From an uncultured Bacilli bacterium (lineage in GTDB: Bacteria; Bacillota_I; Bacilli_A; RF39; UBA660): DNA of 64,000 nucleotides. Shown piece after piece: positions 1 through 64,000 of this stretch. Every line of letters starts with the position of its first letter. Positions within the stretch are counted from its first letter, which is position 1. The DNA is taken from NCBI GenBank assembly GCA_934091055.1, contig CAKOKN010000004.1, forward strand, positions 2,293 to 66,292. The letters run 5' to 3'. Below the pieces are notes generated by a model. It searched no databases. It saw nothing but the letters and a program-made list of their open reading frames with translations, and was not told the DNA's origin. The translations under genes were made by a program, and so were the position numbers.

Positions 1-753
1 AAAAGAAGAAAACTACTAATACTTCTAGTTCAACTACTAATATTAGCTTTATTTATAATAATTTGGGAACTACTAGCTAAATATAACATCATTAACACAT
101 TCATATCATCATCACCAAGTAGAATAATTAAAACTATCATAGAATTACATAATACTGGCAATCTCTATAAACACATCTGGGTAACAGTATACGAAACAAT
201 AATAAGTTTCAGTATTGGTACCCTATCAGGTATCATAATTGCCATAATACTATGGTGGAATAATTTTATCTATAAAGTAGTAGAACCATATCTAACAATA
301 ATAAACAGTCTACCAAAAGTAGCCCTAGGTCCAATAATAATAATCTTCTTCGGAGCCAACATAAACTCTATTATCATAATGGCTCTCTTAATATCCGTAA
401 TAATAACCATAATAACCGTCTACAACGGCTTTAACGAAATAGACACTAACAAAATAAAACTATTAAAATCATTCAAAGCAAACAAGTATCAAATACTAAA
501 ATTAGCTATCTTACCAAATAGCTATCCCACTATCATAAGCAGTCTAAAAATAAATATAAGTATGTCACTAATAGGTGTCATAATGGGAGAATTCCTAGTA
601 TCAAAAGAAGGCATAGGCTATCTAATTATGTATGGTTCTCAAGTATTTAATTTAAATCTAGTAATGTCTGGTATTATCATCTTAATGATAGTATCTATCT
701 TGATGTATAAAGTAGTAAGCTACATAGAAAAAATACTAATCAAAAAAGATTAG
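1..753 (+). CDS. ABC transporter permease, 5'-partial (TauC/SsuC/NitT-type inner-membrane component)
   Basis: Frame +1 is open from nt 1 (KRRKLLILLVQLLILALFIIIWELLAK...) and runs into listed ORF 379-753, which is therefore only the C-terminal part. It has repeated hydrophobic helices and a permease loop (INSLPKVALGPIIIIFFG). The start lies outside the window. Confidence 0.65.
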   Translation, partial: KRRKLLILLVQLLILALFIIIWELLAKYNIINTFISSSPSRIIKTIIELHNTGNLYKHIWVTVYETIISFSIGTLSGIIIAIILWWNNFIYKVVEPYLTIINSLPKVALGPIIIIFFGANINSIIIMALLISVIITIITVYNGFNEIDTNKIKLLKSFKANKYQILKLAILPNSYPTIISSLKINISMSLIGVIMGEFLVSKEGIGYLIMYGSQVFNLNLVMSGIIILMIVSILMYKVVSYIEKILIKKD

Positions 754-787
754 TGTTTTTATTATACCAAATTACTTATAACTAATT

Positions 788-1399
788 TTAATTATCAAGC
801 TTCTCTAATAAATAAGTATTATATCCTTCATAACGATAACTAGCATCAATCCCCTTCATATAAACCATTCTATTATTAACATCATCAGTTAATGCTGACT
901 GTAACAATAATTTTATCTCTGTATCTTTAATAGGACTTCTTTCCATTGCTAGTAAATAATCTTCCCTTTCTACTTTGCTCCAATCAATAACCTTATTTAA
1001 TTCTTTTTTCAATATCATATCTAACCAAATTCTAGTACTTCTTCCATTACCTTCACGAAAAGGATGTGCCACATTCATTTCAACATATTTCCTAATTATA
1101 TCATCATAAGTCTTCTGGGACATTTCATCTATTTTATGTAAAATATCTTCTAAATATAAAGAAGATGCAAATCTAAAATTACCTTTTGCTATATTATCAC
1201 TTCTAACTTTACCCGCAAAATAATAAATATCATTAAATAAAAAACTATGTATCTTAGAAAGACCTTCAAAAGTTCCAACTTCTATTTCATTTATTTTATT
1301 AGTATCAAATAACTCTAATGCTCTCAACTTAGTAATACGTTCTTCTTCTTTTGATAATTCAACCTCATCAGTAATACCTAATTTATTTTCTAACATCAT
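788..1399 (-). CDS. Fic-domain protein (AMPylase family), class III autoinhibited type
   Basis: HPFREGNGRSTR matches the Fic motif HxFx(D/E)GNGRxxR. The C-terminal SYRYEG matches the inhibitory (S/T)xxxE(G/N) motif. The size is about 200 aa. The second ATG (1396) is an equally possible start. Confidence 0.8.
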   Translation of the reverse strand: MMLENKLGITDEVELSKEEERITKLRALELFDTNKINEIEVGTFEGLSKIHSFLFNDIYYFAGKVRSDNIAKGNFRFASSLYLEDILHKIDEMSQKTYDDIIRKYVEMNVAHPFREGNGRSTRIWLDMILKKELNKVIDWSKVEREDYLLAMERSPIKDTEIKLLLQSALTDDVNNRMVYMKGIDASYRYEGYNTYLLEKLDN

Positions 1400-1540
1400 A
1401 TCACCTCTTTAACTATTAATATTATACCATAAAATTATACTTTTTACCATTATCACATTAACTATTTACAATTTCTTCCCTCACACCATTATTTAGTTAT
1501 ATAGTTCCATCAAAATTAATAAAATTAATTAGGTGATACA

Positions 1541-2623
1541 ATGAAAAAACATAGTAGACTTCTAATAATATCCATAATAATAATCACCCTATTCGGTGCC
1601 CTAATGATCTACTCATCTTCTTCAGTATGGGCTGAATACAAATTTAACGATCAATATAAATATCTAAAATCCCAACTAATATTCCTCGTACTAGGTTACC
1701 TAGTAATGATATTAATAAGTAAATTCCCATATCAAAATTATAAAAAACTATCCAACATAATCTTTCTAGTAACTACTTCTCTCTTAGTACTAGTATTAAT
1801 ACCTGGTATCGGAACAGTAAGAAATGGATCTAGAAGCTGGTTCGGATTAGGAGGCTTCGGTATACAACCATCAGAATTCACTAAACTAAGTCTAATTATC
1901 TTCACAGCAAAATACTTAGAAAATAACGAAAGAGATCTAAAAAGTATCAAAAAAGGTGTTCTCCCAATACTAGGAGTCCTCCTACTAGTATTCGCTCTAA
2001 TTATGTTAGAACCAGACTTTGGAACAGGCATCGTAATAGTTATGACAATAGTAGTACTACTATTTGTAAGTGGTGTAAACCTAAACTTCTTTGTCAAAAT
2101 AGGAATACTAGGTCTTATAGGAGTAGTAGTACTAATAATAATAGCCCCATATAGAACCCAAAGAATAATATCATTCCTAAATCCCTGGAGTGATCCACTA
2201 GGTAGTGGTTTCCAAATAATCCAATCCCTATATGCCATAGGTCCTGGAGGTCTCTTAGGACTAGGTTTAGGAAACTCCATTCAAAAACACTTCTATCTAC
2301 CAGAACCACAAACAGACTTCATCTTCTCCATAATAAGCGAAGAATTCGGCTTTCTAGGAGTACTAATAGTAGCAGTTTTATTTCTAACTATCATAACTAC
2401 AGGCTTCAAAATAGCCACTAAATGTGAAGACAAATTCGGTAAATACCTTGCTTTTGGTATAACCTTCTCTTTAGCCTTTCAAGCAATGCTAAACCTAATG
2501 GTAGTTGTAGGACTAATTCCCGTAACTGGAGTTACCCTCCCCTTCCTCTCTTATGGAGGAAGTAGTCTTCTAATAAGCCTAACAAGTATAGGCATACTAC
2601 TAAACATAAATAAATATAACTAA
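1541..2623 (+). CDS. ftsW: SEDS-family peptidoglycan glycosyltransferase (FtsW/RodA/SpoVE)
   Basis: About 10 TM helices. Family motifs are RNGSRSWFGLGGFGIQPSEF, PEPQTDFIFSIISEEFG and PVTGVTLPFLSYGGSS. RBS is AGGTGA. FtsW, RodA and SpoVE cannot be distinguished from sequence alone. Confidence 0.8.
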   Translation: MKKHSRLLIISIIIITLFGALMIYSSSSVWAEYKFNDQYKYLKSQLIFLVLGYLVMILISKFPYQNYKKLSNIIFLVTTSLLVLVLIPGIGTVRNGSRSWFGLGGFGIQPSEFTKLSLIIFTAKYLENNERDLKSIKKGVLPILGVLLLVFALIMLEPDFGTGIVIVMTIVVLLFVSGVNLNFFVKIGILGLIGVVVLIIIAPYRTQRIISFLNPWSDPLGSGFQIIQSLYAIGPGGLLGLGLGNSIQKHFYLPEPQTDFIFSIISEEFGFLGVLIVAVLFLTIITTGFKIATKCEDKFGKYLAFGITFSLAFQAMLNLMVVVGLIPVTGVTLPFLSYGGSSLLISLTSIGILLNINKYN

Positions 2624-2624
2624 A

Positions 2625-2652
2625 AAATTTAGAGATTACAAGCTCTAAATTT
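2625..2652 (+). terminator. Intrinsic terminator of the SEDS gene
   Basis: A 10-bp stem (AAATTTAGAG / CTCTAAATTT) with an 8-nt loop, followed by CTTTTT. Confidence 0.6.
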
Positions 2653-2653
2653 C

Positions 2654-2706
2654 TTTTTGAAGACAAGAAGGCTTCAAAAACATTTGTAAGACAAAGACTT
2701 ACAAAT
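2654..2706. repeat. Two tandem hairpins, degenerate members of the GAAG-AC..GG-CTTC intergenic hairpin family
   Basis: TTTTTGAAG-acaagaagg-CTTCAAAAA and ATTTGTAAG-acaaaga-CTTACAAAT, in the convergent gap between ftsW and mraY. Confidence 0.5.
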
Positions 2707-2733
2707 AAACAAAAGAAAGAGCTAACACTCTTT

Positions 2734-3726
2734 CTATAACCAAACACCATATATCAAAGCTAACATACTCAAGATAAAGCCCACTATCCAAAATAACTTA
2801 ACAATATCATTCTCTCTCCAACCAAGTCTCTCAAAATGATGATGAATAGGAGTCATCAAGAATACCTTCTTCTTAAGTAACACCACTGAACTAATCTGAA
2901 TAATAACAGTAAGTGTCTCAATAACAAATACTCCTCCTATCAAAACAAGTGACAACTCGTGAGAAGTAAGAATAGCAATAGTAGCCATCGTAGCTCCCAA
3001 AGTCAAGCTACCAGTATCTCCCATAAACACTTTAGCAGGATTAGTATTATAAACCAAAAATCCCATAATAGAACCCACTAATACAAAACAAAAGATACCC
3101 ATATCAGCATTACCTTCAATCCACCAGCTACCCATAGCAATAAGACCAAAAGCCAAGAACGATATCGCAGACAATCCACCAGCCAGTCCATCAAGACCAT
3201 CAGTCAAATTAACCGCATTCGAAGATCCTACTAAAAGGAATAGAATAAACACTCCATAAAACCATCCTAAGTTCCATTCAATTCCTAATGCCGATATCCT
3301 AAGATAAGAATCCCCATCAGTAAACTGCCTAAACAAAACATAAAATACAAGTGCTACAATAAGCTGTAACAAAAGCTTCTGAAACTGCGTAAGCCCCTTA
3401 TTAGCCTTCCTCTTCAAACTTATAAAATCATCCAAAAATCCAATAAGTCCATAAGCCAAAAATACAAAGAGCACTATCACCAAGTTAACAGAATACTCTA
3501 TTTTTCCCGTAAGTAATAAAAAGAGCATTATAGCAAAAGTTGGTAAAATAAATATAAGTCCCCCCATAGTAGGTGTACCAGCTTTCCCTCTGTGAGCCTC
3601 TACATAAACATTTATTCTCTGTCCCGCTTTAAGTTTCTTCAAAAAAGGAATAGCAATAAGTCCAAATATAGTTGCACCAACAAATCCAAGCATTAGTGCA
3701 AATAAAGATTTAGTTAAAGTTAACAT
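2734..3726 (-). CDS. mraY: Phospho-N-acetylmuramoyl-pentapeptide transferase
   Basis: Polytopic membrane protein with NAVNLTDGLDGLAGG, MGDTGSL and PIHHHFE motifs. RBS is GGAGTGA. Confidence 0.93.
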   Translation of the reverse strand: MLTLTKSLFALMLGFVGATIFGLIAIPFLKKLKAGQRINVYVEAHRGKAGTPTMGGLIFILPTFAIMLFLLLTGKIEYSVNLVIVLFVFLAYGLIGFLDDFISLKRKANKGLTQFQKLLLQLIVALVFYVLFRQFTDGDSYLRISALGIEWNLGWFYGVFILFLLVGSSNAVNLTDGLDGLAGGLSAISFLAFGLIAMGSWWIEGNADMGIFCFVLVGSIMGFLVYNTNPAKVFMGDTGSLTLGATMATIAILTSHELSLVLIGGVFVIETLTVIIQISSVVLLKKKVFLMTPIHHHFERLGWRENDIVKLFWIVGFILSMLALIYGVWL

Positions 3727-3905
3727 TATTTCACTCCATTTCTAAGTATATTATAACACATATATTTTAAATAAGTATTATCTTTTAAACTATTTTACAT
3801 CCTACTGTAAAATATTATTCTATACATCTAAGTATATCTATTAATTAATATTAAGTCAAGTATTACTACACTATATATTAATCATTAATTTCATAAATAG
3901 AACCA

Positions 3906-4784
3906 CTATTTATATCTTCTTGTATAAGTTCTAGCTAAAGCAACTTCTCTACTAGTCAAACTATCAATATAATTAGTAGGATTCTCATTCTCAGCATTAG
4001 ATAAGATCTTATTAAAACACTCAAGTAAATTAAAATCAACCCCTATATCATTCAAATAATTTATAAAATCATAAAACTCTGTCAAAGAAACATTATTTAT
4101 TCTTCCATTATATAAATACTTCAATATAACAATAACATAACAATATATATCAGTATTATAATCTACTACATAACTAGTAAAATAACTACTCTCTATATCT
4201 GTCTTATACTTACCATTAACATTATTAAGAAGAGCTGCTGGTGTCAAATACTTCGCAATAGGAGACTTATTACCTGCTATCTTACAACTATCCAAATCAA
4301 CAACATAAATCTCTTTCTGATCTAAATTAACAACAAAATTATCTTCATGTAAATCCCCTATAAAGAAATCTTTTAAAGGCGTATAAGTTCTAATCTTATT
4401 CATCTGCTCTAACACTTGCCCTATTCTCTTTAAATAATACTTCTTCTCTTCAAGATCGATACTACTATCATTTAAAATAGTACTAAGATTACTACCAACA
4501 ACCCTATTCATTGCAAAAGCCTCTACTTCATTATTAATACCCACCAAATAATCAGGCACAATAAAATTATTAGGAATATACTCTTTATTAAAGTTTAAAC
4601 ACTCTAAAGAATATAACTTATTAGCAAAAACAGGTCCATTGGTCTTATTTAATCTCTTTAATACTTTCTTGTCTCCCTTATATTCAAAATCAAATAAAAC
4701 TCCTTCAGCATTAAATATATCCTCTGATAAAACTAATGGCTTTAACTTAGCAAACTCTCTCTTTGATAAATTAATCATCTTCAT
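3906..4784 (-). CDS. Protein-kinase-like fold protein (APH/CotS-type phosphotransferase superfamily), function unknown
   Basis: KKVLKRL is a candidate ATP-binding Lys, GDLHEDNF a catalytic-loop-like D/HxxxxN, and VVDLDS a DFG-equivalent. There is no Gly-rich loop. It lies between the class B PBP and mraY. Confidence 0.4.
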   Translation of the reverse strand: MKMINLSKREFAKLKPLVLSEDIFNAEGVLFDFEYKGDKKVLKRLNKTNGPVFANKLYSLECLNFNKEYIPNNFIVPDYLVGINNEVEAFAMNRVVGSNLSTILNDSSIDLEEKKYYLKRIGQVLEQMNKIRTYTPLKDFFIGDLHEDNFVVNLDQKEIYVVDLDSCKIAGNKSPIAKYLTPAALLNNVNGKYKTDIESSYFTSYVVDYNTDIYCYVIVILKYLYNGRINNVSLTEFYDFINYLNDIGVDFNLLECFNKILSNAENENPTNYIDSLTSREVALARTYTRRYK

Positions 4785-4850
4785 ATAAATTACCCCTCAT
4801 CAATGCCAAATATTATATCACAAAATACACAGTAATGCAATTATTTTCTT

Positions 4851-4904
4851 CTTCTTAAGCCTAAGGTCTTAAGAAGTATAATGAAGCCTAAGGTCTTCAT
4901 TATA
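4851..4904. repeat. Two tandem hairpins with conserved loop (CCTAAGGT on + strand)
   Basis: CTTCTTAAG-cctaaggt-CTTAAGAAG (4851-4876) and TATAATGAAG-cctaaggt-CTTCATTATA (4877-4904), immediately downstream of the PBP gene. Confidence 0.7.
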
Positions 4905-4912
4905 AACACTAT

Positions 4913-6820
4913 TTAATTTAAATACAATCTAACCTTCTCCCCCTCTGCTATTCTACTACCCGCAGCAGGTGATTGATTAATAACATTATCACCACTACCA
5001 CTATATTCAATAGAAAAATTCTTAAGTCTAGAAGAAGCTTCTTTCTTTGTAAGACCAACAACATCTTCTACATTATAATACTTCTTATCATACCATTGAT
5101 ACTTCTTCTCTGTTCCACCACTCTGTTTCTCTATACCCAAAGGAATAATAGCATCAGAAAGTATATTCTTAACAATAGGTGCCGAAACAGTACCACCATA
5201 CTGAGTAACACCCTTAGGATTATCAATAGCCAAATAAACCACTATCTTAGGATCATTAGCAGGCATAAACCCAATAAAAGACACTATATAATTACCTGTC
5301 ATATATATCCCATTATTAACCTTCTGCGCTGTACCAGTTTTACCTCCTACCCTATAACCATCTATATAAGCATTCCTACCAGTACCCAAAGACACAACAG
5401 ACTCCAAAGCCATCCTAACTTTCTCACTAGTATCACTACTAACAATATTATCTCTAACAACAGTCTTATCTATATCCTTAATAATCTGTCCCGTTTCTTT
5501 CTCTACTACCCTCTTAACAATATAAGGCTTATATAAAGTACCTCCATTTATTGCCGCAGATACCGCTGCCACTTGTTGAATAGCAGTCACACTAACTCCC
5601 TGTCCAAACGCCGTAGTAGCAAGTTCAACAGGTCCAACTTTAGATAAATCAAACAAGATACCAGTAGCCTCACCATTCAAATCAATACCAGTCTTCTTAC
5701 CATAACCAAAGTCCCTAATATAACTAAATAAAGTCTCCTTACCAAGTCTATTACCAAGTTCAACAAACCCCGGATTACAAGAATTCTGAACTACCTCAAG
5801 AAAAGTCTGCGCCCCGTGTCCTCCCTTCTTCCAACATTTAATTCTAGCCCCATCAACATTAACAGAACCACCATCATAAAAAGTATCCTTAAGTAAATCA
5901 ACCTTTCCATCATTAATCGCCGCACTAATAGTAAGTATCTTAAAAGTACTACCAGGTTCATAACTAGCCCATATTGCCATATTTCTATTTATAGTCTCAG
6001 TATCATACTTCTGATAACTATTAGGATTAAAATTAGGTCTTGAACTCATACCAAGTATCTGTCCACTATTAGGATCAATAGCTATAGCCCAAGCCCCCTC
6101 TGGATTATATTTTAATACTATATTATCTAATTCCCTTTCTATCGAAGCCTGTATATCATAATTAACAGTCAAGTATATATCAAGTCCATCATCAGGTTCA
6201 ACATACACAGAACTCCTATTTAAATTATTCCCTTTAGCATCACTAAAGTACTGAATAGAGCCAGCTTCACCCGTCAACACATCATCATACTCAAGTTCTA
6301 ATCCACTAAGTCCTTGATTATCTATACCAACATAGCCAAGTACATGTGAAAGCATCTCATTATTAGGATAATATCTCTTAGACTCTTTAAGTAAATAAAC
6401 CCCATCAAAGTTTAAAGCCTCTATCTTATCCGCTACTTCATAAGATAATCTTCTTCCCTCAGGATGTACTCTCTCCATCATAGATTTTTTATATAAATGC
6501 TCTTCTATTTTACTCTTATCTACTCCAAGTATCTCACTAATCTTACTAGCTACTATATCTTTATTCTTAATCTGATTAGGAATAAACACTAACGAAGTAG
6601 TAGTAAGATTACCCGCTACTATCTCCCCATCTATAGTATATATCCTTCCCCTATCAGCCTCTATTGGTAAATTCCTACTCCATACACCAGAAGCCAAAGT
6701 ATTTAACTTCTTATACTGTATAACCTCTATATAAAAAACTTTTAATACTATCAATAAAAAAACAAACATAATTACTATTAACACTATCTTAATTCTCTTA
6801 TGAATATTCTTATTAAACAA
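4913..6820 (-). CDS. Class B penicillin-binding protein with one C-terminal PASTA domain (SpoVD/PBP2B-like)
   Basis: N-terminal TM anchor. Transpeptidase motifs are GSTFK (SxxK), NSCN (SxN) and GGKTGTA (KTG). PASTA-like C-terminus is VEDVVGLTKKEASSRL...VRLYL. TTG start follows GGGGTGA. Confidence 0.88.
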   Translation of the reverse strand: MFNKNIHKRIKIVLIVIMFVFLLIVLKVFYIEVIQYKKLNTLASGVWSRNLPIEADRGRIYTIDGEIVAGNLTTTSLVFIPNQIKNKDIVASKISEILGVDKSKIEEHLYKKSMMERVHPEGRRLSYEVADKIEALNFDGVYLLKESKRYYPNNEMLSHVLGYVGIDNQGLSGLELEYDDVLTGEAGSIQYFSDAKGNNLNRSSVYVEPDDGLDIYLTVNYDIQASIERELDNIVLKYNPEGAWAIAIDPNSGQILGMSSRPNFNPNSYQKYDTETINRNMAIWASYEPGSTFKILTISAAINDGKVDLLKDTFYDGGSVNVDGARIKCWKKGGHGAQTFLEVVQNSCNPGFVELGNRLGKETLFSYIRDFGYGKKTGIDLNGEATGILFDLSKVGPVELATTAFGQGVSVTAIQQVAAVSAAINGGTLYKPYIVKRVVEKETGQIIKDIDKTVVRDNIVSSDTSEKVRMALESVVSLGTGRNAYIDGYRVGGKTGTAQKVNNGIYMTGNYIVSFIGFMPANDPKIVVYLAIDNPKGVTQYGGTVSAPIVKNILSDAIIPLGIEKQSGGTEKKYQWYDKKYYNVEDVVGLTKKEASSRLKNFSIEYSGSGDNVINQSPAAGSRIAEGEKVRLYLN

Positions 6821-6933
6821 AGAGCATCACCCCAATATAGATTATTCCAAGAAAAACTAATAAATTACAATAATAATATATTATATAAAAGAAAAAATTA
6901 CTAATTATAACAATTAGTAATTCTTTTATTTAA

Positions 6934-7179
6934 TTATAAATCAGCCTGCTCTTGATATTGCTTCAAAAGCTCATTCAACACAAGAGGATCTCTCTCTATA
7001 AGTACAGAGATTTCTCCTTGATCATTAACTTCTTTTAACACTTCATATTTATCAGTAGGTTCTTCATTACTATCTAACTGTACTGCTAAAAAGTAATTGT
7101 CTTCATCTAAAGATGCTTTCAGTAACAAACCATAACTAACATTATTAGCTAAAGTTATCATTTCATCTACATTCATCAT
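6934..7179 (-). CDS. Small acidic protein, weakly DUF1292-like
   Basis: 81 aa. Its ATG overlaps the TAA of the upstream gene (TAATG), indicating translational coupling. A terminator hairpin lies at about 6893-6925. Confidence 0.55.
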   Translation of the reverse strand: MMNVDEMITLANNVSYGLLLKASLDEDNYFLAVQLDSNEEPTDKYEVLKEVNDQGEISVLIERDPLVLNELLKQYQEQADL

Positions 7180-9284
7180 TACTTACCTCTTCCTTTATTC
7201 TCTTCTAAACTATCAGTAAAGCTATTAATCTTCTCTTTAAGTAATTCTCTTTCTTCCATACCAAGTTTTAAACTCGTATCAATATCATTGTATAGAATAT
7301 TTAATCTATCTAATAAGAAAGCCTTACCATCTTCATTACTTTTTGGATAAAGAGATATCAATTCATTTATAGCATCATCACACTTATTATATACTGATTT
7401 ATTTTCTTCCTGTTCTACTAGAGAATCCGCTATATCACCAAATCTTTTATTCTCTGTATTAGTATTAACTTGTTCCGAAGCTTTAACTTCTTCTCTATTT
7501 TCTGTATTTACATTAGTTTGTTCTACAGTACTAACTTTTTCATTACTTTCTGTATTAGTCTGCTCTATAGTATTATCTACACTAGATACAGGTTCACTCT
7601 TCTTATTACCTTTCTTTCTAGAAGCTAACATACCAAGACCAGAAACTCCTAAACCACCTGCTCCAAGTATAGCCGCAGTCTTAGATATTGCAGCAACTTT
7701 TGCCACTTGTGCTGTAACAGCTGTTGTAGCAGTCGCAGCTAAATTAGCAAGTTCAGTACCTGCAAAAGTCCAAATACCAGTAGAACTATTAAATAAAGCT
7801 GTTTTACCAGTTAAACTCATAACACTCTTAGCAAGACCCTCATTAGCCAAATGAAGAGCTGCCTTTCCTGCCGCTGAAGCACCGTGCCAAGAAGCCGCAT
7901 TATTTACCATTGTACCAGTAATTGCAGACAACTGTTGTGCTTGTGAAAGTGCCGTAATAGCAGGCATAAGTTGTGCAAAAAGCATTACAACAGCAACTGT
8001 AATAGCAGTAATACCTAAAGCTATAATAATCTTTTTCTTATTTTTCTTAACCCAATTCCAAGCTTTTCTTCCAGCCACTTTAATAGGTTTTTCTTCCTTT
8101 ACTGGAGGAATAGGAGTTAAAGGTATATGCTCCACTAGATCTTTAGGAGGAACTACAGATAAACCTTTCTCCTCATTATTTACTGGAGTATCAGGAACAT
8201 TATCCTTCTTTTGATTATCCTGACCATTTGTATTAGTATTAGTTGTATACGTAGGTCTCCATCTACTATCAAAATTATTAACAGGAGTATTATCTTTAGG
8301 AGGATCTACCAATACAAATCCTTTATCTTCATTATTTGGTTCAACAGTATCAGTCTTTTGTGCTTCTACTTCTGGTGCATCTTTCTTGTCATTATCAAGT
8401 GAAGTTTCTTCTTCTTTCTTATCTTCTTTAGCAGCTTCAACTTTATTATTCATATCATTAATAAAATTCTCATTAATACTATCTATAATTTCAGGAGGTA
8501 ATAATTCCTTAGATTGTTTAATTTCCTTACTTCTTCTTTCAAGTTCTTCTTTTACTTCAGGATGATTATAATTAGGATTAGAATCGTTTAGACTTCTAAG
8601 AGCAGTTATATTCTCAATTACATTCTTATATGCATTAACAACTCTATTATTTTCTTCAAGTTTTGCTTTAGCATTCTCAATATGATTATTAATATTTGCT
8701 TCTTCTCTTAAAAACACCTCTAAAGGAATAGAAGTTTTAGCTTCTTGTAATTCTGAAAGCCTTGCCTCTAAATTATTTATTTCATTATTATATCTATTAA
8801 CTTCATTTTCAAAATAATCAATACCAACTTTATTATTCTCTACATTTTCTTGACTTTGATTATTTACTACTGAAGCATTATTCTGATTTTCCATAATAAA
8901 ACCATTATTTATACTACCAACAATCTCAGAAGGCAATAATTTTTTAGCCTCTTCTATTTCTCTACTTCTTCTTTCAAGTTCTTCTTTTACCTCAGGATGA
9001 TTATAATCTGGATTAGAATCGTTTAGACTTCTAAGAGCATTTATGTTATTAATTATATTGTTATACGCATTGATAACTTTATTATTCTCTTCAATCTTTG
9101 CTCTCGCAGTTTCAATATGATTATTAATATTTGCTTCTTCCCTTAAAAATTCATCTTTTGGCATCACACTATAAGTGAAACTATCAGCATTACCAGAATT
9201 ATGTAAAGTAACAAGTTCTTGCTCTAACTTCGCTATTTCATCAGTATACCTCTTCACTTCGTTTTCATAATAACTAATATCCAT
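7179..9284 (-). CDS. Large coiled-coil membrane protein with an internal ~125-aa duplication; function unknown
   Basis: The ORF runs 7179-9299. The probable start is the second ATG (9284), preceded by GGGAG. Two near-identical segments (about 8895-9281 and 8457-8822) share FLREEANINNHIE..AK.EENN.V.NAY.N.I.NI.ALRSLNDSNP.YNHPEVKEELERRS. Two hydrophobic helices flank an Ala/Thr/Gly-rich stretch of about 95 aa. The tail is acidic with EQTN-type short repeats. Confidence 0.6.
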   Translation of the reverse strand: MDISYYENEVKRYTDEIAKLEQELVTLHNSGNADSFTYSVMPKDEFLREEANINNHIETARAKIEENNKVINAYNNIINNINALRSLNDSNPDYNHPEVKEELERRSREIEEAKKLLPSEIVGSINNGFIMENQNNASVVNNQSQENVENNKVGIDYFENEVNRYNNEINNLEARLSELQEAKTSIPLEVFLREEANINNHIENAKAKLEENNRVVNAYKNVIENITALRSLNDSNPNYNHPEVKEELERRSKEIKQSKELLPPEIIDSINENFINDMNNKVEAAKEDKKEEETSLDNDKKDAPEVEAQKTDTVEPNNEDKGFVLVDPPKDNTPVNNFDSRWRPTYTTNTNTNGQDNQKKDNVPDTPVNNEEKGLSVVPPKDLVEHIPLTPIPPVKEEKPIKVAGRKAWNWVKKNKKKIIIALGITAITVAVVMLFAQLMPAITALSQAQQLSAITGTMVNNAASWHGASAAGKAALHLANEGLAKSVMSLTGKTALFNSSTGIWTFAGTELANLAATATTAVTAQVAKVAAISKTAAILGAGGLGVSGLGMLASRKKGNKKSEPVSSVDNTIEQTNTESNEKVSTVEQTNVNTENREEVKASEQVNTNTENKRFGDIADSLVEQEENKSVYNKCDDAINELISLYPKSNEDGKAFLLDRLNILYNDIDTSLKLGMEERELLKEKINSFTDSLEENKGRGK

Positions 9285-9392
9285 TTCAACAACTCCCATC
9301 TATATAGTTTCTTTTACATAAAATAATATAATTATAATGAATTTACAAAGATATTATAGCATACTATCAGAACTTATGCAAGAACTTAAAAA

Positions 9393-9429
9393 GTAAAAAA
9401 AGAACCTAAAAGTTAAACTTTTAAGTTCT
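9393..9429 (-). terminator. Intrinsic terminator of rpsB-tsf
   Basis: A 12-bp stem (AGAACUUAAAAG / CUUUUAGGUUCU, with one G-U only in the minus-strand RNA) followed by a T7 run. Confidence 0.65.
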
Positions 9430-9435
9430 TAATAA

Positions 9436-10308
9436 TTATCCATTAATTTGTTTTGCTACTTCATCAGCAAAGTTTTCTTCTCTTTTTTCCATTCCTTCGC
9501 CAACTTCATATCTTACAAAAGATAATACTTTCATATTTTTGCTTTCTACATATTTAGATACTTTCATCTTATTTTCTTTAACAAATCCTTGATCTAATAA
9601 ACATACTTCTTCAAAGAATTTATTAAGTCTTCCATTTACAATCATAGGAAGTTTATTAGCGTCCAACCCTTCATTTTCTGCTTGTTCTGTTAAGATAGCT
9701 CTTTCTTTTTCTATTCTATCTTCTGGAACAGAATCCTTATCTAAATATAGTGGTCTCATAGCCGCAATTTGCATTGCTACATCTTTAGCAACTTCTTCAT
9801 CAGTACCTTCTAAAACTGCTAAAGTAACTATCTTTCCACCCATATGTGAATAAGTACCAAATACTTGATTATCTTGCTTTTCAACTAATTCAAATCTTCT
9901 AAAAGATAATTTTTCTCCTATAGTAGCAGTCTTATCTACTATCATATTTTCAATAGAAGTACCATTAACTTCTAATTTAACAGCATCTTCTACTGTACTA
10001 ACATTACTATTTAAAATAGCACTAGCAATATCATTTACTAAACCAGTAAATTCTGGATTTTTAGCAACAAAGTCAGTTTCTGAATTAACTTCAACTATAA
10101 CAGCTTTGTTTCCTTCTACTTTAGCAAGTGCAAGACCTTCAGCAGCTATTCTAGCTTGCTTTTTAGCAGCTTTACTAATACCTTTTTCTCTAAGCCAAGT
10201 AATAGCTTCTTCAATATTACCATTAGTTTCAGTAAGAGCCTTCTTACAATCTAACATACCTGCACCAGTTTGCTCTCTAAGTTCTTTTACCATACTTGCA
10301 GTAATCAT
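9436..10308 (-). CDS. tsf: Translation elongation factor Ts
   Basis: The N-terminus MITASMVKELREQTGAGMLDCKKAL is canonical for EF-Ts. It lies directly downstream of rpsB. Confidence 0.95.
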   Translation of the reverse strand: MITASMVKELREQTGAGMLDCKKALTETNGNIEEAITWLREKGISKAAKKQARIAAEGLALAKVEGNKAVIVEVNSETDFVAKNPEFTGLVNDIASAILNSNVSTVEDAVKLEVNGTSIENMIVDKTATIGEKLSFRRFELVEKQDNQVFGTYSHMGGKIVTLAVLEGTDEEVAKDVAMQIAAMRPLYLDKDSVPEDRIEKERAILTEQAENEGLDANKLPMIVNGRLNKFFEEVCLLDQGFVKENKMKVSKYVESKNMKVLSFVRYEVGEGMEKREENFADEVAKQING

Positions 10309-10319
10309 AGTATTCCTCC

Positions 10320-11234
10320 TTATTTTAAATTTTCAATTAATTCTTCTTTTTTCATTTTAGAGTAACCTTTAATTTCTTTCTTTTTAGCAAGGTCTCTAAG
10401 TTCAGCAACAGTTAAAATATTTAAATCTAATTCTGGCTTTTCTTCTTTAATTTCTTCTTTAACTGTTGTAGTCTCTTCTTTTTTCTCTTTCTTTGCAAAA
10501 GATTTTTCTTTTGATGGCTTTTTATCATCTTCACTTACATAATCAATTATAGTTCCACCATTAGCTTCAATAATAGCGTTTGTTAATGAACCAAGTACAA
10601 CTTTAATACTTCTAACAGCATCATCATTACCAGGAAGTACATAATCTACATCATCAGGATCACAATTAGTGTCAATAAGACCAAATACAGGAATACCAAG
10701 TTTACGAGCCTCTCTTATTGCATTATATTCTTTTGTAGAATCTACAATAATTACAGCTTGTGGTAACTTAGTCATTTCTCTAATTCCACATAAGTTCTTA
10801 TTTAATTTTTCATATTCTTTCTTTAATCCAACAACTTCTTTTTTAGGTAACTTATCAAAAGTTCCATCTTTTTCCATCTTTTCGATTTCTTCAAGACGGT
10901 TAACTCTTCTTCTGATTGTTCTAAAGTTTGTTAATGTACCGCCTAACCATCTTTCAGTCATATAGTACATATTACTTCTTTCTGCTTCTTCCTTGCATAC
11001 TTCTTGTGCTTGTTTCTTAGTACCAACATAAAGTACTTTTCCTCCATCAGCAGCTATTTTATTTAATGCTGCATAAGCTTCCTCTAACTTTTCTACTGTT
11101 TTTTGTAAGTCAATGATATAAATATCATCTCTAGAGTTATAAATATACTCTTTCATTTTTGGATTCCATCTTTTAGTTTGGTGACCAAAGTGAACTCCAG
11201 CTTCTAACAAATAGCTCATAGATACTACTGTCAT
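10320..11234 (-). CDS. rpsB: 30S ribosomal protein S2 with a C-terminal K/E-rich linker and Rho_N/HeH-like module
   Basis: S2 core ([19 protein letters not shown]...). The start was moved to the ATG preceded by AGGGAG; the listed ORF begins at an upstream TTG (11264). The last ~34 aa are [34 protein letters not shown]. Confidence 0.93.
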
Positions 11235-11345
11235 ATTATCATTCTCCCTTCGTTTTGCTTCCAAATACTTCTTACTTAAATTCCACCTATTGGCACTAGG
11301 AATTTGAGTCCATATTTGTGTATATTTTTTTGAAAAGCCACATAT

Positions 11346-11374
11346 ATAATATCATATTATGCTTTAAATGTAAA
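11346..11374 (-). promoter_or_regulatory. Putative sigma-A promoter of rpsB-tsf
   Basis: On the minus strand: TTTACA, a 17-nt spacer ending in TGA, then TATTAT. It lies about 110 nt upstream of the rpsB ATG. Confidence 0.45.
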
Positions 11375-11451
11375 CAATTTTACACTTTTTTATCCATTAA
11401 AGCAAAAGAAAAGAGTACTAACTTTTTAGTACTCTTAATAAATACTTTAAA

Positions 11452-12708
11452 TTATTTAATCTTTCTAGCTTCAAGATAATATCTCTTATCATAACTATGT
11501 CCCATTGAAAAAGTTTTTCTAGGAAGAGCTCCATCTAGTATTACAGTTCTAAATAGTTCTTCTTTAGGCATAGCATCAAATAAAATGCCTACATTACCTT
11601 CTTTACTACCCATACTTCTAGTAGTATCATCTCCGTGAATATAATCTATCTTTCCTTTATGTTCTTTTAAGTAATCATCTAAGAACATCTGTATAGATCC
11701 TACTGCTATATTAGATTTAGGATTAGTTATATATAATTTCTTATCACTATCTTTAGTAACAAGTTCAAAATATTGTCCTTCTCCATCTTCATTTATATCA
11801 TAATATTTATTTAATTCAGTAACAAAATTATCTACATCTACATCAAATACTACTCTATGTATTGCTTCAAATTCTAATGCTTCACTATGTAAATTAACTA
11901 ATTCAACTAAAGCATATCTAGAAGGATGATTTAAATATTCTTCTTCACTCATAGTCTTCTTTAAATTCTCATAATTAGCTTTAGCAGTAGCTAATGAATG
12001 ATTTCCATCACCCATAGCAAATAAAAGAATACCTTTATCTTTTACATTATATTTATTTTCAAAATAATCTCTATCAGTAAGACCTTCTAGTTTATCTATA
12101 ACTTCATCTATAGTCTCATCATTTAATTTATAGCCCTTAATATGGCCTCCATCTTTCATTAATTCAAAGTCATATACTTTATCTTCATCATTTACTTTAT
12201 TCTTAAGATTTTCTATTATTTCTTTCTTCTCATCATCTATAAGAATCATTATATGAGGAAGCTCTAAAAGTGCATTCTCTCTTACTTTTAATCTTGGAGG
12301 AATTCTCTCTATTACTGTTTTTTCAGTAGCTCTTATCAAAGTTTGAGAACCTTTTTCATAAGAATAATCTTCTAGATCAATCATTCCCATTAATCCTTCT
12401 CTAACTCTTCCATCCTTTTGTTTTCTCTCTAAGTATATCATTGTATTCTTATACTCTTCAAATATATCCTCATCAATATATTCTTTCATTGTAGCATTAA
12501 TCTTTTCTATTCTATTTGCTACATCTGATTCTTCTAAGAATATTTCTGGTAATGTTATTTTTAATGTTGAAGGATTATCTCCTACTATTTTATAAACATC
12601 ATCCCAATATTCCATCTCACTTGTGTATTGATCACACGCTACTACCGACCATTTAGTCATATCTACATTTTTAGGTAGTAATATATTTGCTCTTTTAAAT
12701 GGTATCAT
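11452..12708 (-). CDS. DUF1015 family protein
   Basis: 418 aa. The N-terminus (MIPFKRANILLPKNVDMTKWSVVACDQYTSE.EYW) is typical of DUF1015. Confidence 0.75.
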   Translation of the reverse strand: MIPFKRANILLPKNVDMTKWSVVACDQYTSEMEYWDDVYKIVGDNPSTLKITLPEIFLEESDVANRIEKINATMKEYIDEDIFEEYKNTMIYLERKQKDGRVREGLMGMIDLEDYSYEKGSQTLIRATEKTVIERIPPRLKVRENALLELPHIMILIDDEKKEIIENLKNKVNDEDKVYDFELMKDGGHIKGYKLNDETIDEVIDKLEGLTDRDYFENKYNVKDKGILLFAMGDGNHSLATAKANYENLKKTMSEEEYLNHPSRYALVELVNLHSEALEFEAIHRVVFDVDVDNFVTELNKYYDINEDGEGQYFELVTKDSDKKLYITNPKSNIAVGSIQMFLDDYLKEHKGKIDYIHGDDTTRSMGSKEGNVGILFDAMPKEELFRTVILDGALPRKTFSMGHSYDKRYYLEARKIK

Positions 12709-12778
12709 ATCATACCCTCCTTCTCATTTACTATACTAACACATTACATTTAAAAAGTAAACCCACTTTTACAGTGAG

Positions 12779-14230
12779 TTAATTAAATAATTTTAATACT
12801 TCTTCTCGATCATCAAAATGTGTTCTCTCCCCATTCTTCTCTTGATATGTTTCGTGCCCTTTTCCAAGTATTAAAATTATATCTCCTTCTTCAGCATTAT
12901 CTATAGCATACTTAATAGCTTCTCTACGATCTGGTATCTTAATATATTTACCATCGGTTTTTTTAATACCAACTTCTATATCATTAATTATATCATTAAC
13001 ATCTTCATATCTAGAATTATCTTCTGTTAAAATAGATAAATCAGCATATTTACCAGACACTTCCCCCATATCATATCTTCTATCTTTACTTCTATTACCA
13101 CCACAACCAAATAAACTAACTATTCTTTTAGGATTATATTTTCTCATTGTAGTAAGAATACTCTCAGTAGACACTCCATTATGAGCGTAATCAATAATTA
13201 CTGTATACTTCTTACTTACTGGAACTATCTCTACTCTACCTCTTACTGCTACTTTAGCTAAAGCATCTTTTATACTATCAATATTACATTCCAACAAAGT
13301 AGTAACTACTATAGCGCAAGCACTATTATACGCTGAAAACTCTCCTGGTGTATTTACTAAAAATACATCATTTACTATTCCAGAAGTCTTCATTTCAAGT
13401 CCAATAAAATGTTCTCTTCTCAATAACTCCACTTTATCAATAACTAAATTAGCATCTTTATTATGCCCAAATGTATATACCTTACAAGTACAATCTTTTA
13501 TCATTTCTTTATAATGAATATCATCTATATTAAATATACCATTCTTACACATTTTAAATAATAAACTCTTACAATATATATATTCTTCCATATTCTTGTG
13601 TTCATTATCCCCTATATGATCTTCACTCAAGTTAGTAAATACTCCATAATCAAACATCATACCATCTACTCGGCCTACCTTTAAAGCTTGTGATGATACT
13701 TCCATAACTAAGTATTTCACTCCATCTTTTACCATTTCTCTTAAATACTTTTGAATATCATAACTTTCAGGAGTTGTATTTACTGTACTATAGTGTTTAT
13801 CTCCAAAGAAAACACCCATAGTTCCAATTACTCCAACTTTTTTATTATCTTCTTCTAAAATGTTCTTTATCATAAATGAAGTAGTAGTCTTACCCTTTGT
13901 ACCAGTAATAGCAATAGTAGTTAATTCACTACTAGGATTATCAAAGTAATTTATAGCCAAACGGGATAAACTCTTTCTAGTATCTTCTAATTTTATTACA
14001 GTAACATCACTATCTATATTAATATCTTTTTGTACAATAATAGTATTTGCTCCACTCTCTATTGCCTTTTCAATATAATCGTGACCATCTACCGAAGCAC
14101 CAACTAAACAAATAAAAGCATCTTCTTTTCCTACTTTTCTAGAGTCATAAGAAATATTATTAACTTCTACTTCTATATCACCTTTAACAACCTCATATTT
14201 TATTCCAGATAATATCTTTATAAGTTTCAT
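12779..14230 (-). CDS. murE: UDP-N-acetylmuramoyl-L-alanyl-D-glutamate--2,6-diaminopimelate (or L-Lys) ligase
   Basis: Mur ligase P-loop is ITGTKGKTTT. Also DYAHN and a C-terminal EDNSR (a variant of DNPR that keeps the Arg, which favours meso-DAP). The start was moved to the ATG after AGGAGGG; the listed ORF begins at TTG 14248. Confidence 0.9.
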   Translation of the reverse strand: MKLIKILSGIKYEVVKGDIEVEVNNISYDSRKVGKEDAFICLVGASVDGHDYIEKAIESGANTIIVQKDINIDSDVTVIKLEDTRKSLSRLAINYFDNPSSELTTIAITGTKGKTTTSFMIKNILEEDNKKVGVIGTMGVFFGDKHYSTVNTTPESYDIQKYLREMVKDGVKYLVMEVSSQALKVGRVDGMMFDYGVFTNLSEDHIGDNEHKNMEEYIYCKSLLFKMCKNGIFNIDDIHYKEMIKDCTCKVYTFGHNKDANLVIDKVELLRREHFIGLEMKTSGIVNDVFLVNTPGEFSAYNSACAIVVTTLLECNIDSIKDALAKVAVRGRVEIVPVSKKYTVIIDYAHNGVSTESILTTMRKYNPKRIVSLFGCGGNRSKDRRYDMGEVSGKYADLSILTEDNSRYEDVNDIINDIEVGIKKTDGKYIKIPDRREAIKYAIDNAEEGDIILILGKGHETYQEKNGERTHFDDREEVLKLFN

Positions 14231-14240
14231 ATTTACCCTC

Positions 14241-15134
14241 CTAATCAAGTTTTACTTGTTCTATCTTCAACTCTTCTTTAAATATCTCCTTAAAATTAAC
14301 TAATTCTTTAGCAATAACATCAGGATATACAGCTTTAGTAGTTCTAACAGCATCATATATATTTTTAAAGTTTATTGTCCTTCTATTCTCATAAATAGCA
14401 TTAGAAAAACACTGTCTTAATATTACTAAAGCTATATCTGGATATCTAGATGATATCTCATATACTCTCTTAAATTCAGTAGTCATATTAACTATAAACT
14501 TCATTATCTTCTCTTTAATAAAATCAGTATAAGGAAGTACAACACCAGTTTGTTTTTCTAACTTAGGCAATGTCTGCATAAGTATCTCTACAGTCATCTC
14601 TTCAGTAGGTTCTGAAACATCTACCTTTTCAAATCTTCTTAAGAAAGCCTTATCTCTCATAATATACTTTTCATATTCATAAGTAGTTGTAGCACCTATC
14701 ATCTTAATAGTACCTCTACTTAATCCCTCTTTAAACATATTAGCAAGATCCAAAGCTCCTTGTGCATCATTACCTATCAATGTATGTATCTCATCTATAA
14801 ATAATATTACTTTTTCTCTATTCTTTAACTCTTCTACTAACTTTAATACTCTATTCTCTTCTCCATTAGTATTAATTAAAGCTGTTGTATTTACTCTATA
14901 TATAGTATACCCCTGTAAAGCTTCAGGAACTTCATTTCTTTGTATCCTATAAGCAAGTCCTTCTACAATAGCAGTCTTACCTATACCAGGTTTACCAACT
15001 AATACCGCTGACTTCTCTGGAGTTAACAATACCAATATTAATTTTTTAATTTCCTCATCCCTAGCTACTGCTGGATTAGTAATATAAGTAACATCAGTTA
15101 AATTATCCGAAAATCTATCTAAAATTGAATCCAT
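14241..15134 (-). CDS. Stand-alone AAA+ ATPase resembling the first nucleotide-binding domain (NBD1) of ClpA/ClpB/ClpC
   Basis: Walker A is GKPGIGKT and Walker B is ILFIDEIH. Sensor is GATT, and RRFEKVDV is also present. TAIVEGLAYRIQRNEVPEAL is collinear with Clp NBD1. There is no N-domain, middle domain or NBD2. The stop lies 10 nt before the murE ATG. Confidence 0.75.
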   Translation of the reverse strand: MDSILDRFSDNLTDVTYITNPAVARDEEIKKLILVLLTPEKSAVLVGKPGIGKTAIVEGLAYRIQRNEVPEALQGYTIYRVNTTALINTNGEENRVLKLVEELKNREKVILFIDEIHTLIGNDAQGALDLANMFKEGLSRGTIKMIGATTTYEYEKYIMRDKAFLRRFEKVDVSEPTEEMTVEILMQTLPKLEKQTGVVLPYTDFIKEKIMKFIVNMTTEFKRVYEISSRYPDIALVILRQCFSNAIYENRRTINFKNIYDAVRTTKAVYPDVIAKELVNFKEIFKEELKIEQVKLD

Positions 15135-15272
15135 TTATTTCACTCCTATCACAGCAAGAAATATTAAAACAGCCCCAGTAAGCATTAATGAAGACAAAAA
15201 TATCACATCAAAAAAGCCTCCACTAGTTCTCTTCCTATAATCATAATACATCTTATATTTCTTATTTGTCAT
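15135..15272 (-). CDS. 45-aa single-pass membrane peptide (not in ORF track)
   Basis: ATG is preceded by AGGAG. Sequence is MTNKKYKMYYDYRKRTSGGFFDVIFLSSLMLTGAVLIFLAVIGVK. Its TAA stop abuts the ATG of the AAA+ gene. Confidence 0.5.
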   Translation of the reverse strand: MTNKKYKMYYDYRKRTSGGFFDVIFLSSLMLTGAVLIFLAVIGVK

Positions 15273-15280
15273 AATATCTC

Positions 15281-15574
15281 CTAATATATATTTTTAATCT
15301 TATTTCTTATTTCTTCATTATCTATATCATTAATAACTTTTTCTAATTCCTGTCTCTTTTTATATAGTTTAAGCACTTGCTCATAAAAATATAACTTCTC
15401 TGTCGCTGACTTTACATTCTTATAAATAGCATTTCTACTCAAATCTTTATTTTCCCCTATTTCACCAAATGATAAATTATTAAAGTAATAATCTTCAAAA
15501 CATTCTCTTTGTTTATCACTTAATAATTCACCATAATAGTCATATAAAATTATTAAATAATCTCTCTCTTCCAT
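15281..15574 (-). CDS. ylxM: YlxM/UPF0122 family putative DNA-binding protein (SRP-operon associated)
   Basis: 97 aa with a sigma-70 region-4-like HTH (LSFGEIGENKDLSRNAIYKNVKSA). It lies downstream of ftsY. Confidence 0.8.
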   Translation of the reverse strand: MEERDYLIILYDYYGELLSDKQRECFEDYYFNNLSFGEIGENKDLSRNAIYKNVKSATEKLYFYEQVLKLYKKRQELEKVINDIDNEEIRNKIKNIY

Positions 15575-15903
15575 TAGATTACCTTCACTAAAGTATATAT
15601 AACTTCTATTACTATTAGAAGTACTCCAAGTCCAAATAGAACATATACCATTTTCTTTTTACTTTCATCTTCAAGATAATAATAACAAATACAAAATAGA
15701 AATAAAGAAAATGATATTAAAGCTGCTGGTATAAATACTTCATTTACTACTGCAAACCCTAGAAGTACTAAAAAGATTATACCAACTATTAATGATACTA
15801 CTAATTCTATCTTTTTTAGTTTCTCACTCTCTATTAACTTATACTTTTCTTTCTTCTTAGTTTTTTCTTTTTTAACACTCTTATTCATTTCTTCTTTTTT
15901 CAT
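15574..15903 (-). CDS. Small membrane protein (3 predicted TM helices)
   Basis: 109 aa with a Lys-rich N-terminus followed by hydrophobic helices. Its stop overlaps the ylxM ATG (TAATG). Confidence 0.5.
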   Translation of the reverse strand: MKKEEMNKSVKKEKTKKKEKYKLIESEKLKKIELVVSLIVGIIFLVLLGFAVVNEVFIPAALISFSLFLFCICYYYLEDESKKKMVYVLFGLGVLLIVIEVIYTLVKVI

Positions 15904-15927
15904 TTTAATATTCCTTTCTCTTCTTTT

Positions 15928-16890
15928 TTATAAATCTCTAAACAAACCATAAATATATTTTTCTATATCAAAGCTATCTAGATCATCAACTCCTTCACCC
16001 AATCCAATAAACTTAACAGGAATATCTACTTCTTCACGAATAGCAAGAACTATTCCTCCTTTAGCAGTTCCATCTAGTTTTGTTAAAACTATTCCTGTAA
16101 TATTAGTAACTTCATTAAAGGCCTTTGCTTGTGCTATACCATTTTGTCCTGTTGTAGCATCTACTACTAGTAATGTCTCATTAGGAGCTTCTGGTAAAAC
16201 CTTCTTTATAACATTATTTATCTTAGCAAGTTCTTGCATTAAATTAACTTTATTCTGTAATCTACCTGCAGTATCTATAAGAACAACATCATAATCTTCA
16301 TTAATAGCTTTGTTTACTCCATCATAAACAGCCGCTGAAGGATCTTTAGACTTAGTAGTAACTACATCACAATTTATTCTATTACCCCATTCAATAAGTT
16401 GTTCTATTGCTCCAGCTCTAAATGTATCCGCTGCTACAAGTAATACTTTCTTGCCATCTTTCTTCATCTTTGAAGCAATCTTTCCTATACTAGTAGTCTT
16501 ACCTACTCCATTAACACCAATAAATAATATTACCGTAGGTCCGTTATCACTATAATTAATCTTCGTATTAACTATTCCATTATTAACATACATTATAAGA
16601 AGTTCATCTACTATAACCTCCTTTAATATATTAGAATCCTTTATATTTTCTTCTTTAACCCTCTTCTTTAACTTATCTACAAACTTAACTACAGTATTAA
16701 CTCCAATATCTGACATTATTAAAATATTCTCTAATTCTTCAAAATAATCCTCATCTATATTCTTATATTTTTTTGATAAATTACTTAACTCTGTTGCAAA
16801 CTCTTTTCTAGTTTTAGTAAGTCCCTCTTCATACAAAGAAGCATCAGTATTCTTACTAAACACTTCTTTTATTTTATTAAATAAACCCAT
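15928..16890 (-). CDS. ftsY: Signal recognition particle receptor FtsY (short form, NG domain only)
   Basis: SRP-GTPase motifs are GVNGVGKTT, DTAGR, TKLDG and GLGEG. RBS is AAGGAGG. Confidence 0.93.
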   Translation of the reverse strand: MGLFNKIKEVFSKNTDASLYEEGLTKTRKEFATELSNLSKKYKNIDEDYFEELENILIMSDIGVNTVVKFVDKLKKRVKEENIKDSNILKEVIVDELLIMYVNNGIVNTKINYSDNGPTVILFIGVNGVGKTTSIGKIASKMKKDGKKVLLVAADTFRAGAIEQLIEWGNRINCDVVTTKSKDPSAAVYDGVNKAINEDYDVVLIDTAGRLQNKVNLMQELAKINNVIKKVLPEAPNETLLVVDATTGQNGIAQAKAFNEVTNITGIVLTKLDGTAKGGIVLAIREEVDIPVKFIGLGEGVDDLDSFDIEKYIYGLFRDL

Positions 16891-16900
16891 AAAGTCCTCC

Positions 16901-17254
16901 TTATTTTGTCATATTAATTTTCTTTACTCTCTTCTTTGGATTACTTATACTCTCCAAATGTATTAATTCTGATCTTAATTCATTCTTTCTAAATAAATAT
17001 CTATCCAAACTATTTTTCTCTCTAGCTAATGTTTTTACATCTTCATCTAATAATTCTTCATTTATATTTATCATATATCCACAATTAGGACACAATGTAT
17101 AAAACTGTTCTTTATACTCTCCATCATAATCTACTGATATTATTTCATAAACATTATCATTATCTAATTTTACTACATTACCACAAGAATTAGTTACATT
17201 TCTACTAAAAACAAATTCATCATCTTTTTCACATTTTATTAATTTACTATTCAT
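16901..17254 (-). CDS. Hypothetical protein with a possible zinc-binding motif
   Basis: 117 aa with a CPNCG motif and upstream Cys residues. It lies between rny and ftsY. Confidence 0.4.
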   Translation of the reverse strand: MNSKLIKCEKDDEFVFSRNVTNSCGNVVKLDNDNVYEIISVDYDGEYKEQFYTLCPNCGYMININEELLDEDVKTLAREKNSLDRYLFRKNELRSELIHLESISNPKKRVKKINMTK

Positions 17255-17316
17255 AATACTACATCCTTACTTCTAAAGTATAACATTTTTATATAGAATT
17301 GTAAATAAAAAAGAAA

Positions 17317-18870
17317 CTATTTTGCTTCTTCTTGAGCTCTAGTTTCTCTTATTACAGTAACTTTTATTGTACCAGGATATTTTAATTCACTTTCTATCTT
17401 CTCTTTTATTTGTCTAGCTATCTGATGAGCAGTTAAATCATCAATTTCTTCTGGTTTAACCATAACTCTAAGTTCTCTTCCTGCTTGAACAGCATAAGCT
17501 TTATCTACTCCTGGCATATTATTACCAATTTCCTCTAATTGCTCCAATCTCTGAATATAATTCTCTGAAGAATCATTTCTTGCTCCAGGACGAGAAGCAG
17601 ATATAGCATCTGCAATAGCTACAATTGAAGATATAACACTAGTTGGTTCTGTATCTCCGTGATGTGAAAGTATAGCATTAATTATAATTGGATCCTCTCC
17701 ATATTTCTTAGCTAAATCAGCACCAATCTTTACATGTGATCCTTCCATTTCAAAATCAATAGCTTTACCAATATCGTGTAATAGACCAGCTCTCTTAGCT
17801 AAATTAATATTTTCACCAAGTTCAGAAGCCAAAATACCAGATAAGTTAGCTACTTCCATAGAATGACTAAGAGCATTCTGTCCATAACTACTTCTAAAAT
17901 GAAGTTTACCTACTATCTCAACAAGTTCTGGATCCATCTTCGATAATCCAAGTTCATAAATAGCATTCTTACCATATTCACGAATTGCCTGTCTAACATC
18001 ACTGCAAGTTTTAGCATAAAGTTCTTCTATTCTAGCAGGATGTATTCTACCATCTTTTATAAGTGTCTCTAAAGTCAATCTAGCAATCTCTCTTCTTAAG
18101 GGATCAAAACTAGAAATAACTATAGCCTCTGGAGTATCATCAATAATCAAATCAACTCCTGTAACAGACTCTATTGTTCTAATATTTCTTCCTTCTCTTC
18201 CTATTAGACGACCTTTCATTTCATCATTTGGAAGAGTAATAACTGTTACTGTCTGCTCACTTGTTATATCAGCAGCATATTTCTGCATAGTACTAACTAA
18301 CAATTCTTTAGACTTCTCATCTACCTCTAATTTAGCTTCTGCTTCCATTTCTTTAATGTATGTAGCAAGCTCTTTATTCATCTTATCTTCAACTAATTTC
18401 ATAATAGCATCTTTTGCTTGCTCTTTTGTATATTTACTAATTTTTTCAAGTTCTTCAAGTTCTTTTCTTTTTATTTCTTCCATTTCTTCTTTTGTTTCTT
18501 GAATCTTTTGTTGCTTTTCAAGTAAATTACTTTCTCTCTCTTCTAGAGAATTTTCCCTATTCTGAAGAGCAACATCCCTACGATCCATATTATTTTCTCT
18601 CTGAAGTAATCTATCTTCTTGTCCTTTAATCTCACTTTTCTTCTCTTTGATTTCTTTATCTGCTTCCATTTTTAATTTATGGATTTCTTCTTTTGTTTCA
18701 AATAAAGATTCTCTTTTAATTTTATCAGCATCTTTTTTAGCTGTATCAATAATAGAATCAGCTTTTTTCTGATCACTTTTCTTCTTTAAAAAATTTATTA
18801 ATAATATAGTAACAAGTCCTACTATTAACCCAAGAACAAATAGTAAAATGGAGAAAACTGTCTCATTCAT
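17317..18870 (-). CDS. rny: Ribonuclease Y
   Basis: N-terminal TM, coiled coil, KH domain ([15 protein letters not shown]) and HD domain (HSMEVA...LLHDIGK). The start was moved to the ATG after GGAGGTG; the listed ORF begins at 18897. Confidence 0.93.
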
Positions 18871-18944
18871 TAAAACACCTCCATTCTTAAAATACATTTA
18901 TAGAAAAAATCATTTAATTTAATTAATTTAAACTATACACTTTA

Positions 18945-18973
18945 ATTTTATCTTAGATTTAATTACTTGTCAA
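18945..18973 (-). promoter_or_regulatory. Putative sigma-A promoter of rny
   Basis: On the minus strand: TTGACA, a 17-nt spacer, then TAAAAT. The -35 element sits in the centre of a 9-bp inverted repeat (AATTACTTG.CAAGTAATT). Confidence 0.5.
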
Positions 18974-18984
18974 GTAATTTTAAT

Positions 18985-19015
18985 AAAAGAAAACTTACCA
19001 CAAAAGTAAGTTTCT
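18985..19015 (-). terminator. Intrinsic terminator of gap
   Basis: Stem AAACTTAC / GTAAGTTT, followed on the minus strand by TTTTCTTTT. Confidence 0.55.
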
Positions 19016-19027
19016 AAGTATTATTTA

Positions 19028-20020
19028 TTAATCAATTTCTAATATTTTTTTAGCAGTTCTAACCATTTGTGCAGAATAACCCATCTCATTATCATACCAA
19101 GCTACAACCTTTACAAAATTATTATCAATAATATTAGTTAAAGATAAATCCACTAAAGCACCACATCTACTTCCTATTATATCTGAAGAAACAACAGGAT
19201 CATAAGTTGCTTTTATAGTAGCACTTTGATTATTTAAAAACATATTATTAATATCTTCTATTGTTACATCTTTATTAAGCTCTAAAGTTAAATCTATTAA
19301 AGAACCATCTGATACAGGTACTCTAACAGCTCCTCCTTTTAATTTTCCATCTAAACTTGGAATAACCTTTCCAATTGCAGTAGCAGCTCCTGTTGAAGTT
19401 GGTACTATATTCATAGCACAAGCTCTTCCTCTTCTAGATCTAAAACCTTTCTTATGAGAAACATCCAAAGTTACTTGATCATTAGTATATGCATGTATAG
19501 TAGTCATAAATCCCTTCTTAACACCATAATTATCATCTAATAACTTTAATACTGGAGCAAGACAATTAGTCGTACAAGAAGCCGCAGATATTACCTTATC
19601 TTCTTTATCTACTATATCATCATTAACATTATAAACTATTGTCTTTACATTTCCCTTACAAGGAGCACTAACAAGAACTCTCTTAGCACCTGCTATTATA
19701 TGTTTCATAGCCTCTTCTTCCTTAGTAAATCTACCAGTACACTCAAATACCATATCAATATCTAATTCCTTCCAAGGTAAAGTACTAGGATCACTACAAG
19801 AAGTAACTCTAACTTTCTTTCCTGATACAATAATAGCATTATCATCAAAACTAACTTCTCTATCATAATTTCTATGATTAGTATCATACTTTAATAAATA
19901 AGCAAGTTCTTCTGGAGTAGATAAATCATTTATAGCTACTACATCAAAAAAGTCATCTTCCTCCATAAGTCTAAATACTAATCTTCCTATTCTACCAAAA
20001 CCATTTATTGCTATTTTCAT
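19028..20020 (-). CDS. gap: Glyceraldehyde-3-phosphate dehydrogenase
   Basis: NGFGRIGR NAD-binding motif and catalytic SCTTNCLAP. It is monocistronic here, with no pgk or tpi adjacent. Confidence 0.93.
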   Translation of the reverse strand: MKIAINGFGRIGRLVFRLMEEDDFFDVVAINDLSTPEELAYLLKYDTNHRNYDREVSFDDNAIIVSGKKVRVTSCSDPSTLPWKELDIDMVFECTGRFTKEEEAMKHIIAGAKRVLVSAPCKGNVKTIVYNVNDDIVDKEDKVISAASCTTNCLAPVLKLLDDNYGVKKGFMTTIHAYTNDQVTLDVSHKKGFRSRRGRACAMNIVPTSTGAATAIGKVIPSLDGKLKGGAVRVPVSDGSLIDLTLELNKDVTIEDINNMFLNNQSATIKATYDPVVSSDIIGSRCGALVDLSLTNIIDNNFVKVVAWYDNEMGYSAQMVRTAKKILEID

Positions 20021-20085
20021 CTTATCACCATCCTAACAATATTATATATCATATAATTAAAATATCAAATACTTTTACATAAACT

Positions 20086-21114
20086 TTACAAACTATCTAA
20101 ATTATGAATACTATTATTAATTCCATTAGACAAAATAGTAGTAAGCCTATCTATCAAAAAGTCTATCTCTTTCGGAGTAACTATAAAATTATAATTAATA
20201 GAACTAAGTACTTCATTAATAAGATTTTGTCTTTCACTATCACTAAGTTCTCCAAGTAATCCACTTAAATTCTTCTTTTCTTCTAGTGTAAGAGTTCTAT
20301 CTTTTAATTTTTCTAAATAATTATGTCTAGTTAAAATTAATTTATTCTTATTCTGATTATCTTTTATATAAGAAATATGTTTGAATAAATAATTAATAGT
20401 ATCATATACAATAATAGAGGATTCTACTACTGTTGGAACCCCTACTGCTATAACAGGTATCCCAAGAGTATCAAAACTTATTTCCTTTCTTTGATTTCCA
20501 ACACCACTACCAGGATGAATACCAGTATCTGTTATCTGAATACTTCTGTTTACTCTATCTATTGAAGAAGCTGCTAATGCATCAACAGCAATAACAAAAG
20601 AAGGTGATACTTTATCTATTACTGAAAATACTATTTCAAAAGACTCTATCCCTGTATTAGCCATTACATCAGGTATAACTACTGAAGTACATCTATAAGA
20701 AGAAGATACTTTTTCTCCAAGTAAATATAAATGTCTTGTAACAATAATATTAGATCCAACTCTAGGTCCTAAACTATCCGGAGTACTACTTTCATTACCA
20801 AGACCAACTACTAAAAAAGTAGAATTATCTTTTAATCCCTTCTTTACTAAAAGTTTCTTTAGTTCCTTTGTAAAAACCTCTTCTACTTTAAGACTATTAC
20901 CACTATCAGTAACATCTTCAAACTCTATTGTAATATAATCTCCAGCTTTCTTAGCTAAAAGATTACTATTATCTTCATCTAACACAACAGTAGTAACTAC
21001 AATATCTCCATATTTTTCAACATTCTTAGGTACTTTATAACTACCATTTTCTATCGAATCAAGTACTAAATCAGTCCTAATTTCATACTTTTCTAAATCA
21101 ATTTCATTCCCCAT
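20086..21114 (-). CDS. gpr: Germination protease (spore SASP endopeptidase, GPR)
   Basis: 342 aa. EIRTDLVLDS, LVVGLGN and IAVDALAA are typical of peptidase family A25. It is divergent from rpsT, as in Bacillus. Confidence 0.85.
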   Translation of the reverse strand: MGNEIDLEKYEIRTDLVLDSIENGSYKVPKNVEKYGDIVVTTVVLDEDNSNLLAKKAGDYITIEFEDVTDSGNSLKVEEVFTKELKKLLVKKGLKDNSTFLVVGLGNESSTPDSLGPRVGSNIIVTRHLYLLGEKVSSSYRCTSVVIPDVMANTGIESFEIVFSVIDKVSPSFVIAVDALAASSIDRVNRSIQITDTGIHPGSGVGNQRKEISFDTLGIPVIAVGVPTVVESSIIVYDTINYLFKHISYIKDNQNKNKLILTRHNYLEKLKDRTLTLEEKKNLSGLLGELSDSERQNLINEVLSSINYNFIVTPKEIDFLIDRLTTILSNGINNSIHNLDSL

Positions 21115-21218
21115 AACGCATCACCAATAATATTTTTTACAAAAAACACCTAAAATATTTGCTTTTTTTATATTTTTTTGATAAAATTATAATTAGTTTT
21201 GGAAGGAGATGAATTTTT

Positions 21219-21488
21219 ATGGCAAATGTTAAAAATGCAAAGAAGAAAATAAAACAAATTAAGAAAACTACTTTAGCACATCAACAATTAAAGTCTACTG
21301 TTAAAAACTCTATTAAAGAAACAGATAAAGCTGTTTTAGCAGGAAACAAAGAACTTGCTGAAAAAAGTTTAAAGAAGGCTATCAAAGCTTTAGATAATGC
21401 TAAAGTTAAAGGTTTAGTTCATAAAAATAAAGTTGATAGAGAAAAATCAAGATTAACTAAAAAAGTAAACGTAATGGAAGTAAAATAA
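21219..21488 (+). CDS. rpsT: 30S ribosomal protein S20
   Basis: The N-terminus is MANVKNAKKKIKQIKK. It is a basic 89-aa protein with RBS GGAAGGAG. Confidence 0.93.
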   Translation: MANVKNAKKKIKQIKKTTLAHQQLKSTVKNSIKETDKAVLAGNKELAEKSLKKAIKALDNAKVKGLVHKNKVDREKSRLTKKVNVMEVK

Positions 21489-21517
21489 ATTACTTCTTTT
21501 TTTATTACCATAATACA

Positions 21518-21546
21518 AAAACCATAACACTTATTGTTATGGCTTT
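21518..21546. terminator. Bidirectional terminator between rpsT and the GNAT-like gene
   Basis: Stem CCATAAC / GTTATGG is extended by A/T pairs, with T-runs on both sides. Confidence 0.55.
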
Positions 21547-21555
21547 GATTTTAAA

Positions 21556-22074
21556 TCAATCTATATTGTTATGCATAGATACCCATTTTTTTAAATTATC
21601 ATAACTAATAATATAAAAGTTATCTTTTTCATTTTTAAAACCTATATGTTTGTGAACATCTACACTATGATCATTATTTATTCTACCTCTTATACTCTTT
21701 TTTTCATTATTAATATTAATAAATTCATTATATAAGCCAACTAATGTTTTCTTATCACCCTGATAGTTTTTATCTATTTGAACTTCACACCAATAATAAT
21801 AATCTTTTTCTTCATAGTATTCTAGATAACCTATAACTCTATTATTATAAATACACAGTATCATTTTATATTTCCAATTATCAATATTATTCTCTTTCCA
21901 AACCTCATAATCTTCATCAGTACCATTTTGATTTTCTTTTATTATATTAAACATATCTTTAACATAATTATTAACTGTAACTTTATCAGCATAAACATAA
22001 AATCTTTTATACCAATCATAATTAATAATAGTATTTGCTACATTTCTTTTAAATTTTAATTTATCATTTGTCAT
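21556..22074 (-). CDS. Putative GNAT-family acetyltransferase
   Basis: 172 aa. VQIDKNYQGDKKTLVGLYNEFI resembles the GNAT acetyl-CoA loop (Q/RxxGxG/A). The match is weak. Confidence 0.4.
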   Translation of the reverse strand: MTNDKLKFKRNVANTIINYDWYKRFYVYADKVTVNNYVKDMFNIIKENQNGTDEDYEVWKENNIDNWKYKMILCIYNNRVIGYLEYYEEKDYYYWCEVQIDKNYQGDKKTLVGLYNEFININNEKKSIRGRINNDHSVDVHKHIGFKNEKDNFYIISYDNLKKWVSMHNNID

Positions 22075-22150
22075 TTCAGTATCATTATATATAATATTTT
22101 AATGTTTGTCAATCATAAAACTAACCCAAATCATTTAATTTCCATACAAA

Positions 22151-22210
22151 AAGCCTAATTTGAAGACCTTAGGCTTCAAATTACCTCAAGAAGACCTTAG
22201 GCTTCTGAGG
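22151..22210. repeat. Two tandem hairpins with conserved loop ACCTTAGG
   Basis: TAATTTGAAG-accttagg-CTTCAAATTA (about 22156-22183) and CCTCAAGAAG-accttagg-CTTCTGAGG (about 22184-22210). AAGCCTAA (22151-58) can alternatively pair with TTAGGCTT (22169-76). Confidence 0.7.
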
Positions 22211-22239
22211 CAAAAAAAGAAAGAGAATTAAATCTCTTC

Positions 22240-22398
22240 CTACATCATATTTTCTAGGTCATCAATAGCTTTAGTTTTAGCAGAGTTCATTTTTCTTATC
22301 CATTTCTTCATATTACCATTCTTAATATTATGATATAGAGCGGCTCCTCCCACTCCCATCGAAGCTCCCATTAAAGCTATACCCATTTTGGATTTCAT
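22240..22398 (-). CDS. 52-aa small protein with N-terminal Gly/Ala-rich hydrophobic segment (not in ORF track)
   Basis: AAGGAGTG RBS, then ATG. Sequence is MKSKMGIALMGASMGVGGAALYHNIKNGNMKKWIRKMNSAKTKAIDDLENMM. It is followed by its own terminator (AAGAGA..TCTCTT plus T-run, about 22215-22238). Confidence 0.5.
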   Translation of the reverse strand: MKSKMGIALMGASMGVGGAALYHNIKNGNMKKWIRKMNSAKTKAIDDLENMM

Positions 22399-22483
22399 TA
22401 TATCACTCCTTCAAAATATGACAGTATTTAATACACTATTATTAAATACCACTAATATTATCACCCAATAAATAACTTTTATA

Positions 22484-24673
22484 CTAATTATTATAATTAT
22501 TTATAATAAAATCCTTCAAAGTAGTCTTCCTATTATCAACATAATCATTATTAATACCATATATCAAAGAATTAGCCTCTCCCACTATAACAAGACTTTT
22601 CTTAGCTCTAGTAACTCCCGTATAAACAAGTTTATTATAAAGCATTCTCTTAAAATTAGAAGTAATAGGCATAATAACAGTATCAAACTCACTACCCTGA
22701 GCTTTATGTATACTAATAGCATACCCATGTCTAAAATTAATAAACTTATCCGGAGTATAATTTACAATATTACCATCATAATTAATACTAATCTGATTAG
22801 CTATCTTCTTACCACTAGAAATACTAATCTCTTCTATATAACCAATATCCCCATTATAAACATTATTATCTGGATCATTAACCAATTGAAGTACTTTATC
22901 ACATTCCCTATAAATAACATCTCTAAGTACTATCTCTTTCTTATTATCACTAGAAGGATTAAATAACTCCTGTAGCATAACATTCAAATTATCAATACCA
23001 TTATTAGACTTATACATCGGAGCCAATACTTGTACTTCCATATCACTATATCCCTTACTTATAGCTTTAGATACCACTTCTTTAACATAAGATAAAGTAT
23101 TATCATTATCACTACTAATAAATAAATAATCATCCTTCTTTATAAATAAATCTTCACTAATATTCTTACTCTTAATATCATAAGCCAAATTAAGTATATA
23201 AGATCCTTCTGTCTGTCTATATATTTTATTTAACTTAATAACAGGAATACAATCACTATCTATTAAATCTTTAAGTACCTGTCCCTCTGCCACACTAGGA
23301 AGCTGATAATAATCTCCTACCAATATCAAATGAACATCTCTTCTAATTCCTTTTAATAAAGCTTCCATAAGTAATGTATCAATCATACTAACTTCATCTA
23401 CTATAACATATTTATTACTCTTCGGAGAATACTCATTAGTAGTAAAAGTATTACTTTCTTTATCCCATCCTAAAAACTTATGTATAGTACTAGCACTAAT
23501 ACCAGTAGTCTCCATCATCTTCTTCGCTGCTCTACCAGTCGGAGCCAATAGTGCAATATCTGTATCTTTTATCTTCTTACTATCCATAATAATATTAACA
23601 ATAGCTTTAATAATAGTAGTCTTCCCTGTACCAGGACCTCCTGTTATAATAGTAATATTATTATTAACACCACTCTCTATAGCTTTAACTTGTACTTCAT
23701 CATAACAAATATTATTAAATTTACCATTATCAATATACTTCATAATACTAGTATTCCCCATAACAGGCATATCATTCAAAAAACATATTCTCTCACATAT
23801 ATACTTCTCTGCATCATAAAACTTCTTTAAATAATACCTCTTATCCTCCACTATTACTTTCTTATCTCTAACTAACTGAAGAATATAATAATCTATCTTC
23901 TCTTCAGTAAGACTAACATAACTAGATAAATTAAAAGATATCTCTTCATAACTTAAATATGTATCTCCATTATTAAAACACAAACTCTTCATAACATAAA
24001 TAATAAGTGCTTTAACTCTTCGATCATCATCTTCTTCTATTCCCATATTAATAGCAATTTCATCTATCTTAGTAAAAGAAATATCATCACTATCAATAAG
24101 ATCATATATATTATTATTAACAGTATCTAATATTTTATTATTATATTTATTTAAAAAACTAAGAGACTCTTTTGTATCAAAACCAAGTTTAGTAAGTTCC
24201 ATAACTATACTAGAAGTACTCTGATAATCTTTAAGTACTTCATATATCTTATCTATCTTCTTTTCATTAAGTCTAGGTATTAACTGAAGACAATCCTTAT
24301 TTTCAAGTATTTTATTAATAGTATCTTCTTTAAACTTATCTACTATCTTCTCCGCAGTCTTCTCTCCTATTGGAAATAAATCACTAGATAAAAAAGTAAT
24401 AAGTTCTTCCTCCTTAGTAGGAAGGCTAGTATCAAAAGTACTAACAGCCATCTGAAGACCATACTTAGGATGATTAACCATCTCTCCATATAATATATAA
24501 TCTTTCTTATCACTAAGTTTAGGAAGAGTACCAGTAAAATTTATTATATCTCCTACTTCTATATCATCTATATTAGTCTCTTTAACTTTAAATAGACCAA
24601 CCATATAACTATTCATTTCATTACGATATATCTCTTTATATAAATTACCTCTAATAAAACTACCCTCTTGCAT
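22484..24673 (-). CDS. recD2: ATP-dependent RecD2-like DNA helicase
   Basis: SF1 motifs are GGPGTGKTT, VDEVSMID, GDYYQLPSV and SIHKAQGSEF. Confidence 0.9.
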   Translation of the reverse strand: MQEGSFIRGNLYKEIYRNEMNSYMVGLFKVKETNIDDIEVGDIINFTGTLPKLSDKKDYILYGEMVNHPKYGLQMAVSTFDTSLPTKEEELITFLSSDLFPIGEKTAEKIVDKFKEDTINKILENKDCLQLIPRLNEKKIDKIYEVLKDYQSTSSIVMELTKLGFDTKESLSFLNKYNNKILDTVNNNIYDLIDSDDISFTKIDEIAINMGIEEDDDRRVKALIIYVMKSLCFNNGDTYLSYEEISFNLSSYVSLTEEKIDYYILQLVRDKKVIVEDKRYYLKKFYDAEKYICERICFLNDMPVMGNTSIMKYIDNGKFNNICYDEVQVKAIESGVNNNITIITGGPGTGKTTIIKAIVNIIMDSKKIKDTDIALLAPTGRAAKKMMETTGISASTIHKFLGWDKESNTFTTNEYSPKSNKYVIVDEVSMIDTLLMEALLKGIRRDVHLILVGDYYQLPSVAEGQVLKDLIDSDCIPVIKLNKIYRQTEGSYILNLAYDIKSKNISEDLFIKKDDYLFISSDNDNTLSYVKEVVSKAISKGYSDMEVQVLAPMYKSNNGIDNLNVMLQELFNPSSDNKKEIVLRDVIYRECDKVLQLVNDPDNNVYNGDIGYIEEISISSGKKIANQISINYDGNIVNYTPDKFINFRHGYAISIHKAQGSEFDTVIMPITSNFKRMLYNKLVYTGVTRAKKSLVIVGEANSLIYGINNDYVDNRKTTLKDFIINNYNN

Positions 24674-24734
24674 ATAATACCTCTTTTCTAACTAATTATA
24701 ACAGTTTACCATTCCAAAGTAAATAGAAAAAGAA

Positions 24735-25619
24735 CTATCTTTTTAGACTTTGATAGTTCATAATTAAATCACTAGTTTTATACAAATAATCTATATTTTT
24801 ATTTATCTTTATACACATCTGATACTCATTATTTTCAATCTCTATCTTCATAGGAACCGCCATATAAGTAAATAAAAGTAATCTCTCATCTTCCTTTAAA
24901 GGATAACTAGCTTCATAATAAGAAAACAAATCATCAAAATCAAACTCTAAGTAATGATTTTTATAAAAAGATAACAAATCATATATAGGACTATCTATCC
25001 TACTCTTATTCCAGCTAATTAAATAAGGTTTATCACTCTTAATATAATGATCTAAATTAACATTATTATGAATATAAGCTACTCGCTCATTCTTATTATC
25101 CTCTTTCAATTTATACCACTTTTCTATATTATCTCTAGCAAAATATATACTCTCAAATATAATATTAATATTTCTAGCTATCAAATATGAAGAAGGAGCC
25201 ATATATACTTCTTTAGTAATAAGTTCTATCAAATCCTGATAATAATTATCTAAATATTCCAATTCTTCAATAAGATCTTCATATATCTTCTTATTATTAT
25301 CTACATCTACCTCTCTATAAAAAGTAGTCTTACTATGTAAAAGACTAAGTAAATGCATCAAATCCATAGCCTTTTGCTCTCTAGGTTCATAACTATCTCT
25401 AATATAAGGATATACTTCATACTTATCATTCTTATCAATAATATTAGGAAAATAATCAAAAGATCTAGAACTTAAATAATTATAATATTTATCTATATCT
25501 TCCTTTTCTCTATTCTTAATAACTAACTTATCATCCGCAATAGTAGCTCCACTCTTAATAGTAAACTTACTAATAGGAATATTATACTTATCAAGTATAT
25601 TCTTAATTTCTCTATTCAC
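24735..25619 (-). CDS. CotS/YsxE-like spore coat kinase-fold protein
   Basis: 294 aa. Its GTG start overlaps the end of the spoVID-like gene, matching the spoVID-ysxE synteny of B. subtilis. It has an APH/CotS-like region (IHNNVNLDH). Confidence 0.55.
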   Translation of the reverse strand: MNREIKNILDKYNIPISKFTIKSGATIADDKLVIKNREKEDIDKYYNYLSSRSFDYFPNIIDKNDKYEVYPYIRDSYEPREQKAMDLMHLLSLLHSKTTFYREVDVDNNKKIYEDLIEELEYLDNYYQDLIELITKEVYMAPSSYLIARNINIIFESIYFARDNIEKWYKLKEDNKNERVAYIHNNVNLDHYIKSDKPYLISWNKSRIDSPIYDLLSFYKNHYLEFDFDDLFSYYEASYPLKEDERLLLFTYMAVPMKIEIENNEYQMCIKINKNIDYLYKTSDLIMNYQSLKR

Positions 25620-26322
25620 GAGTCTTTGGAATAATAATCTTATCTCCTACTTTAATATCTGTTATATCATTATAATACTCTAAATCCTCTTTAGTTATAC
25701 TATATCTAGTAATAATCTTATCTATAGTATCTTCTTCCTTAACAATATAAACATAATAAGTAGTATAAGTCTCAGTATTATCTAAATTAGAAAACAAATC
25801 TTGTTCTATACTAGAACTATCACTATCTTCTTCTATTTTATTATTATCTATTACATTAGTTCTATCAGTATCCACTTTATCTATAGTAGTACTTCGATCA
25901 TTAAGTTCTATAACATCAACTAATTCTTCATCTTTATTATCCTCTATAACTTCCTCTACTTCTTGTTCTTCTTCCTTTTTATCCTCTATAGGTTCAGGTA
26001 GATAATCAGCCTCTATAAATAAATCAATATTAACTTTTAAAGTATCTTCATTCTTAATATCATAATAAAAGTCCTCTATATCAGTATTAACAGTACTAAT
26101 ATCATATCTAGGATCTAAAGTAATATCAAAAGGTAAATCAAAAGAAAACTTCTCTCTATTAATAGATCCCTCATTCATTTTATAGTCCCCAGTAATATAA
26201 AAAGTACCTGTAATAACTCCCTCATCAGTAACTTTTATATCTCTTTCTAATGATATAGAAGTAATATCACTAACTTTAGTTTTAAATGGTAATTCCTTTT
26301 TAAATGGTACAATCTGTTTCAT
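25612..26322 (-). CDS. spoVID: SpoVID-like spore coat morphogenetic protein (N-terminal SPOCS/DUF3794-like region plus C-terminal LysM)
   Basis: SDITSISLERDIKVTDEGVITGTFYITGDY parallels the B. subtilis SpoVID N-terminus. It has an acidic middle and a C-terminal LysM (YYVYIVKEEDTIDKIITRY...VGDKIIIP). The start was moved to ATG 26322; the listed ORF begins at TTG 26340. Confidence 0.7.
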   Translation of the reverse strand: MKQIVPFKKELPFKTKVSDITSISLERDIKVTDEGVITGTFYITGDYKMNEGSINREKFSFDLPFDITLDPRYDISTVNTDIEDFYYDIKNEDTLKVNIDLFIEADYLPEPIEDKKEEEQEVEEVIEDNKDEELVDVIELNDRSTTIDKVDTDRTNVIDNNKIEEDSDSSSIEQDLFSNLDNTETYTTYYVYIVKEEDTIDKIITRYSITKEDLEYYNDITDIKVGDKIIIPKTRE

Positions 26323-26386
26323 ATAAACACATCCTTTCAATAAAAGATATGAATAAATAAAAAAAATATGAAATAAATATCTAATT

Positions 26387-27064
26387 TCATACTTTTAATA
26401 TATCACTAATTATTTTAATATTCCTCTTTATTCTAAGTTTATAGAAGTAATGTCCCTTTTTAATATTACTTAGAATTATCTTATTAGTATTAAGTTCTTT
26501 TTTATACTTTAAAATAAATAAATTATCAATATTATTCTTAAGTATAGGTCCTAAATATAAATCACTATAACTATACCACTTCTTACCCTTTTTAAATACA
26601 ATAACTGTATAAATAATATCTTTATCTTTAACTAACTTCTCACTATCTATATAATAACCAATACTAGTAATATTACGTCTTAAAAAATATAAATCAGTAT
26701 TACTTTGAATAACTATCTTATTAACACTCTTTAACTTATCAAGAGAATATTTAAGTATACCCACTATAGTATTAGATCCAAGACCTGACATAACTATAGT
26801 ATCTATTTTTTCATCATTAATAACTGCTAATCCATTACCAAGTCTAACATCAATTCTATCACTCAAATTAGCATTCTTAATATTAGTAATAGCACTACTT
26901 AAAGCATTACTATTAACATCACTAGCTATTATCTTACTATTTTTATATTTATTAGCTAAATATATAGACAAAAAAGCGTGATCACAACCAATATCTATAA
27001 TATATTTATCATTATCATCTATATAATCTGCGATCACTCTAAGTCTAGGAGATAATTTATTCAT
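26387..27064 (-). CDS. trmK: tRNA (adenine22-N1)-methyltransferase
   Basis: Class I SAM-MTase motif IIDIGCDHA. It lies immediately downstream of, and overlapping, sigA, as for B. subtilis trmK (yqfN). Confidence 0.75.
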
Positions 27065-28154
27065 TTAAAAAGTCCTTTAATTTTCTACTTCTAGAAGGAT
27101 GTCTTAACTTTCTAAGAGCTTTAGCCTCTATTTGTCTAATTCTCTCTCTAGTAACTCCAAACATTTGACCAACTTCCTCTAATGTTTTAGAAGACCCATC
27201 ATCTAAACCAAATCTAAGTCTAAGTACTTGTTCTTCTCTTTCAGTAAGTGTAAGAAGTACATCACTAATCTCTTCTTTTAACATTTCGTGAATAGTAAAA
27301 TCCTCCGGAGACATATTACTCTCATCAGGTACAAAATCACCTAAATGAGAATCCTCTTCTTCACCAATCGGAGTTTCTAAAGATACTGGATCTTGAGCTA
27401 TCTTAATAACCTCTCTTATCTTCTCTGGTGTCATTCCCATCTTTTCTGCAAGTTCTTCATCAGTAGGTTCTCTATTTAACTCAAGAGTAAGTTGTCTTTG
27501 AAATCTAGATAACTTATTAATAGTTTCAACCATATGTACAGGTACCCTAATAGTTCTAGCTTGATCTGCAATTGCTCTAGTAATAGCTTGTCTAATCCAC
27601 CAAGTAGCATAAGTACTAAACTTATAACCCTTATTAGCATCAAACTTCTCAACAGCCTTCATAAGACCAATATTACCCTCTTGAATCAAATCAAGAAATA
27701 ACATACCTCTACCAACATACCTCTTAGCAATAGATACAACAAGTCTTAAATTAGACTCTGCTAATCTATTCTTAGCAACTTCATCCCCTTGTGCTATCTT
27801 CTCAGATAATTCAGTTTCCTCCTCTAAAGAAAGCAAACTAATCTTACCAATCTCTTTCAAGTACATTCTAACTGGATCATTAATAGTAAGTTCTTTAGCA
27901 ATATTATCATCTTTTAATATATCCTCTAAATTACCACCATTATCTTCTTCACCATCATCTTCTAAGTCAGATTCCGAAACAACACTAATATCATTTTCCA
28001 TAAGTGAATTATAAAGTTCATCTAATAAGTCACTACCAATTTCAAGTCCTTTTAACTCTTCTGCTAATTCCTCATAAGTAATAAAACCTAACTCTTTACC
28101 CTTCTTGATCAAATTCTCTTTTCTTTGTTCAAAATCTTTAATCTCTGATACCAT
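27057..28154 (-). CDS. sigA: RNA polymerase primary sigma factor
   Basis: Regions 1.2 to 4.2 are present: [22 protein letters not shown] and [30 protein letters not shown]. It overlaps dnaG. Confidence 0.96.
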
Positions 28155-29874
28155 ATTTCTTCACTCCCCTTATTTCCATAATTTCTTCAGATATTTTTGC
28201 TTGTTTCAAAGGATCCTTCTCTTCTTTTAACATTTTGTTTAAACTATCTATCTTTACTTTTTTATGATACTCATTTATAACAAAAATATAATCTTCTATC
28301 TCTCTTACTTCAAACTCCTCTTTTATATCCATAGCAATAATATCTTTTAAGGCATTAAGTATTTCCTCTCTATCAGATATATAACTAATAAAGTCAGCGA
28401 CATTTATTATACCATATTTATGAAAATAGTAAATAATTTCATTAGATAATTCTCGAATATTTTTAGTAGGAAAATATCCAACTCTTTTATCAACCATCTC
28501 TATAACACTACTATCTTTAAGCATATAATAAATAAGATTATTCTCAGCTTGTCTATATTTATCATAACTCTTATGTTCTTTTACTATATTCTTAGAAATA
28601 ATTTTTTGACTCTTCTTCATATTATTATACTTATCCATCAAAGTACTATAATCTATATTAAAATTATTAGCAAGCTTCTTTATATTAAGCTCTATAACAA
28701 TACTATCTTTTTCATAAGCTAATTCATTCATAACTAAATTAATATAAGAAGATATATCTTTAATATTACTAAAGTCTTTATTCTTCTTAAGTAGTTCCAT
28801 CTTATAATCAATTAGATTACTAGCAAACTTAATTTGTGAAATAAAACTATCTTTTCCCTCTTTAAGTATATATTCATCAGGATCCATTCCATTAGGAAGT
28901 CTAACTACTTTAATGTTTAAATTAGTATCTTCAAGTAATTCAATTGCTGCATTAGTAGCCTTCTCCCCTGCAGCATCACCATCAAAACATAAAATAACTG
29001 TATTAGCCATATTTTTAATAATATTTTTATGATCTTTAGTAAGTGCTGTTCCCATAGTAGCTATAACATTATCTATACCAATAGTAGAAGCTCTAATAAC
29101 ATCCATTTGACCTTCCATAATAATTATCGTATCATTTTTCTTCAAATATTCTTTAGCTATATGATAATTATAAAGTATCTTACCCTTTTTAAACTTATTA
29201 GTTTCCTTAGTGTTAATATATTTAGAAGTATCTTTAGTATTATATATCCTCCCAGAAAAAGCAACTGGATTACCTCCTAGATCATATATAGGAAATACTA
29301 TTCTATTTATAAATATATCACTACCATTATCATTAGATATACCCGCTGTAATAAGTTCATCTAAAGTATAATTCTTACTAAGTAAATATTCAGTAAGAGA
29401 AGCCTTCTGCATAGAAAGACCAATACCAAACTTCTTTATAGTATCTTTATCTATCTTTCTATTCTCTAAGTAATCAATAGCATTCTTACCTAAAGTACTA
29501 AATAAACTATTTTGATAAAACTTACTAGCATAATTATATATTTCAAAATACTTATCTTTCTTTTCACTCTTTATTACATTACTACCTACTGATATACCTG
29601 CTTTATCTCCTAATAACTTAACTGCCTCAGCAAATGATATATGTTCAAAGTCTGCTACAAAAGTAAATACATTACCACTAGCACCACAAGAAAAACAAGT
29701 ATATATTTGTTTTTCAGGACTAACACTCATACTTGGTGAATGATCATCGTGAAAGGGACAAACTCCTATATAATTCTTACCTTTCTTAGTAAGATTAACA
29801 TATTTTGATACTACATCTACTATATCAGTCTTATTTCTTATTTCATTAATAACATCATTACTGATATAAGCCAT
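28138..29874 (-). CDS. dnaG: DNA primase
   Basis: CHC2 zinc finger ([13 protein letters not shown]...CFSCG) and TOPRIM ([15 protein letters not shown]). RBS is AAGGAGTG. Confidence 0.95.
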
Positions 29875-30040
29875 AGTACCACTCCTTACAAAAAGCCAAT
29901 ATAATTATATAACAAAAGTAATTTTTTGTAAAGAAAAACTTTTCTTTTTCCGTGAAAGCCATTATCCCAATTGTCTTTCCCGGTCATTTATAGCCTTTCG
30001 TCTATAAATGAAACATTTATTTTATTTTCTCTTTCAACAT

Positions 30041-30070
30041 AAAAAAAGCTAATCCTTCAATTAGCTTTTT
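30041..30070 (-). terminator. Intrinsic terminator of the 30077-31684 gene
   Basis: Stem AAAAAGCTAAT / ATTAGCTTTTT with a 6-nt loop and flanking A/T runs. Confidence 0.65.
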
Positions 30071-30076
30071 AATTAT

Positions 30077-31684
30077 TTACCCCACAGTAAATGGATTATT
30101 CATAGTTCCATCACCACCAGTTATTGCATCAGCATTTAAAGAAACTACTGGACGGACTTTTATATTAATATTAACAGAATCACCACTAATAACAGTAGAG
30201 CCAATGACATTGCTTTCTACACTAGCATACCCATTATCTACATAAACAGGTGTCATAGTCCAAAAATGGCCCTTAAAATACAAATAAAAACTTTTATTAT
30301 CAATATATATCATATTATTTATATCGTATCCACCAGCTCCTGACATCACAATTTCATCAACAGTAAGTAACCCTATCGGAACAGTTAATGCTCCATTACC
30401 TTTAGATGTACTTACTGTAAATCTATCATTTACATTACTACACTTTAAACTTGGTGAATGATTAATAATATTTCGTTCCGTAGACATATATAATGTATCA
30501 TCAGTTCCATAACCTTCATTAGTAAACGTTAAACTAGATAAATTAGTAACCGAAGAAATACTTCTATCATTACAATAGATTGCATCTTCAATATAATCTG
30601 CATAACTAGATAAATTATTATTATACCAATTATCTAAATAAGTTTTTATTGTACTATCATTAATGTTCTTATGTGTTTCTGCATAACTTGAAGATCCTGG
30701 TGCACCATACATATAACCTACATAAGCGTTATCGTTATCACTGGTATTATAAACTGACGTGCCTATAGAGTTTTGTGTTACTATTCTAATAGAACCATCA
30801 CCATTTATTCTAACTATTCTCCACATTTGTCCTGCAAAAGATAAATAGTTATTGTCTACATCACCTCTAAAATAATATGTAGTACCAAAATCATCTACTG
30901 AAGAATATATTCCTTTAGTTCCATCACCCTGATTAGAAACAGAAGTCTTATCCCTCAAATTTTGCTTAACTCCACTATTACCACTTACTGTTGAAAAATC
31001 AGGTGTCTTCGTAGTATCTAAAACTATTGTACTATTTAAAGAGTGTAATTTTTGTAATGTGTAATTTGCGTCTATCTTTCCTTGATTTGCTGATGCTGAT
31101 ATTTTTCCTGAGAAAGAAGCTCCTATTACATCATTACCCGCTTTATTATTATCAATATAGATTACGATTATATATTTATTAATTTCAGTATTTGATAGTT
31201 GCTTAGTTAATATTTTTTTAGTGCCTGTACTTGTTATAGAGCCTGTTTTTTCAATATCAAAGGATTGATTTAATAAGTTTGCTACACTTACAGTACTGGT
31301 ACTAGTATTTTTTAATATAGCATACTTTAATGCTCCAACACTATTACCTGTAGTAAAAGCATCAGATAAAGATGTGATATTTAAGTATAGTGAACCATAG
31401 CCTTCTATACCACAAGTAGATTTAATACCTATATTGGCATAGGTTAATGCTATACCTTCTTTGATAGTGAACTTACTGTTACTATCTATTAGATCACTTT
31501 CATTCATTAACTTTACTGAAGCATTATTTATGTCTCCACCTTTAGTGTAGTCTATTGTGAAACAATCTGAATTTAGACCTATATTTATTTTGTCACTTGA
31601 CCAAGTTAGATAAGCTACTGTTACGCCTCCTAGTGCTAAGAGTATTATTATTCCTAGTATTAAATATTTCTTTTTCTTTTCCAT
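30077..31684 (-). CDS. Secreted/anchored protein with a TasA-type (SipW-like) N-terminal signal region; large C-terminal domain of unknown function
   Basis: MEKKKKYLILGIIILLALGGVTVAYLTWSSDKINIG resembles the N-termini of the 38133 and 38755 genes. ATG 31684 lies 9 nt after AAGGAG; the listed ORF begins at TTG 31693. The C-terminal half contains MWRIVRINGDGSIRIV and FWTMTP motifs. Confidence 0.6.
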   Translation of the reverse strand: MEKKKKYLILGIIILLALGGVTVAYLTWSSDKINIGLNSDCFTIDYTKGGDINNASVKLMNESDLIDSNSKFTIKEGIALTYANIGIKSTCGIEGYGSLYLNITSLSDAFTTGNSVGALKYAILKNTSTSTVSVANLLNQSFDIEKTGSITSTGTKKILTKQLSNTEINKYIIVIYIDNNKAGNDVIGASFSGKISASANQGKIDANYTLQKLHSLNSTIVLDTTKTPDFSTVSGNSGVKQNLRDKTSVSNQGDGTKGIYSSVDDFGTTYYFRGDVDNNYLSFAGQMWRIVRINGDGSIRIVTQNSIGTSVYNTSDNDNAYVGYMYGAPGSSSYAETHKNINDSTIKTYLDNWYNNNLSSYADYIEDAIYCNDRSISSVTNLSSLTFTNEGYGTDDTLYMSTERNIINHSPSLKCSNVNDRFTVSTSKGNGALTVPIGLLTVDEIVMSGAGGYDINNMIYIDNKSFYLYFKGHFWTMTPVYVDNGYASVESNVIGSTVISGDSVNINIKVRPVVSLNADAITGGDGTMNNPFTVG

Positions 31685-31711
31685 ATTATTCAACTCCTTA
31701 CTAAATAGAAA

Positions 31712-31758
31712 AAAGACTATAAAAAACTAGTTAATAAACTAGTTATTTTACAGTCTTT
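31712..31758 (-). terminator. Very strong intrinsic terminator / attenuator 12 nt upstream of the RBS of the 30077-31684 gene
   Basis: In the minus-strand RNA: a 13-bp outer stem (AAAGACUGUAAAA / UUUUAUAGUCUUU, whose G-U pair exists only in this orientation), an 8-bp inner stem (AACUAGUU x2) and loop UAUU, followed by UUUUUUC. Confidence 0.65.
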
Positions 31759-31788
31759 AATATATTATTATTTGTATAAAGTCTTATT

Positions 31789-31857
31789 TTATAAGATATT
31801 ACAAGCCCCCCCCCTAATTAACAACGAGTTAACGATTTTAAATTCACTATTAATCAT
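31789..31857 (-). CDS. 22-codon leader ORF containing the G9 tract (hypothetical)
   Basis: AAAGGAG, 9 nt, then ATG. Sequence is MINSEFKIVNSLLIRGGACNIL. It lies between a sigma-A-like promoter and the terminator at 31712-31758. Confidence 0.35.
   Translation of the reverse strand: MINSEFKIVNSLLIRGGACNIL
31806..31814. repeat. C9/G9 homopolymer tract
   Basis: acaagCCCCCCCCCtaatta. I saw no other G/C homopolymer of this length in this AT-rich window. Confidence 0.85.
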
Positions 31858-31894
31858 AGGGTTCAGCTCCTTTCTTCTTTATACTTACAAATAA

Positions 31895-31923
31895 ATAATA
31901 TCATACTTTGTTAATTTATACAA
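31895..31923 (-). promoter_or_regulatory. Putative sigma-A promoter driving the leader ORF and the 30077 gene
   Basis: On the minus strand: TTGTAT, a 17-nt spacer ending in TGA, then TATTAT. It lies about 25 nt upstream of the leader RBS. Confidence 0.5.
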
Positions 31924-31982
31924 GTAGAAAAAGAAAAAATAATAAAATTTATTTTATAGACTTAGAATAAGACTATAAAATA

Positions 31983-32008
31983 CCTCTTAAGACCTTAGGC
32001 TTAAGAGG
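31983..32008. repeat. Hairpin with conserved loop ACCTTAGG
   Basis: CCTCTTAAG-accttagg-CTTAAGAGG, about 20 nt downstream of the deacetylase gene. Confidence 0.7.
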
Positions 32009-32026
32009 ATATATAATATATAATAA

Positions 32027-33013
32027 TTATCTAGCATATCCATATACCTTACCCTTTTCTAAAGAAATATTCTTATAATAAAATAACTCTGGTACTGTAA
32101 CAAAAGTATAACCATTATTTAATAATTTAGGTATAATAATATTTAAACTATTAGAAGTAGCACTATATATATCGTGCATTAATATTATATCCCCATCTTT
32201 TACTTTATTAACTACCCTACTAGCTATCTTCTTAGAATTATGATACTTCCAATCTAAAGTATCAATATCCCATATAATAATAGGAAGATTACTACACTTC
32301 TTTATCTTCTTATTAAAAGATCCATAACTAGGTCTTAATAATCTAGGACTACTACCAGTTACTTCAAATATTAAATTACTAGTACTATCTATTTCCTCTT
32401 TTATCTTATCTTCTTTATACTTAGTAAGTAATAAATGATTATAAGTATGATTACCTATCTCCATACCACTATCTTTCATTCTTTTTAGTATATCTTCATT
32501 CCCTTTTATTTTAGATCCCAATACAAAGAAAGTAGCTTTAACATTATATTTATTTAATATATCTAATACTTTATTAGTATTATAATTAGGACCATCATCA
32601 AAAGTAAGAGCTATATATTTATTATCTTTATCTTTTATATTATTAGTTATATAATCAAAATCAAACATATTATTATCAGTCTTAGTAACACTACTATTAT
32701 CTTTATCTATAATAAAAGAATTACTATCATAATTTATTTTATTATTATTAAATATATATTTATAAAAAGTCAAATAATATAAATTATTCTTATCTATATA
32801 ATCATAATCTATAAATACACTACCCTTATTATTAGTAAAATCATTTAAAAAATCACTTATATAATTATCTATATTATCATTACTAAAAAAAGGATAACTA
32901 ATATTCTTAGTATCAGATATTATCTCTTTATTTATTAATTCTTTTTCTTTATCTAATACTAATATCATTATTGTAATAATAATAAAAGGTATTAAAAGAT
33001 ATCTTATTTTCAT
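32027..33013 (-). CDS. Polysaccharide deacetylase (NodB domain; PdaA/PdaB-like)
   Basis: N-terminal TM. NodB motifs are ALTFDDGP and GNHTYNH, plus LLRPSYG. Confidence 0.85.
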   Translation of the reverse strand: MKIRYLLIPFIIITIMILVLDKEKELINKEIISDTKNISYPFFSNDNIDNYISDFLNDFTNNKGSVFIDYDYIDKNNLYYLTFYKYIFNNNKINYDSNSFIIDKDNSSVTKTDNNMFDFDYITNNIKDKDNKYIALTFDDGPNYNTNKVLDILNKYNVKATFFVLGSKIKGNEDILKRMKDSGMEIGNHTYNHLLLTKYKEDKIKEEIDSTSNLIFEVTGSSPRLLRPSYGSFNKKIKKCSNLPIIIWDIDTLDWKYHNSKKIASRVVNKVKDGDIILMHDIYSATSNSLNIIIPKLLNNGYTFVTVPELFYYKNISLEKGKVYGYAR

Positions 33014-33054
33014 ATATTCACCTAAATAATAATATGAAAAAAAGACTATAATTA

Positions 33055-33630
33055 TTAGTCTTTAATATCAATACCCTCAAATTCTACATTAATAAACTTT
33101 TTACTAGATAAATAATCACACATATGAACAAATCTTTCATACTTATCTTTAGGTATAGGAAGTACTTCATTACCATTATAATCTTTATTCCATATACCCA
33201 TATGTGAAGAAATAACTCTAGTAATTAAATCCAATTCTTCTTCATTTAAAGATATATTATCTTTTTGTTTTCTTATAAAATCCGCTGCTAACAAAGGATG
33301 ATCAAATCTAGTATATTTTTCTTTTACTACACCACTTTTAAATCCATCGTGTAATACTAAAGCCATAATAATTATATCTTTTTCATTATCTTTAAAATTA
33401 TTAAGTCCTGGATTATCTAATAATTCTTTAGCTATTCTAACTGCTACTTTAGTATGTTTAACCAATCCATTCTCTGTACTAGCAAATCTAGGATGATATT
33501 TACCAGTACTAGATGCAGGTATCTCAAAGAAATAATCTGGTAAATTACTAACTAAATATTTTAAATCTTCTCTCTTCTTATTATCTTTTATATAATTATA
33601 TTCTTTATTAAAATAATCTACTTTTTCCAT
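33055..33630 (-). CDS. HD-domain phosphohydrolase family protein
   Basis: 191 aa with an H...HD pattern (KHTKVAV...LVLHDGFK...SHMG). Confidence 0.65.
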   Translation of the reverse strand: MEKVDYFNKEYNYIKDNKKREDLKYLVSNLPDYFFEIPASSTGKYHPRFASTENGLVKHTKVAVRIAKELLDNPGLNNFKDNEKDIIIMALVLHDGFKSGVVKEKYTRFDHPLLAADFIRKQKDNISLNEEELDLITRVISSHMGIWNKDYNGNEVLPIPKDKYERFVHMCDYLSSKKFINVEFEGIDIKD

Positions 33631-33634
33631 ATTA

Positions 33635-34441
33635 TTACTTCCTTACATTAATATCCACAGTTGTATATGGTATTTCTATCTTCTCTTTATCAAATCTTTG
33701 TTTTATCATCTTTAAAGCAGCTCTCTTAACTGCAAAATTAGACATAGCTTTACAAGTAATATCTACTGCATATACTATTGAAGAATTACCAAGTTCATCT
33801 ACTCCTAGTAATTTATAATCTTTTACTTGATCTATCTTTAGTATATCTTCTTTCATACTACTAAGAACCTCTTCTAATTTATCTATATCAGTATTATAAG
33901 CAACATTAAGTTTAAGAAATATATCACAATTAGATAAATTATAATTAATAACTTCATTAAATGAAGCATTACCTATAGATTTAACTTCTCCAGTAAATGC
34001 TTTTAATTTAGTAGTTCTAAGTCCAAACTCTATAACATAACCACCAAACTTATTAATCTCTACATAATCTCCAACAGCAAACTTATTATCAAATATAATA
34101 GCAATACCTGCTAATAAATCTTTAATAATATCTTGAAAAGCAAGACCAACAATCGCAGCAAATACTCCTAATGAAGCTATAATACTAGTAGTATCAACTC
34201 CATATAATTTTAAAATACCTACTATAACAAATACTAACACTAAGTACTTACAAGCACTCTTGGCTAAGTTAATAATAGTATCTTTTCTCTTATCTTTTCC
34301 TCTTCCACCTTTATGTCTAACAGTAAGTTTATCTACTATCTTTCCTAATATAAAATTAAATATAATTCCTATCACAGCATAAACAAATGGTAAATAAAAT
34401 TTATAACTAGTTATAAAATCAGTAAATTTTTCCATACACAT
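33635..34441 (-). CDS. Small-conductance mechanosensitive channel (MscS family)
   Basis: Three TM helices followed by the MscS beta-domain (FAVGDYVEINKFGGYVIEFGLRTTKL). ATG 34435 is an alternative start. Confidence 0.8.
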   Translation of the reverse strand: MCMEKFTDFITSYKFYLPFVYAVIGIIFNFILGKIVDKLTVRHKGGRGKDKRKDTIINLAKSACKYLVLVFVIVGILKLYGVDTTSIIASLGVFAAIVGLAFQDIIKDLLAGIAIIFDNKFAVGDYVEINKFGGYVIEFGLRTTKLKAFTGEVKSIGNASFNEVINYNLSNCDIFLKLNVAYNTDIDKLEEVLSSMKEDILKIDQVKDYKLLGVDELGNSSIVYAVDITCKAMSNFAVKRAALKMIKQRFDKEKIEIPYTTVDINVRK

Positions 34442-34499
34442 CCAACCTCTCTATATTTATTATAAGATATTTAATTAAATAAGTAAATAAGATAATTAA

Positions 34500-34775
34500 T
34501 TATTTTACTTTAACTTTAATTTTCTTTTTATTTACATTATCTTCCTTATAATTAGTAACTATTATTTTATCACATAATCTACACTTCTTAATATATACAC
34601 CATTCTTTTCTCTACAAGAAAAACTATGTCCTTTTATCTTACATATATTATTATTAATATCATCAAGTATTTCATTTAAAATATTTACTTCTTGTTTATA
34701 TTCATTTATACTATCAATAGTAGTTCTTCTTAATTGATATAATTTAGATAACTTATCTTTATTATCATTCTTCAT
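34500..34775 (-). CDS. Hypothetical 91-aa protein with coiled-coil and Cys-rich (CxxxxxxxxC...CxxC) region
   Basis: The listed ORF starts at GTG 34841, inside the hemW terminator hairpin. The internal ATG (MKNDNKDKLSK...) is the more plausible start. Confidence 0.4.
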   Translation of the reverse strand: MKNDNKDKLSKLYQLRRTTIDSINEYKQEVNILNEILDDINNNICKIKGHSFSCREKNGVYIKKCRLCDKIIVTNYKEDNVNKKKIKVKVK

Positions 34776-34827
34776 AACATCATCTCTTTCTGTAAGCACT
34801 ATAATAATATATTTTATCAAAAATATC

Positions 34828-34878
34828 AAGTTATCGACCACTTTTTACTGCTTTTACTCCGAAAGTGGTCGATAACTT
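34828..34878 (-). terminator. Long perfect hairpin downstream of hemW (probable terminator)
   Basis: A 17-bp perfect stem (AAGTTATCGACCACTTT / AAAGTGGTCGATAACTT) with a 17-nt loop. On the minus strand a T-rich stretch begins 4 nt after the stem. Confidence 0.45.
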
Positions 34879-34888
34879 ACACTTTTTA

Positions 34889-35974
34889 CTATTTTTTACT
34901 ATCTATTATTCTAACAATAATCTCATTAGAAATATACATATATTTTTTATTAATACTAAGATAATTATTCTTTTTTATTAAATAACCATCCCCTAAAAGA
35001 TAATCTATATTATAAATATCTTCTAAATCTTTATTATACTTTTCTCTAAATCTTTTTAAATTTATACCCTCTATTTTTCTAAGACCAAGCATTATTTCAT
35101 TCTCTATTCTAATATCTTCTTCTTCATAATCTCTATCTTTTAAATATATACCATCTAAGTACTTAGATAAATTCTTTACATTATTCATTCTATAATTATT
35201 TATATAACTAGTACTAGAAAGACCAAATCCATAATACTCTTCATTATTCCAATATACTAAATTATGTCTAGATTTATACCCCTCTTTAGCATAATTACTA
35301 ATCTCATAATGAATATAATTATTATCCTCTAATGTATTCTCTATATAATTATACATATCATAATCTTTGTCTTCATCTATATTAGTAAATCCTTTTATCT
35401 TAAGCATAGTATTATTTTCTATTATCAAGCTATAAGTAGATATATGGGGTACATCTAATTCTAAAAAGTACTTAATATCTTCTTTTAATATATTAATATC
35501 ATCATAAGCAGCATATATTAAATCTATATTTATATTATCAAAATACTTCTTTACTAATTCTATTTGTCTAAATATATCTTCTCTAGTATTATTTCTTCCA
35601 AGTAACTTAATAATATCTTTATTAAAAGATTGTACTCCTATACTTATCCTATTAACTCTATGCTCTTTCATTATAATAAGTTTATCTTCAGTAATAGAAT
35701 CTATATTACACTCTATAGTAAACTCATAATCTTTATCTACATTAAATATCTTTATAATCTTAAATAATCTAAGTAATTCATCACAATCTAAACTACTCGG
35801 AGTCCCTCCTCCTATATATATAGTATTAACTATTTCATTCTTATACCTAGATTTAATTTCCTTTTCTAAATTAGCCAAATATTTATTTATATATTTCTTA
35901 TTATAAAAGACCTTACAAAAATCACAATAAGAACAAATATTATCACAAAAAGGAATATGTATATATATAGACAT
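34889..35974 (-). CDS. hemW: Radical SAM heme chaperone HemW (HemN-like, oxygen-independent coproporphyrinogen oxidase family)
   Basis: MSIYIHIPFCDNICSYCDF contains the CxxxCxxC cluster motif. GGGTPS is also present. The start was moved to ATG 35974; the listed ORF begins at TTG 36019. Confidence 0.85.
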   Translation of the reverse strand: MSIYIHIPFCDNICSYCDFCKVFYNKKYINKYLANLEKEIKSRYKNEIVNTIYIGGGTPSSLDCDELLRLFKIIKIFNVDKDYEFTIECNIDSITEDKLIIMKEHRVNRISIGVQSFNKDIIKLLGRNNTREDIFRQIELVKKYFDNINIDLIYAAYDDINILKEDIKYFLELDVPHISTYSLIIENNTMLKIKGFTNIDEDKDYDMYNYIENTLEDNNYIHYEISNYAKEGYKSRHNLVYWNNEEYYGFGLSSTSYINNYRMNNVKNLSKYLDGIYLKDRDYEEEDIRIENEIMLGLRKIEGINLKRFREKYNKDLEDIYNIDYLLGDGYLIKKNNYLSINKKYMYISNEIIVRIIDSKK

Positions 35975-36019
35975 AATATCACCATCTAATAGAATAACAT
36001 AAATTATTATTATTTTCAA

Positions 36020-36050
36020 TGAATAAAATTATTAGTATAAGTACAATATA
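36020..36050 (+). promoter_or_regulatory. Possible forespore (sigma-G/F-like) promoter of sspI
   Basis: TGAATA, an 18-nt spacer, then CAATATA. The second element lies about 15 nt upstream of the sspI ATG. The match to consensus is only partial. Confidence 0.3.
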
Positions 36051-36064
36051 GTAATGGTGATAAT

Positions 36065-36271
36065 ATGAATAATATAGATGTTAGAAGTTATATCATAAGT
36101 AACTTCAAAGAAGACACTCCTGAAGATATTAAACTATCTATCGAAGAATCAATTTCTTCAAAAGAAGATGATCCTTTAATAGGTCTTGGTGTCTTATTTG
36201 AACTATTATGGAATAATAGTAGTGATGATGAAAAGGATATAATTATCTCTAACATAAAAAAAGGTATGTAA
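36065..36271 (+). CDS. sspI: Small acid-soluble spore protein I
   Basis: 68 aa. ...EDDPLIGLGVLFELLWNNSSDDEKD...KKG is collinear with B. subtilis SspI (...MLPGLGVLFEVIW...). Confidence 0.8.
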   Translation: MNNIDVRSYIISNFKEDTPEDIKLSIEESISSKEDDPLIGLGVLFELLWNNSSDDEKDIIISNIKKGM

Positions 36272-36275
36272 ATAA

Positions 36276-37223
36276 TTACATATCTTTTTCTAATATAAAC
36301 AATTCCAAAAATACATTACCATCTATAGTACCACTTTTAATATTATTATCTAAATTAGCTAAATAAGATAGATATCTAAGTAAATCATCTTCAGTATAAT
36401 AATAACTATCACTAAGTAAATACTTAACCCTATATACACTTCTAAACTCTAATATCTTCGCTATCTCATCATTAGATTTTCCATTATTATACAATCTCTT
36501 CACTTGAAAAAGTAATCTAATTTGTGCAGCAATAACTGCTATAATCTGATTAACATCCATCCCATTCTGAATAAAATTATTATATATTTCTATTGCCTTA
36601 CTCTTATCTTTCTTTAATATACAATTAACTAAATCATAAACAGAATTATCAAAATTCTCTGAAACAAGAATATTTATATCCTCCTTAGTAATTACTCTAT
36701 CACTAACTTTATATAACATAAGCTTATCTAATTCATTAATAAGATTATCAAGATTATTACCACACCTATCTATCAAATAATTAATATCCTCTTTAGTAAT
36801 GTTATAATCATTACTCTTTACATAATCATTAGCAAAAGAAATTAAATATTCCAAAGTAGCTTCTACTTTTTCACTTTTACCTTTTGCAGTTATAAGCTTA
36901 ACTAACTTTCTTCTAGAATCTACAGTAGAACTATAACTAACAAAAACTAAATAACTATTAGAATTATAACTGTCAAAATAATCTTCTAATTTTTCCATCA
37001 ATGGAACTTCTTTCTTTCCACTTAAATAACTAGTACTATCTATAACAATTAATTTATTTAAAGAAAACATTGATATAGTAAGAGCATCATTAACTATATC
37101 CTCTATATCATTTATATCATAATAACTAACATCCTCTTCATTAACTTCTATTTTCTTTCTAATATCTTCTATTTTCTTTTTAATTATGCCTTTATCTTCA
37201 CCATATAACAAATAAAAATTCAC
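36276..37223 (-). CDS. holA: DNA polymerase III delta subunit
   Basis: 315 aa. The N-terminus MNFYLLYGEDKGIIKKK is typical of HolA. The start is GTG. The helical C-terminal domain matches the family in size and layout. Confidence 0.7.
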   Translation of the reverse strand: MNFYLLYGEDKGIIKKKIEDIRKKIEVNEEDVSYYDINDIEDIVNDALTISMFSLNKLIVIDSTSYLSGKKEVPLMEKLEDYFDSYNSNSYLVFVSYSSTVDSRRKLVKLITAKGKSEKVEATLEYLISFANDYVKSNDYNITKEDINYLIDRCGNNLDNLINELDKLMLYKVSDRVITKEDINILVSENFDNSVYDLVNCILKKDKSKAIEIYNNFIQNGMDVNQIIAVIAAQIRLLFQVKRLYNNGKSNDEIAKILEFRSVYRVKYLLSDSYYYTEDDLLRYLSYLANLDNNIKSGTIDGNVFLELFILEKDM

Positions 37224-37227
37224 TCTA

Positions 37228-38079
37228 TCACTCTTCTATCTTCCTGCAGTCATAATTATTATTTTTATAATATGAAATAAGTTCTTCTAATGTTCTAGGC
37301 ATAAAATAATCTTCTTCTGTATTTATATTAGAAAATACTATATATGTATACTTTTCATCATCAAATTTATAAGTATCTCCATCATTTATATATTTATAAA
37401 AATAACTCTTATCTTTAAATTCTTTATAATAAGCCGTATCAGTAAAAATATAATTACTCTTTACTTCTATATTATTAATATTCTTTTTATAATCAAAAGT
37501 AAGTTCTACTTCCTCATTAACAGTACAAGGTAATGATGCTGAAAAAGAACTCTTAGAGCATAAATAACTACTATTACTTTTATCTAATATTTTATCTTTC
37601 ATAAAGTATAATAAACCCGCTATAACAATTACTATTATTATCACAAGAAATAATAGTATTTTCTTTTTATTAACCTTCTTATTTGTATTTACATCTTCCT
37701 TTAATTTAGGTTTAGGAATAGTTAAATCACTTAATTTATTTATATCAACAGTATTATTATAAATACTTTCATCTATTATTTGTATTGAATTAATATTATC
37801 TAAAGATATAACTTCATAATCACTATCAACATTACTATTTAATAATAAATCAATAAAATTCTTTATAATATTACTTATATCTTCTTTTGAAGTCATAACA
37901 ATTATTTCTCGTTCTCTAACAAATAAAGTACCAAAATAAATCTTTTTATTATCATAACTATATATTATATACTTATTACCATTCTTTTTATTTTTAAAAG
38001 CCGCAAAAACATTAACATAAATAGTCTCTTGTCCATAAACAAATTTATAATCATTAACTTTTATTCTTTTTCCAATCAT
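37228..38079 (-). CDS. Hypothetical single-pass membrane protein
   Basis: 283 aa with a central TM (ILLFLVIIIVIVIAGLLYF). It is the last gene of the cluster that contains the two TasA-like genes. RBS is GGAGGAA. Confidence 0.45.
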   Translation of the reverse strand: MIGKRIKVNDYKFVYGQETIYVNVFAAFKNKKNGNKYIIYSYDNKKIYFGTLFVREREIIVMTSKEDISNIIKNFIDLLLNSNVDSDYEVISLDNINSIQIIDESIYNNTVDINKLSDLTIPKPKLKEDVNTNKKVNKKKILLFLVIIIVIVIAGLLYFMKDKILDKSNSSYLCSKSSFSASLPCTVNEEVELTFDYKKNINNIEVKSNYIFTDTAYYKEFKDKSYFYKYINDGDTYKFDDEKYTYIVFSNINTEEDYFMPRTLEELISYYKNNNYDCRKIEE

Positions 38080-38132
38080 AATTCCTCCACATTAATTATA
38101 ATACATTAAATTTATTTAGTAAAGAAAAACTG

Positions 38133-38690
38133 CTATTCATATTTAATTTGATTAGCAGTTATATCAAATCCTCCAACAAAAGTTTTACCTTGTTCTATGT
38201 CTTGATTTTCTCCATTTTCTCCAAGCCATATAAGAACAGTAAATGTTTTTTCTTCTTTTGCTTTTAAGTAAATTCCTGAAGCAATTCTAACACTTCCACT
38301 AGAAGGTATACTACCCGTACCAATCTTATTATTATTAGAATCATATATTGCAAACTTTAATTCATTAGAAGTAAACTCATTATTTGTAACATCTATATTT
38401 ATATCTAATGTCTGATCCAAAGTACCAGTACTTCTAACAGCAAATTTCTTTTTATACACTGAATAAGTAGAATTTATATTTGGTTCATATATAGGTAACA
38501 AAGCATATGTATCTATAACTCTTCCATCTATATAATTTATCTCTAATACTCCAGTTCTTATCTGAGTACTATCTTTCTTTTCTCTAGCTATTATAGAAAA
38601 ATATGTAAAAGTAATACCTATACACATAGTTATAATAGTTAAAACAAGTAAAATAAGATAAAATATTTCATTCTTTTTTCTACTCTCCAT
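38133..38690 (-). CDS. TasA/BsaA/camelysin-like protein with SipW-type signal peptide (paralog 2)
   Basis: MESRKKNEIFYLILLVLTIITMCIGITFTYFSIIAREKKDSTQIRTGVLEINY. The xTFxYFS plus GxLxI pattern resembles TasA and CalY signal regions. The mature part is about 150 aa and looks beta-rich. Confidence 0.55.
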   Translation of the reverse strand: MESRKKNEIFYLILLVLTIITMCIGITFTYFSIIAREKKDSTQIRTGVLEINYIDGRVIDTYALLPIYEPNINSTYSVYKKKFAVRSTGTLDQTLDINIDVTNNEFTSNELKFAIYDSNNNKIGTGSIPSSGSVRIASGIYLKAKEEKTFTVLIWLGENGENQDIEQGKTFVGGFDITANQIKYE

Positions 38691-38721
38691 ATTCTATATC
38701 ACCTAGTATAATGATATCAAA

Positions 38722-38755
38722 AAAACAAAAAAAAAGCAATATTAAATTGCTTTTT
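38722..38755 (-). terminator. Intrinsic terminator after the 38755-39459 gene
   Basis: Stem AAAAAGCAAT / ATTGCTTTTT with a 5-nt loop, followed by a long T-run on the minus strand. Confidence 0.7.
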
Positions 38756-39459
38756 TATGCACCAGTTGCAGTACCAGTAATTTGTCCGTTTTCTGCTCCA
38801 ACTACATCAATTCTTACAGTACCATTAAATACTGCGCCTTGCTCAGCATCATTAGCAGCTCCTGCTTCATTAAGCCAAACAAATAGACGATATTTTTGAG
38901 TAGTTCCATTACCTGCTAAATCTAAAGTAGAATCTAAAGTAGCAGGATTTCCAACGATACCAAAGTTACCTTCGTAAGAGAAAGTTCCTTTACCAACTGA
39001 AGTTCCACTACCACCATTTGTTACATCATATAAAATAAAGTTAAGGTTAGTAAATGCTTTTTCTCCATCAGTTAATGCAGTAGGTTCAACATATGCTTTA
39101 ACTTTAACAGCACCATCACCATTATTAGTTAAAGTAAAATCATAAAAACCACATACAGTATATCCTTTATCATCACGGCAAGATACATAATTATTACCTT
39201 CAGAATCAGATTCTCCAGCAGCAGCTCTTCTAACAGTTTCTTGAGCCACAGCTTCTGTAGAAGGAATTAAGTTCTCAATAGCAATTTCTTCTCCATCATC
39301 ATATACGATTTGAACTGAAGCAGCTTTAACTTTAACAGCATCTTTATCACTTTTAGCATTTATAGAAAAGTATGCAAAAGATGCACCAATTATAGCAACA
39401 ATTAATGTAAGTACACCAATAACTCCAAAAAATATTCCTCTCTTATCTTCCTTTTCCAT
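38755..39459 (-). CDS. TasA/BsaA/camelysin-like protein with SipW-type signal peptide (paralog 1, probably abundant)
   Basis: MEKEDKRGIFFGVIGVLTLIVAIIGASFAYFSINAKSDKDAVKVKAASVQIVY. The start was moved to ATG 39459, which follows GAGAGGAG. It is Ala/Gly/Thr-rich, visibly higher in G+C than its neighbours, and has its own strong promoter and terminator. Confidence 0.6.
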   Translation of the reverse strand: MEKEDKRGIFFGVIGVLTLIVAIIGASFAYFSINAKSDKDAVKVKAASVQIVYDDGEEIAIENLIPSTEAVAQETVRRAAAGESDSEGNNYVSCRDDKGYTVCGFYDFTLTNNGDGAVKVKAYVEPTALTDGEKAFTNLNFILYDVTNGGSGTSVGKGTFSYEGNFGIVGNPATLDSTLDLAGNGTTQKYRLFVWLNEAGAANDAEQGAVFNGTVRIDVVGAENGQITGTATGA

Positions 39460-39487
39460 TACTCTTCTCCTCTCTTCTATCATAATA

Positions 39488-39516
39488 ATAATATCAAAAA
39501 AAATAGAGAAAATCAA
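39488..39516 (-). promoter_or_regulatory. Near-consensus sigma-A promoter of the 38755-39459 gene
   Basis: On the minus strand: TTGATT, a 17-nt spacer ending in TGA (extended -10), then TATTAT. Confidence 0.55.
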
Positions 39517-39561
39517 TATCTTTTCTAATTTTTTTATCAAAAGAAAAAATAGTTTATAAAA

Positions 39562-39855
39562 CTATTTTAAAAATTTAACAAATTCTTCTTTAGACATAAA
39601 GCCAGTAAATCTTTTTACTTCAGTACCACCTTTAAATAATATTATTGTAGGTATTGACATAACACCATATCTTCTAGCAATATCAGCATTATCGTCAACA
39701 TTTATTTTTACAAAGTTAATATTAAATTCATTAGATACTTCCTCAAATACTGGTCCAAACATCTTACAAGGACCACACCAAGTAGCATAAAAATCTACTA
39801 CAGCATCTGTTTCTATTAATTTATCAAAATCTTTTACATCAGTTATTAATGACAT
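39562..39855 (-). CDS. trxA: Thioredoxin
   Basis: WCGPCK active site. About 97 aa from the ATG that follows GAGG; the listed ORF begins at GTG 39864. Confidence 0.9.
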   Translation of the reverse strand: MSLITDVKDFDKLIETDAVVDFYATWCGPCKMFGPVFEEVSNEFNINFVKINVDDNADIARRYGVMSIPTIILFKGGTEVKRFTGFMSKEEFVKFLK

Positions 39856-39865
39856 CAAAATCACC

Positions 39866-40561
39866 TCACTCTAATATAGTTTTATCATTAATATGTAATT
39901 TATTCTTATCTACTAATTTTCTAGCAGACTCCTTAGTGATAACATTATTATCTATTAATATTTTAGTTATATCACTATTTAATTGTTCATCAGTTTTACT
40001 ATTCTTATTTATAACAACATCATAAACATCATCATATATATTTATCATATCCTCAGATATACCAGATAATATAGGAGTATTATTTATTATAAAATTAGCA
40101 GTTTTTGATTCTCTTACATAAGGAAGATCAAATATAGGTAAAGTTAAAACTATTAAAATAAGAAAAACATAAACATACATTTCTATAACACCTACTACTA
40201 TACCAAGTAATTTAGAAGGTATACTAAGTATAATTGTAGCTTTAAGTAACTTTTCTATAAGTCCTGTTACAGTCAAAACAACTCTTAGTACAAATAAAAG
40301 CGCCATAAATACTATAATAAAAGCTAAAGTTTCATAAAATAATATATTAATAGCATCTAATCCCTTTATAAATCCCCAGAAATTAAAAAATGGTAGATTT
40401 TCATACATAATAACAGACAAATAATTCTTTAAATAAAATGCTAAAATAACTATTATAAACATTCCAACAAAGTCAGCAGTCTTCTTGATTACCCCAGCCT
40501 TAAAGCCTCCTACTGCTCCAAAAGCCAAAGCAATTAGTATAATAATATCACAAACATTCAT
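39866..40561 (-). CDS. cvpA: CvpA-family membrane protein
   Basis: MNVCDIIILIALAFGAVGGFKAGVIK followed by four TM helices. RBS is AGGAGGAG. The stop is TGA. Confidence 0.7.
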   Translation of the reverse strand: MNVCDIIILIALAFGAVGGFKAGVIKKTADFVGMFIIVILAFYLKNYLSVIMYENLPFFNFWGFIKGLDAINILFYETLAFIIVFMALLFVLRVVLTVTGLIEKLLKATIILSIPSKLLGIVVGVIEMYVYVFLILIVLTLPIFDLPYVRESKTANFIINNTPILSGISEDMINIYDDVYDVVINKNSKTDEQLNSDITKILIDNNVITKESARKLVDKNKLHINDKTILE

Positions 40562-40623
40562 ATTTTCTCCTCCTACAATAATTATATAATAAATCCATCA
40601 AAAAAGAAAGAAAAAGATGCAAT

Positions 40624-41349
40624 TTATGCATCTTGATTTTGTGTATCATTATTTTCATTTACTACACTAAATATCATTTTATTTCCATTATAACCTTCTT
40701 TATAATGAAGTTCAAACTCTTTCCAATTTTTATCTATTTCATAAGCAATATATCCTTCAGTTTTCTTACCACTAGCAAGTGTTCCAGATAATGATTTTTG
40801 TCCATCTACATCAGAAAATGTAATTAAATTAGATACTAGATTATTATCTACATAACCATTAAAATCCATATCAGAAATATACTCTTCATCATCAGAAATA
40901 TTCTCTACCTCAAGTAAAAATACTAAATATTCCTTTCCATCTGCTGGAGTTTTAGCTAAAGCTCCCTCTCCTATAGTATCATATTTAGTCGCAGATTTTA
41001 AAGTTATTCTAAAATCATCACCTTTCAAAGTATCACCTATAGTACCTTTAGAAGTAATAACATCATCCACATAATCATCAATATAATCTTCAATTTTAAT
41101 ATCATTCTTCTCTAGATATTTAAATCCAGCAGCAGCTAACACACAAAAAGCTATAAATGGAATAATAACAACACAACCTACTACTATTAATATTATAGCC
41201 CAAGTAGGTAACCCTTTCTTCTTTTCTTGTTTCTTATTATTATTTATATTATTATTAGTGTTATTTTCCTCAACCATCTTGCCACAATTAACACAAAATC
41301 CAGCATTCTCTGGTAATTCATTACCACAATTAGTACAAAACTTTGCCAT
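40624..41349 (-). CDS. Zinc-ribbon / DUF4352-like membrane-anchored protein
   Basis: N-terminal CTNCG...CVNCG zinc ribbon, a TM helix, and an extracellular Ig-like DUF4352-type domain (GKEYLVFLLEVENIS...GYIAYEI). Confidence 0.65.
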   Translation of the reverse strand: MAKFCTNCGNELPENAGFCVNCGKMVEENNTNNNINNNKKQEKKKGLPTWAIILIVVGCVVIIPFIAFCVLAAAGFKYLEKNDIKIEDYIDDYVDDVITSKGTIGDTLKGDDFRITLKSATKYDTIGEGALAKTPADGKEYLVFLLEVENISDDEEYISDMDFNGYVDNNLVSNLITFSDVDGQKSLSGTLASGKKTEGYIAYEIDKNWKEFELHYKEGYNGNKMIFSVVNENNDTQNQDA

Positions 41350-41411
41350 ATTTATCTACTCCTCTCTACAATAATTATATAATATATTTAAGAAAAAAGA
41401 AAGTATTTTTA

Positions 41412-43967
41412 TCAAATATTTTCTTCTCTAATTTGTTCTATAATATTATGTTTCTTTATCTTACTAGCAGAATACATCATAGTAAGAAGAACTATTACAA
41501 ATACCGAAACTATAGATATAATAATAGCATTCCAAGGTATAATGATACTACTTGCACTCATCATACCAGCAAGTGAATAATGTATAAGAATAGTAACACC
41601 AATACCAACTGGTATAGCAAACACTAAAGATTTAATACCAAAGAATAAACTCTCAAAGAATAACATCTTATTAAATCCTCTCTTAGTAAGTCCTATACTT
41701 CTAAGTACAGCAAACTCTCTTCTTCTAAGTGCCATACTAGTAGATATAGTATTAAACACTGAAGTAACTCCAATCAAAGTAACAAGACTAATAAATCCAT
41801 ACATAAGTATTTTAACAACCAATATAATATTATTAGCTTCTTTCATAGCCTCATTAACATTAGTATAACTAACATTATCATAACTATCAAGTTCCTTAGT
41901 TGATTTATCTATACTATTAGTATTATCGCTTATAATATTAAATTGTGTATAATCAATCTCTCCATCAGTAATACTATCATATAATTTCTTATTAACAACA
42001 AATTTATAATCTGTAATATAAGAAAACTCTTCAATCAAATCAAAAGATTTATTAGTAATAAAAATATTATCAATATTCTTAGTACAATACTTAGTAGTAT
42101 CATTTACATCATCATCAGAAGCAAAATTACATATCTTTATAGTAATATTACCATCATTATTAATTACAGGAATATCATAATTAACTCTCTTACTATCCCC
42201 ATAACTAACACCCTTAAATCTATTAAGTAGAATAACACTATCTTTATCAAGACCAATTAACTTCTTATACTTCTCATAAGAATTATCATCTATTACTAAA
42301 ATAGAAATATTATTATATTTAGCAGTCTTTAAATCATTTAAAACCTCTTCACCAAAAGCACTCTTATAATATTTTAAATATTCATCATTATAAGTATAAT
42401 TACCTACTACCGCCAAATTACTACTACTATAAGATGTATACTCTAATACATCACTACTATTAATAATTTCATTAATTTTATCTAAAACCTCTTTATCATT
42501 ATCATTACCATTTTTAAAATAAGTAATCTGATAATCATAAGGTATTTCTCCAGCCACTTCACTAGCAGTATTTAAAGTATAATTCATATATGAAGAAAAA
42601 GATATAAATAAGACTATACTAATAAATAAACTAACTATAGTAACCCTATATTTTTTCTTATTTCTCTTTATATTTTTAAGAGCAATCTCCCCTTCTATAC
42701 CAAATAAACTATTAACTAATTTACTTGTTTTAATCTTCTTTTTATTAATCTTTATATCATCATTTTGTCTAATAGCCTCAATCGGAGATATTTTACTAGC
42801 TCTTCTAGATGGTATTAATGAAGATACAAAGATAACTATTATCATAAATATAACTGGAACAATAATAAATATTGGATTAGTAACTAAATTTAAGTTCATT
42901 TCTAAGATATCACCAATTAAATTATTAATAATAACTATAACAACTCCTATACCAACATAAGCACCAACTATACCTAATATTATACCAATAACACCCACTA
43001 TTAATGCTTCAAAAAGTACAGACGATCTTAATTGCTTCTTAGTAGTACCTATACTAGATAATAATCCAAATTCCTTCTTCCTTTCCATAACAGAAATAGC
43101 AAAAGAATTATATATAACAACTATACATCCAATACTAACTAAAGCGAGCATAATAACCATCATACTAACCATCGTTGACATAACATTACCATAAGTACTC
43201 TCACCATATAAAGCAAGTAAAGTACTATTATAAATAATGTTATCTTCATAATTTAAATCTTTAGCAAGTTCTTCAGATTGTTTAATAATCTTTTTATTCT
43301 TATTAAACATAACATATAAATTTACATTTCCCTTATTACCATTTGTATCAAGTGTAAAGAAAGAATATCCACAAGCAGAATAACTTTCAAAATTACTTCT
43401 TTCTACAATGCCAACAATCTTATAAGTCTTTTCTCCCCCTACATTAATAGTTTCACCTTCTACCAACTCATCATTAGACAAAGTAAGATTACCATCAATA
43501 TTTCTACTTCCATAAGATAATGTTATACTATCTCCAACTTTATATGAAACATCATTTTGTTCATTGATATGTTTAGAAATAATTATTTCACTATCATTCT
43601 GAGGAAATCTACCAGTAACTAATTTAAGTTCATCAAAATATGTTTTATTAACACCAGCAATATAGATATAAGGCTTATATTCATTATCAGAATCAAAAGT
43701 ACTAAAACCAATAGGTTTTTCGTAAAAGTAATCAATATTATCATTACTTATTTTATCAACATTCTCCAAAGAAACATTCTTATATAATGCTTCATATCTA
43801 CCATTATAATTAATAGTATCTCTAATCATCAAATCTTGAAAAGAAGAAAACAAAAGTCCAATTCCCACCATCAAAGCAGTAGACAATATTATACCAATAA
43901 TAGTAACAATTGTTCTCTTTTTATTTAACTTTAAATTCTTAATAGTCAACTCTTTTAAAACACTCAT
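41412..43967 (-). CDS. ABC transporter permease, FtsX/MacB-type (two 4-TM modules with large extracytoplasmic domains; YtrF-like)
   Basis: 851 aa with duplicated FtsX-type modules (...ISVMERKKEFGLLSSIGTTKKQL... and ...SMALRRREFAVLRSIGLTKRGF...). It overlaps the upstream ATPase gene. Confidence 0.85.
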   Translation of the reverse strand: MSVLKELTIKNLKLNKKRTIVTIIGIILSTALMVGIGLLFSSFQDLMIRDTINYNGRYEALYKNVSLENVDKISNDNIDYFYEKPIGFSTFDSDNEYKPYIYIAGVNKTYFDELKLVTGRFPQNDSEIIISKHINEQNDVSYKVGDSITLSYGSRNIDGNLTLSNDELVEGETINVGGEKTYKIVGIVERSNFESYSACGYSFFTLDTNGNKGNVNLYVMFNKNKKIIKQSEELAKDLNYEDNIIYNSTLLALYGESTYGNVMSTMVSMMVIMLALVSIGCIVVIYNSFAISVMERKKEFGLLSSIGTTKKQLRSSVLFEALIVGVIGIILGIVGAYVGIGVVIVIINNLIGDILEMNLNLVTNPIFIIVPVIFMIIVIFVSSLIPSRRASKISPIEAIRQNDDIKINKKKIKTSKLVNSLFGIEGEIALKNIKRNKKKYRVTIVSLFISIVLFISFSSYMNYTLNTASEVAGEIPYDYQITYFKNGNDNDKEVLDKINEIINSSDVLEYTSYSSSNLAVVGNYTYNDEYLKYYKSAFGEEVLNDLKTAKYNNISILVIDDNSYEKYKKLIGLDKDSVILLNRFKGVSYGDSKRVNYDIPVINNDGNITIKICNFASDDDVNDTTKYCTKNIDNIFITNKSFDLIEEFSYITDYKFVVNKKLYDSITDGEIDYTQFNIISDNTNSIDKSTKELDSYDNVSYTNVNEAMKEANNIILVVKILMYGFISLVTLIGVTSVFNTISTSMALRRREFAVLRSIGLTKRGFNKMLFFESLFFGIKSLVFAIPVGIGVTILIHYSLAGMMSASSIIIPWNAIIISIVSVFVIVLLTMMYSASKIKKHNIIEQIREENI

Positions 43968-44644
43968 TTTATCTTCTCATCCTTAACTATCTTACCATCT
44001 TCCAGAGTAATAATTCTTTTAGCTTCTTTAGCCAAATTAATATCATGTGTAATCATAATAATAGTTTGATGATATTTCTCATTAGAAATTTTAAGTAAAT
44101 CCATAATTTCTCTACTAGACTTAGAATCCAAATTACCTGTAGGTTCATCCGCAAGTATAATATCTGGTTTAGAAATAAGTGCCCTGCCAATAGATACTCT
44201 CTGTTGTTGTCCTCCAGATAATTCATTAGGTAAATGGTTTATTCTTCTTTCTAACCCAAGTACTTCTATAAGTTCTTTTAAATACTCTTTTGAAGGTTTC
44301 TTACCATCAAGTAATATAGGAAGTGTCATATTCTCTTCAACATTAAGTATTGGAATTAAATTATAAAATTGATAAATAAGTCCAACTTTTCTTCTTCTAA
44401 AAACTGCTAGGGCATCATCTTTTTGTTTAAAAACATCTACTCCTCCAATAATAACTTTTCCACTAGTAGGCTTATCAACAGTACCGAGTATATGAAGTAA
44501 TGTACTCTTTCCACTACCAGATGATCCAACTATAGCAACAAAGTCTCCTTCATCTACAGAAAAAGAAACATCTGATAGAGCTTTAACTAATGTTGTACCC
44601 TTACCATAATTCTTACACAAATTATTAACTTCTAATATTTTCAT
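43964..44644 (-). CDS. ABC transporter ATP-binding protein (MacB/LolD-type; YtrE-like)
   Basis: Walker A is GSSGSGKST, the signature is LSGGQQQR and Walker B is ILADEPTGNLD. Confidence 0.92.
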   Translation of the reverse strand: MKILEVNNLCKNYGKGTTLVKALSDVSFSVDEGDFVAIVGSSGSGKSTLLHILGTVDKPTSGKVIIGGVDVFKQKDDALAVFRRRKVGLIYQFYNLIPILNVEENMTLPILLDGKKPSKEYLKELIEVLGLERRINHLPNELSGGQQQRVSIGRALISKPDIILADEPTGNLDSKSSREIMDLLKISNEKYHQTIIMITHDINLAKEAKRIITLEDGKIVKDEKIK

Positions 44645-45006
44645 TTTCTTATCCTCTCTATTATTTCATCATAACTAATTCCCATTTTAGTAAGTTCATC
44701 TATTTTATTCTTTATAACTTCTATTTCTTTATTAATTTTATCATCAGTAGCTTTTTTAGTATCTGAAGATATAAAAGTTCCTTTGGTACTAATCGTAGTA
44801 ATAATCCCTCTATTTTCTAATATATCATAACTCTTTTTAACAGTATTAGGATTAATACCCAAATTACTAGCCATCTCCCTAATAGAAGGTATCTGCACTT
44901 TCTCCTTAAGTATACCAAGTGCCACATACTTCTCAATATCATTAACAATCTGTTCATATATAGGAGTTCTACTCTGATAATCCAAATTAATCATAATCTG
45001 TTTCAT
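44641..45006 (-). CDS. GntR-family transcriptional regulator, YtrA subfamily (no effector domain)
   Basis: 121 aa. The winged helix is PIYEQIVNDIEKYVALGILKEKVQIPSIREMASNLGINPNTVKKSYDILENRGII. A short helical C-terminus follows. Confidence 0.85.
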   Translation of the reverse strand: MKQIMINLDYQSRTPIYEQIVNDIEKYVALGILKEKVQIPSIREMASNLGINPNTVKKSYDILENRGIITTISTKGTFISSDTKKATDDKINKEIEVIKNKIDELTKMGISYDEIIERIRK

Positions 45007-46954
45007 CTACATTCCCTCCAGTAGTTTCAGCATCATCATATGTATCATCAGGATCACCAACAATACTCTTAAGTTCCTCAACCTTATTAGTAACAAAAAC
45101 ATTCTTTCCATAATTATCATACATAGTAATATAACTATAATCCTTATTAATATCTATCTCATCATCAATATTCTTAACTATAAATGATCCAATATCAAAA
45201 TAAGAAGTACCATAATATAAACCATTAACATAATAAGAATAAATACTATCATTACCAATCTTATCCAAATTATTCTTAGTATTATTATTATAATATTTCA
45301 ATATCTCTAAAGCCAATTCTTTATTATTACCAACATCAACATTTATACTTCTAACATTATAGTTATCATAAATATATAAAGTAACAACAAATAACTCACT
45401 ACCACTATCATTATTTCTTAATACATCACTATTCTTTTTATACTCTTCAATAATCATATTAGATAATTTATTATTATTAATACCAGTATAACCATCAGCA
45501 TAGCCAATACCAAACACTTTACTATTTCTATAATTATTTAATTCTTTAACATACTTCTTATCATTAAGTAATCTACTATTAATATAATTATAATTATCTT
45601 TAGTAGCATAAATATTAAACCTATATGTAGTTCCTTTTATATTAGTCTTTATATGATAAGTATTATAATAGTCATCTACCGGTCCATTATTCAATAAAAG
45701 AGAAACAACATAATTAATAACCTCTTTATCCTTAGTAGCACCAACCTTAACATTACCATCATCAACAAAAGTAATCTCTTTAATATCATCAGTATTAATA
45801 TTATATTCACTATCTTTTAAAAGTGAGCCTATAATAACAACTACACCAGATACAGCACCTAAACAAATAAGCATCTTAAAGAAATTAGTAACTTTCTTTC
45901 TAGTAATCAAATCATAAATAATTAAATAAGTAAATATAAGAACTAATAAAAGTATTATTGAAAAAATATCACTACTAGAAACACTAAAATTTCTAATTAT
46001 CATATATGCTACACAAACTATAGGAACAGTAGTCAAAGTCCTAACAAAAATATGTGTTCTCTCACTTCTAAATGAAGTACCAACAACCTCAAATTTCTTC
46101 TTTGCAAAAAGAATAACTCCCATAACAGTGTATAATATACTTAAAACAATCATCTTAATAATAGATACATTTATCTTAGAATCAGATTCATTACTAAGCA
46201 TAAGTTTTTCAATAAGCTCATAAGGCAAAGTATAAGTAATATTATCTATTTTAGTAACATAACCAGAATAAATATTATTCTTCTTATCAACATCACACTT
46301 TATATTATCACATTCATAAACACTAGGAACACAATCCTTAGAAGTACATTCCACTCTAGCATTAGAACCAGCACTATATTGAAATCCCCTAAAACTAATA
46401 AAAGTACTAACAAAAGGAACTAAAAATAATATAAGTAAAGTAACAACAATAGTAGTAATTTTATTTGAAGATACACTAACAGCCACATTACAAGAAGTAA
46501 ATACAAATATATAAGCAATAGAATAAATTAAAAGTACATCAAATAACATCTTATAATCAATAATAATATTACTATATATCAGACTTATAATAAGTGTAAT
46601 AACAAAATTAATAATTTGCATCAAAAGAAGTATAACTATTCCACCTATCGTATTAGTAAGAAATATTTGTTTCTTATTAATAGGCATCGACAAAGTAAAA
46701 TCAATAGATCCCTTCTTATAAATAAAATTAAACAAAGTAAGTGAAAGTATTATTGGTATAATATACATTCCAAATAACATATGTGCAGACACTTCATAAA
46801 TATTAGGCATAAGATTATTACCATCACTACAACTAACAAGTAATATAATACCACCAATTGTAGGAAGAAGCAGCATACATAAAAGAATAATAGCTCTAGA
46901 TTTCTTAATATTCTCTTTTAAATAATTAAAATTAAATAAACTTGTTAAACTCAT
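44987..46954 (-). CDS. ABC-2-type membrane protein with large C-terminal extracytoplasmic domain
   Basis: 655 aa with several N-terminal TM helices and a non-membrane C-terminal domain of about 270 aa. It overlaps both neighbouring genes. Confidence 0.6.
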   Translation of the reverse strand: MSLTSLFNFNYLKENIKKSRAIILLCMLLLPTIGGIILLVSCSDGNNLMPNIYEVSAHMLFGMYIIPIILSLTLFNFIYKKGSIDFTLSMPINKKQIFLTNTIGGIVILLLMQIINFVITLIISLIYSNIIIDYKMLFDVLLIYSIAYIFVFTSCNVAVSVSSNKITTIVVTLLILFLVPFVSTFISFRGFQYSAGSNARVECTSKDCVPSVYECDNIKCDVDKKNNIYSGYVTKIDNITYTLPYELIEKLMLSNESDSKINVSIIKMIVLSILYTVMGVILFAKKKFEVVGTSFRSERTHIFVRTLTTVPIVCVAYMIIRNFSVSSSDIFSIILLLVLIFTYLIIYDLITRKKVTNFFKMLICLGAVSGVVVIIGSLLKDSEYNINTDDIKEITFVDDGNVKVGATKDKEVINYVVSLLLNNGPVDDYYNTYHIKTNIKGTTYRFNIYATKDNYNYINSRLLNDKKYVKELNNYRNSKVFGIGYADGYTGINNNKLSNMIIEEYKKNSDVLRNNDSGSELFVVTLYIYDNYNVRSINVDVGNNKELALEILKYYNNNTKNNLDKIGNDSIYSYYVNGLYYGTSYFDIGSFIVKNIDDEIDINKDYSYITMYDNYGKNVFVTNKVEELKSIVGDPDDTYDDAETTGGNVDETDYD

Positions 46955-47828
46955 ATCCTAAAGCCTCCATTTCATAAATAAATACTTCCTCTAAAGTAAG
47001 TGGTAGATAATCAAGTATCAAAGGTTTCATCTTCTCCAATTTATTCTTACTTTTTCCATCATTATCTTTAATTATTATAGTAGCTACACTACCAGTCTTT
47101 TTAAAACTTAAAATATCAAAATCCTCAAAATCTTCCTTATCAAAATTATTTTCAAAAGATATTTGAACTTTAAACATATTAGTTTTGATAGTATCAACAT
47201 CACTCTCAAATAAAATACCGCCTTGATATAAAAGACCTAAATTATCACAAATATCTTCAAGCTCCCTAAGATTATGACTAGTCATAACAATAGTAGTATC
47301 CTTCTTATTCATTTGTTTAATAAGTATTTTCTTCATAGTATTTCTAATAACAGGATCCAATCCATCAAAAGTCTCATCAAAGAACATATAATCAGCATTA
47401 GTACAAATAGCACATATCAAAGCACATTGTCTCTTCATTCCCTTTGAAAAAGTACTAATTTTCTTATCAAGACTAAGATTTAACATACCCGCTAACTCTT
47501 TTAGATAGTTAATATCAAAATCCTTATACATAGATTGATAATATCTAGCAGTATCCATAAGTGTATACCCAGGATAAAAGAATAAATCATCTTGTACAAA
47601 AACCATCTTTTGTTTTATAATCTCATTATCATAAACTGACTCTCCAGAAACAGAAATAACACCACTATCAGCTTCATATATTCCCATAATAGTTCTAAGT
47701 AATGTACTCTTACCAGAACCATTAGCTCCTACTAAGCCATAAATAGAATTATCAAGAATAGTACAACTAAGATCTTTTAAAACATAGTCTTTTTCATATT
47801 TCTTAGATAGTTTATCTATTTTTATCAT
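46932..47828 (-). CDS. ABC transporter ATP-binding protein (YtrB-like)
   Basis: Walker A is GANGSGKST, the signature-like motif is FSKGMKRQ and Walker B is MFFDETFDGLD. Confidence 0.9.
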   Translation of the reverse strand: MIKIDKLSKKYEKDYVLKDLSCTILDNSIYGLVGANGSGKSTLLRTIMGIYEADSGVISVSGESVYDNEIIKQKMVFVQDDLFFYPGYTLMDTARYYQSMYKDFDINYLKELAGMLNLSLDKKISTFSKGMKRQCALICAICTNADYMFFDETFDGLDPVIRNTMKKILIKQMNKKDTTIVMTSHNLRELEDICDNLGLLYQGGILFESDVDTIKTNMFKVQISFENNFDKEDFEDFDILSFKKTGSVATIIIKDNDGKSKNKLEKMKPLILDYLPLTLEEVFIYEMEALGYEFNKFI

Positions 47829-47856
47829 ATAAATTCTCCTTTCACTATAATATATG

Positions 47857-47881
47857 ATTGTACTACTTGCACTAGTACAAT
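47857..47881. promoter_or_regulatory. Candidate operator of the YtrA-like GntR repressor overlapping the operon promoter
   Basis: A perfect 9-bp inverted repeat (ATTGTACTA-cttgcac-TAGTACAAT) containing the GT..AC GntR core. On the minus strand the right arm contains TACAAT, 17 nt after TTTAAT. It lies about 30-55 nt upstream of the first ATG. Confidence 0.5.
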
Positions 47882-47941
47882 TAAATCATACTATATAAAC
47901 TTTTCTTTGTCAAGAAAAAAAAGCATTTTACCAAAATAATT

Positions 47942-48008
47942 TAATCTAGAGACTTAAACCTAAGGCTCTAGATTATCTTTGAAGACAAATACAAATTTGG
48001 CTTCAAAG
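47942..48008. repeat. Two tandem hairpins, divergent members of the conserved-loop family
   Basis: TAATCTAGAG-acttaaacctaagg-CTCTAGATTA and CTTTGAAG-acaaatacaaatttgg-CTTCAAAG. Confidence 0.5.
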
Positions 48009-48011
48009 AAA

Positions 48012-48037
48012 GAGTGTGAAATAATAGGTTCACACTC
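48012..48037 (-). terminator. Intrinsic terminator of the M16 peptidase operon
   Basis: Stem GAGTGTGAA / TTCACACTC, followed on the minus strand by TTTCTTT. Confidence 0.55.
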
Positions 48038-48050
48038 CAATAACAAACAT

Positions 48051-49286
48051 CTATTTCTTTTTCCTATAAAAAACAGAATAAAAAGAAAAATCAATACTAT
48101 CAATTACCCTTCTATAATCCTCATAACTAAACCCCTTTATAACATCAATATAATCCTCATCCTTATAACCAAAACTAATATAATTATCCTCTATAGGACC
48201 AACATACCCATTTATACTATCTTTCCTAACAACCATACTAGTAATACTATTCTTCTTAGCAAGCTCAAAAAGTTCCTTATCATCATCACTAACACTATTA
48301 ATAACATCAATAACTCTCTTCTCAAAATCATCACATAAAGAAGTATATCCCCAAATATCTATAACCAAATAACCATTATAGTAATAAGAAGAACTAACAA
48401 TATCCCCTATATATTTATCACTCCTATTAATATACTCATTTATCTTCGAATACTCAGAGAAATTAATATTCAAAAACCAACAAACATACCAATCAAGTTT
48501 ATATCTATCATAACTAGATAACCCCCTTATATCAATTTTAAAATTAATAATAACTTTATCTATCAAACTACACTCATAAGTAGTATACTTAGAAACAATA
48601 TCTCTTTTATCTACTATCATAGGTAACTTCTTATCACACTTAAAAGATTTATTACTATAAAATTTCTTAATCTTATCAAATACTTTATCATAATCAAAAT
48701 TACCCGCTACCACTAAAAACTGATTACAAGGAATATACACACTATCATAAATATCTCTAAGTTCATTAATACTAATACTATTAACACTCTCTTCACTACC
48801 CAAAGTATCATTACAATTATTAAATAAAGTTCTTATATTACTAGAAGCTACTCTTCTCCCCTCATCATTAAGACTATCTCTAATCTCATTTAACACCGCA
48901 TACTTAGTTTTATCTAACTTCTCCTTAGTAAAAGTAACATTATATATTCCCTCCAAAAAAGTATCAAAGCACTCATAAAAATTACCAACTGTATTAAAAA
49001 AATAAGAAGTATAAAAAGAATTAGTTCCAGCATTACAACTAAGTACATTATAATTTCTCAAGTTATCTAATAAATTACCCGAAGAAGTATTCTCACAAAC
49101 ATAATGTTCAAGCAAATGAGCACTACCTTCTTTTATTTTTCTTTTCTTTCCTCGCCAATCAACATAAAAATTATAATTACCTCCATAAAAAGTATATAAC
49201 TCCATATGATTAGTACTCTTACTCTTATCAGTATATATAAGAATAGTAAGCCCTTCTTCTAAAGTAATAAACTTTGCACTATTCAT
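48051..49286 (-). CDS. M16-family (pitrilysin/insulinase-like) zinc peptidase, active subunit
   Basis: The inverted zinc motif HxxEH is present (SAHLLEHYV). 411 aa. It overlaps the upstream paralog. Confidence 0.75.
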   Translation of the reverse strand: MNSAKFITLEEGLTILIYTDKSKSTNHMELYTFYGGNYNFYVDWRGKKRKIKEGSAHLLEHYVCENTSSGNLLDNLRNYNVLSCNAGTNSFYTSYFFNTVGNFYECFDTFLEGIYNVTFTKEKLDKTKYAVLNEIRDSLNDEGRRVASSNIRTLFNNCNDTLGSEESVNSISINELRDIYDSVYIPCNQFLVVAGNFDYDKVFDKIKKFYSNKSFKCDKKLPMIVDKRDIVSKYTTYECSLIDKVIINFKIDIRGLSSYDRYKLDWYVCWFLNINFSEYSKINEYINRSDKYIGDIVSSSYYYNGYLVIDIWGYTSLCDDFEKRVIDVINSVSDDDKELFELAKKNSITSMVVRKDSINGYVGPIEDNYISFGYKDEDYIDVIKGFSYEDYRRVIDSIDFSFYSVFYRKKK

Positions 49287-50532
49287 ATTTATCTCCTCCT
49301 ACATACTTAGATACCATAACCAATCTATTCTTAATAAAATCATAAACTTCTTCTCCACTTACAGTCTTTAATATATCATAGTATTTATCTTCAATATATT
49401 CCAAATGTTTATCTATATATTCATAAAGTATATCACCTAAATTTTCTTTACTAAGTTCATTATCAATTCTAGCATTCTCAACTATCAAAGAAAGCTTATC
49501 TCCTATATAATCAATATCCTCTATTTTCTTCATAACACTATCATAAATATCAAATATTATTTTAGCATTACCCTTATCTGTAAAAGAAGCCAAAGTCAAA
49601 GTACCAAACATAGTATAATTAACATAACATCTATATATTAAATCATTATCTTTTCTTAAACTATCAAACAAAATATTAGATACATTAGAATACAAAAGTT
49701 TCTTAACAACACTAAGTAAAATAGTATCTCTAACACAATTAATATTTTTAACTTTATAATTACAAAAAACTCCTGCTGTAGAAAAAGGACTATCTTCTAC
49801 TACAACATCTACTTTACTAGGTATATTCTTAGCATAAACATAATAATCTTTTTTAAATTTAACCCTACTTATCTTATTATCAAGAAGAATATTCTTAATC
49901 AACTCTTTAGATTTATTCACATCAACATTTCCAATCAAATACACTAAAGGAGGTCCACTAATAATTTTATTATATGTTTCATATAAACTCTTCGAAGTAA
50001 CATTATCTAAAAGTGAAGTATCCTTAAAAACTTTAGAAACCAAGTAATCATCTTCATCATTTAACAAATCATTCTTATAGTCATAATAACTAAAAAAATC
50101 ATTATTAATTCTAATAGTTCTATTCTTATATATTTTTTTAGCTTCTTCTACTTTACTTCTAGGAAAAGCCCCATCTTCTAAATAGGGATCATATATAATT
50201 TCTTTAATAAATTTCAAATTATCTTCAAGTACATCTATTCCCAAACAATCATAAGAAGGATAACTAAGTGTAAACTCCAAGAAAGGACTATTACCAATAA
50301 AAGATATCTTACTTCTATAAGACAAACAATAATTATTAATATTAATAACTGCTATCTTTTTATTAGTATCATACTTTTTACTTCTATCAAAAGCTATCTT
50401 TTCTAATATTCTTAATTCCTCTTCTTTATAATTAATTATTGGATAACTAATAAATATAATACATCTCTTAAAATCTTTATTTTTTATAATTAATGGTTCA
50501 TTCTTTTTATCAAACATACTACTCACTACCAA
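49279..50532 (-). CDS. M16-family peptidase-like protein lacking the HxxEH motif (probable non-catalytic partner)
   Basis: 417 aa, the same size as its partner and paired with it by overlap. No HxxEH motif was seen. The start is uncertain (TTG 50532 or ATG 50517). Confidence 0.55.
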   Translation of the reverse strand: MVVSSMFDKKNEPLIIKNKDFKRCIIFISYPIINYKEEELRILEKIAFDRSKKYDTNKKIAVININNYCLSYRSKISFIGNSPFLEFTLSYPSYDCLGIDVLEDNLKFIKEIIYDPYLEDGAFPRSKVEEAKKIYKNRTIRINNDFFSYYDYKNDLLNDEDDYLVSKVFKDTSLLDNVTSKSLYETYNKIISGPPLVYLIGNVDVNKSKELIKNILLDNKISRVKFKKDYYVYAKNIPSKVDVVVEDSPFSTAGVFCNYKVKNINCVRDTILLSVVKKLLYSNVSNILFDSLRKDNDLIYRCYVNYTMFGTLTLASFTDKGNAKIIFDIYDSVMKKIEDIDYIGDKLSLIVENARIDNELSKENLGDILYEYIDKHLEYIEDKYYDILKTVSGEEVYDFIKNRLVMVSKYVGGDKYE

Positions 50533-50632
50533 TCTATCTAAATTATATTTTAATAATATATTTTTGTCAATATAGGTATTACCCCATACACAAAATACAC
50601 GAATATCATAACTTATTTTAGGAGGTTAAAAA

Positions 50633-51124
50633 ATGAATGATTTTAATGACTATTATAACTACTTAAATGGTAACTACAGTGATCCAAACTTTATGCAATA
50701 CCCAAATAACATTATAAATGACATTAATTATCAAAATAATATTCAAAACAATTATCCTATAGCAGACACTACTCCAGATATCACAACTACTTTAGTAGGT
50801 TTTAAAAGAGGAAATTTATTTAATAGTCTCTATAATGAATACAAAAACTATAAACCACAAGAATTAAAAGCAAATAGTGAAAGAGAGGATCTAATTCTTC
50901 AAATAGATGAACAAAGATTTGCTGTAATAGAATTAGGATTATATTTAGATGTATATCCAAATGATAAAGCAGCTCTAAATAAATATAATGGCTACTTAAA
51001 AAAAGAAAAAGAATTAGTATCTCTATATGAAAGTAAATATGGACCATTAACAATATATAGTCCTGTTCAAACAAATAACTGGTTATGGAATAACTCACCT
51101 TGGCCTTGGGAGGTGCAAAACTAA
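50633..51124 (+). CDS. cotJB: Spore coat protein CotJB with an N-terminal CotJA-like segment (apparent CotJA-CotJB fusion)
   Basis: The C-terminal half (REDLILQIDEQRFAVIELGLYLDVYPNDKAALNKYN...YGPLT...WNNSPWPWE) is classic CotJB. The preceding GFKRGNLFNSLYNEY resembles the CotJA C-terminal motif. RBS is AGGAGG. Confidence 0.75.
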   Translation: MNDFNDYYNYLNGNYSDPNFMQYPNNIINDINYQNNIQNNYPIADTTPDITTTLVGFKRGNLFNSLYNEYKNYKPQELKANSEREDLILQIDEQRFAVIELGLYLDVYPNDKAALNKYNGYLKKEKELVSLYESKYGPLTIYSPVQTNNWLWNNSPWPWEVQN

Positions 51125-51684
51125 TGTGGAAATATGTAAAATCACTAGAATACCCTGTTAATATTAAAAAGAAAGACTTAAGAATGGCTAAATACTTAGT
51201 AACACAATATGGTGGAGCTAATGGTGAATTAAGTGCAGCCTTTAGATACTTAAATCAAAGATATACTATGCCAGATGATAAAGGAAAAGCATTACTTACA
51301 GACATAGGAACTGAAGAATTAGCACACGTAGAAATGATATCCGCAATGATATATCAACTACTAAACGGAGCCACTCTAAAAGAATTAAAAGAAGCTGGAT
51401 TAGAATCACACTACGCTGAACACGGTTATGGCTTATATCCAACTGATTCCAATGGTGTACCATTTACTGTATCATATTTTGCTACAACTGGCGACCCACT
51501 TGCAGACTTATCTGAAGATATGGCTGCTGAACAAAAAGCTAGAGCCACTTATGAAAACTTAATTGATTTAACAGACGATCCAGATGTCATAGGACCATTA
51601 CTTTTCTTAAGACAAAGAGAAATAATTCACTTTACTAGATTTAAAGAATTATATGACGAATATAAAAGAAAAGGAATAAAATAA
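51124..51684 (+). CDS. cotJC: Spore coat protein CotJC (manganese-catalase family)
   Basis: MWKYVKSLEYPVNIKKKDLRMAKYL..QYGGANGELSAAFRYLNQRY and EELAHVEM. The ATG overlaps the cotJB TAA (TAATG) and follows GGGAGGTG. The listed ORF begins at TTG 51100. Confidence 0.9.
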   Translation: MWKYVKSLEYPVNIKKKDLRMAKYLVTQYGGANGELSAAFRYLNQRYTMPDDKGKALLTDIGTEELAHVEMISAMIYQLLNGATLKELKEAGLESHYAEHGYGLYPTDSNGVPFTVSYFATTGDPLADLSEDMAAEQKARATYENLIDLTDDPDVIGPLLFLRQREIIHFTRFKELYDEYKRKGIK

Positions 51685-51686
51685 CT

Positions 51687-51714
51687 AAATACCTACCAAT
51701 CTAGGTATTTTTTT
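51687..51714 (+). terminator. Intrinsic terminator of cotJ operon
   Basis: Stem AAATACCTA / TAGGTATTT with a 6-nt loop, followed by TTTT. Confidence 0.6.
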
Positions 51715-51729
51715 ACATAAAAAAAGAAG

Positions 51730-53538
51730 TTATTTCTTTGCATCAAACTTCTTTCTTGCTTCTGTATTTAAAATAAATTTTCTAAGTCTAATATTCTCTG
51801 GAGTAATCTCCACTAATTCATCACTGTTAATATAATCTAGACAATATTCTAATGTAAGTGGTCTAGGTCTTTTTAATACAACTGTATGATCAGATCCTGA
51901 TGCTCTTGTATTAGTAAGTTGTTTACCCTTAACTACATTAACTGCAAGATCATTTTCTCTATTACATTCGCCTACTATCATACCTTCATATACTTCAGTA
52001 CCTGGTTCTATAAACATAACACCTCTATCTTCTAATTGTCCTAAAGCATAAGCTGTAGCCTTACCAGCTTCAGTAGACACTAATACTCCTACTTTTCTTT
52101 CTGTAGAATTAATATCCTCTATAGGTAAATATTCTTTAAAAGTATGATTAAGAATACCATAACCCTTAGTCAAAGTCATAAAATTAGTGTTAAACCCAAT
52201 AAGCCCTCTTGAAGGAATAGTATAATTAAGTCTAATTAAATTATTAACATTAGACATATTATCCATCTTACCTCCACGTAATCCAAGAGCTTCAATTACA
52301 TTACCAACAGACTCATCGCTAACTTCTATTTGAACATCTTCATAAGGTTCACATTTAACGCCATCTATTTCTTTTATTATAACTTCTGGTTTAGACACTT
52401 GTAATTCAAAACCTTCTCTTCTAAGATTTTCAATAAGTATTGATAGATGAAGTTCTCCTCTACCAGATACTATCCAAGATTCATTACCAGACTCTTCTAC
52501 TTTTAAGCTAACATCCTTTTGTGTTTCTTTAAATAGTCTCTCTCCTATTTTTCTTGCAGTAACAATCTTTCCTTCTCTTCCTACAAATGGACTATTATTT
52601 ACCATAAAAGTCATCTTAAGTGTAGGCTCATCAATTCTAAGAATTGGAAGTGCCTCTTCTTTACCAATATCACAAACAGTTTCACCAACAGAAATATCCA
52701 TAAGACCTGCCACAGCAACTATATCTCCTGCTTGTGCTTCATTTATTTCTATTCTCTTAAGGCCATCAAATCCAAATAACTTTTGTATTCTAAATTGCTT
52801 AATACTACCATCTAATCTAACACAAGATACCATTTCATTAACTTTTATAGATCCACTGTGAATTTTACCAATACCTATTCTACCAACATATTCATTATAA
52901 TCTAAAAGTGCTGGTTGAAATTGTAAATTACCATCTGGATTAACATTAGGTTCTGGTATTTCATCAATAATTAATTTAAATATATCATCATAGCTTTCAC
53001 TCTGTGTATTAATATCTGGATCTAAACTAGCAGTACCATTTAAAGCACTAACATAAGCAACTTTAAAATCAAGTTGTTCTTCATTAGCTCCTAATTCAAT
53101 AAATAAATCTATAACTTCATCAAGTACTTTTTCTACTCTAGCAGTTGGCTTATCAACTTTATTTATAACAACAATTGGTTTAACACCAGCCTCTAATGCT
53201 TTTTTAAGTACAAATCTAGTTTGTGGCATTGTACCTTCATAAGCATCTACTAATAGTAAAACGCCATCAACCATATTCATAATTCTCTCTACTTCGCCAC
53301 CAAAATCAGCGTGTCCTGGAGTATCAAGAATATTTATTTTATAACCATTATAATTTATTGATGTAGTCTTTGCTAAAATAGTTATTCCTCTTTCTCTTTC
53401 AATATCATTAGAATCCATAGCTCTAACTTCAACTTGTTCATTATCTCTAAAAGTACCAGACTTTTTAAGTAATTGATCCACAAGTGTCGTCTTACCGTGG
53501 TCTACATGTGCAATAATAGCAACATTTCTTATTTTCAT
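51730..53538 (-). CDS. typA: Translational GTPase TypA/BipA
   Basis: MKIRNVAIIAHVDHGKTTL, DTPGHADF and NKVD. The start was moved to the ATG after AGAGGTGG; the listed ORF begins at 53559. Confidence 0.94.
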   Translation of the reverse strand: MKIRNVAIIAHVDHGKTTLVDQLLKKSGTFRDNEQVEVRAMDSNDIERERGITILAKTTSINYNGYKINILDTPGHADFGGEVERIMNMVDGVLLLVDAYEGTMPQTRFVLKKALEAGVKPIVVINKVDKPTARVEKVLDEVIDLFIELGANEEQLDFKVAYVSALNGTASLDPDINTQSESYDDIFKLIIDEIPEPNVNPDGNLQFQPALLDYNEYVGRIGIGKIHSGSIKVNEMVSCVRLDGSIKQFRIQKLFGFDGLKRIEINEAQAGDIVAVAGLMDISVGETVCDIGKEEALPILRIDEPTLKMTFMVNNSPFVGREGKIVTARKIGERLFKETQKDVSLKVEESGNESWIVSGRGELHLSILIENLRREGFELQVSKPEVIIKEIDGVKCEPYEDVQIEVSDESVGNVIEALGLRGGKMDNMSNVNNLIRLNYTIPSRGLIGFNTNFMTLTKGYGILNHTFKEYLPIEDINSTERKVGVLVSTEAGKATAYALGQLEDRGVMFIEPGTEVYEGMIVGECNRENDLAVNVVKGKQLTNTRASGSDHTVVLKRPRPLTLEYCLDYINSDELVEITPENIRLRKFILNTEARKKFDAKK

Positions 53539-53690
53539 AAAATCCACCTCTTTTGTCACAAGTCATAATTATACCACTAAATACGGTATTTGAGAAGAAT
53601 TTTAATAAAAAAAGATAAAATTTTAACTAATTTTAAACAAAACAAGCCTATATTAACAAAATTTTATCTCTTAATATTAATAATATATAT

Positions 53691-54308
53691 TTATTCTTTT
53701 TCTTCTTTAGTAGTATTTTTTTCTATTCCTTGTTTCTTTTTTAAATCAATAAAATCTAATATAAGTATCAAGAACATATATATACCAGTAATCTTAAATA
53801 ATATATACACAACACTTCTAGGTACAAATATTAATAAAAGTCCTAATATAATAGAAACAATAGAAACTATTAAATTACCAGTAACCTTATAATCAAAATA
53901 CTTAGTAAAACTACTAGTAGCCATAATAAACAGTAATAATGAAACTAATACAGGAAGCATCTCTAAGAATAGAAAGTCTCCATACTTAAACACAAAGAAT
54001 GCCATCCAAATACTCATAATAGAAACAACTAGGCCTGAATAATTTCTCTTTAAATACTCCTTGTCCATAATAAAGTTAATAAGTTCTATAACTGCTACTA
54101 TAGCAAATATAACTACAAATAAATAATTAATAGTAGAAAGAAATTCACTAGTAGCAAATACAAGTACAAGAGACAATACAAAACCAATTAAGTAAAAGAA
54201 TCCTTCACCAACATAAATATTATTATTTTTCTTTGAAGTATCATTTAATTTTTCTAATTTAACCACTTCGCTCTTTACTTCTTCTTTATTAGTCTTCTTT
54301 TTTGCCAC
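53691..54308 (-). CDS. Membrane protein (HdeD/DUF308-like, 5-6 TM)
   Basis: The proposed start is GTG 54308, 7 nt after AGGAG. The listed ORF extends to 54359, inside the upstream gene. It has a Lys-rich N-terminus followed by hydrophobic helices. Confidence 0.5.
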   Translation of the reverse strand: MAKKKTNKEEVKSEVVKLEKLNDTSKKNNNIYVGEGFFYLIGFVLSLVLVFATSEFLSTINYLFVVIFAIVAVIELINFIMDKEYLKRNYSGLVVSIMSIWMAFFVFKYGDFLFLEMLPVLVSLLLFIMATSSFTKYFDYKVTGNLIVSIVSIILGLLLIFVPRSVVYILFKITGIYMFLILILDFIDLKKKQGIEKNTTKEEKE

Positions 54309-54318
54309 AATATCACTC

Positions 54319-55008
54319 CTAACACTTACCTTTTTCTTTCTCATTACAAGAACTGTCACCAGTCACTTTTAATATACCTTCTTTATATATATTAATTAAT
54401 TCATTTTTTTCTTCTTTTGTCAAAGCAACATATGGATCACTTTGACTATCTACTGTATCTATGTGATAATCAACTATATTACCATCCTTAACAAATACCA
54501 CCAAAGGAACATACACTCTCTTTTCATCTGCTGTAACAGTAGTTCCATCTTCTTTAGTAAGTGTATAATCATCTAATATTGAATCAAGTGCAGCAAGTAA
54601 TTCATCATATCCCTTAACTCCCTCTTTTTCGGTAATAATGTTTCCATCAGAATCAAGAGCAAGTCTATCTCTAACATCTTTCATATTTAAATAATAAATA
54701 GTATCTATACTTGTAGAATCACTTGCTTCAAGTAAAGCAGACACTGCATTTCTACACCAAGGACATTCTGAATAACCTAAATAGATAACACCAGTTCCAT
54801 TCTTAATTATATCTATTATCTTATCAATAGAAGTATACTTCATAACATTATTCTTATCTACATACACCTCTAAATACTCTTTATCACTAACAGATGTAGT
54901 ACCATTTAAACTTTCATATTCTTCTTTAAACTTTTCTCCATCAGTTGTTTTAAAACATCCAGTTAACAATATCAATAACGGTATCATAAGTACCAACAAT
55001 TTTTTCAT
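54319..55008 (-). CDS. Thioredoxin-fold lipoprotein with CxxC motif
   Basis: Lipobox LLTGC after the signal peptide MKKLLVLMIPLLI. The redox-type motif is YSECPWCRNAV. Confidence 0.6.
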   Translation of the reverse strand: MKKLLVLMIPLLILLTGCFKTTDGEKFKEEYESLNGTTSVSDKEYLEVYVDKNNVMKYTSIDKIIDIIKNGTGVIYLGYSECPWCRNAVSALLEASDSTSIDTIYYLNMKDVRDRLALDSDGNIITEKEGVKGYDELLAALDSILDDYTLTKEDGTTVTADEKRVYVPLVVFVKDGNIVDYHIDTVDSQSDPYVALTKEEKNELINIYKEGILKVTGDSSCNEKEKGKC

Positions 55009-55073
55009 ATTTCACTCTCTAAATTAATTATACAATAAACAACTACTATTTTCAAGAAAAAAAGAAGAAAGAC

Positions 55074-55184
55074 TTAATTTAATTTAACTCTCTCTTCATT
55101 TTTTATATAAGTATTAAGTTTTATGTAACTAATATTTTGACTCATTTCATCAAGAATATCTAGTGCTAATATATAATCTGGCAT
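55074..55184 (-). CDS. 36-aa hypothetical peptide (not in ORF track)
   Basis: A very strong RBS (AGAGGAGGG) lies 7 nt before the ATG. Sequence is MPDYILALDILDEMSQNISYIKLNTYIKNEERVKLN. Confidence 0.3.
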   Translation of the reverse strand: MPDYILALDILDEMSQNISYIKLNTYIKNEERVKLN

Positions 55185-55266
55185 TACTTATCCCTCCTCT
55201 ATTGAAAGGATATCATATTTTTAATATTCTTGCATCATATTCGACAAAACTTGTCAATATAAGACA

Positions 55267-56643
55267 TTAACTTTTAGTTATTTTAACTTTTATAGTTGTA
55301 GTCTTAGGATAATAACTTGCTTTAACTTCATCACCCGTAACAGTTACTGGTACAGAACGCTCTCCTTCACCAAGTTTAGATAAATCAACTACAGCTTTAA
55401 TATTCGCAGCATCTATACTATCTAACACTTCTTTTGTACCCTTAACTATAACTGTTGTCTTCGAAGAATTTTCTCCCATCGCTCCAGCCTTCAAGTTAGG
55501 TCCAAGATTAATAGCATCTATCTTAATATCATTAAATTCCATACTCTCTTCTTTTCCTAGAGACACCTTAACAGTTATTGTCTTCTCTGATATTTCTCTA
55601 ATACCTTCTGGTTTAGGAACTACCACTGTATAGCTCTTACTATCAGAAAGTCCTGAAACATCTACTTCTATAGGAATATAAGATTCAGTATATTTACTAA
55701 CAATTTCTTGATCACCATATATCTTAACAGTATCAACAGATGCTGTAATTGAACTAATAGCTTTACCAAATGAAAGTTTATCTATATTTATTGGAACAAC
55801 TTTTAACTTAGCTTCACCACTATAAGATTCTATGTTAACAGTAGCAGTTACTTTCTCAGGTACTATTTCAACATCAACAACATTACCATATTTATCATAA
55901 GCAACTAAATTAACATCCTTCAATGTATTAACTCCTGCTGCTGGATCAACTATATTATCTATATCTACCAACGCTTTAACAGTAGCAACTTTTTCTAATG
56001 TATGTTCAGCTCCTTTAATAATAACTTCTTCTTTATCAACAGTAACAGACTGTACTGATAACTTACTATCAAGTTTTTCTTTATTTATAACATCTACTGT
56101 TATTGTCTTAGTAGCAGACACTTTAGGATATACAACAACAGTTATCGAAGAAGGATCCAATTTATAAGTAACTGAATTAATAGGACTATCATAAACTAAA
56201 TCTACTTTATGTGTTCCTTCTTTTAAATCAGATAAATCTACTGATACTTTTCCTGTAGATAATTGTTTAGCCAAATATAAATCCACTGTTCTTCCTATTA
56301 ATGTAACATCTGCTGTATCAGGTAGTCCCTCTACTACATATGCTTCTTTATTATAAGTAGCTTCAACTTCTTGATTTCTAAGTACTTCAGCAGCACTATC
56401 AATTACAGTACTAGCTTGATTATCAACATAAAAGAACAATAAAATAGCCATCAGTAGTGAAATAAATACTAAAGTATTTCTTTTATTTAACCACTTTTCA
56501 AACTTACCTGCCTGTTTATCTGTTTTTTCCCCTATAAATAATACAAACTTAGTTATTGGAGTTATTATACATTTATCAATAAATCTAGCAATACCACGGA
56601 AGATATTTCTAAAAAATCTTATTATTTTCTTAAGCATCTTCAT
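55267..56643 (-). CDS. cdaR: CdaA regulatory protein CdaR (YbbR-domain repeats)
   Basis: N-terminal TM followed by four YbbR-like beta repeats (...VxVxxxP..V.V.G...). The ATG after AAGGAGG lies inside the cdaA 3' end; the listed ORF begins at 56679. Confidence 0.8.
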   Translation of the reverse strand: MKMLKKIIRFFRNIFRGIARFIDKCIITPITKFVLFIGEKTDKQAGKFEKWLNKRNTLVFISLLMAILLFFYVDNQASTVIDSAAEVLRNQEVEATYNKEAYVVEGLPDTADVTLIGRTVDLYLAKQLSTGKVSVDLSDLKEGTHKVDLVYDSPINSVTYKLDPSSITVVVYPKVSATKTITVDVINKEKLDSKLSVQSVTVDKEEVIIKGAEHTLEKVATVKALVDIDNIVDPAAGVNTLKDVNLVAYDKYGNVVDVEIVPEKVTATVNIESYSGEAKLKVVPINIDKLSFGKAISSITASVDTVKIYGDQEIVSKYTESYIPIEVDVSGLSDSKSYTVVVPKPEGIREISEKTITVKVSLGKEESMEFNDIKIDAINLGPNLKAGAMGENSSKTTVIVKGTKEVLDSIDAANIKAVVDLSKLGEGERSVPVTVTGDEVKASYYPKTTTIKVKITKS

Positions 56644-57460
56644 TATTATCTTCCTCCTTGTCATCTTCAAACTCATCATCTAAAAGTACTTCTTTTTTAG
56701 GTTTAAGTTCTTCTATCAAGATCATTCTAGCATCATCTAAAGAAAGATTATAATTTAAGTTTCCACCTACTGCTATTGATATCTTACCAGTCTCTTCACT
56801 TACAACGACAGCTATAGCATCAGATTCTTCGCTGATACCAATCGCTGCTCTATGCCTAGTACCAAGTTTTTTATTAATCTTACTATTAATACTTATTGGA
56901 AATACAGCTCCCGCAGAAGTGATTTTATTACCTTGTATTATTACACCACCATCGTGAAGAGGATTTCTAGGAAAGAATATAGAAATCAACAGTTCAGAAG
57001 AAATATCTCCATATATTGGTTTACTTCTTTCAATATATTCATTCAAGCTAATATCTCTTTCTATAACTATTAATGCTCCTATTCTAGATTTTCTTAAATA
57101 ATCAACCGCAGACATAACTTCATATACAAGTTTTTCTCTCTCATCCAATGTAAGCATCTTATGTCTGCCAAGTAACTGCTTTCTACCAATATGCTCCAAA
57201 ATACTTCTAATTTCTGGCTGAAATATAATTATAAGAGCAAGTGGCCCCCACATAATAACATATTCTAAAAGCAATCCTATCGTAGTCAAATTTAAAGTAT
57301 CACTAAGGATCTTAATAATAATAACTACTAAAACTCCTTTAAATAACAAAACCATCTTTACATTATTCTTAATATTCTTAAGAACAAAATAAATAATCAT
57401 CCATACTAAAGATATATCTATTATCTTTTGTAATATTACTAACATACTATCAACAGTCAT
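56630..57460 (-). CDS. cdaA: Diadenylate cyclase CdaA
   Basis: Three N-terminal TM helices plus a DisA_N/DAC domain (GALIVIERD, HDGGVIIQGNKI, GTRHRAAIGISE). No glmM follows cdaR here. Confidence 0.92.
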   Translation of the reverse strand: MTVDSMLVILQKIIDISLVWMIIYFVLKNIKNNVKMVLLFKGVLVVIIIKILSDTLNLTTIGLLLEYVIMWGPLALIIIFQPEIRSILEHIGRKQLLGRHKMLTLDEREKLVYEVMSAVDYLRKSRIGALIVIERDISLNEYIERSKPIYGDISSELLISIFFPRNPLHDGGVIIQGNKITSAGAVFPISINSKINKKLGTRHRAAIGISEESDAIAVVVSEETGKISIAVGGNLNYNLSLDDARMILIEELKPKKEVLLDDEFEDDKEEDNNEDA

Positions 57461-57475
57461 ATCAAAAACTCCTTT

Positions 57476-57964
57476 CTACTTAACAATATATATGGCCGCA
57501 TTAACGCAAAAATAACAAAGTAATATAACTCCTCCAAAAAGAAGTAACATATTATAAACGAAGCCATCATTCGAAGATATTATTTTTCTATTATTAATAA
57601 CATTATCATTATTCTTAGAATTAATATATCTTAAAAAATCACTTCTTGTCATAATACCATAGCATTTATATAAATTTTTATTTTTTTTACCAGCATATAG
57701 TAAATTTAATTTATTGGTATCATAATAAGAAAGAGAAAAACCTATATTTTGATAAATCTCTTTTCTATCTTCCATTCTCTCCGCGGATATATTAATATAA
57801 TAAATATCATTATCTTCAATAATCAAAGAAAGTTTTTTACAAACTATCATAAGTTCATCTTCTGTAACATTAATATTACTTTGAAATAAATAAATGGTAT
57901 CATTTATTATACGATAAGTAAAATGATCTGTAAGTTTTTCTAATTTAACACTATTTTTCTTCAT
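57476..57964 (-). CDS. Hypothetical tail-anchored membrane protein
   Basis: 162 aa with a C-terminal TM (MLLLFGGVILLCYFCVNAAIYIV). It lies downstream of the adhesin-sortase ORF. Confidence 0.4.
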   Translation of the reverse strand: MKKNSVKLEKLTDHFTYRIINDTIYLFQSNINVTEDELMIVCKKLSLIIEDNDIYYINISAERMEDRKEIYQNIGFSLSYYDTNKLNLLYAGKKNKNLYKCYGIMTRSDFLRYINSKNNDNVINNRKIISSNDGFVYNMLLLFGGVILLCYFCVNAAIYIVK

Positions 57965-58036
57965 CTTATTTTACCTTCCCGTCTATAATAATTCTATCAC
58001 GATAAATATAAAAAAGCAAGAAAAAGAAGAGCAAAA

Positions 58037-60988
58037 TTACTCTCCTTCATATGATTTAATTTCTTTTAAATAACCAATATACACCACTTGTCCATCACTA
58101 CTATTGTCCTTGCAGGTAATTAAAATTATACTTTTTTTGTTTTCATCTCGATATATATCAGCATATCCATTCTTCTTAATTTCATAACTATCACTATATA
58201 TATAAGTATATATTTTACCATCATAATAATAATTTATACTATCTCCTAATTCTAGCTTATTTAATTTGCCAAAATAAGAATTATAATTATTACCATTATG
58301 TGAAGCTAATATTACACTATCACTATTAATACTTAATAACTCTATATTGTAATTAGCACTATTATATTTATTATCAATATCAAGTACTCCTCTTTTTAAA
58401 CCTATCGAAGGTATTTCTAGTAAATACTTATAACGATATTTTAAAGCCACCTTATCATTTATCTTTTCATCAATGAAAAGTTCTATATTTTTATTATTCT
58501 GATAATTATCATTAAGATATCTAAATGTTTGAAAAGAAATATACCCCAAACAAAATATAATAAGTAAAATAGTTATAATTTTTATTCTTTTATTACTTAC
58601 AAAAAAGATAAGTAAGATAATACTAAACGTCATTAAAATAATAAAAATAATATTTGTAATATTAATTATTCCTGTATTAGGAACTGCTATTCTCTCATTA
58701 TATACATCTATATTTAATTCCTCTTTATCAATGGTAAAATATATTTTATCCTTAAGTAGTCTATACCCACTAGTAGCTTCAACTTCACTTATATAGTATT
58801 CTCCATATAACAAATCATCTAAAACTATTTGACCATTCTTATCAGTATAACCTTTATAGACAAGCTTATCATCTAAAGTATAAATTTCAAACAAAGTATT
58901 AGAAAGTAAAACTCTACTATTGGTTTCGTATTTATTTATTACTAGTTTTCCTTTAGGTAAATAATTTTCAATATCAACTTCATAAACAACATTTGCTGTG
59001 TATTGATCTTTATATTCAAGATTAATATCATATTCTTTATCATTAACTATATTATTATTACTAGACTTAACTTCAATCATATAATAAGCACCAAGAGGTA
59101 AATTATTTAAACTACCAAAGCCATCTTTATTAGTAATTATTTTTCCTACTAAGTCATCTTTATTATATACAAGTACATCATTATCATAAATATCCTCTTT
59201 AGCATACACTTCAAAATAGACATCTTCTAATTTTACTTTATCATAATAATAAGAATTATCTTTATATATAATATTCTCCCCATACTTATTTACTTTAATA
59301 CTACCCTTAACAGCCTTGTTATAGAAAGGAATTTCAATAACTATTCCATAATCATCATCATTTATCAAATTAGAATTTTTATCAATTGAAAACTTAATAC
59401 CATCTTTGTTATAAAGATATCCATTCATATAATCATCTATTTCATATAAAATATAATTGCCTGCACTAAGAACTTCTGGCGTAACAAAATAACCATCATT
59501 ATTTATCTCAAACTCATCTATTACTTTATATTCTGGATAAGTACTCTTAAAGGAAACATATCTATTATTGTTAACATCAAATATCTTAAACCTAAACTTC
59601 TTATTTTTAATAACAGTTCCTATAGCAGCATCTTTTTTAACAACTCTAAGTTTTGCTTTAACAGTACCATTAGATATAACCTTATAAATAGGTCTTTCAT
59701 CATCAAAAAGTATGTCAATAAAAGTATCTTCAATCATATAATGATTATCGCTTCCTTTTACTTGATGAAGCCTATACCTTCCATATGGAAGAACAATACT
59801 AGCATAACCATCATTATCAGTTATTATAGTATCTACTAAAATGTTATTCTTATCATATATTTCAAAAACTGCCAAAGCCTCTCCAGTTAATATACCTGTA
59901 CTATCACTACCAAATACTTTAAAGATATCTACTCTTCTTTTAATAACATCTTCATAAACTGTTAAATCAATATTCAAATTATCCTTAGTAATATCTAAGT
60001 TATAAACATTAAGATCAAGTAAATAACCTTGACTAGCTTTTACTTCTTTTAAATAATACTTACCAACAGCAAGGCCAGTAACTTTCTCTTTCTTACCTAT
60101 TATTAATGTATCAATAAGATTATTATCACTATCATATAATTCATATTTTGCCCCACTTAAAGTTGCATCACCAGAAGGTACATTACTATTATTATCTCGA
60201 TCAAACTTACTTATTTTTAATGAACCACTAACTATATCAACAGAAATCCTACTAGATACAGTATCAGCACCACCAACAGATAACATCTTTTGTGACACTC
60301 CAGAAGTATATAATAAAAACTCTTTGTTCAAACTACTTTTCTTATTTAAAACTATCTCTTTTTTATCAAAGTCTTTTTTAATTATTAGTTTATTATTATC
60401 TATTACAACATTATCACTAGAAGTAGTATATCTAGATAGAACACCGTTACGATCCTCAATAACTAATTCTTCGCCTTTTATTAAAGTAATCTTATCCCCA
60501 TCAAATGAAGGTTTTAAATAATGACTATCTATTAAAGACAATATGTCTTCTTTCTCTTTTGATACATCAACAACTATATTAGGATTTAATTCTTTTACCC
60601 ATTTAGTTTTAGCAGAAGACAATCTATTCCAAATAAGTTCTTGTGCGGCCATATAATAATTATTTGTTTTATGGCCTGGATAATCATAACCATAATAGCC
60701 TATTAATTTAATATATTCTAGATTATCTTTTGATATAGCAAACTTGTCAAAAGAAGATGTAACTTCATATATGTTGCTTTCTATACTCTTACCTAATTCC
60801 AAACAATAACCAATATTATTACCAAATACATATTTGCTAGCATTAATATATCTTTCTCTTTCAAGAACAGTATCATAGTAATAAACATAAGTATCATCTA
60901 TTCTATCTTTAACCAAAGTAACAGTCTTTGCAGCAACATTCATAGACATAAATAGAAAAAAAACAATAAAAAAGATAACTTTTTTCAA
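58037..60988 (-). CDS. Surface adhesin (signal peptide, thioester domain, SpaA/CnaB-type repeats, VPNTG sorting signal) fused in frame to a sortase-like domain
   Basis: TTG start 7 nt after GAAGGAGG. Thioester-domain motifs are YCLE (Cys62) and AAQELIW (Gln116). There are at least four prealbumin-fold repeats. VPNTG is at nt 58670-58684, followed by a hydrophobic stretch and SNKRIK. A second TM follows, then LEIPSIGLKRGV, ILASHNG and IILITC sortase motifs (nt 58037-58579). Confidence 0.75.
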   Translation of the reverse strand: MKKVIFFIVFFLFMSMNVAAKTVTLVKDRIDDTYVYYYDTVLERERYINASKYVFGNNIGYCLELGKSIESNIYEVTSSFDKFAISKDNLEYIKLIGYYGYDYPGHKTNNYYMAAQELIWNRLSSAKTKWVKELNPNIVVDVSKEKEDILSLIDSHYLKPSFDGDKITLIKGEELVIEDRNGVLSRYTTSSDNVVIDNNKLIIKKDFDKKEIVLNKKSSLNKEFLLYTSGVSQKMLSVGGADTVSSRISVDIVSGSLKISKFDRDNNSNVPSGDATLSGAKYELYDSDNNLIDTLIIGKKEKVTGLAVGKYYLKEVKASQGYLLDLNVYNLDITKDNLNIDLTVYEDVIKRRVDIFKVFGSDSTGILTGEALAVFEIYDKNNILVDTIITDNDGYASIVLPYGRYRLHQVKGSDNHYMIEDTFIDILFDDERPIYKVISNGTVKAKLRVVKKDAAIGTVIKNKKFRFKIFDVNNNRYVSFKSTYPEYKVIDEFEINNDGYFVTPEVLSAGNYILYEIDDYMNGYLYNKDGIKFSIDKNSNLINDDDYGIVIEIPFYNKAVKGSIKVNKYGENIIYKDNSYYYDKVKLEDVYFEVYAKEDIYDNDVLVYNKDDLVGKIITNKDGFGSLNNLPLGAYYMIEVKSSNNNIVNDKEYDINLEYKDQYTANVVYEVDIENYLPKGKLVINKYETNSRVLLSNTLFEIYTLDDKLVYKGYTDKNGQIVLDDLLYGEYYISEVEATSGYRLLKDKIYFTIDKEELNIDVYNERIAVPNTGIINITNIIFIILMTFSIILLIFFVSNKRIKIITILLIIFCLGYISFQTFRYLNDNYQNNKNIELFIDEKINDKVALKYRYKYLLEIPSIGLKRGVLDIDNKYNSANYNIELLSINSDSVILASHNGNNYNSYFGKLNKLELGDSINYYYDGKIYTYIYSDSYEIKKNGYADIYRDENKKSIILITCKDNSSDGQVVYIGYLKEIKSYEGE

Positions 60989-61229
60989 ACAAAAACCTCC
61001 TTCAAAAAATTAATTTTTCTCTTTCTTGCAATTGCAGTCAAAGTATAAACTATATTAGTAGCAAAGTCAATCACTTTTTTATCATTTTTTATGTAGAAAA
61101 AACTATACTCATTAATATCAATATATAGATAATCAAATTTGAAACTATTGTTCGAGCAAACATATATACTCAATTATTTTTAAAAGAAAAACTACTAATA
61201 CTTTTATTAGTAGTCAACAAGAAAATTAA

Positions 61230-61493
61230 TCATAAAACATTATTCATTCCAGATGAACTTATTCCTGTAGATGTAACAATAGCAACCATTATTAAGATTA
61301 TAATTATTGCTAATATAAGTGAACAAAAATATGATCTAGCAAAATTTCTTCTATTAATATTATCATTATTAAATGCAAATACTAATAGAAATATAAATCC
61401 TATTAATGGTATAGTAAACAATAATTGATAGCCAAAATAAGCCCAAGGTGATAATGGTTTATAATTATATGGAATATTATTGTTATTATCCAT
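61230..61493 (-). CDS. Small membrane protein (2 TM)
   Basis: 87 aa with two hydrophobic helices separated by NNDNINRRNFARSY. Confidence 0.45.
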   Translation of the reverse strand: MDNNNNIPYNYKPLSPWAYFGYQLLFTIPLIGFIFLLVFAFNNDNINRRNFARSYFCSLILAIIIILIMVAIVTSTGISSSGMNNVL

Positions 61494-61553
61494 ACTTACC
61501 TCCTTACTCCTATAACAATATTATACCATATAAATAATTCTATATAATAAATA

Positions 61554-61940
61554 TTAATTAAATTTTTCATTATTTTTTATTTCATTGATTATCCAAGTCA
61601 TAATGACATTTACAATATAATCAACTTGTTTATCAGTTAAAATATTACCTTTTTTTATATGATGCCACTTTTCTAAACAGCCTCTACAACAAGTAGCGGT
61701 AGCGTGTTGTGCTATAAAAGTAGGATGCCCTCTCATCGGAGTTTGTTTACCATCAACAACATTAGAAACATCCCTAAGTCTCTTGTTAATAAAATCATAA
61801 GTATGTTCCATTATTTTATCTAAACCTTTTTCTTTTACATAAAATATATCTTTTTCTTTTAAATGAAAACTACTTCTAAATTTTGATTTAGATAATTTAT
61901 ATAACATATAATTTATTTCTTGTTCATTCATAACAACCAT
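61554..61940 (-). CDS. DUF4186 family protein
   Basis: DGKQTPMRGHPTFIAQHATATCCRGCLEKWHHI is the hallmark DUF4186 block. Confidence 0.8.
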   Translation of the reverse strand: MVVMNEQEINYMLYKLSKSKFRSSFHLKEKDIFYVKEKGLDKIMEHTYDFINKRLRDVSNVVDGKQTPMRGHPTFIAQHATATCCRGCLEKWHHIKKGNILTDKQVDYIVNVIMTWIINEIKNNEKFN

Positions 61941-62064
61941 ATATAATTCACCATATTCCGTTTTTTTTCTACTACTAAATAGTAAAGAAAAATTACTTAC
62001 AAATCAATTAACAAAAATATATTTTCTAGCTTAGAATTTTCTATTTTCTAGATAAATACTACTA

Positions 62065-62913
62065 CTAAAAACCTCTTTTGTTCTCAAAATTAGTAATAAT
62101 TACCTCTTCTACCTTACCTCTTTTTTTACCATTAGCATTAATATTTCTCTTAGCCTTTATAACATTTATATTATAATCTTTATAAAGTTCATTAATTAAA
62201 ATAGTATTATGATTAGAGAGCATAACATATACTCCTCTACTATCCAAATCTTTAAATACTTCAGCTAGTCTTCTTTGACTATCCTTATTAAAGCCATCTT
62301 CAGTATAACTATTAAATGTTGTAGTATCAGAATCATATGGTGGATCAAAATATACAAAATCTCCTTTTTTAGCAGTCTTAACAGCTTCTTCAAAATCAAC
62401 ACATAATATCTTGATATCATTCATTGTTAAATAATTGCTGACAGTAATTAAATTACCTCCATCATAAGTATTAACTTTAGTCTTTTTACCAAAAGGAACA
62501 TTAAATTCATTTTTGCTATTAACTCTATATAATCCATTAAAACAAGCCTTATTTAAATAAATAGTTCGAGCAGCTCTAGTATAATCAGATAATCTATTAT
62601 AAGAGGCCTTATTTCTATCCTTATTTCTCACATCATAAAAGAACTTTTCTGAATGTTCCATTTCATAATGATTAAGTACATTACACATTTTTTTGAACTT
62701 ATCTTCATCACATAAAACATTATATACATTCATAAGCTCGGCATTAGAATCATTAATAACTGCCTTTCTAGGAGATAATTCAAATAATAATGCTCCTCCA
62801 CCAATAAAAGGTTCATAATAAGTATCAAACTCGTCTGGAACATACATCATAAGTTTATCAATAATTTGTCTTTTACCACCAGCCCATTTCACAAATGGTT
62901 TTCCTTTAATCAT
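62065..62913 (-). CDS. dam: D12-class N6-adenine DNA methyltransferase (Dam family), apparently orphan
   Basis: FVKWAGGKRQI, EPFIGGGAL (SAM-binding) and catalytic FDPPY. No restriction endonuclease gene is adjacent. Confidence 0.85.
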   Translation of the reverse strand: MIKGKPFVKWAGGKRQIIDKLMMYVPDEFDTYYEPFIGGGALLFELSPRKAVINDSNAELMNVYNVLCDEDKFKKMCNVLNHYEMEHSEKFFYDVRNKDRNKASYNRLSDYTRAARTIYLNKACFNGLYRVNSKNEFNVPFGKKTKVNTYDGGNLITVSNYLTMNDIKILCVDFEEAVKTAKKGDFVYFDPPYDSDTTTFNSYTEDGFNKDSQRRLAEVFKDLDSRGVYVMLSNHNTILINELYKDYNINVIKAKRNINANGKKRGKVEEVIITNFENKRGF

Positions 62914-63005
62914 ATTAACACATCCTTAACACAACAATTATTATACCATATAAATAAACAAAAAGAAAAGAGCATTATGCTCTAATACTATTAATTTTAA
63001 ACATT

Positions 63006-63362
63006 TTATCTAAATTGACAGCAGCTACCACATTGTTCATTAGTAACTGTATTTTCTTCACAGCAAGTATATCTAGGTTGATAAGTATGCTTATAAATAT
63101 GATTATTAACTATTCTAGTATTTATAGGACATACATGAGGTACAGTATGATAAATATTTCTGTATACTACTCTTTCTCTAGGAGTTTCTACAACTGGAGA
63201 AGTAACTCCACCCATTACAGAGCCTCCCATCATTGGAGTACCAACATTATTATAATTCATATTAGTATTATCATTAACATTTTGATTAGTATTAGTATTA
63301 GTTATGTTAATATCAATATCACCATCATACATACCTTGGTTAAAACCATCACTAAAATTCAT
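63006..63362 (-). CDS. CotD-like spore coat protein
   Basis: N/T/M/G-rich N-terminus. The C-terminus VVYRNIYHTVPHVCPINTRIVNNHIYKHTYQPRYTCCEE...CGSCCQF resembles the CotD H/P/Cys-rich repeats. RBS is TAGGAGGA. A CATATTATA element (sigma-K -10-like) lies about 24 nt upstream of the ATG. Confidence 0.6.
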   Translation of the reverse strand: MNFSDGFNQGMYDGDIDINITNTNTNQNVNDNTNMNYNNVGTPMMGGSVMGGVTSPVVETPRERVVYRNIYHTVPHVCPINTRIVNNHIYKHTYQPRYTCCEENTVTNEQCGSCCQFR

Positions 63363-63440
63363 AAATTATCCTCCTATCTACATTATAATATGAAGTAATA
63401 ATATAGATAGATAGTAAAGAAGTCTAGTTTTTAGATAAAT

Positions 63441-63833
63441 TTAGTCATTAATATCATAATTCCAAAGACCAAGTCTTCCTTTTGATGGTATTCTTCTATT
63501 GTAAACCTTAATGTCTTCTAACCTTCAAGCATAAACTCTAGAATGTTTACTCTTTGCATACACCAAAGGATTTAGTTTATATAAGTCATCCTCTAATTTA
63601 TCAGTAACTAAAATACAATCAGTAAGTGTTGCCTCACCAATAATTTCACCCTTACCATAATTAAGATTATAATCTTTAAACTTTTTAGATACATCTTTTT
63701 CTAAAGTTAAACCTGCGTGAATAAGTATTCTACCACGATAATTAGTCTTCCAACTTCTAAATTCATACACTTTGTAGCCATTAATAATTAGACTAGCCCA
63801 AGGTTCTTTTACAGTTAACGCCTTCATATACAA
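63441..63833 (-). pseudogene. ASCH-domain protein gene interrupted by an in-frame TGA at a conserved Trp position
   Basis: The listed ORF 63525-63833 ends ...SKHSRVYA-TGA. The same frame continues RLEDIKVYNRRIPSKGRLGLWNYDIND to a TAA at 63441-63443, giving an ASCH protein of about 130 aa if TGA (63525-63527) is read as or restored to TGG. Confidence 0.6.
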
Positions 63834-63835
63834 TA

Positions 63836-64000
63836 CTAAAATGGCATTTTAAAATTGCCTTGCCCCATCATTTTCATCATTTTTTTCATTTCTTCAAATT
63901 GCGTAAGAAGTTTATTAACATCAGTAACAGTAGTGCCTGATCCATCTGCTATTCTCTTTTTTCTGCTTGCCTTTAATATACTAGGATCTCTTCTTTCTTC
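63836..64000 (-). CDS. ffh: Signal recognition particle protein Ffh, 3'-terminal fragment (gene continues beyond the window)
   Basis: The minus strand translates to [54 protein letters not shown], then a stop at 63836-63838. This is the typical Ffh M-domain C-terminus. It is not in the ORF track because it is truncated by the window edge. Confidence 0.85.

Follow-up and report, generated by a model that had tools for sequence, protein, structure and literature searches.

The window, meaning the whole 64-kb stretch of DNA that was analysed, carries on its minus strand a gene for a 535-aa secreted or membrane-anchored protein, which is directly followed by dnaG. The protein has no Pfam or NCBIfam match and no sequence relative in PDB. 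The features that lie between this gene and a polysaccharide-deacetylase gene upstream are listed below, from 5′ to 3′ on the minus strand.

31983–32008, minus strand: terminator of the upstream polysaccharide-deacetylase gene (terminator scan)
31895–31923, minus strand: promoter, −35 TTGTAT at 31923–31918, 17-nt spacer, TATTAT at 31900–31895
31867–31873, minus strand: leader Shine-Dalgarno (SD) sequence AAAGGAG, 9 nt 5′ of the ATG at 31857
31858–31861, minus strand: C-run CCCU in the SD–AUG spacer, predicted 5′ strand of helix P1 (MFE and centroid folds)
31789–31857, minus strand: leader ORF of 22 codons plus stop, MINSEFKIVNSLLIRGGACNIL, the stop 34 nt before the hairpin
31815–31856, minus strand: predicted hairpin P2, a 13-bp stem around GTTAAC-N5-GTTAAT, directly 5′ of the G tract
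31806–31814, minus strand: G9 homopolymer (C9 on the plus strand) within AGG GGG GGG G.., leader codons 15–18
31743–31745, minus strand: TAA of the alternative (G8 or G11) frame, in the 5′ arm of the hairpin, frame stop +12
31712–31758, minus strand: putative terminator/attenuator hairpin, 13 + 8 bp with one bulge, −21.1 kcal/mol
31703–31711, minus strand: U-rich tail UUUCUAUUU, directly after the hairpin
31694–31699, minus strand: SD of the main gene, AAGGAG, 12 nt past the hairpin and 9 nt before the ATG
30077–31684, minus strand: gene for the 535-aa protein, the putative target of control

The original prediction, made from the sequence of this locus, described a TTGTAT–17 nt–TATTAT promoter, and this was confirmed, together with a TG at 31903–31902 that had been overlooked and that gives an extended −10 (TGaTATTAT, 31903–31895). 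The promoter is absent from the list returned by the consensus scanner because its −35 matches at only three of six positions. By eye, the same TTG-17-TGnTAnnAT arrangement was found again upstream of five related leaders (L150, L022, L054, L069 and L145). Re-reading the sequence also bore out the leader SD, its 9-nt spacing and the 22-codon ORF, as well as the 12-nt gap between the hairpin and the ribosome binding site of the main gene, a gap that leaves little or no room for a second promoter. The deacetylase terminator insulates the region from transcription further upstream. An ORF of 22 codons is insignificant alone, and its significance comes from the comparative data given below. A scan of 31500–32200 on both strands against Rfam 15 at a permissive threshold returned chance matches only (E at least 3, bit scores far below gathering). 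Genetic code 4, with TGA as a sense codon, is unlikely, since eight of 57 long ORFs terminate at TGA and table 11 gives uninterrupted ORFs; the stops relevant to the frame analysis are TAA and TAG, whichever code applies.

The hairpin is far more stable than expected by chance (z = −5.6, with none of 200 shuffles as stable). Among 18 variants, 99.1% of cells were paired and three pairs had changed on both sides, the changes including compensatory G-C to A-U replacements and G-U pairs that only RNA of the gene strand could form. Folding and covariation thus upheld both the strong 13 + 8 bp hairpin with its U-run and the G-U pairing specific to minus-strand RNA that had been described at the outset. 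The terminator scanner did not call the 31758–31712 hairpin in its scan of the window, probably because of the bulge and the A-U-rich base, and termination at this site is suggested by the predicted fold. An invertible promoter as the main mechanism, an idea raised by AAGACTATAAAA-like copies at 31953–31985 and in the hairpin, was rejected: the upstream copy is missing from other leader types (L022, L001), and the leader was never in the opposite orientation among the loci read.

The same arrangement recurs widely. About 45 related leaders from gut ‘Tenericutes’/Bacilli metagenomes carry the cassette (about 39 metagenome loci): an extended −10 promoter and a strong SD, then a short ORF with its G tract, a linker of approximately 30–55 nt, the hairpin, a second SD and the surface-protein gene. 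It lies 5′ of paralogues and orthologues in UMGS1739 (L003, L004) and of the homologue P0058, which is 60% identical to the window protein, and the gene families behind it include DGR variable proteins, PARCEL-repeat proteins and LRR adhesin-like proteins. The genome scan returned relatives of at most 63% identity only, and the window's own species was found by looking up exact protein matches. A phage origin was rejected, as none of 26 viral-contig matches to the hairpin pattern was a true cassette and all were chance matches. Many contigs break within the leader (L002, L025–L029, L072, L091, L140). These breaks were not taken as evidence of heterogeneity because a multi-copy, near-identical repeat explains them more simply, and the leader sequence that the copies share is probably why so many contigs from these organisms end there.

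A count of runs agreed with the claim that the G9 tract is the only long G/C homopolymer of the window: it is the sole G or C run of at least 7, and base composition predicts about 0.011 runs of exactly 9. In the window and in all relatives the tract lies inside an SD-bearing leader ORF, with a strong SD at the same spacing in every leader for which there was sufficient upstream sequence, and its length ranges from G6 to G11 with a mode of 9. Comparison with related genomes, which had been proposed as a check, revealed tract lengths that differ between samples. Three loci encoding the identical P0058 protein have tracts of G10, G10 and G9, and the P0011 loci, which encode an identical protein and are orthologues of the window locus with shared synteny, have G10 + TT, G9 + T and G11 + TT. 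In UMGS1739 the tract is G10 in L003 and G9 in L004. Some of the variation among assemblies, such as the single G and single T that separate L153 from L152, may reflect homopolymer errors in the consensus; from the polymorphism between samples we infer slippage within a population.

In the window leader, the three frames that can follow the tract stop at −34, −44 and +12 relative to the hairpin. Frame computation reproduced what had been claimed for each tract length: with G9 the leader ends at 31789, leaving 34 nt to the hairpin (about 30 nt in the original prediction); with G8 the frame runs to the TAA at 31745–31743 in the 5′ arm; and with G10 it reads GGC TTG TAA. Across the family, exactly one post-tract frame of every linker type gets to the hairpin and the other two stop 17–47 nt upstream of it, at about −24 to −36 in most relatives. 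The hairpin-reaching frame ends at +38/+41 in most leaders, at +12 in the window type, at +7 in L055 and at −1 in L003. In most family members a conserved TAG in the 3′ arm closes this long frame, 5–7 nt before the U tail and approximately 15–20 nt before the main SD. It had been proposed that a ribosome in the ON state sits on the 5′ arm, and the frame of the window type agrees with this; in most relatives the frame instead crosses the hairpin to the 3′-arm TAG. The window leader type is an exception: no frame is open all the way through the hairpin, and the longest terminates in the 5′ arm. Of 29 distinct linkers, which by our count represent about 8–9 independent linker types, 26 keep the frame in phase with the hairpin open, compared with 5–22% of dinucleotide shuffles per linker. 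The L128 and L138 leaders differ by an indel of 9 nt, which is in frame.

Both states are occupied. Among alleles with tracts of at least 7 G, 12 read through or into the hairpin and 17 stop early. When the tract is interrupted or short, nine of ten distinct alleles read through or into the hairpin (among them L030 AAGAGGAG, L137 GGAGAGGGG, L060, L111 and L125), and the genes 3′ of these stabilised alleles are open to the contig limits. This bias is what would be expected if the through frame means that the gene is expressed. Six of the seven orthologous alleles of the window type stop early (that of the window and L150–L154); only L001 reaches the hairpin, and does so via a 1-nt deletion after the tract. 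The frame ending at 31743–31745 is predicted to be the ON frame of the window leader type, so that the G9 allele of the window is predicted to be OFF and a change to G8 or G11 would turn it ON.

A second conserved RNA element, overlooked in the original prediction, is helix P1, in which the G tract itself is predicted to form the 3′ strand. In 26 of 27 leaders the predicted partner of the SD–AUG spacer is the tract or the stretch immediately after it, and the L128 type (GGTAATAAATA/TATTTATTACC), the L030 type (CUUCUU/AAGAGG) and L125 keep the pairing through compensating variants. The conservation of P1 points to an additional layer of control, and the helix probably gates or times translation of the leader. 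As modelled, P1 covers the leader start region and would lower leader translation, and the simple form of the switch needs no P1. The GTTAAC-N5-GTTAA(T/C) motif at the P2 position is conserved in most leader types.

Taken together, these data make it likely that a contingency switch is embedded here in an attenuator of the leader-peptide type. Transcription would start at the extended −10 promoter, and ribosomes would load at the strong SD and translate the short ORF with its G tract. Replication slippage would alter the tract length, and the length would select which of the three frames follows. In two frames the ribosome would stop 17–47 nt before the hairpin, which could then fold behind the RNA polymerase, and most transcripts would end at the U tail, giving an OFF or low state. 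In the third the ribosome would enter the 5′ arm (window type) or cross to the 3′-arm TAG (most members), the hairpin would not form and the surface-protein gene would be transcribed, giving the ON state; this frame would also release ribosomes approximately 15–20 nt from the main SD. We infer leader translation, termination at the hairpin and the direction of the switch effect. The comparative data support the proposed slippage and ribosome-mediated antitermination because the tract is polymorphic among loci with identical proteins, the frame is kept open, both states are occupied and stabilised tracts lie in the through frame; the claim of novelty attached to the proposal did not survive, as this combination has already been described (PMC3894217). 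Counted against the model are the A-U-rich base of the hairpin with the missing scanner call, the position of P1 over the leader start, and the predominance of early-stop alleles (six of seven) in the window leader type. So are the chance that some length differences are assembly errors and the weakness of tight transcription–translation coupling in Bacillus subtilis, although such coupling has been seen in Mycoplasma pneumoniae. A broader version, going beyond the pil1 logic, seems possible and is offered tentatively: a dedicated module, conserved in sequence and in many copies per genome of an uncultured gut lineage, in which a homopolymer frame switch, ribosome-dependent antitermination and a start-occluding G-tract helix are combined to gate DGR-diversified receptors, with tract length setting both the frame (ON/OFF) and the rate of leader translation (graded).

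A heritable frame switch could instead act mainly on translation, with polymerases mostly passing the hairpin and through-ribosomes unfolding it and re-initiating at the main SD; early-stop alleles would then leave a folded hairpin beside the SD and no coupled ribosomes. The position of the conserved TAG, 5–7 nt from the U tail and approximately 15–20 nt from the main SD, suits such re-initiation, as do the A-U-rich hairpin base and the lack of a terminator-scanner call. The main SD is outside the hairpin and strong by itself, and it is too distant for re-initiation from the frame ends of three leaders: those of the window type and of L055 lie in the 5′ arm, and that of L003 lies just before it. 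In Streptococcus gallolyticus, the effect of a comparable switch was seen at the mRNA level (PMC3894217), and we regard a mainly translational switch as unlikely.

The G tract could also be kept mainly as a regulatory RNA strand, either for P1 or as the target of a C/U-rich sRNA, as in the tlpB/RepG pair of Helicobacter pylori, or of a protein, with tract length tuning the strength or geometry of pairing in a graded manner and only secondary effects on frame. This would fit the prediction of P1 in 26 of 27 leaders and its maintenance by differing sequences, and there is precedent for an sRNA that targets a G-repeat of variable length in the leader of an mRNA (PMC8295292). Left unexplained are the frame held open for 25–30 AT-rich codons through the hairpin, in about 8 diverged linker types, and the nine of ten stabilised tracts in the through frame. 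In addition, 9–11 Gs opposite 3–5 Cs would pair equally well at any length, and there was no Rfam family match. This explanation is accordingly given a low probability.

The two remaining explanations fare worse. Runs of at least nine identical bases are known sites of transcriptional slippage, so RNA polymerase slippage on G9 might mix the three leader frames within each cell, giving a fixed, non-heritable level of read-through. Such slippage could account for some expression from OFF alleles; as the main explanation it is very improbable, since the DNA tract differs between samples and locked alleles are fixed in one frame, features that would be irrelevant if the frame were randomised in RNA. 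That the tract and small ORF are neutral, hypermutable passengers between genes before an ordinary terminator-like hairpin, or that the lengths are artefacts of short-read assemblies, in which homopolymers are error-prone, is scarcely credible given 0.011 runs expected, a tract placed identically in dozens of leaders whose genes are less than 30% identical, and the conservation of frame, hairpin and P1.

The proteins behind the cassette include targets of a second source of variation. The window protein is 56–60% identical to the L003 and P0058 proteins and is homologous to DGR variable proteins. At the 3′ gene ends, VR/TR mismatches fall at TR adenines in 18 of 18 cases in L003 and 19 of 22 in L022, and Avd and RT genes lie downstream of P0058. 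A local DGR was rejected for the window, as the 3′ end of its gene has no repeat elsewhere in the 64 kb and thus no VR/TR pair, no TR was found, and neither Avd nor RT gave a tblastn match. The VR-equivalent region of the window gene is AT-rich and lacks GC-rich flanks. It is possible that a DGR encoded elsewhere in the genome acts on the window gene in trans. The hairpin was also considered as a DGR target-recognition element and rejected: it is 5′ of the gene, and it also precedes PARCEL-repeat and LRR proteins without a DGR-target-like C-terminal domain.

The cassette most likely serves to flip surface-protein genes on and off in uncultured gut bacteria. In the literature found, phase-variable leader-peptide attenuation is demonstrated only for two pilus loci of one streptococcus. 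If the proposed switch is correct, the mechanism arose independently with a mononucleotide tract and became a general-purpose surface-gene cassette in a widespread uncultured human-gut lineage. Its signature (SD, C-run, ATG, G tract and the AAGACTAT...ATAGTCTT hairpin) could be searched for in metagenomes, and the ON/OFF state would then be readable from the tract length in gut samples. Two independent hypervariation systems would also act on the same proteins, the switch deciding whether they are displayed and the DGR what they bind; our literature search found no paper in which one protein family is subject both to ON/OFF phase variation and to DGR hypermutation.

Several known systems share parts of this design. 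The poly-G/poly-C loci of Campylobacter, Neisseria and Helicobacter and the homopolymer switches of Mycoplasma surface proteins have their tracts in the structural gene or the promoter spacer. The cassette resembles them in its homopolymer of approximately 8–11 bases, AT-rich genome, surface-protein genes, polymorphic length and interrupted ‘locked’ alleles, and differs in that the tract is in a separate upstream leader ORF and would act via a hairpin. In Clostridioides difficile, cwpV has a phase-variable terminator in its leader RNA that is controlled by RecV site-specific DNA inversion, with no leader peptide. Terminator formation in the leader RNA of a surface gene is toggled there, and here it would be toggled by repeat slippage and a leader peptide. 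In the Helicobacter pylori tlpB leader, a variable G-repeat pairs with the C/U-rich sRNA RepG (PMC8295292). The tlpB/RepG system is trans-acting, post-transcriptional and graded, whereas here the C-run is in cis at the ribosome-binding region of the leader and there is a conserved translated frame. The signal at the trp, his and pyrBI leaders is physiological (charged tRNA or nucleotides) and reversible within the cell, and is conveyed through alternative antiterminator hairpins. In these Escherichia coli leaders the position of the ribosome on the leader ORF decides whether the intrinsic terminator forms (PMC3894217). Here a heritable frameshift would be the signal, and no alternative antiterminator pairing was found.

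The closest parallel is found at the pil1 and pil3 loci of S. gallolyticus, and that work (Danne et al. 2014, PLoS Pathog, PMC3894217) answers the original remark that no description of a contingency locus combined with leader-peptide attenuation was known. There, GCAGA repeats (13–23 copies) lie in a leader peptide ahead of a terminator, with genetic proof of their role: in-frame alleles stop about 28–39 nt before the hairpin and expression is low, while those out of frame end inside the hairpin or past it and expression is high through ribosome-mediated antitermination (PMC3894217). Both systems have a repeat in a leader ORF, a stem-loop before the gene, downstream genes for surface structures, and frames that stop either well upstream of the hairpin or in or after it. 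They differ in the repeat, here a G homopolymer and there a pentanucleotide, in the lack of any sequence homology, and in the host, an uncultured gut ‘Tenericutes’/Bacilli lineage and not a streptococcus. The streptococcal system comprises two loci per genome, whereas the cassette is multi-copy and precedes several protein families, only one of its three frames is predicted to be ON, in most members closed by the conserved 3′-arm TAG, and it has an extra helix between the SD spacer and the G tract. The pil1/pil3 switch was proven genetically and the case here is comparative; the comparison supports placing the cassette provisionally with pil1-type attenuators that carry a simple sequence repeat in the leader peptide, as members of one mechanistic class and not of one homology family.

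The leader region ahead of the 535-aa gene was re-read on the minus strand, and each element of the layout in the original prediction was recovered at its position.

Features of the leader locus
32008–31983, minus strand, terminator of the upstream polysaccharide-deacetylase gene (terminator scan)
31923–31895, minus strand, promoter TTGTAT, 17 nt, TATTAT (sequence reading)
31857, minus strand, ATG of the leader, with AAAGGAG 9 nt ahead of it (sequence reading)
31789, minus strand, end of the 22-codon leader ORF (ORF reading)
31806–31814, minus strand, G9 tract within the leader ORF (sequence reading)
31758–31712, minus strand, hairpin of 13 + 8 bp, then a U-rich tail (folding, -21.1 kcal/mol, z = -5.6)
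31684, minus strand, ATG of the 535-aa main gene, preceded by AAGGAG 12 bases past the hairpin

On reading the sequence, TG was found two bases 5' of the -10, making this an extended -10 promoter. Neither the promoter nor the leader hairpin appeared in the lists of simple scanners, the promoter because its -35 agrees at only 3 of 6 positions and the hairpin probably because its stem is bulged and A-U-rich at the base. An Rfam search with the leader region gave no family match. The G9 tract was indeed the only long G/C homopolymer, being the single run of at least 7 in the 64 kb (27 % G+C), where approximately 0.011 such runs are expected. The effects foreseen for other tract lengths also held, with G8 leading to a TAA at 31745–31743, inside the 5' arm of the hairpin, and G10 to GGC TTG TAA. 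Between the promoter and the terminator of the upstream gene is a palindrome, TTTTATAGTCTTA-TTC-TAAGTCTATAAAA (31953–31981, minus strand), similar to the leader hairpin's outer stem. It is kept in the related locus L150 but missing from other leader types. In the orthologous leaders L151–L154, an insertion of about 85 nt is located between the promoter and the leader SD, approximately 90–175 nt upstream of the SD, and is not found in the window or L150. Hence, the 5' untranslated part of the leader differs in length within the species group.

The 535-aa protein has a hydrophobic anchor at the N-terminus and had no match in Pfam, NCBIfam or PDB. Its gene is followed by dnaG, rpoD and trmK and preceded by genes for a polysaccharide deacetylase, an HD-domain protein and an MscS channel. 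Translation table 11 applies, since TGA serves as a stop. Exact copies of the protein were found in human-gut metagenomes, one of them a Hadza sample, and in a genome scan the closest named genomes were 'uncultured Tenericutes bacterium UMGS1739' and Bacilli MAGs. The gene upstream of the identical 535-aa gene and leader encodes the polysaccharide deacetylase in the window and L150–L154 and a tRNA-guanine transglycosylase in L001. Similarity between window positions 31940–32030 and L001:2650–2760 starts just upstream of the -35, which places a rearrangement breakpoint at the cassette edge. The plus strand of the window contains 11892 C and 5424 G, a strong strand asymmetry, and the minus strand carries nearly all the long ORFs of positions 1–64000. 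A direct repeat of 279 nt (82 % identical, 435-nt spacing, 8443–9156) within a 706-aa ORF (7179–9299) suggests that another large protein contains a repeated domain.

Comparison with related genomes, proposed alongside the original prediction, revealed that the cassette (promoter to surface-protein gene) recurs. Both UMGS1739 paralogues have G10 or G9 about 120 nt ahead of the start codon and then a similar hairpin, and the same leader layout precedes P0058, a homologue 60 % identical to the window protein. When metagenome contigs were scanned with the conserved hairpin 5' arm AAGACTRTRAARTAACTA, about 39 of the 120 stretches returned carried the matching 3' arm, a G tract 39–62 nt upstream, or both, the others being chance matches. 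All 26 pattern matches in viral contigs were due to chance, with no true cassette. The cassettes share an extended -10, a strong SD, a C-run in the SD-ATG spacer, and a short leader ORF, often with GTTAAC-N5-GTTAAT, followed by the G tract. Next are an AT-rich linker of 31–56 nt, a hairpin of the pattern AAAGACTATGAAATAACTA...TAG...TTTCATAGTCTTT, a U tail, an SD and a gene product beginning M-(E/N)-K-K-K and then a hydrophobic helix. Several gene families with this N-terminal module in common lie downstream, including window-protein homologues, surface proteins with PARCEL (26-residue) repeats and one LRR adhesin-like protein, which suggests that one regulatory module is reused over a multigene surface repertoire. 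In L054, L097, L145, L076 and L126, the cassette is found ahead of PARCEL/26-residue-repeat, LRR adhesin-like or DGR-target-like proteins with a similar N-terminal signal/anchor, e.g. ...GxTYAxxxWxS. A number of contigs end in or near the cassette, at the 5' end in L002, L025–L029, L072, L091 and L140 and at the 3' end in L068, L090, L128, L142 and L148. The breaks most likely arise because the linker and hairpin form a near-identical multi-copy repeat, one that will systematically break assemblies of these organisms at surface-protein genes.

Tract length varied between otherwise identical loci. The identical protein P0058 was preceded by G10 in two samples and G9 in one, with identical flanks, and P0011, whose locus is orthologous to that of the window (deacetylase, leader, gene, dnaG), by G10+TT, G9+T and G11+TT in three samples. 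Across the family, tracts of G6, G7, G8, G9, G10 and G11 were found, with a mode of G9. Some alleles have A-interrupted tracts of unchanged length, namely GGAGAGGGG in L137 versus G9 in L128 and G7 in L138, and AAGAGGAG in the L030 lineage versus AAGGGGGG in L055. Such variation is typical of a contingency locus in which alleles are occasionally locked, and we infer that tract length varies inside one population.

For each leader, the first stop was sought in all three frames after the tract, with positions counted from the start of AAGACT. With few exceptions, two of the frames end 24–47 nt before the hairpin, and the third passes the hairpin to a TAG in its 3' arm, at +38 or +41. The exceptions, +12 in the window type (WIN, L001), +7 in L055 and -1 in L003, still reach the hairpin. 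The frame in phase with the hairpin's open frame is stop-free in 26 of 29 distinct linkers, compared with 5–22 % of dinucleotide shuffles of each linker. The linkers comprise about 8–9 sequence types of differing length, and by our own estimate the combined chance over all types is about 1e-4. An in-frame indel of 9 nt distinguishes L128 from L138, and the through-frame peptides share a C-terminal end, ...NNNI(N/D)KDYEITNRNISDFS, encoded by the hairpin itself. Among distinct alleles with at least 7 G, 12 enter or pass the hairpin and 17 stop early. Early stops are also the state of the G9 allele in the window and of five orthologous alleles. In L001, which encodes the identical 535-aa protein, loss of 1 nt behind the tract carries the frame into the 5' arm. 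Nine of the ten alleles with an interrupted or short tract (about six independent lineages by our count) are through, and the genes following such tracts are open up to the contig ends. Such a distribution would be expected if genes are expressed in the through frame and tract loss is safe only there.

Standard pairs occupied 99.1 % of cells across 18 distinct hairpin sequences, falling to 39–59 % when the partner columns were slid. Both sides had changed in three pairs (e.g. G-C versus A-U, in 9 and 9 sequences), and G-U occurs at four pairs, a combination possible only in RNA of the gene strand. These pairings identify the hairpin as an RNA structure. Its mean column identity of 89 % exceeds that of the downstream genes, explicable by the double constraint of stem and open frame; gene conversion or a binding protein could also account for it. 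In two independent assemblies with identical P0058 (L023:~1150–1200 and L028:1–46), a GC-rich sequence, TTGCCCGGCATACATACTGAGC, replaces the hairpin and directly abuts the U tail and SD, with 22 nt available in all. This junction may be an artefact, a mobile-element end or a recombination junction.

The original prediction placed the leader elements correctly and overlooked a further helix. In minimum-free-energy folds of 26 of 27 leaders, the SD-AUG spacer pairs with the G tract (P1). In the window, CCCU (31861–31858) pairs with GGGG of the tract and GAGCU with GGCUU. Only about 8.5 % of bases on the gene strand are C, so a C-run in the spacer of nearly every leader is more than chance would lead one to expect. 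In leaders with a decayed tract, the spacer is altered alongside, CUUCUU pairing with AAGAGG in L030 and ACUCUC with GAGAGGGU in L125. The L128 type has no C-run and its spacer, GGTAATAAATA, is perfectly complementary to TATTTATTACC directly after the tract. The predicted P1 encloses the first 14–25 codons of the leader and covers the start codon. As modelled, it could restrict leader translation to a ribosome loaded while the polymerase is still upstream of the tract, could serve as a pause hairpin synchronising polymerase with ribosome, or could give tract length a partly graded effect.

The best-supported reading of these comparisons is the frame-switch attenuator originally proposed, with frame conservation, allele states and tract polymorphism all in its favour. 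Tract length would set the reading frame and so where the leader ribosome stops. Once on the 5' arm or past it, the ribosome would block the hairpin, letting the polymerase enter the gene, and an early stop would leave the hairpin free to form. In one main rival, the identical frame switch would operate via translational coupling instead of antitermination, and the two may well act together. Another is that the tract is an RNA-pairing strand, in cis through P1 or in trans by analogy with RepG in H. pylori; conservation of the frame and the bias among locked alleles oppose this. The same two observations argue against transcriptional slippage. They also count against neutrality or artefact.

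At the P0058 loci, a template repeat (TR), an Avd-like gene and a reverse transcriptase (RT) lie 3' of the gene. In the homologues listed below, the TR is approximately 356 nt downstream of the variable repeat (VR) at the gene's 3' end, with Avd and RT next.

VR/TR pairs
L022:2688–2786 and 3044–3142
L003:4046–4146 and 4407–4507
L094:1847–1947 and 2203–2303

Mismatches between the gene 3' end and the downstream repeat fall at template adenines in 19 of 22 cases (L022) and 18 of 18 (L003), and this near confinement is a hallmark of diversity-generating retroelements (DGRs). Homologues of the 535-aa protein are, on this signature, DGR targets. No TR, Avd or RT was found in the 64 kb of the window, and the VR-equivalent region there is AT-rich, so the window gene is an orphan or former target, unless it is served by a DGR at some other place in the genome.

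The belief that a repeat combined with leader-peptide attenuation was undescribed proved wrong. In Streptococcus gallolyticus, pil1 (like pil3) is preceded by a leader-peptide gene with GCAGA repeats that vary by slipped-strand mispairing (Danne et al. 2014, PMC3894217). Short leader peptides stop 39 nt before a stem-loop terminator, giving low expression, and out-of-frame alleles stop within or after it, giving high expression; ribosome-mediated antitermination was confirmed with start-codon, stop-codon and terminator-deletion mutants (PMC3894217). Our literature search found no report of a homopolymer version, of the cassette itself or of phase-variable control of DGR targets. The locus is of moderate interest for the extra predicted RNA helix on a hypermutable tract and for its position ahead of proteins diversified by a DGR in relatives. 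With a G homopolymer here in contrast to the GCAGA repeats of S. gallolyticus, the cassette appears to be a second instance of a rare mechanism, independently evolved and far more widespread.

What the first reader, a model, noticed from the sequence alone, without database searches (positions are those of the whole stretch)
58037..60988. Sortase substrate and sortase encoded as one polypeptide: a thioester-domain adhesin fused through its own VPNTG sorting signal to a sortase-like domain
**What the sequence shows**
- A single uninterrupted 983-codon ORF encodes a signal peptide (..MNVAA/KT).
- Next is a domain with the paired motifs of thioester (TED) adhesins: YCLE with Cys62 (nt 60803-60805) and AAQELIW with Gln116 (nt 60641-60643).
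- Then come at least four SpaA/CnaB-type prealbumin-fold repeats: AKYELYD..GKYYLKEVKA, AVFEIYD..GRYRLHQVK, VYFEVYA..GAYYMIEVK and TLFEIYT..GEYYISEVEA.
- A textbook cell-wall sorting signal follows: VPNTG (nt 58670-58684), 24 hydrophobic residues, then SNKRIK.
- Where a stop codon is expected, the frame continues into a second TM helix (IITILLIIFCLGYISFQTF).
- About 160 aa with sortase hallmarks follow: LEIPSIGLKRGV, ILASHNG (His897, nt 58298-58300), LELGDSI and IILITCKD (Cys959, nt 58112-58114).

**Why it is unusual**
- Sortases are normally separate genes next to their substrates.
- In this layout, cleavage at VPNT/G would cut the enzyme away from its own substrate. That implies a self-contained, possibly single-turnover or in-trans surface-display module.
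- The Arg normally found about 10 residues after the TLxTC Cys appears to be Gln (GQVVYIG). The domain may therefore be mechanistically divergent or inactive.
Basis: partly seen in the sequence, partly recalled or inferred. Interest (0 to 1): 0.75.

Follow-up and report, generated by a model that had tools for sequence, protein, structure and literature searches.

The report
Adhesin fused to its own sortase
A gut bacterium encodes a surface adhesin and the enzyme that should cut it loose and staple it to the cell wall as one protein; the fusion is real, old and arose several times, and the enzyme belongs to a large undescribed sortase group with glutamine in place of the 'essential' arginine.

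Summary
Its layout is: signal peptide, class II thioester domain (TED), five SpaA-type stalk domains, VPNTG sorting motif, TM helix, SNKRIK loop, second TM helix, then a sortase domain.

It is not an assembly artefact. More than 170 distinct homologues (50-59% identity, about 980 aa) keep one uninterrupted frame. At least 25 species-level genomes carry the gene at the same chromosomal position.

The fusion joins a conserved two-gene cassette. In 59 of 69 metagenomic loci, stand-alone relatives of the sortase domain overlap, by 17-53 nt, the end of an upstream TED+SpaA adhesin. That adhesin ends in VP[ND]T, a hydrophobic stretch and KKRK. At least two further fused lineages arose separately.

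His897 and Cys959 are invariant. Gln967 sits exactly where the catalytic Arg should be, and it is conserved across the whole clade, fused or not. No NCBIfam sortase class model matches this clade.

One correction: the thioester partner of Cys62 is predicted to be Gln233, not Gln116.

Catalysis, cleavage at VPNT|G and wall anchoring are inferred, not shown. I found no description of a natural sortase-substrate fusion.

The parts
61042..61070 (-). Promoter-like site TTGACT-17-TATACT upstream of the ORF
   Evidence: Consensus scan, 10 of 12 matches. This is weak evidence: such matches are no more frequent here than in shuffled sequence.
60996..61003 (-). Shine-Dalgarno GAAGGAGG, 7 nt before the TTG start
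   Evidence: Sequence read.
58037..60988 (-). Whole ORF, 983 codons plus stop: adhesin-sortase fusion protein
   Evidence: Homologues of 967-1009 aa with the same architecture are listed.
60929..60988 (-). Signal peptide, aa 1-20 (MKKVIFFIVFFLFMSMNVAA|KT)
   Evidence: Read from the sequence. An N-terminal K-rich segment followed by a hydrophobic segment is conserved in the family. The cleavage site is inferred.
60239..60928 (-). Class II thioester domain (TED), aa 21-250
   Evidence: phmmer to 6fx6 SaTIE-TED, E 3.4e-10. AF2 model pLDDT 88.5. Foldseek finds 6fx6 as the only significant hit, E 3.3e-14. PF08341 is recorded in many homologues.
60803..60805 (-). Cys62 (YCLE), predicted thioester Cys
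   Evidence: Invariant in 25 of 25 sequences. Aligns to SaTIE Cys296 (PMC6194298).
60641..60643 (-). [quoted passage not shown] It lies next to the thioester but is not its partner.
   Evidence: Invariant Q116 and W120. The motif's role is taken from PMC6194298.
60290..60292 (-). Gln233 (SGVSQKML), predicted thioester-forming Gln
   Evidence: Invariant. Aligns to residue 218 of chain 6fx6, which is SaTIE Gln467.
58694..60235 (-). Stalk of five SpaA/CnaB-type prealbumin-fold domains, aa 252-765
   Evidence: Pfam PF17802, 5 stretches, 161 bits. Invariant Lys/Asn/Glu positions fit isopeptide triads, for example K568, N675, K686, N764 and E737. The isopeptide bonds themselves are inferred.
58670..58684 (-). 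Sorting motif VPNTG, aa 769-773. Predicted cleavage is between T772 and G773.
   Evidence: P770 and T772 are invariant. VPNTG occurs in 142 of 176 family members. The motif is an island of conservation: top-residue frequency 0.89, against 0.43-0.52 in the flanking helices.
58598..58669 (-). Hydrophobic segment / TM helix 1 of the sorting signal, aa 774-797
   Evidence: Hydropathy. AF2 helix H15-33 of the 763-983 model. It aligns to the C-terminal hydrophobic domain of the unfused adhesin L033.
58580..58597 (-). Cytoplasmic basic loop SNKRIK, aa 798-803. This is the fusion junction: the former charged tail of the adhesin joined to the former N-terminus of the sortase.
   Evidence: The alignment with the unfused adhesin L033 ends here ('FFVSNKR' against 'LYGTKKR(K*)'). 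Unfused pairs overlap at exactly this point.
58523..58579 (-). TM helix 2, aa 804-822: the sortase membrane anchor
   Evidence: Hydropathy. AF2 helix H38-77. It corresponds to the N-terminal TM of the stand-alone relatives.
58433..58522 (-). Linker between TM2 and the catalytic domain, aa 823-852
   Evidence: The AF2 helix continues from TM2 to about aa 839. Conservation is low.
58040..58432 (-). Sortase catalytic domain, aa 853-983
   Evidence: Pfam PF04203, 41.2 bits against cut-off 26.6. AF2 pLDDT 91.3. The top 50 PDB fold matches are all sortases, best 7f87 at E 4.3e-10 and TMt 0.69.
58298..58300 (-). His897 (ASHNG), catalytic His
   Evidence: Invariant in all 176 family members and in the stand-alone clade.
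58112..58114 (-). Cys959 (LITC), catalytic Cys
   Evidence: Invariant.
58088..58090 (-). Gln967, occupying the position of the canonical catalytic Arg
   Evidence: Gap-free alignment to class A sortases, 'teRiivkG' against 'dgQvvyiG'. Q is present in 100% of fused family members and in nearly all of the 150 best representatives of the clade.
58023..58048 (-). Terminator-like hairpin plus T-run that overlaps the stop codon
   Evidence: The only terminator-like site in 57400-61600.

Best explanation
**What it is**
- The ORF is a genuine, vertically inherited fusion of two genes that are normally separate and overlapping.
- The first gene encodes a wall-anchored covalent adhesin of the TIE type: a class II thioester domain on a stalk of five isopeptide-type SpaA domains.
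- The second encodes the dedicated sortase that processes that adhesin's VP(N/D)T sorting signal.

**Predicted pathway (inferred)**
1. The signal peptide takes the N-terminus out through Sec.
2. The sorting-signal helix (TM1) stops transfer, the SNKRIK loop stays in the cytoplasm, and TM2 re-exports the chain.
3. Both the VPNTG motif (about 5 residues above the membrane) and the sortase domain (on a linker of about 30 residues) therefore end up on the outer face, side by side.
4. Cys959, with His897 and with Gln967 in the usual Arg role, attacks the T772-G773 bond of its own chain or of a neighbouring chain.
5. This forms a Thr772 acyl-enzyme, which is resolved by the amine of a peptidoglycan precursor.
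6. The adhesin ends up covalently attached to the wall. The fragment G773-TM1-loop-TM2-sortase stays in the membrane and may act again.
7. The thioester (Cys62-Gln233) then lets the cell bind a host or partner surface covalently.

**Shown versus inferred**
- Shown: the anatomy, the two folds, conservation of the motif and of the catalytic residues, the existence and gene order of the split form, recurrence of the fusion, and the presence of peptidoglycan genes in the window.
- Inferred: catalysis, the cleavage site, the nucleophile, cis versus trans action, the bond chemistry and the ligand.
For: **The fusion is real**
- The 120 best of 1802 hits are all 967-1009 aa, and all but one (P0093) have PF17802+PF04203 on record, at 50-59% identity.
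- All 176 family sequences examined keep the motif, His, Cys and Gln in one frame.
- At least 25 species-level genomes have the gene in the same place: ASCH - Cys-rich 118 aa - fusion - p162 - CdaA - CdaR. CdaA is 88-96% identical while the fusion protein is only 50-59%.

**A split form exists**
- In 59 of 69 analysed metagenomic loci, a stand-alone relative of the sortase domain (about 205-235 aa) overlaps by 17-53 nt the end of an upstream protein of 214-1233 aa, some cut by contig ends. That protein carries the TED Cys motif in most and ends in (E)VP[NDS]T, a hydrophobic stretch and KKRK. TED and SpaA domains were confirmed by Pfam in the three tested.
- The L033 adhesin aligns colinearly with window aa 4-801 (36% identity, E 6e-153) and stops exactly at the basic tail.

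**The fusion recurred**
- P0254 heads its own fused family: P0326-P0333, 786-897 aa, 60-67% identity.
- Its closest unfused relative, P0334 (706 aa), is followed by a 205-aa sortase gene that overlaps it by 23 nt.
- In an NJ tree, P0254 and P0272 nest apart from the window family among stand-alone sortases.

**The enzyme domain looks functional**
- It has a sortase fold.
- H897 and C959 are invariant, and Q967 is fixed clade-wide.

**The motif is under selection**
- It is a conservation island.

**The substrate part is a TIE-type adhesin**
-.

**A wall is available**
- FtsW/RodA, MraY, a PBP with a PASTA domain and a Mur ligase are encoded in the window.
- Related uncultured Bacilli (order RF39) are predicted to be mostly walled, with meso-DAP-type peptidoglycan (PMC10868615).

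**It is a single expression unit**
- A strong SD precedes the start, there is no internal SD or start at the junction, and a terminator-like hairpin sits at the stop.
Against: - There is no biochemical or proteomic evidence of any kind for cleavage, acyl-enzyme formation or wall linkage.
- The canonical catalytic Arg is missing.
- The window domain falls just short of the generic TIGR01076 cut-off (34-38 bits against 39.35) and far short of every class model.
- I could not survey a whole genome. I therefore do not know whether another sortase or other sorting-signal proteins exist in this organism.
- I could not inspect model coordinates. Whether VPNTG can reach Cys959 in cis is unknown.
- The organism assignment (RF39-like) rests on record titles and on my own knowledge.
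Confidence: 0.75

Rival explanations
1. Sequencing or assembly artefact: two adjacent or overlapping genes (adhesin and sortase) were merged by a missed stop or an indel in an A-rich run.
For: - In the split relatives the two genes overlap by about 23 nt inside A-rich runs, so a single indel would fuse them.
- One long-read MAG (L027, CP091726) shows this very gene broken by several frameshifts. Such errors therefore do occur in this gene.
Against: - More than 170 distinct sequences from independent assemblies and sources (NCBI, ENA, JGI, Logan) keep the single frame at only 50-59% identity. Some clusters hold thousands of members.
- At least 25 species-level genomes carry it.
- No Met or SD is conserved at the junction that could start a separate sortase.
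Confidence: 0.01
2. Pseudo-enzyme: the sortase-like domain has lost catalysis (Arg to Gln). The protein stays a membrane-anchored adhesin held by the TM hairpin, and the domain serves as a structural or peptide-binding cap.
For: - The canonical Arg is absent.
- The domain scores weakly against sortase models.
- A stalk of five Ig-like domains could span a thin wall without any transfer to peptidoglycan.
Against: - His and Cys are invariant in a fast-evolving surface protein.
- Gln at this position is fixed in hundreds of stand-alone sortases that sit next to substrates with sorting signals. That is the signature of an alternative active site, not of decay.
- VPNTG is the most conserved stretch of the C-terminal 220 aa outside the catalytic core.
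Confidence: 0.1
3. Polymerase: the domain works like a pilus-type sortase. It joins Thr772 to a Lys of another adhesin molecule and builds covalent fibres rather than anchoring monomers to peptidoglycan.
For: - The weak NCBIfam class matches are best, or near-best, for class C in most clade members tested.
- VPxTG-type motifs and a TED tip adhesin (Cpa) belong to streptococcal pili (my knowledge, not tested here).
- The stalk domains are SpaA-type.
Against: - There is no invariant YPKN-type pilin Lys: the 'YPE.K' position varies.
- No separate backbone pilin gene lies in the locus or in the split cassettes.
- No class C lid motif is seen in the linker.
- All class C scores are far below cut-off.
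Confidence: 0.08
4. Housekeeping sortase in disguise: the domain mainly acts in trans on other surface proteins of the cell, and fusion to one abundant substrate is incidental. This does not exclude the best explanation.
For: - After self-cleavage a free, membrane-anchored enzyme would remain.
- Related genomes encode other TED-SpaA proteins with a C-terminal signal and no adjacent sortase, for example L030 (507 aa, 'NPHTYDG' followed by a TM and KFGKER).
Against: - In the split form the enzyme is paired, and probably translationally coupled, with one adhesin in 59 of 69 loci.
- A regular-expression scan found no other protein with a sorting signal in the 64-kb window (weak evidence).
Confidence: 0.06

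Closest known systems
Canonical two-gene sortase systems (for example S. aureus or S. pyogenes SrtA with LPXTG proteins; B. anthracis SrtA with BaTIE/BasC)
   Same: - The sorting signal has three parts: a pentapeptide with invariant Pro and Thr, a hydrophobic helix, and a basic tail.
- The enzyme is membrane-anchored on a linker.
- It has the sortase beta-barrel with His and a TLxTC-type Cys.
   Different: - Enzyme and substrate form one polypeptide joined tail-to-head, so the sorting signal is internal, about 215 aa from the C-terminus.
- The motif is VPNTG, not LPXTG.
- Gln replaces the catalytic Arg.
- No class A-F model reaches its cut-off.
TIE proteins with class II thioester domains (SaTIE, BaTIE, EfmTIE86; Miller et al. 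2018, PMC6194298; TIEpLS20, PMC8092201)
   Same: - An N-terminal class II TED sits on a stalk of CnaB/SpaA isopeptide-type domains and is followed by a sorting signal.
- The Cys, Gln and TQxx(phi)W motifs align.
   Different: - Identity is about 20%.
- The protein carries its own sortase.
- It comes from uncultured gut commensals rather than from pathogens or plasmids.
- The ligand is unknown.
The split adhesin-then-sortase cassette found here in metagenomes (for example L033 3501-5999 + 5977-6615; L111 3001-5121 + 5099-5716)
   Same: - The parts are homologous from end to end: 36% identity for the adhesin and 40-54% for the sortase.
- It has the same VP[ND]T signal and the same His/Cys/Gln.
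   Different: - It is two ORFs that overlap by 17-53 nt in different frames.
- The stand-alone enzymes carry an extra 'S.MPD..GN' insertion before the His strand, which the window family lacks.
Engineered self-cleaving sortase fusion tags (sortase-LPXTG-target constructs; for example BISOP, PMC2901362; PMC10334657)
   Same: The enzyme and its recognition motif are in one chain, and the chain is designed to cut itself.
   Different: - They are artificial, soluble and arranged enzyme-first.
- They use class A SrtA and LPXTG.
- Here the arrangement is natural, membrane-embedded and substrate-first.
Autotransporters (type V secretion) of Gram-negative bacteria, as a functional analogy only
   Same: One polypeptide carries both a surface-displayed passenger and the machinery that installs it. 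The passenger is often separated from that machinery by cleavage.
   Different: The folds, the chemistry and the cell envelope are unrelated. This comparison rests on my own knowledge and was not tested.

Membership tests
Sortase superfamily (Pfam PF04203 / TIGR01076) | Profile match above the curated cut-off | tested here: met
   PF04203 scores 41.2 bits against 26.6. TIGR01076 scores 34-38.3 against 39.35, just below, for the window domain. It is above the cut-off for the stand-alone clade members, at 41-57 bits.
Sortase superfamily (Pfam PF04203 / TIGR01076) | Eight-stranded sortase beta-barrel fold | tested here: met
   AF2 pLDDT 91.3 and pTM 0.85. The top 50 Foldseek PDB hits are all sortases, with TMt up to 0.74.
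Sortase superfamily (Pfam PF04203 / TIGR01076) | Catalytic His and a TLxTC-type Cys | tested here: met
   H897 (ASHNG) and C959 (LITC) are invariant in 176 of 176 sequences and align to the SrtA His and Cys.
Sortase superfamily (Pfam PF04203 / TIGR01076) | Conserved catalytic Arg 8-13 residues after the Cys | tested here: not met
   Gln967 occupies the position. Q is fixed in the fused family and in nearly the whole stand-alone clade. R866 was considered as a substitute but is not conserved in the wider clade.
Sortase superfamily (Pfam PF04203 / TIGR01076) | Transpeptidase activity on a sorting signal | not testable with these tools
   This needs biochemistry or proteomics.
Sortase classes A-F (NCBIfam class models) | Score above a class-specific cut-off | tested here: not met
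   The best is class C, at 25.8-29.1 bits for the window domain and 45-63 bits for the stand-alone relatives, against a cut-off of 160. For one relative (P0190) the LPxTATN-specific class D model scored highest, at 52.7 against 140. Classes D, E and F are otherwise lower, and A and B are not listed.
Sortase substrates (cell-wall sorting signal) | Pentapeptide with conserved Pro and Thr, then a hydrophobic helix, then a basic tail | tested here: met
   VPNTG with invariant P770 and T772, a 24-residue hydrophobic segment and SNKRIK.
Sortase substrates (cell-wall sorting signal) | The signal lies at the extreme C-terminus of the protein | tested here: not met
   A further 180 residues follow the basic tail. 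Motif searches limited to the last 50 residues, as in PMC9210967, would miss it.
Class II thioester domain (TED) | TED fold with the class II beta-sandwich | tested here: met
   The only significant PDB fold match is the class II SaTIE-TED 6fx6 (E 3.3e-14, TM 0.68/0.70). The sequence match has E 3.4e-10. The slipknot itself was not examined.
Class II thioester domain (TED) | [YFL]C(phi)(zeta) Cys, (phi)Q(zeta)(phi)(phi) Gln and the TQxx(phi)W motif | tested here: met
   YC62LE, SQ233KML and AAQ116ELIW120 are all invariant. C62 and Q233 align to SaTIE Cys296 and Gln467.
Class II thioester domain (TED) | A Cys-Gln thioester bond actually forms (-17 Da) | not testable with these tools
   This needs intact-mass spectrometry of the recombinant domain.
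SpaA/CnaB isopeptide stalk domains (PF17802) | Profile match, with Lys / Asn(Asp) / Glu triad positions | tested here: met
   Five stretches, 161 bits. K451/K452, N557, K568, N675, K686, N764, E516, E639 and E737 are invariant. The bonds themselves were not tested.

The most novel reading that the evidence does not exclude
This would be an 'autosortase': an obligately cis-acting, effectively single-use module in which each adhesin molecule carries the enzyme that releases it from its own membrane hairpin and transfers it to the wall.

The module would be built on a previously unrecognised His-Cys-Gln sortase class that is dedicated to thioester adhesins and specific for VP(N/D)T. The pairing is tight enough that evolution has welded the two genes together at least three separate times. 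That would make it a Gram-positive counterpart of autotransporters and a ready-made, orthogonal, self-contained surface-display and ligation tool.

A further possibility is that the A-rich overlap of the split cassettes allows occasional +1 frameshifting, so that 'split' species also make some fused protein.
Probability: 0.2. Interest if true: 0.85.

Novelty: new variant of a known kind. Interest (0 to 1): 0.7.

Why it matters
- **Link between enzyme and substrate.** Sortases and their substrates are textbook examples of separate, diffusing partners. A natural, ancient and recurrent tail-to-head fusion is strong 'Rosetta-stone' evidence for which enzyme serves which substrate. It also physically joins the two transmembrane helices that recent simulations proposed to interact (PMC12746448).
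- **Catalytic triad.** The enzyme belongs to a large clade: 464 cluster representatives at E<1e-10. This clade lacks the Arg of the His-Cys-Arg triad that is described for every solved class (PMC11231552) and keeps Gln instead. It is a direct test case for what that residue really does.
- **New specificity.** The VP(N/D)T preference and the small size of the module could give an orthogonal sortase for protein ligation or surface display.
- **Gut biology.** The carriers are abundant uncultured gut Bacilli with reduced genomes; some clusters hold thousands of metagenomic members. A covalent thioester adhesin with built-in anchoring is a concrete lead to how they attach in the gut.
- **Annotation.** Pipelines that look for sorting motifs only in the last 50 residues miss this family.

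Tried and rejected
- **Source names.** The listing of cluster members returned none for 10 family clusters.
- **Literature.** Eight full-text searches were run. They found only engineered sortase fusions, general reviews and the RF39 peptidoglycan paper. None describes a natural fusion or a Gln-type sortase. The SrtA R197/citrulline work I remember could not be retrieved, so it is marked as my own knowledge.
- **R866 as a substitute Arg.** R866 ('LKRG') is nearly invariant in the fused family. I rejected it because the stand-alone clade has K, Q, N or S at that position. R947 ('IYRD'), conserved in the stand-alone forms, varies in the fused family.
- **Pilin motif.** The invariant 'YP' at 484-485 looked like YPKN, but the Lys position is not conserved.
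- **Internal start.** There is no conserved Met or SD at the junction. P0177, a 198-aa 'sortase' 97% identical to the window, is best read as a partial gene call.
- **L026 and L029.** tblastn reported them as full-length matches, but they are split pairs: the sortase is a separate ORF.
- **Plasmids.** tblastn with a stand-alone clade member found only a C. baratii class D sortase at 34% identity. The cassette is therefore not a known plasmid gene in that collection.
- **Other sortases or sorting-signal proteins in the window.** A regular-expression scan found none. This is weak negative evidence.
- **Not possible here.** I could not inspect model coordinates (does VPNTG dock at Cys959?) or take a whole-genome census.

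Full report
**1. Observation**

The window carries a single uninterrupted ORF at 58037..60988 on the minus strand (983 aa, TTG start). C62, Q116, VPNTG (769-773), H897 and C959 all fall exactly where stated, and the 24-residue hydrophobic stretch, the SNKRIK loop and the second hydrophobic helix are present.

The start is preceded by GAAGGAGG at a 7-nt spacing and by a promoter-like site. The only terminator-like hairpin in 57400-61600 overlaps the stop codon. There is no SD or start codon at the junction. The ORF therefore looks like one expression unit.

**2. Domains**

- Pfam finds five SpaA (PF17802) stretches (161 bits) and a Sortase domain (PF04203) at aa 857-964, at 41.2 bits against a cut-off of 26.6.
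- The N-terminal 240 aa match the solved class II thioester domain of S. aureus SaTIE (6fx6), with E 3.4e-10.
- An AlphaFold2 model of aa 21-262 (pLDDT 88.5) has 6fx6 as its only significant PDB fold match (E 3.3e-14, TM 0.68/0.70).
- A model of aa 763-983 (pLDDT 91.3, pTM 0.85) shows two long helices followed by a beta-barrel. Its top 50 PDB matches are all sortases of classes A, C, D and E.

**3. Correction on the thioester pair**

According to Miller et al. [quoted passage not shown] The Gln of the separate TQxx(phi)W motif is not required for bond formation.

In the alignment to 6fx6, C62 aligns to SaTIE Cys296. Q116 (AAQELIW) is the TQxx(phi)W Gln. Residue 218 of the 6fx6 chain, which is Gln467 and is the real partner, aligns to Q233 (SGVSQKML). 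C62, Q116, W120 and Q233 are all invariant in the family. The predicted bond is therefore Cys62-Gln233.

**4. Not an artefact**

- A search of 5.8 billion proteins returned 1802 hits. The best 120 are all 967-1009 aa and, apart from P0093, have SpaA and Sortase domains on record, at 50-59% identity to the window protein (one is 98% identical). They come from NCBI, ENA, JGI and Logan assemblies, and some clusters hold more than 1000 members.
- In all 176 family sequences I examined, the motif, His, Cys and Gln are present in one frame. The motif is VPNTG in 142, VPNTS in 11, VPDTG in 9, and rarer variants in the rest.
- The species-representative genome collection gave 30 loci. In 27 of them (L001-L025, L027, L028) the gene lies in the same context: ASCH - Cys-rich 118 aa - (DUF4186 or Dam, variable) - fusion - p162 - CdaA - CdaR.
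- CdaA is 84-96% identical across these genomes (88-96% outside the frameshift-ridden L027), while the fusion protein is only about 50-59%. This is a fast-evolving surface protein whose fused frame and catalytic residues have nevertheless been kept through long vertical descent.
- One long-read MAG (L027) shows the gene broken by frameshifts. I read that as sequencing error in that assembly.

**5. Where the fusion came from**

Scoring the sortase domain alone against 1.84 billion cluster representatives gave 1008 hits, 464 of them at E<1e-10. Nearly all are stand-alone proteins of about 180-230 aa with an N-terminal TM helix, 40-54% identical to the window domain.

I fetched 80 metagenomic loci encoding such stand-alone enzymes and analysed 69 of them. 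In 59, the sortase gene overlaps by 17-53 nt (typically 23-29) the 3' end of an upstream ORF of 214-1233 aa, some cut by contig ends. That ORF ends in (E)VP[NDS]T, a hydrophobic segment and KKRK, and most carry the TED Cys motif.

Pfam confirms TED plus five to nine SpaA domains in three of these upstream proteins. The L033 adhesin (832 aa) aligns colinearly with window aa 4-801 (36% identity, E 6e-153). The alignment ends at the basic tail: '...FFVSNKR' against '...LYGTKKR(K*)'.

The window ORF is therefore that two-gene cassette read as one frame. The substrate's cytoplasmic tail has become the loop of a TM hairpin, and the second helix of that hairpin is the sortase's own membrane anchor.

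In the split locus L111 the overlap is ATGATCATCAAAAGAAAAAATAA, with the sortase in the +1 frame. One indel in an A-run would be enough to fuse the genes.

**6. Recurrence**

- P0254 (896 aa, motif VPNTY) heads its own fused family: P0326-P0333, 786-897 aa, 60-67% identity, all with PF04203.
- Its nearest unfused relatives (P0334-P0338, 705-712 aa, 52-54% identity) are closer to it than the window family is.
- P0334 is followed by an overlapping 205-aa sortase gene.
- P0272 (680 aa, IPDTK), P0362 (1229 aa) and P0387 (1133 aa) are further fused architectures.
- In an NJ tree of 145 sortase domains, the window family is monophyletic (11 of 11), while P0254 and P0272 nest separately among stand-alone enzymes.

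I conclude that there were at least three independent fusions. Two caveats apply: the tree has no bootstrap support, and P0272, P0362 and P0387 are single representatives.

**7. The enzyme**

- H897 and C959 are invariant. Q967 sits at C+8, exactly where S. pyogenes-type SrtA has its Arg, and the alignment has no gap.
- Gln is universal in the fused families. It is present in 13 of 14 aligned stand-alone members and in nearly all of the top 150 representatives. P0281 has Arg, and P0305 may also be an exception.
- No other Arg is conserved across the clade.
- No NCBIfam class model comes near its cut-off. Class C scores best or near-best, at 26-63 bits against 160.

This is an unclassified sortase clade with a His-Cys-Gln active site. 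The literature describes His-Cys-Arg for every solved class (PMC11231552). From memory, replacing SrtA Arg197 with the neutral H-bond donor citrulline largely preserves activity, which would make a Gln amide plausible. I could not retrieve that work here.

**8. The motif**

Across 134 distinct family sequences, residues 763-773 (YNERIxVPNTG) have a mean top-residue frequency of 0.89. The values are 0.40-0.53 for the spacer, both helices, the loop and the linker, and 0.76 for the catalytic domain. A linker with no function would not be the best-conserved stretch of the region.

**9. Mechanism (inferred)**

The topology follows from the positive-inside loop: the N-terminus is out, TM1 runs out-to-in, SNKRIK is cytoplasmic, TM2 runs in-to-out, and the sortase domain is outside. 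This reproduces the normal geometry of both partners.

I propose that Cys959 attacks the T772-G773 bond in cis or in a neighbouring chain. The acyl-enzyme would then be resolved by a peptidoglycan precursor, leaving the TED adhesin on the wall and a two-helix enzyme stub in the membrane.

A wall is available. The window encodes FtsW/RodA, MraY, a class B PBP with a PASTA domain, a Mur ligase and a polysaccharide deacetylase. The related order RF39 is predicted to be mostly walled, with meso-DAP-type peptidoglycan (PMC10868615).

The AF2 model places residues 765-768 as a beta-strand, at pLDDT about 80 for the first ten residues and about 73 for the next ten, which hold most of VPNTG. That may mean the motif region packs against the domain. 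I could not see the coordinates, so I make no claim from it.

**10. Rivals**

- **Artefact:** rejected (sections 4 to 6).
- **Pseudo-enzyme:** disfavoured by the invariant His and Cys, the clade-wide Gln and the conserved motif.
- **Pilus polymerase:** there is no invariant pilin Lys, no backbone pilin gene and no lid motif.
- **Housekeeping enzyme acting in trans:** cannot be excluded without a whole-genome census, and is compatible with the main reading.

**11. Novelty**

Eight full-text searches found only engineered self-cleaving sortase-LPXTG fusions. They found nothing on a natural sortase-substrate fusion, on a Gln-type sortase, or on this cassette. Absence from this library is not proof of absence from the literature.

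I rate the finding a new variant of a known kind. The chemistry and the parts are familiar. Three things appear undescribed: the fused architecture, the VP(N/D)T-specific His-Cys-Gln clade, and its tight, repeatedly fused pairing with thioester adhesins.

**12. Verdict**

- Interest is 0.7.

Noticed in passing
window 57476-57964 (-): A 162-aa protein (p162) has no Pfam match and a C-terminal TM helix. In every genome examined it sits between the fusion gene and cdaA. It evolves fast (47-65% identity, against 84-96% for CdaA). It may be functionally tied to the adhesin or to c-di-AMP signalling.
   Followed up: partly
window 63006-63362 (-): A 118-aa protein has an Asn-rich N-terminus and a Cys-rich C-terminus (…CPINTRIVNNHIYKHTYQPRYTCCEENTVTNEQCGSCCQFR). 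It has no Pfam hit. It is 66-97% identical across the related genomes, far more conserved than its neighbours. It resembles small spore-coat-type proteins, which is my impression only.
   Followed up: partly
window 61554-62913 (-): The stretch between the Cys-rich gene and the fusion gene varies between genomes. DUF4186 is present in only some. The Dam-like methyltransferase (62065-62913) was found in only one other locus (L023, 95% identity). That suggests a small insertion hot-spot.
   Followed up: partly
window 1541-6820 and 12779-14248: Peptidoglycan genes are present: FtsW/RodA, MraY, a PBP with a PASTA domain and a Mur ligase. This low-GC (about 26%), 'Tenericutes'-labelled lineage therefore has a wall.
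   Followed up: yes
L111 5099-5121 (and L033 5977-5999): In the split cassettes the adhesin stop and the sortase start overlap inside an A-rich run (ATGATCATCAAAAGAAAAAATAA), with the sortase in the +1 frame. This could be a slippery site. Occasional frameshifting could produce fused protein even in 'split' species.
   Followed up: no
L030 7941-9464: A shorter relative (507 aa: TED plus two SpaA domains) ends in 'NPHTYDG', a hydrophobic helix and KFGKER, and has no sortase gene next to it. It may be a trans substrate of some other sortase.
   Followed up: no
protein P0211 (280 aa): This protein has a signal peptide, a segment of about 20 residues, a TM helix, a basic stretch, a second TM helix and a Gln-type sortase. 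It looks like a fusion whose adhesin part has been deleted.
   Followed up: no
L027 8001-10936 (CP091726): In this 'complete' MAG chromosome, the orthologous gene and its neighbours cdaA and cdaR are broken into several ORFs by frameshifts. The likely cause is homopolymer errors in a long-read assembly.
   Followed up: partly
L004 and L029 record titles: Contigs that carry this Bacilli-type locus are labelled Paludibacteraceae (L004, with full cdaA synteny) and Muribaculaceae (L029). These are probably binning errors.
   Followed up: no
stand-alone sortases, alignment A3 columns ~225-235: The stand-alone Gln-type sortases carry a conserved insertion 'S.MPD(I/V)..GN' just before the His strand. 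The window's fused family lacks it, while the P0254 and P0272 fused proteins keep it.
   Followed up: partly
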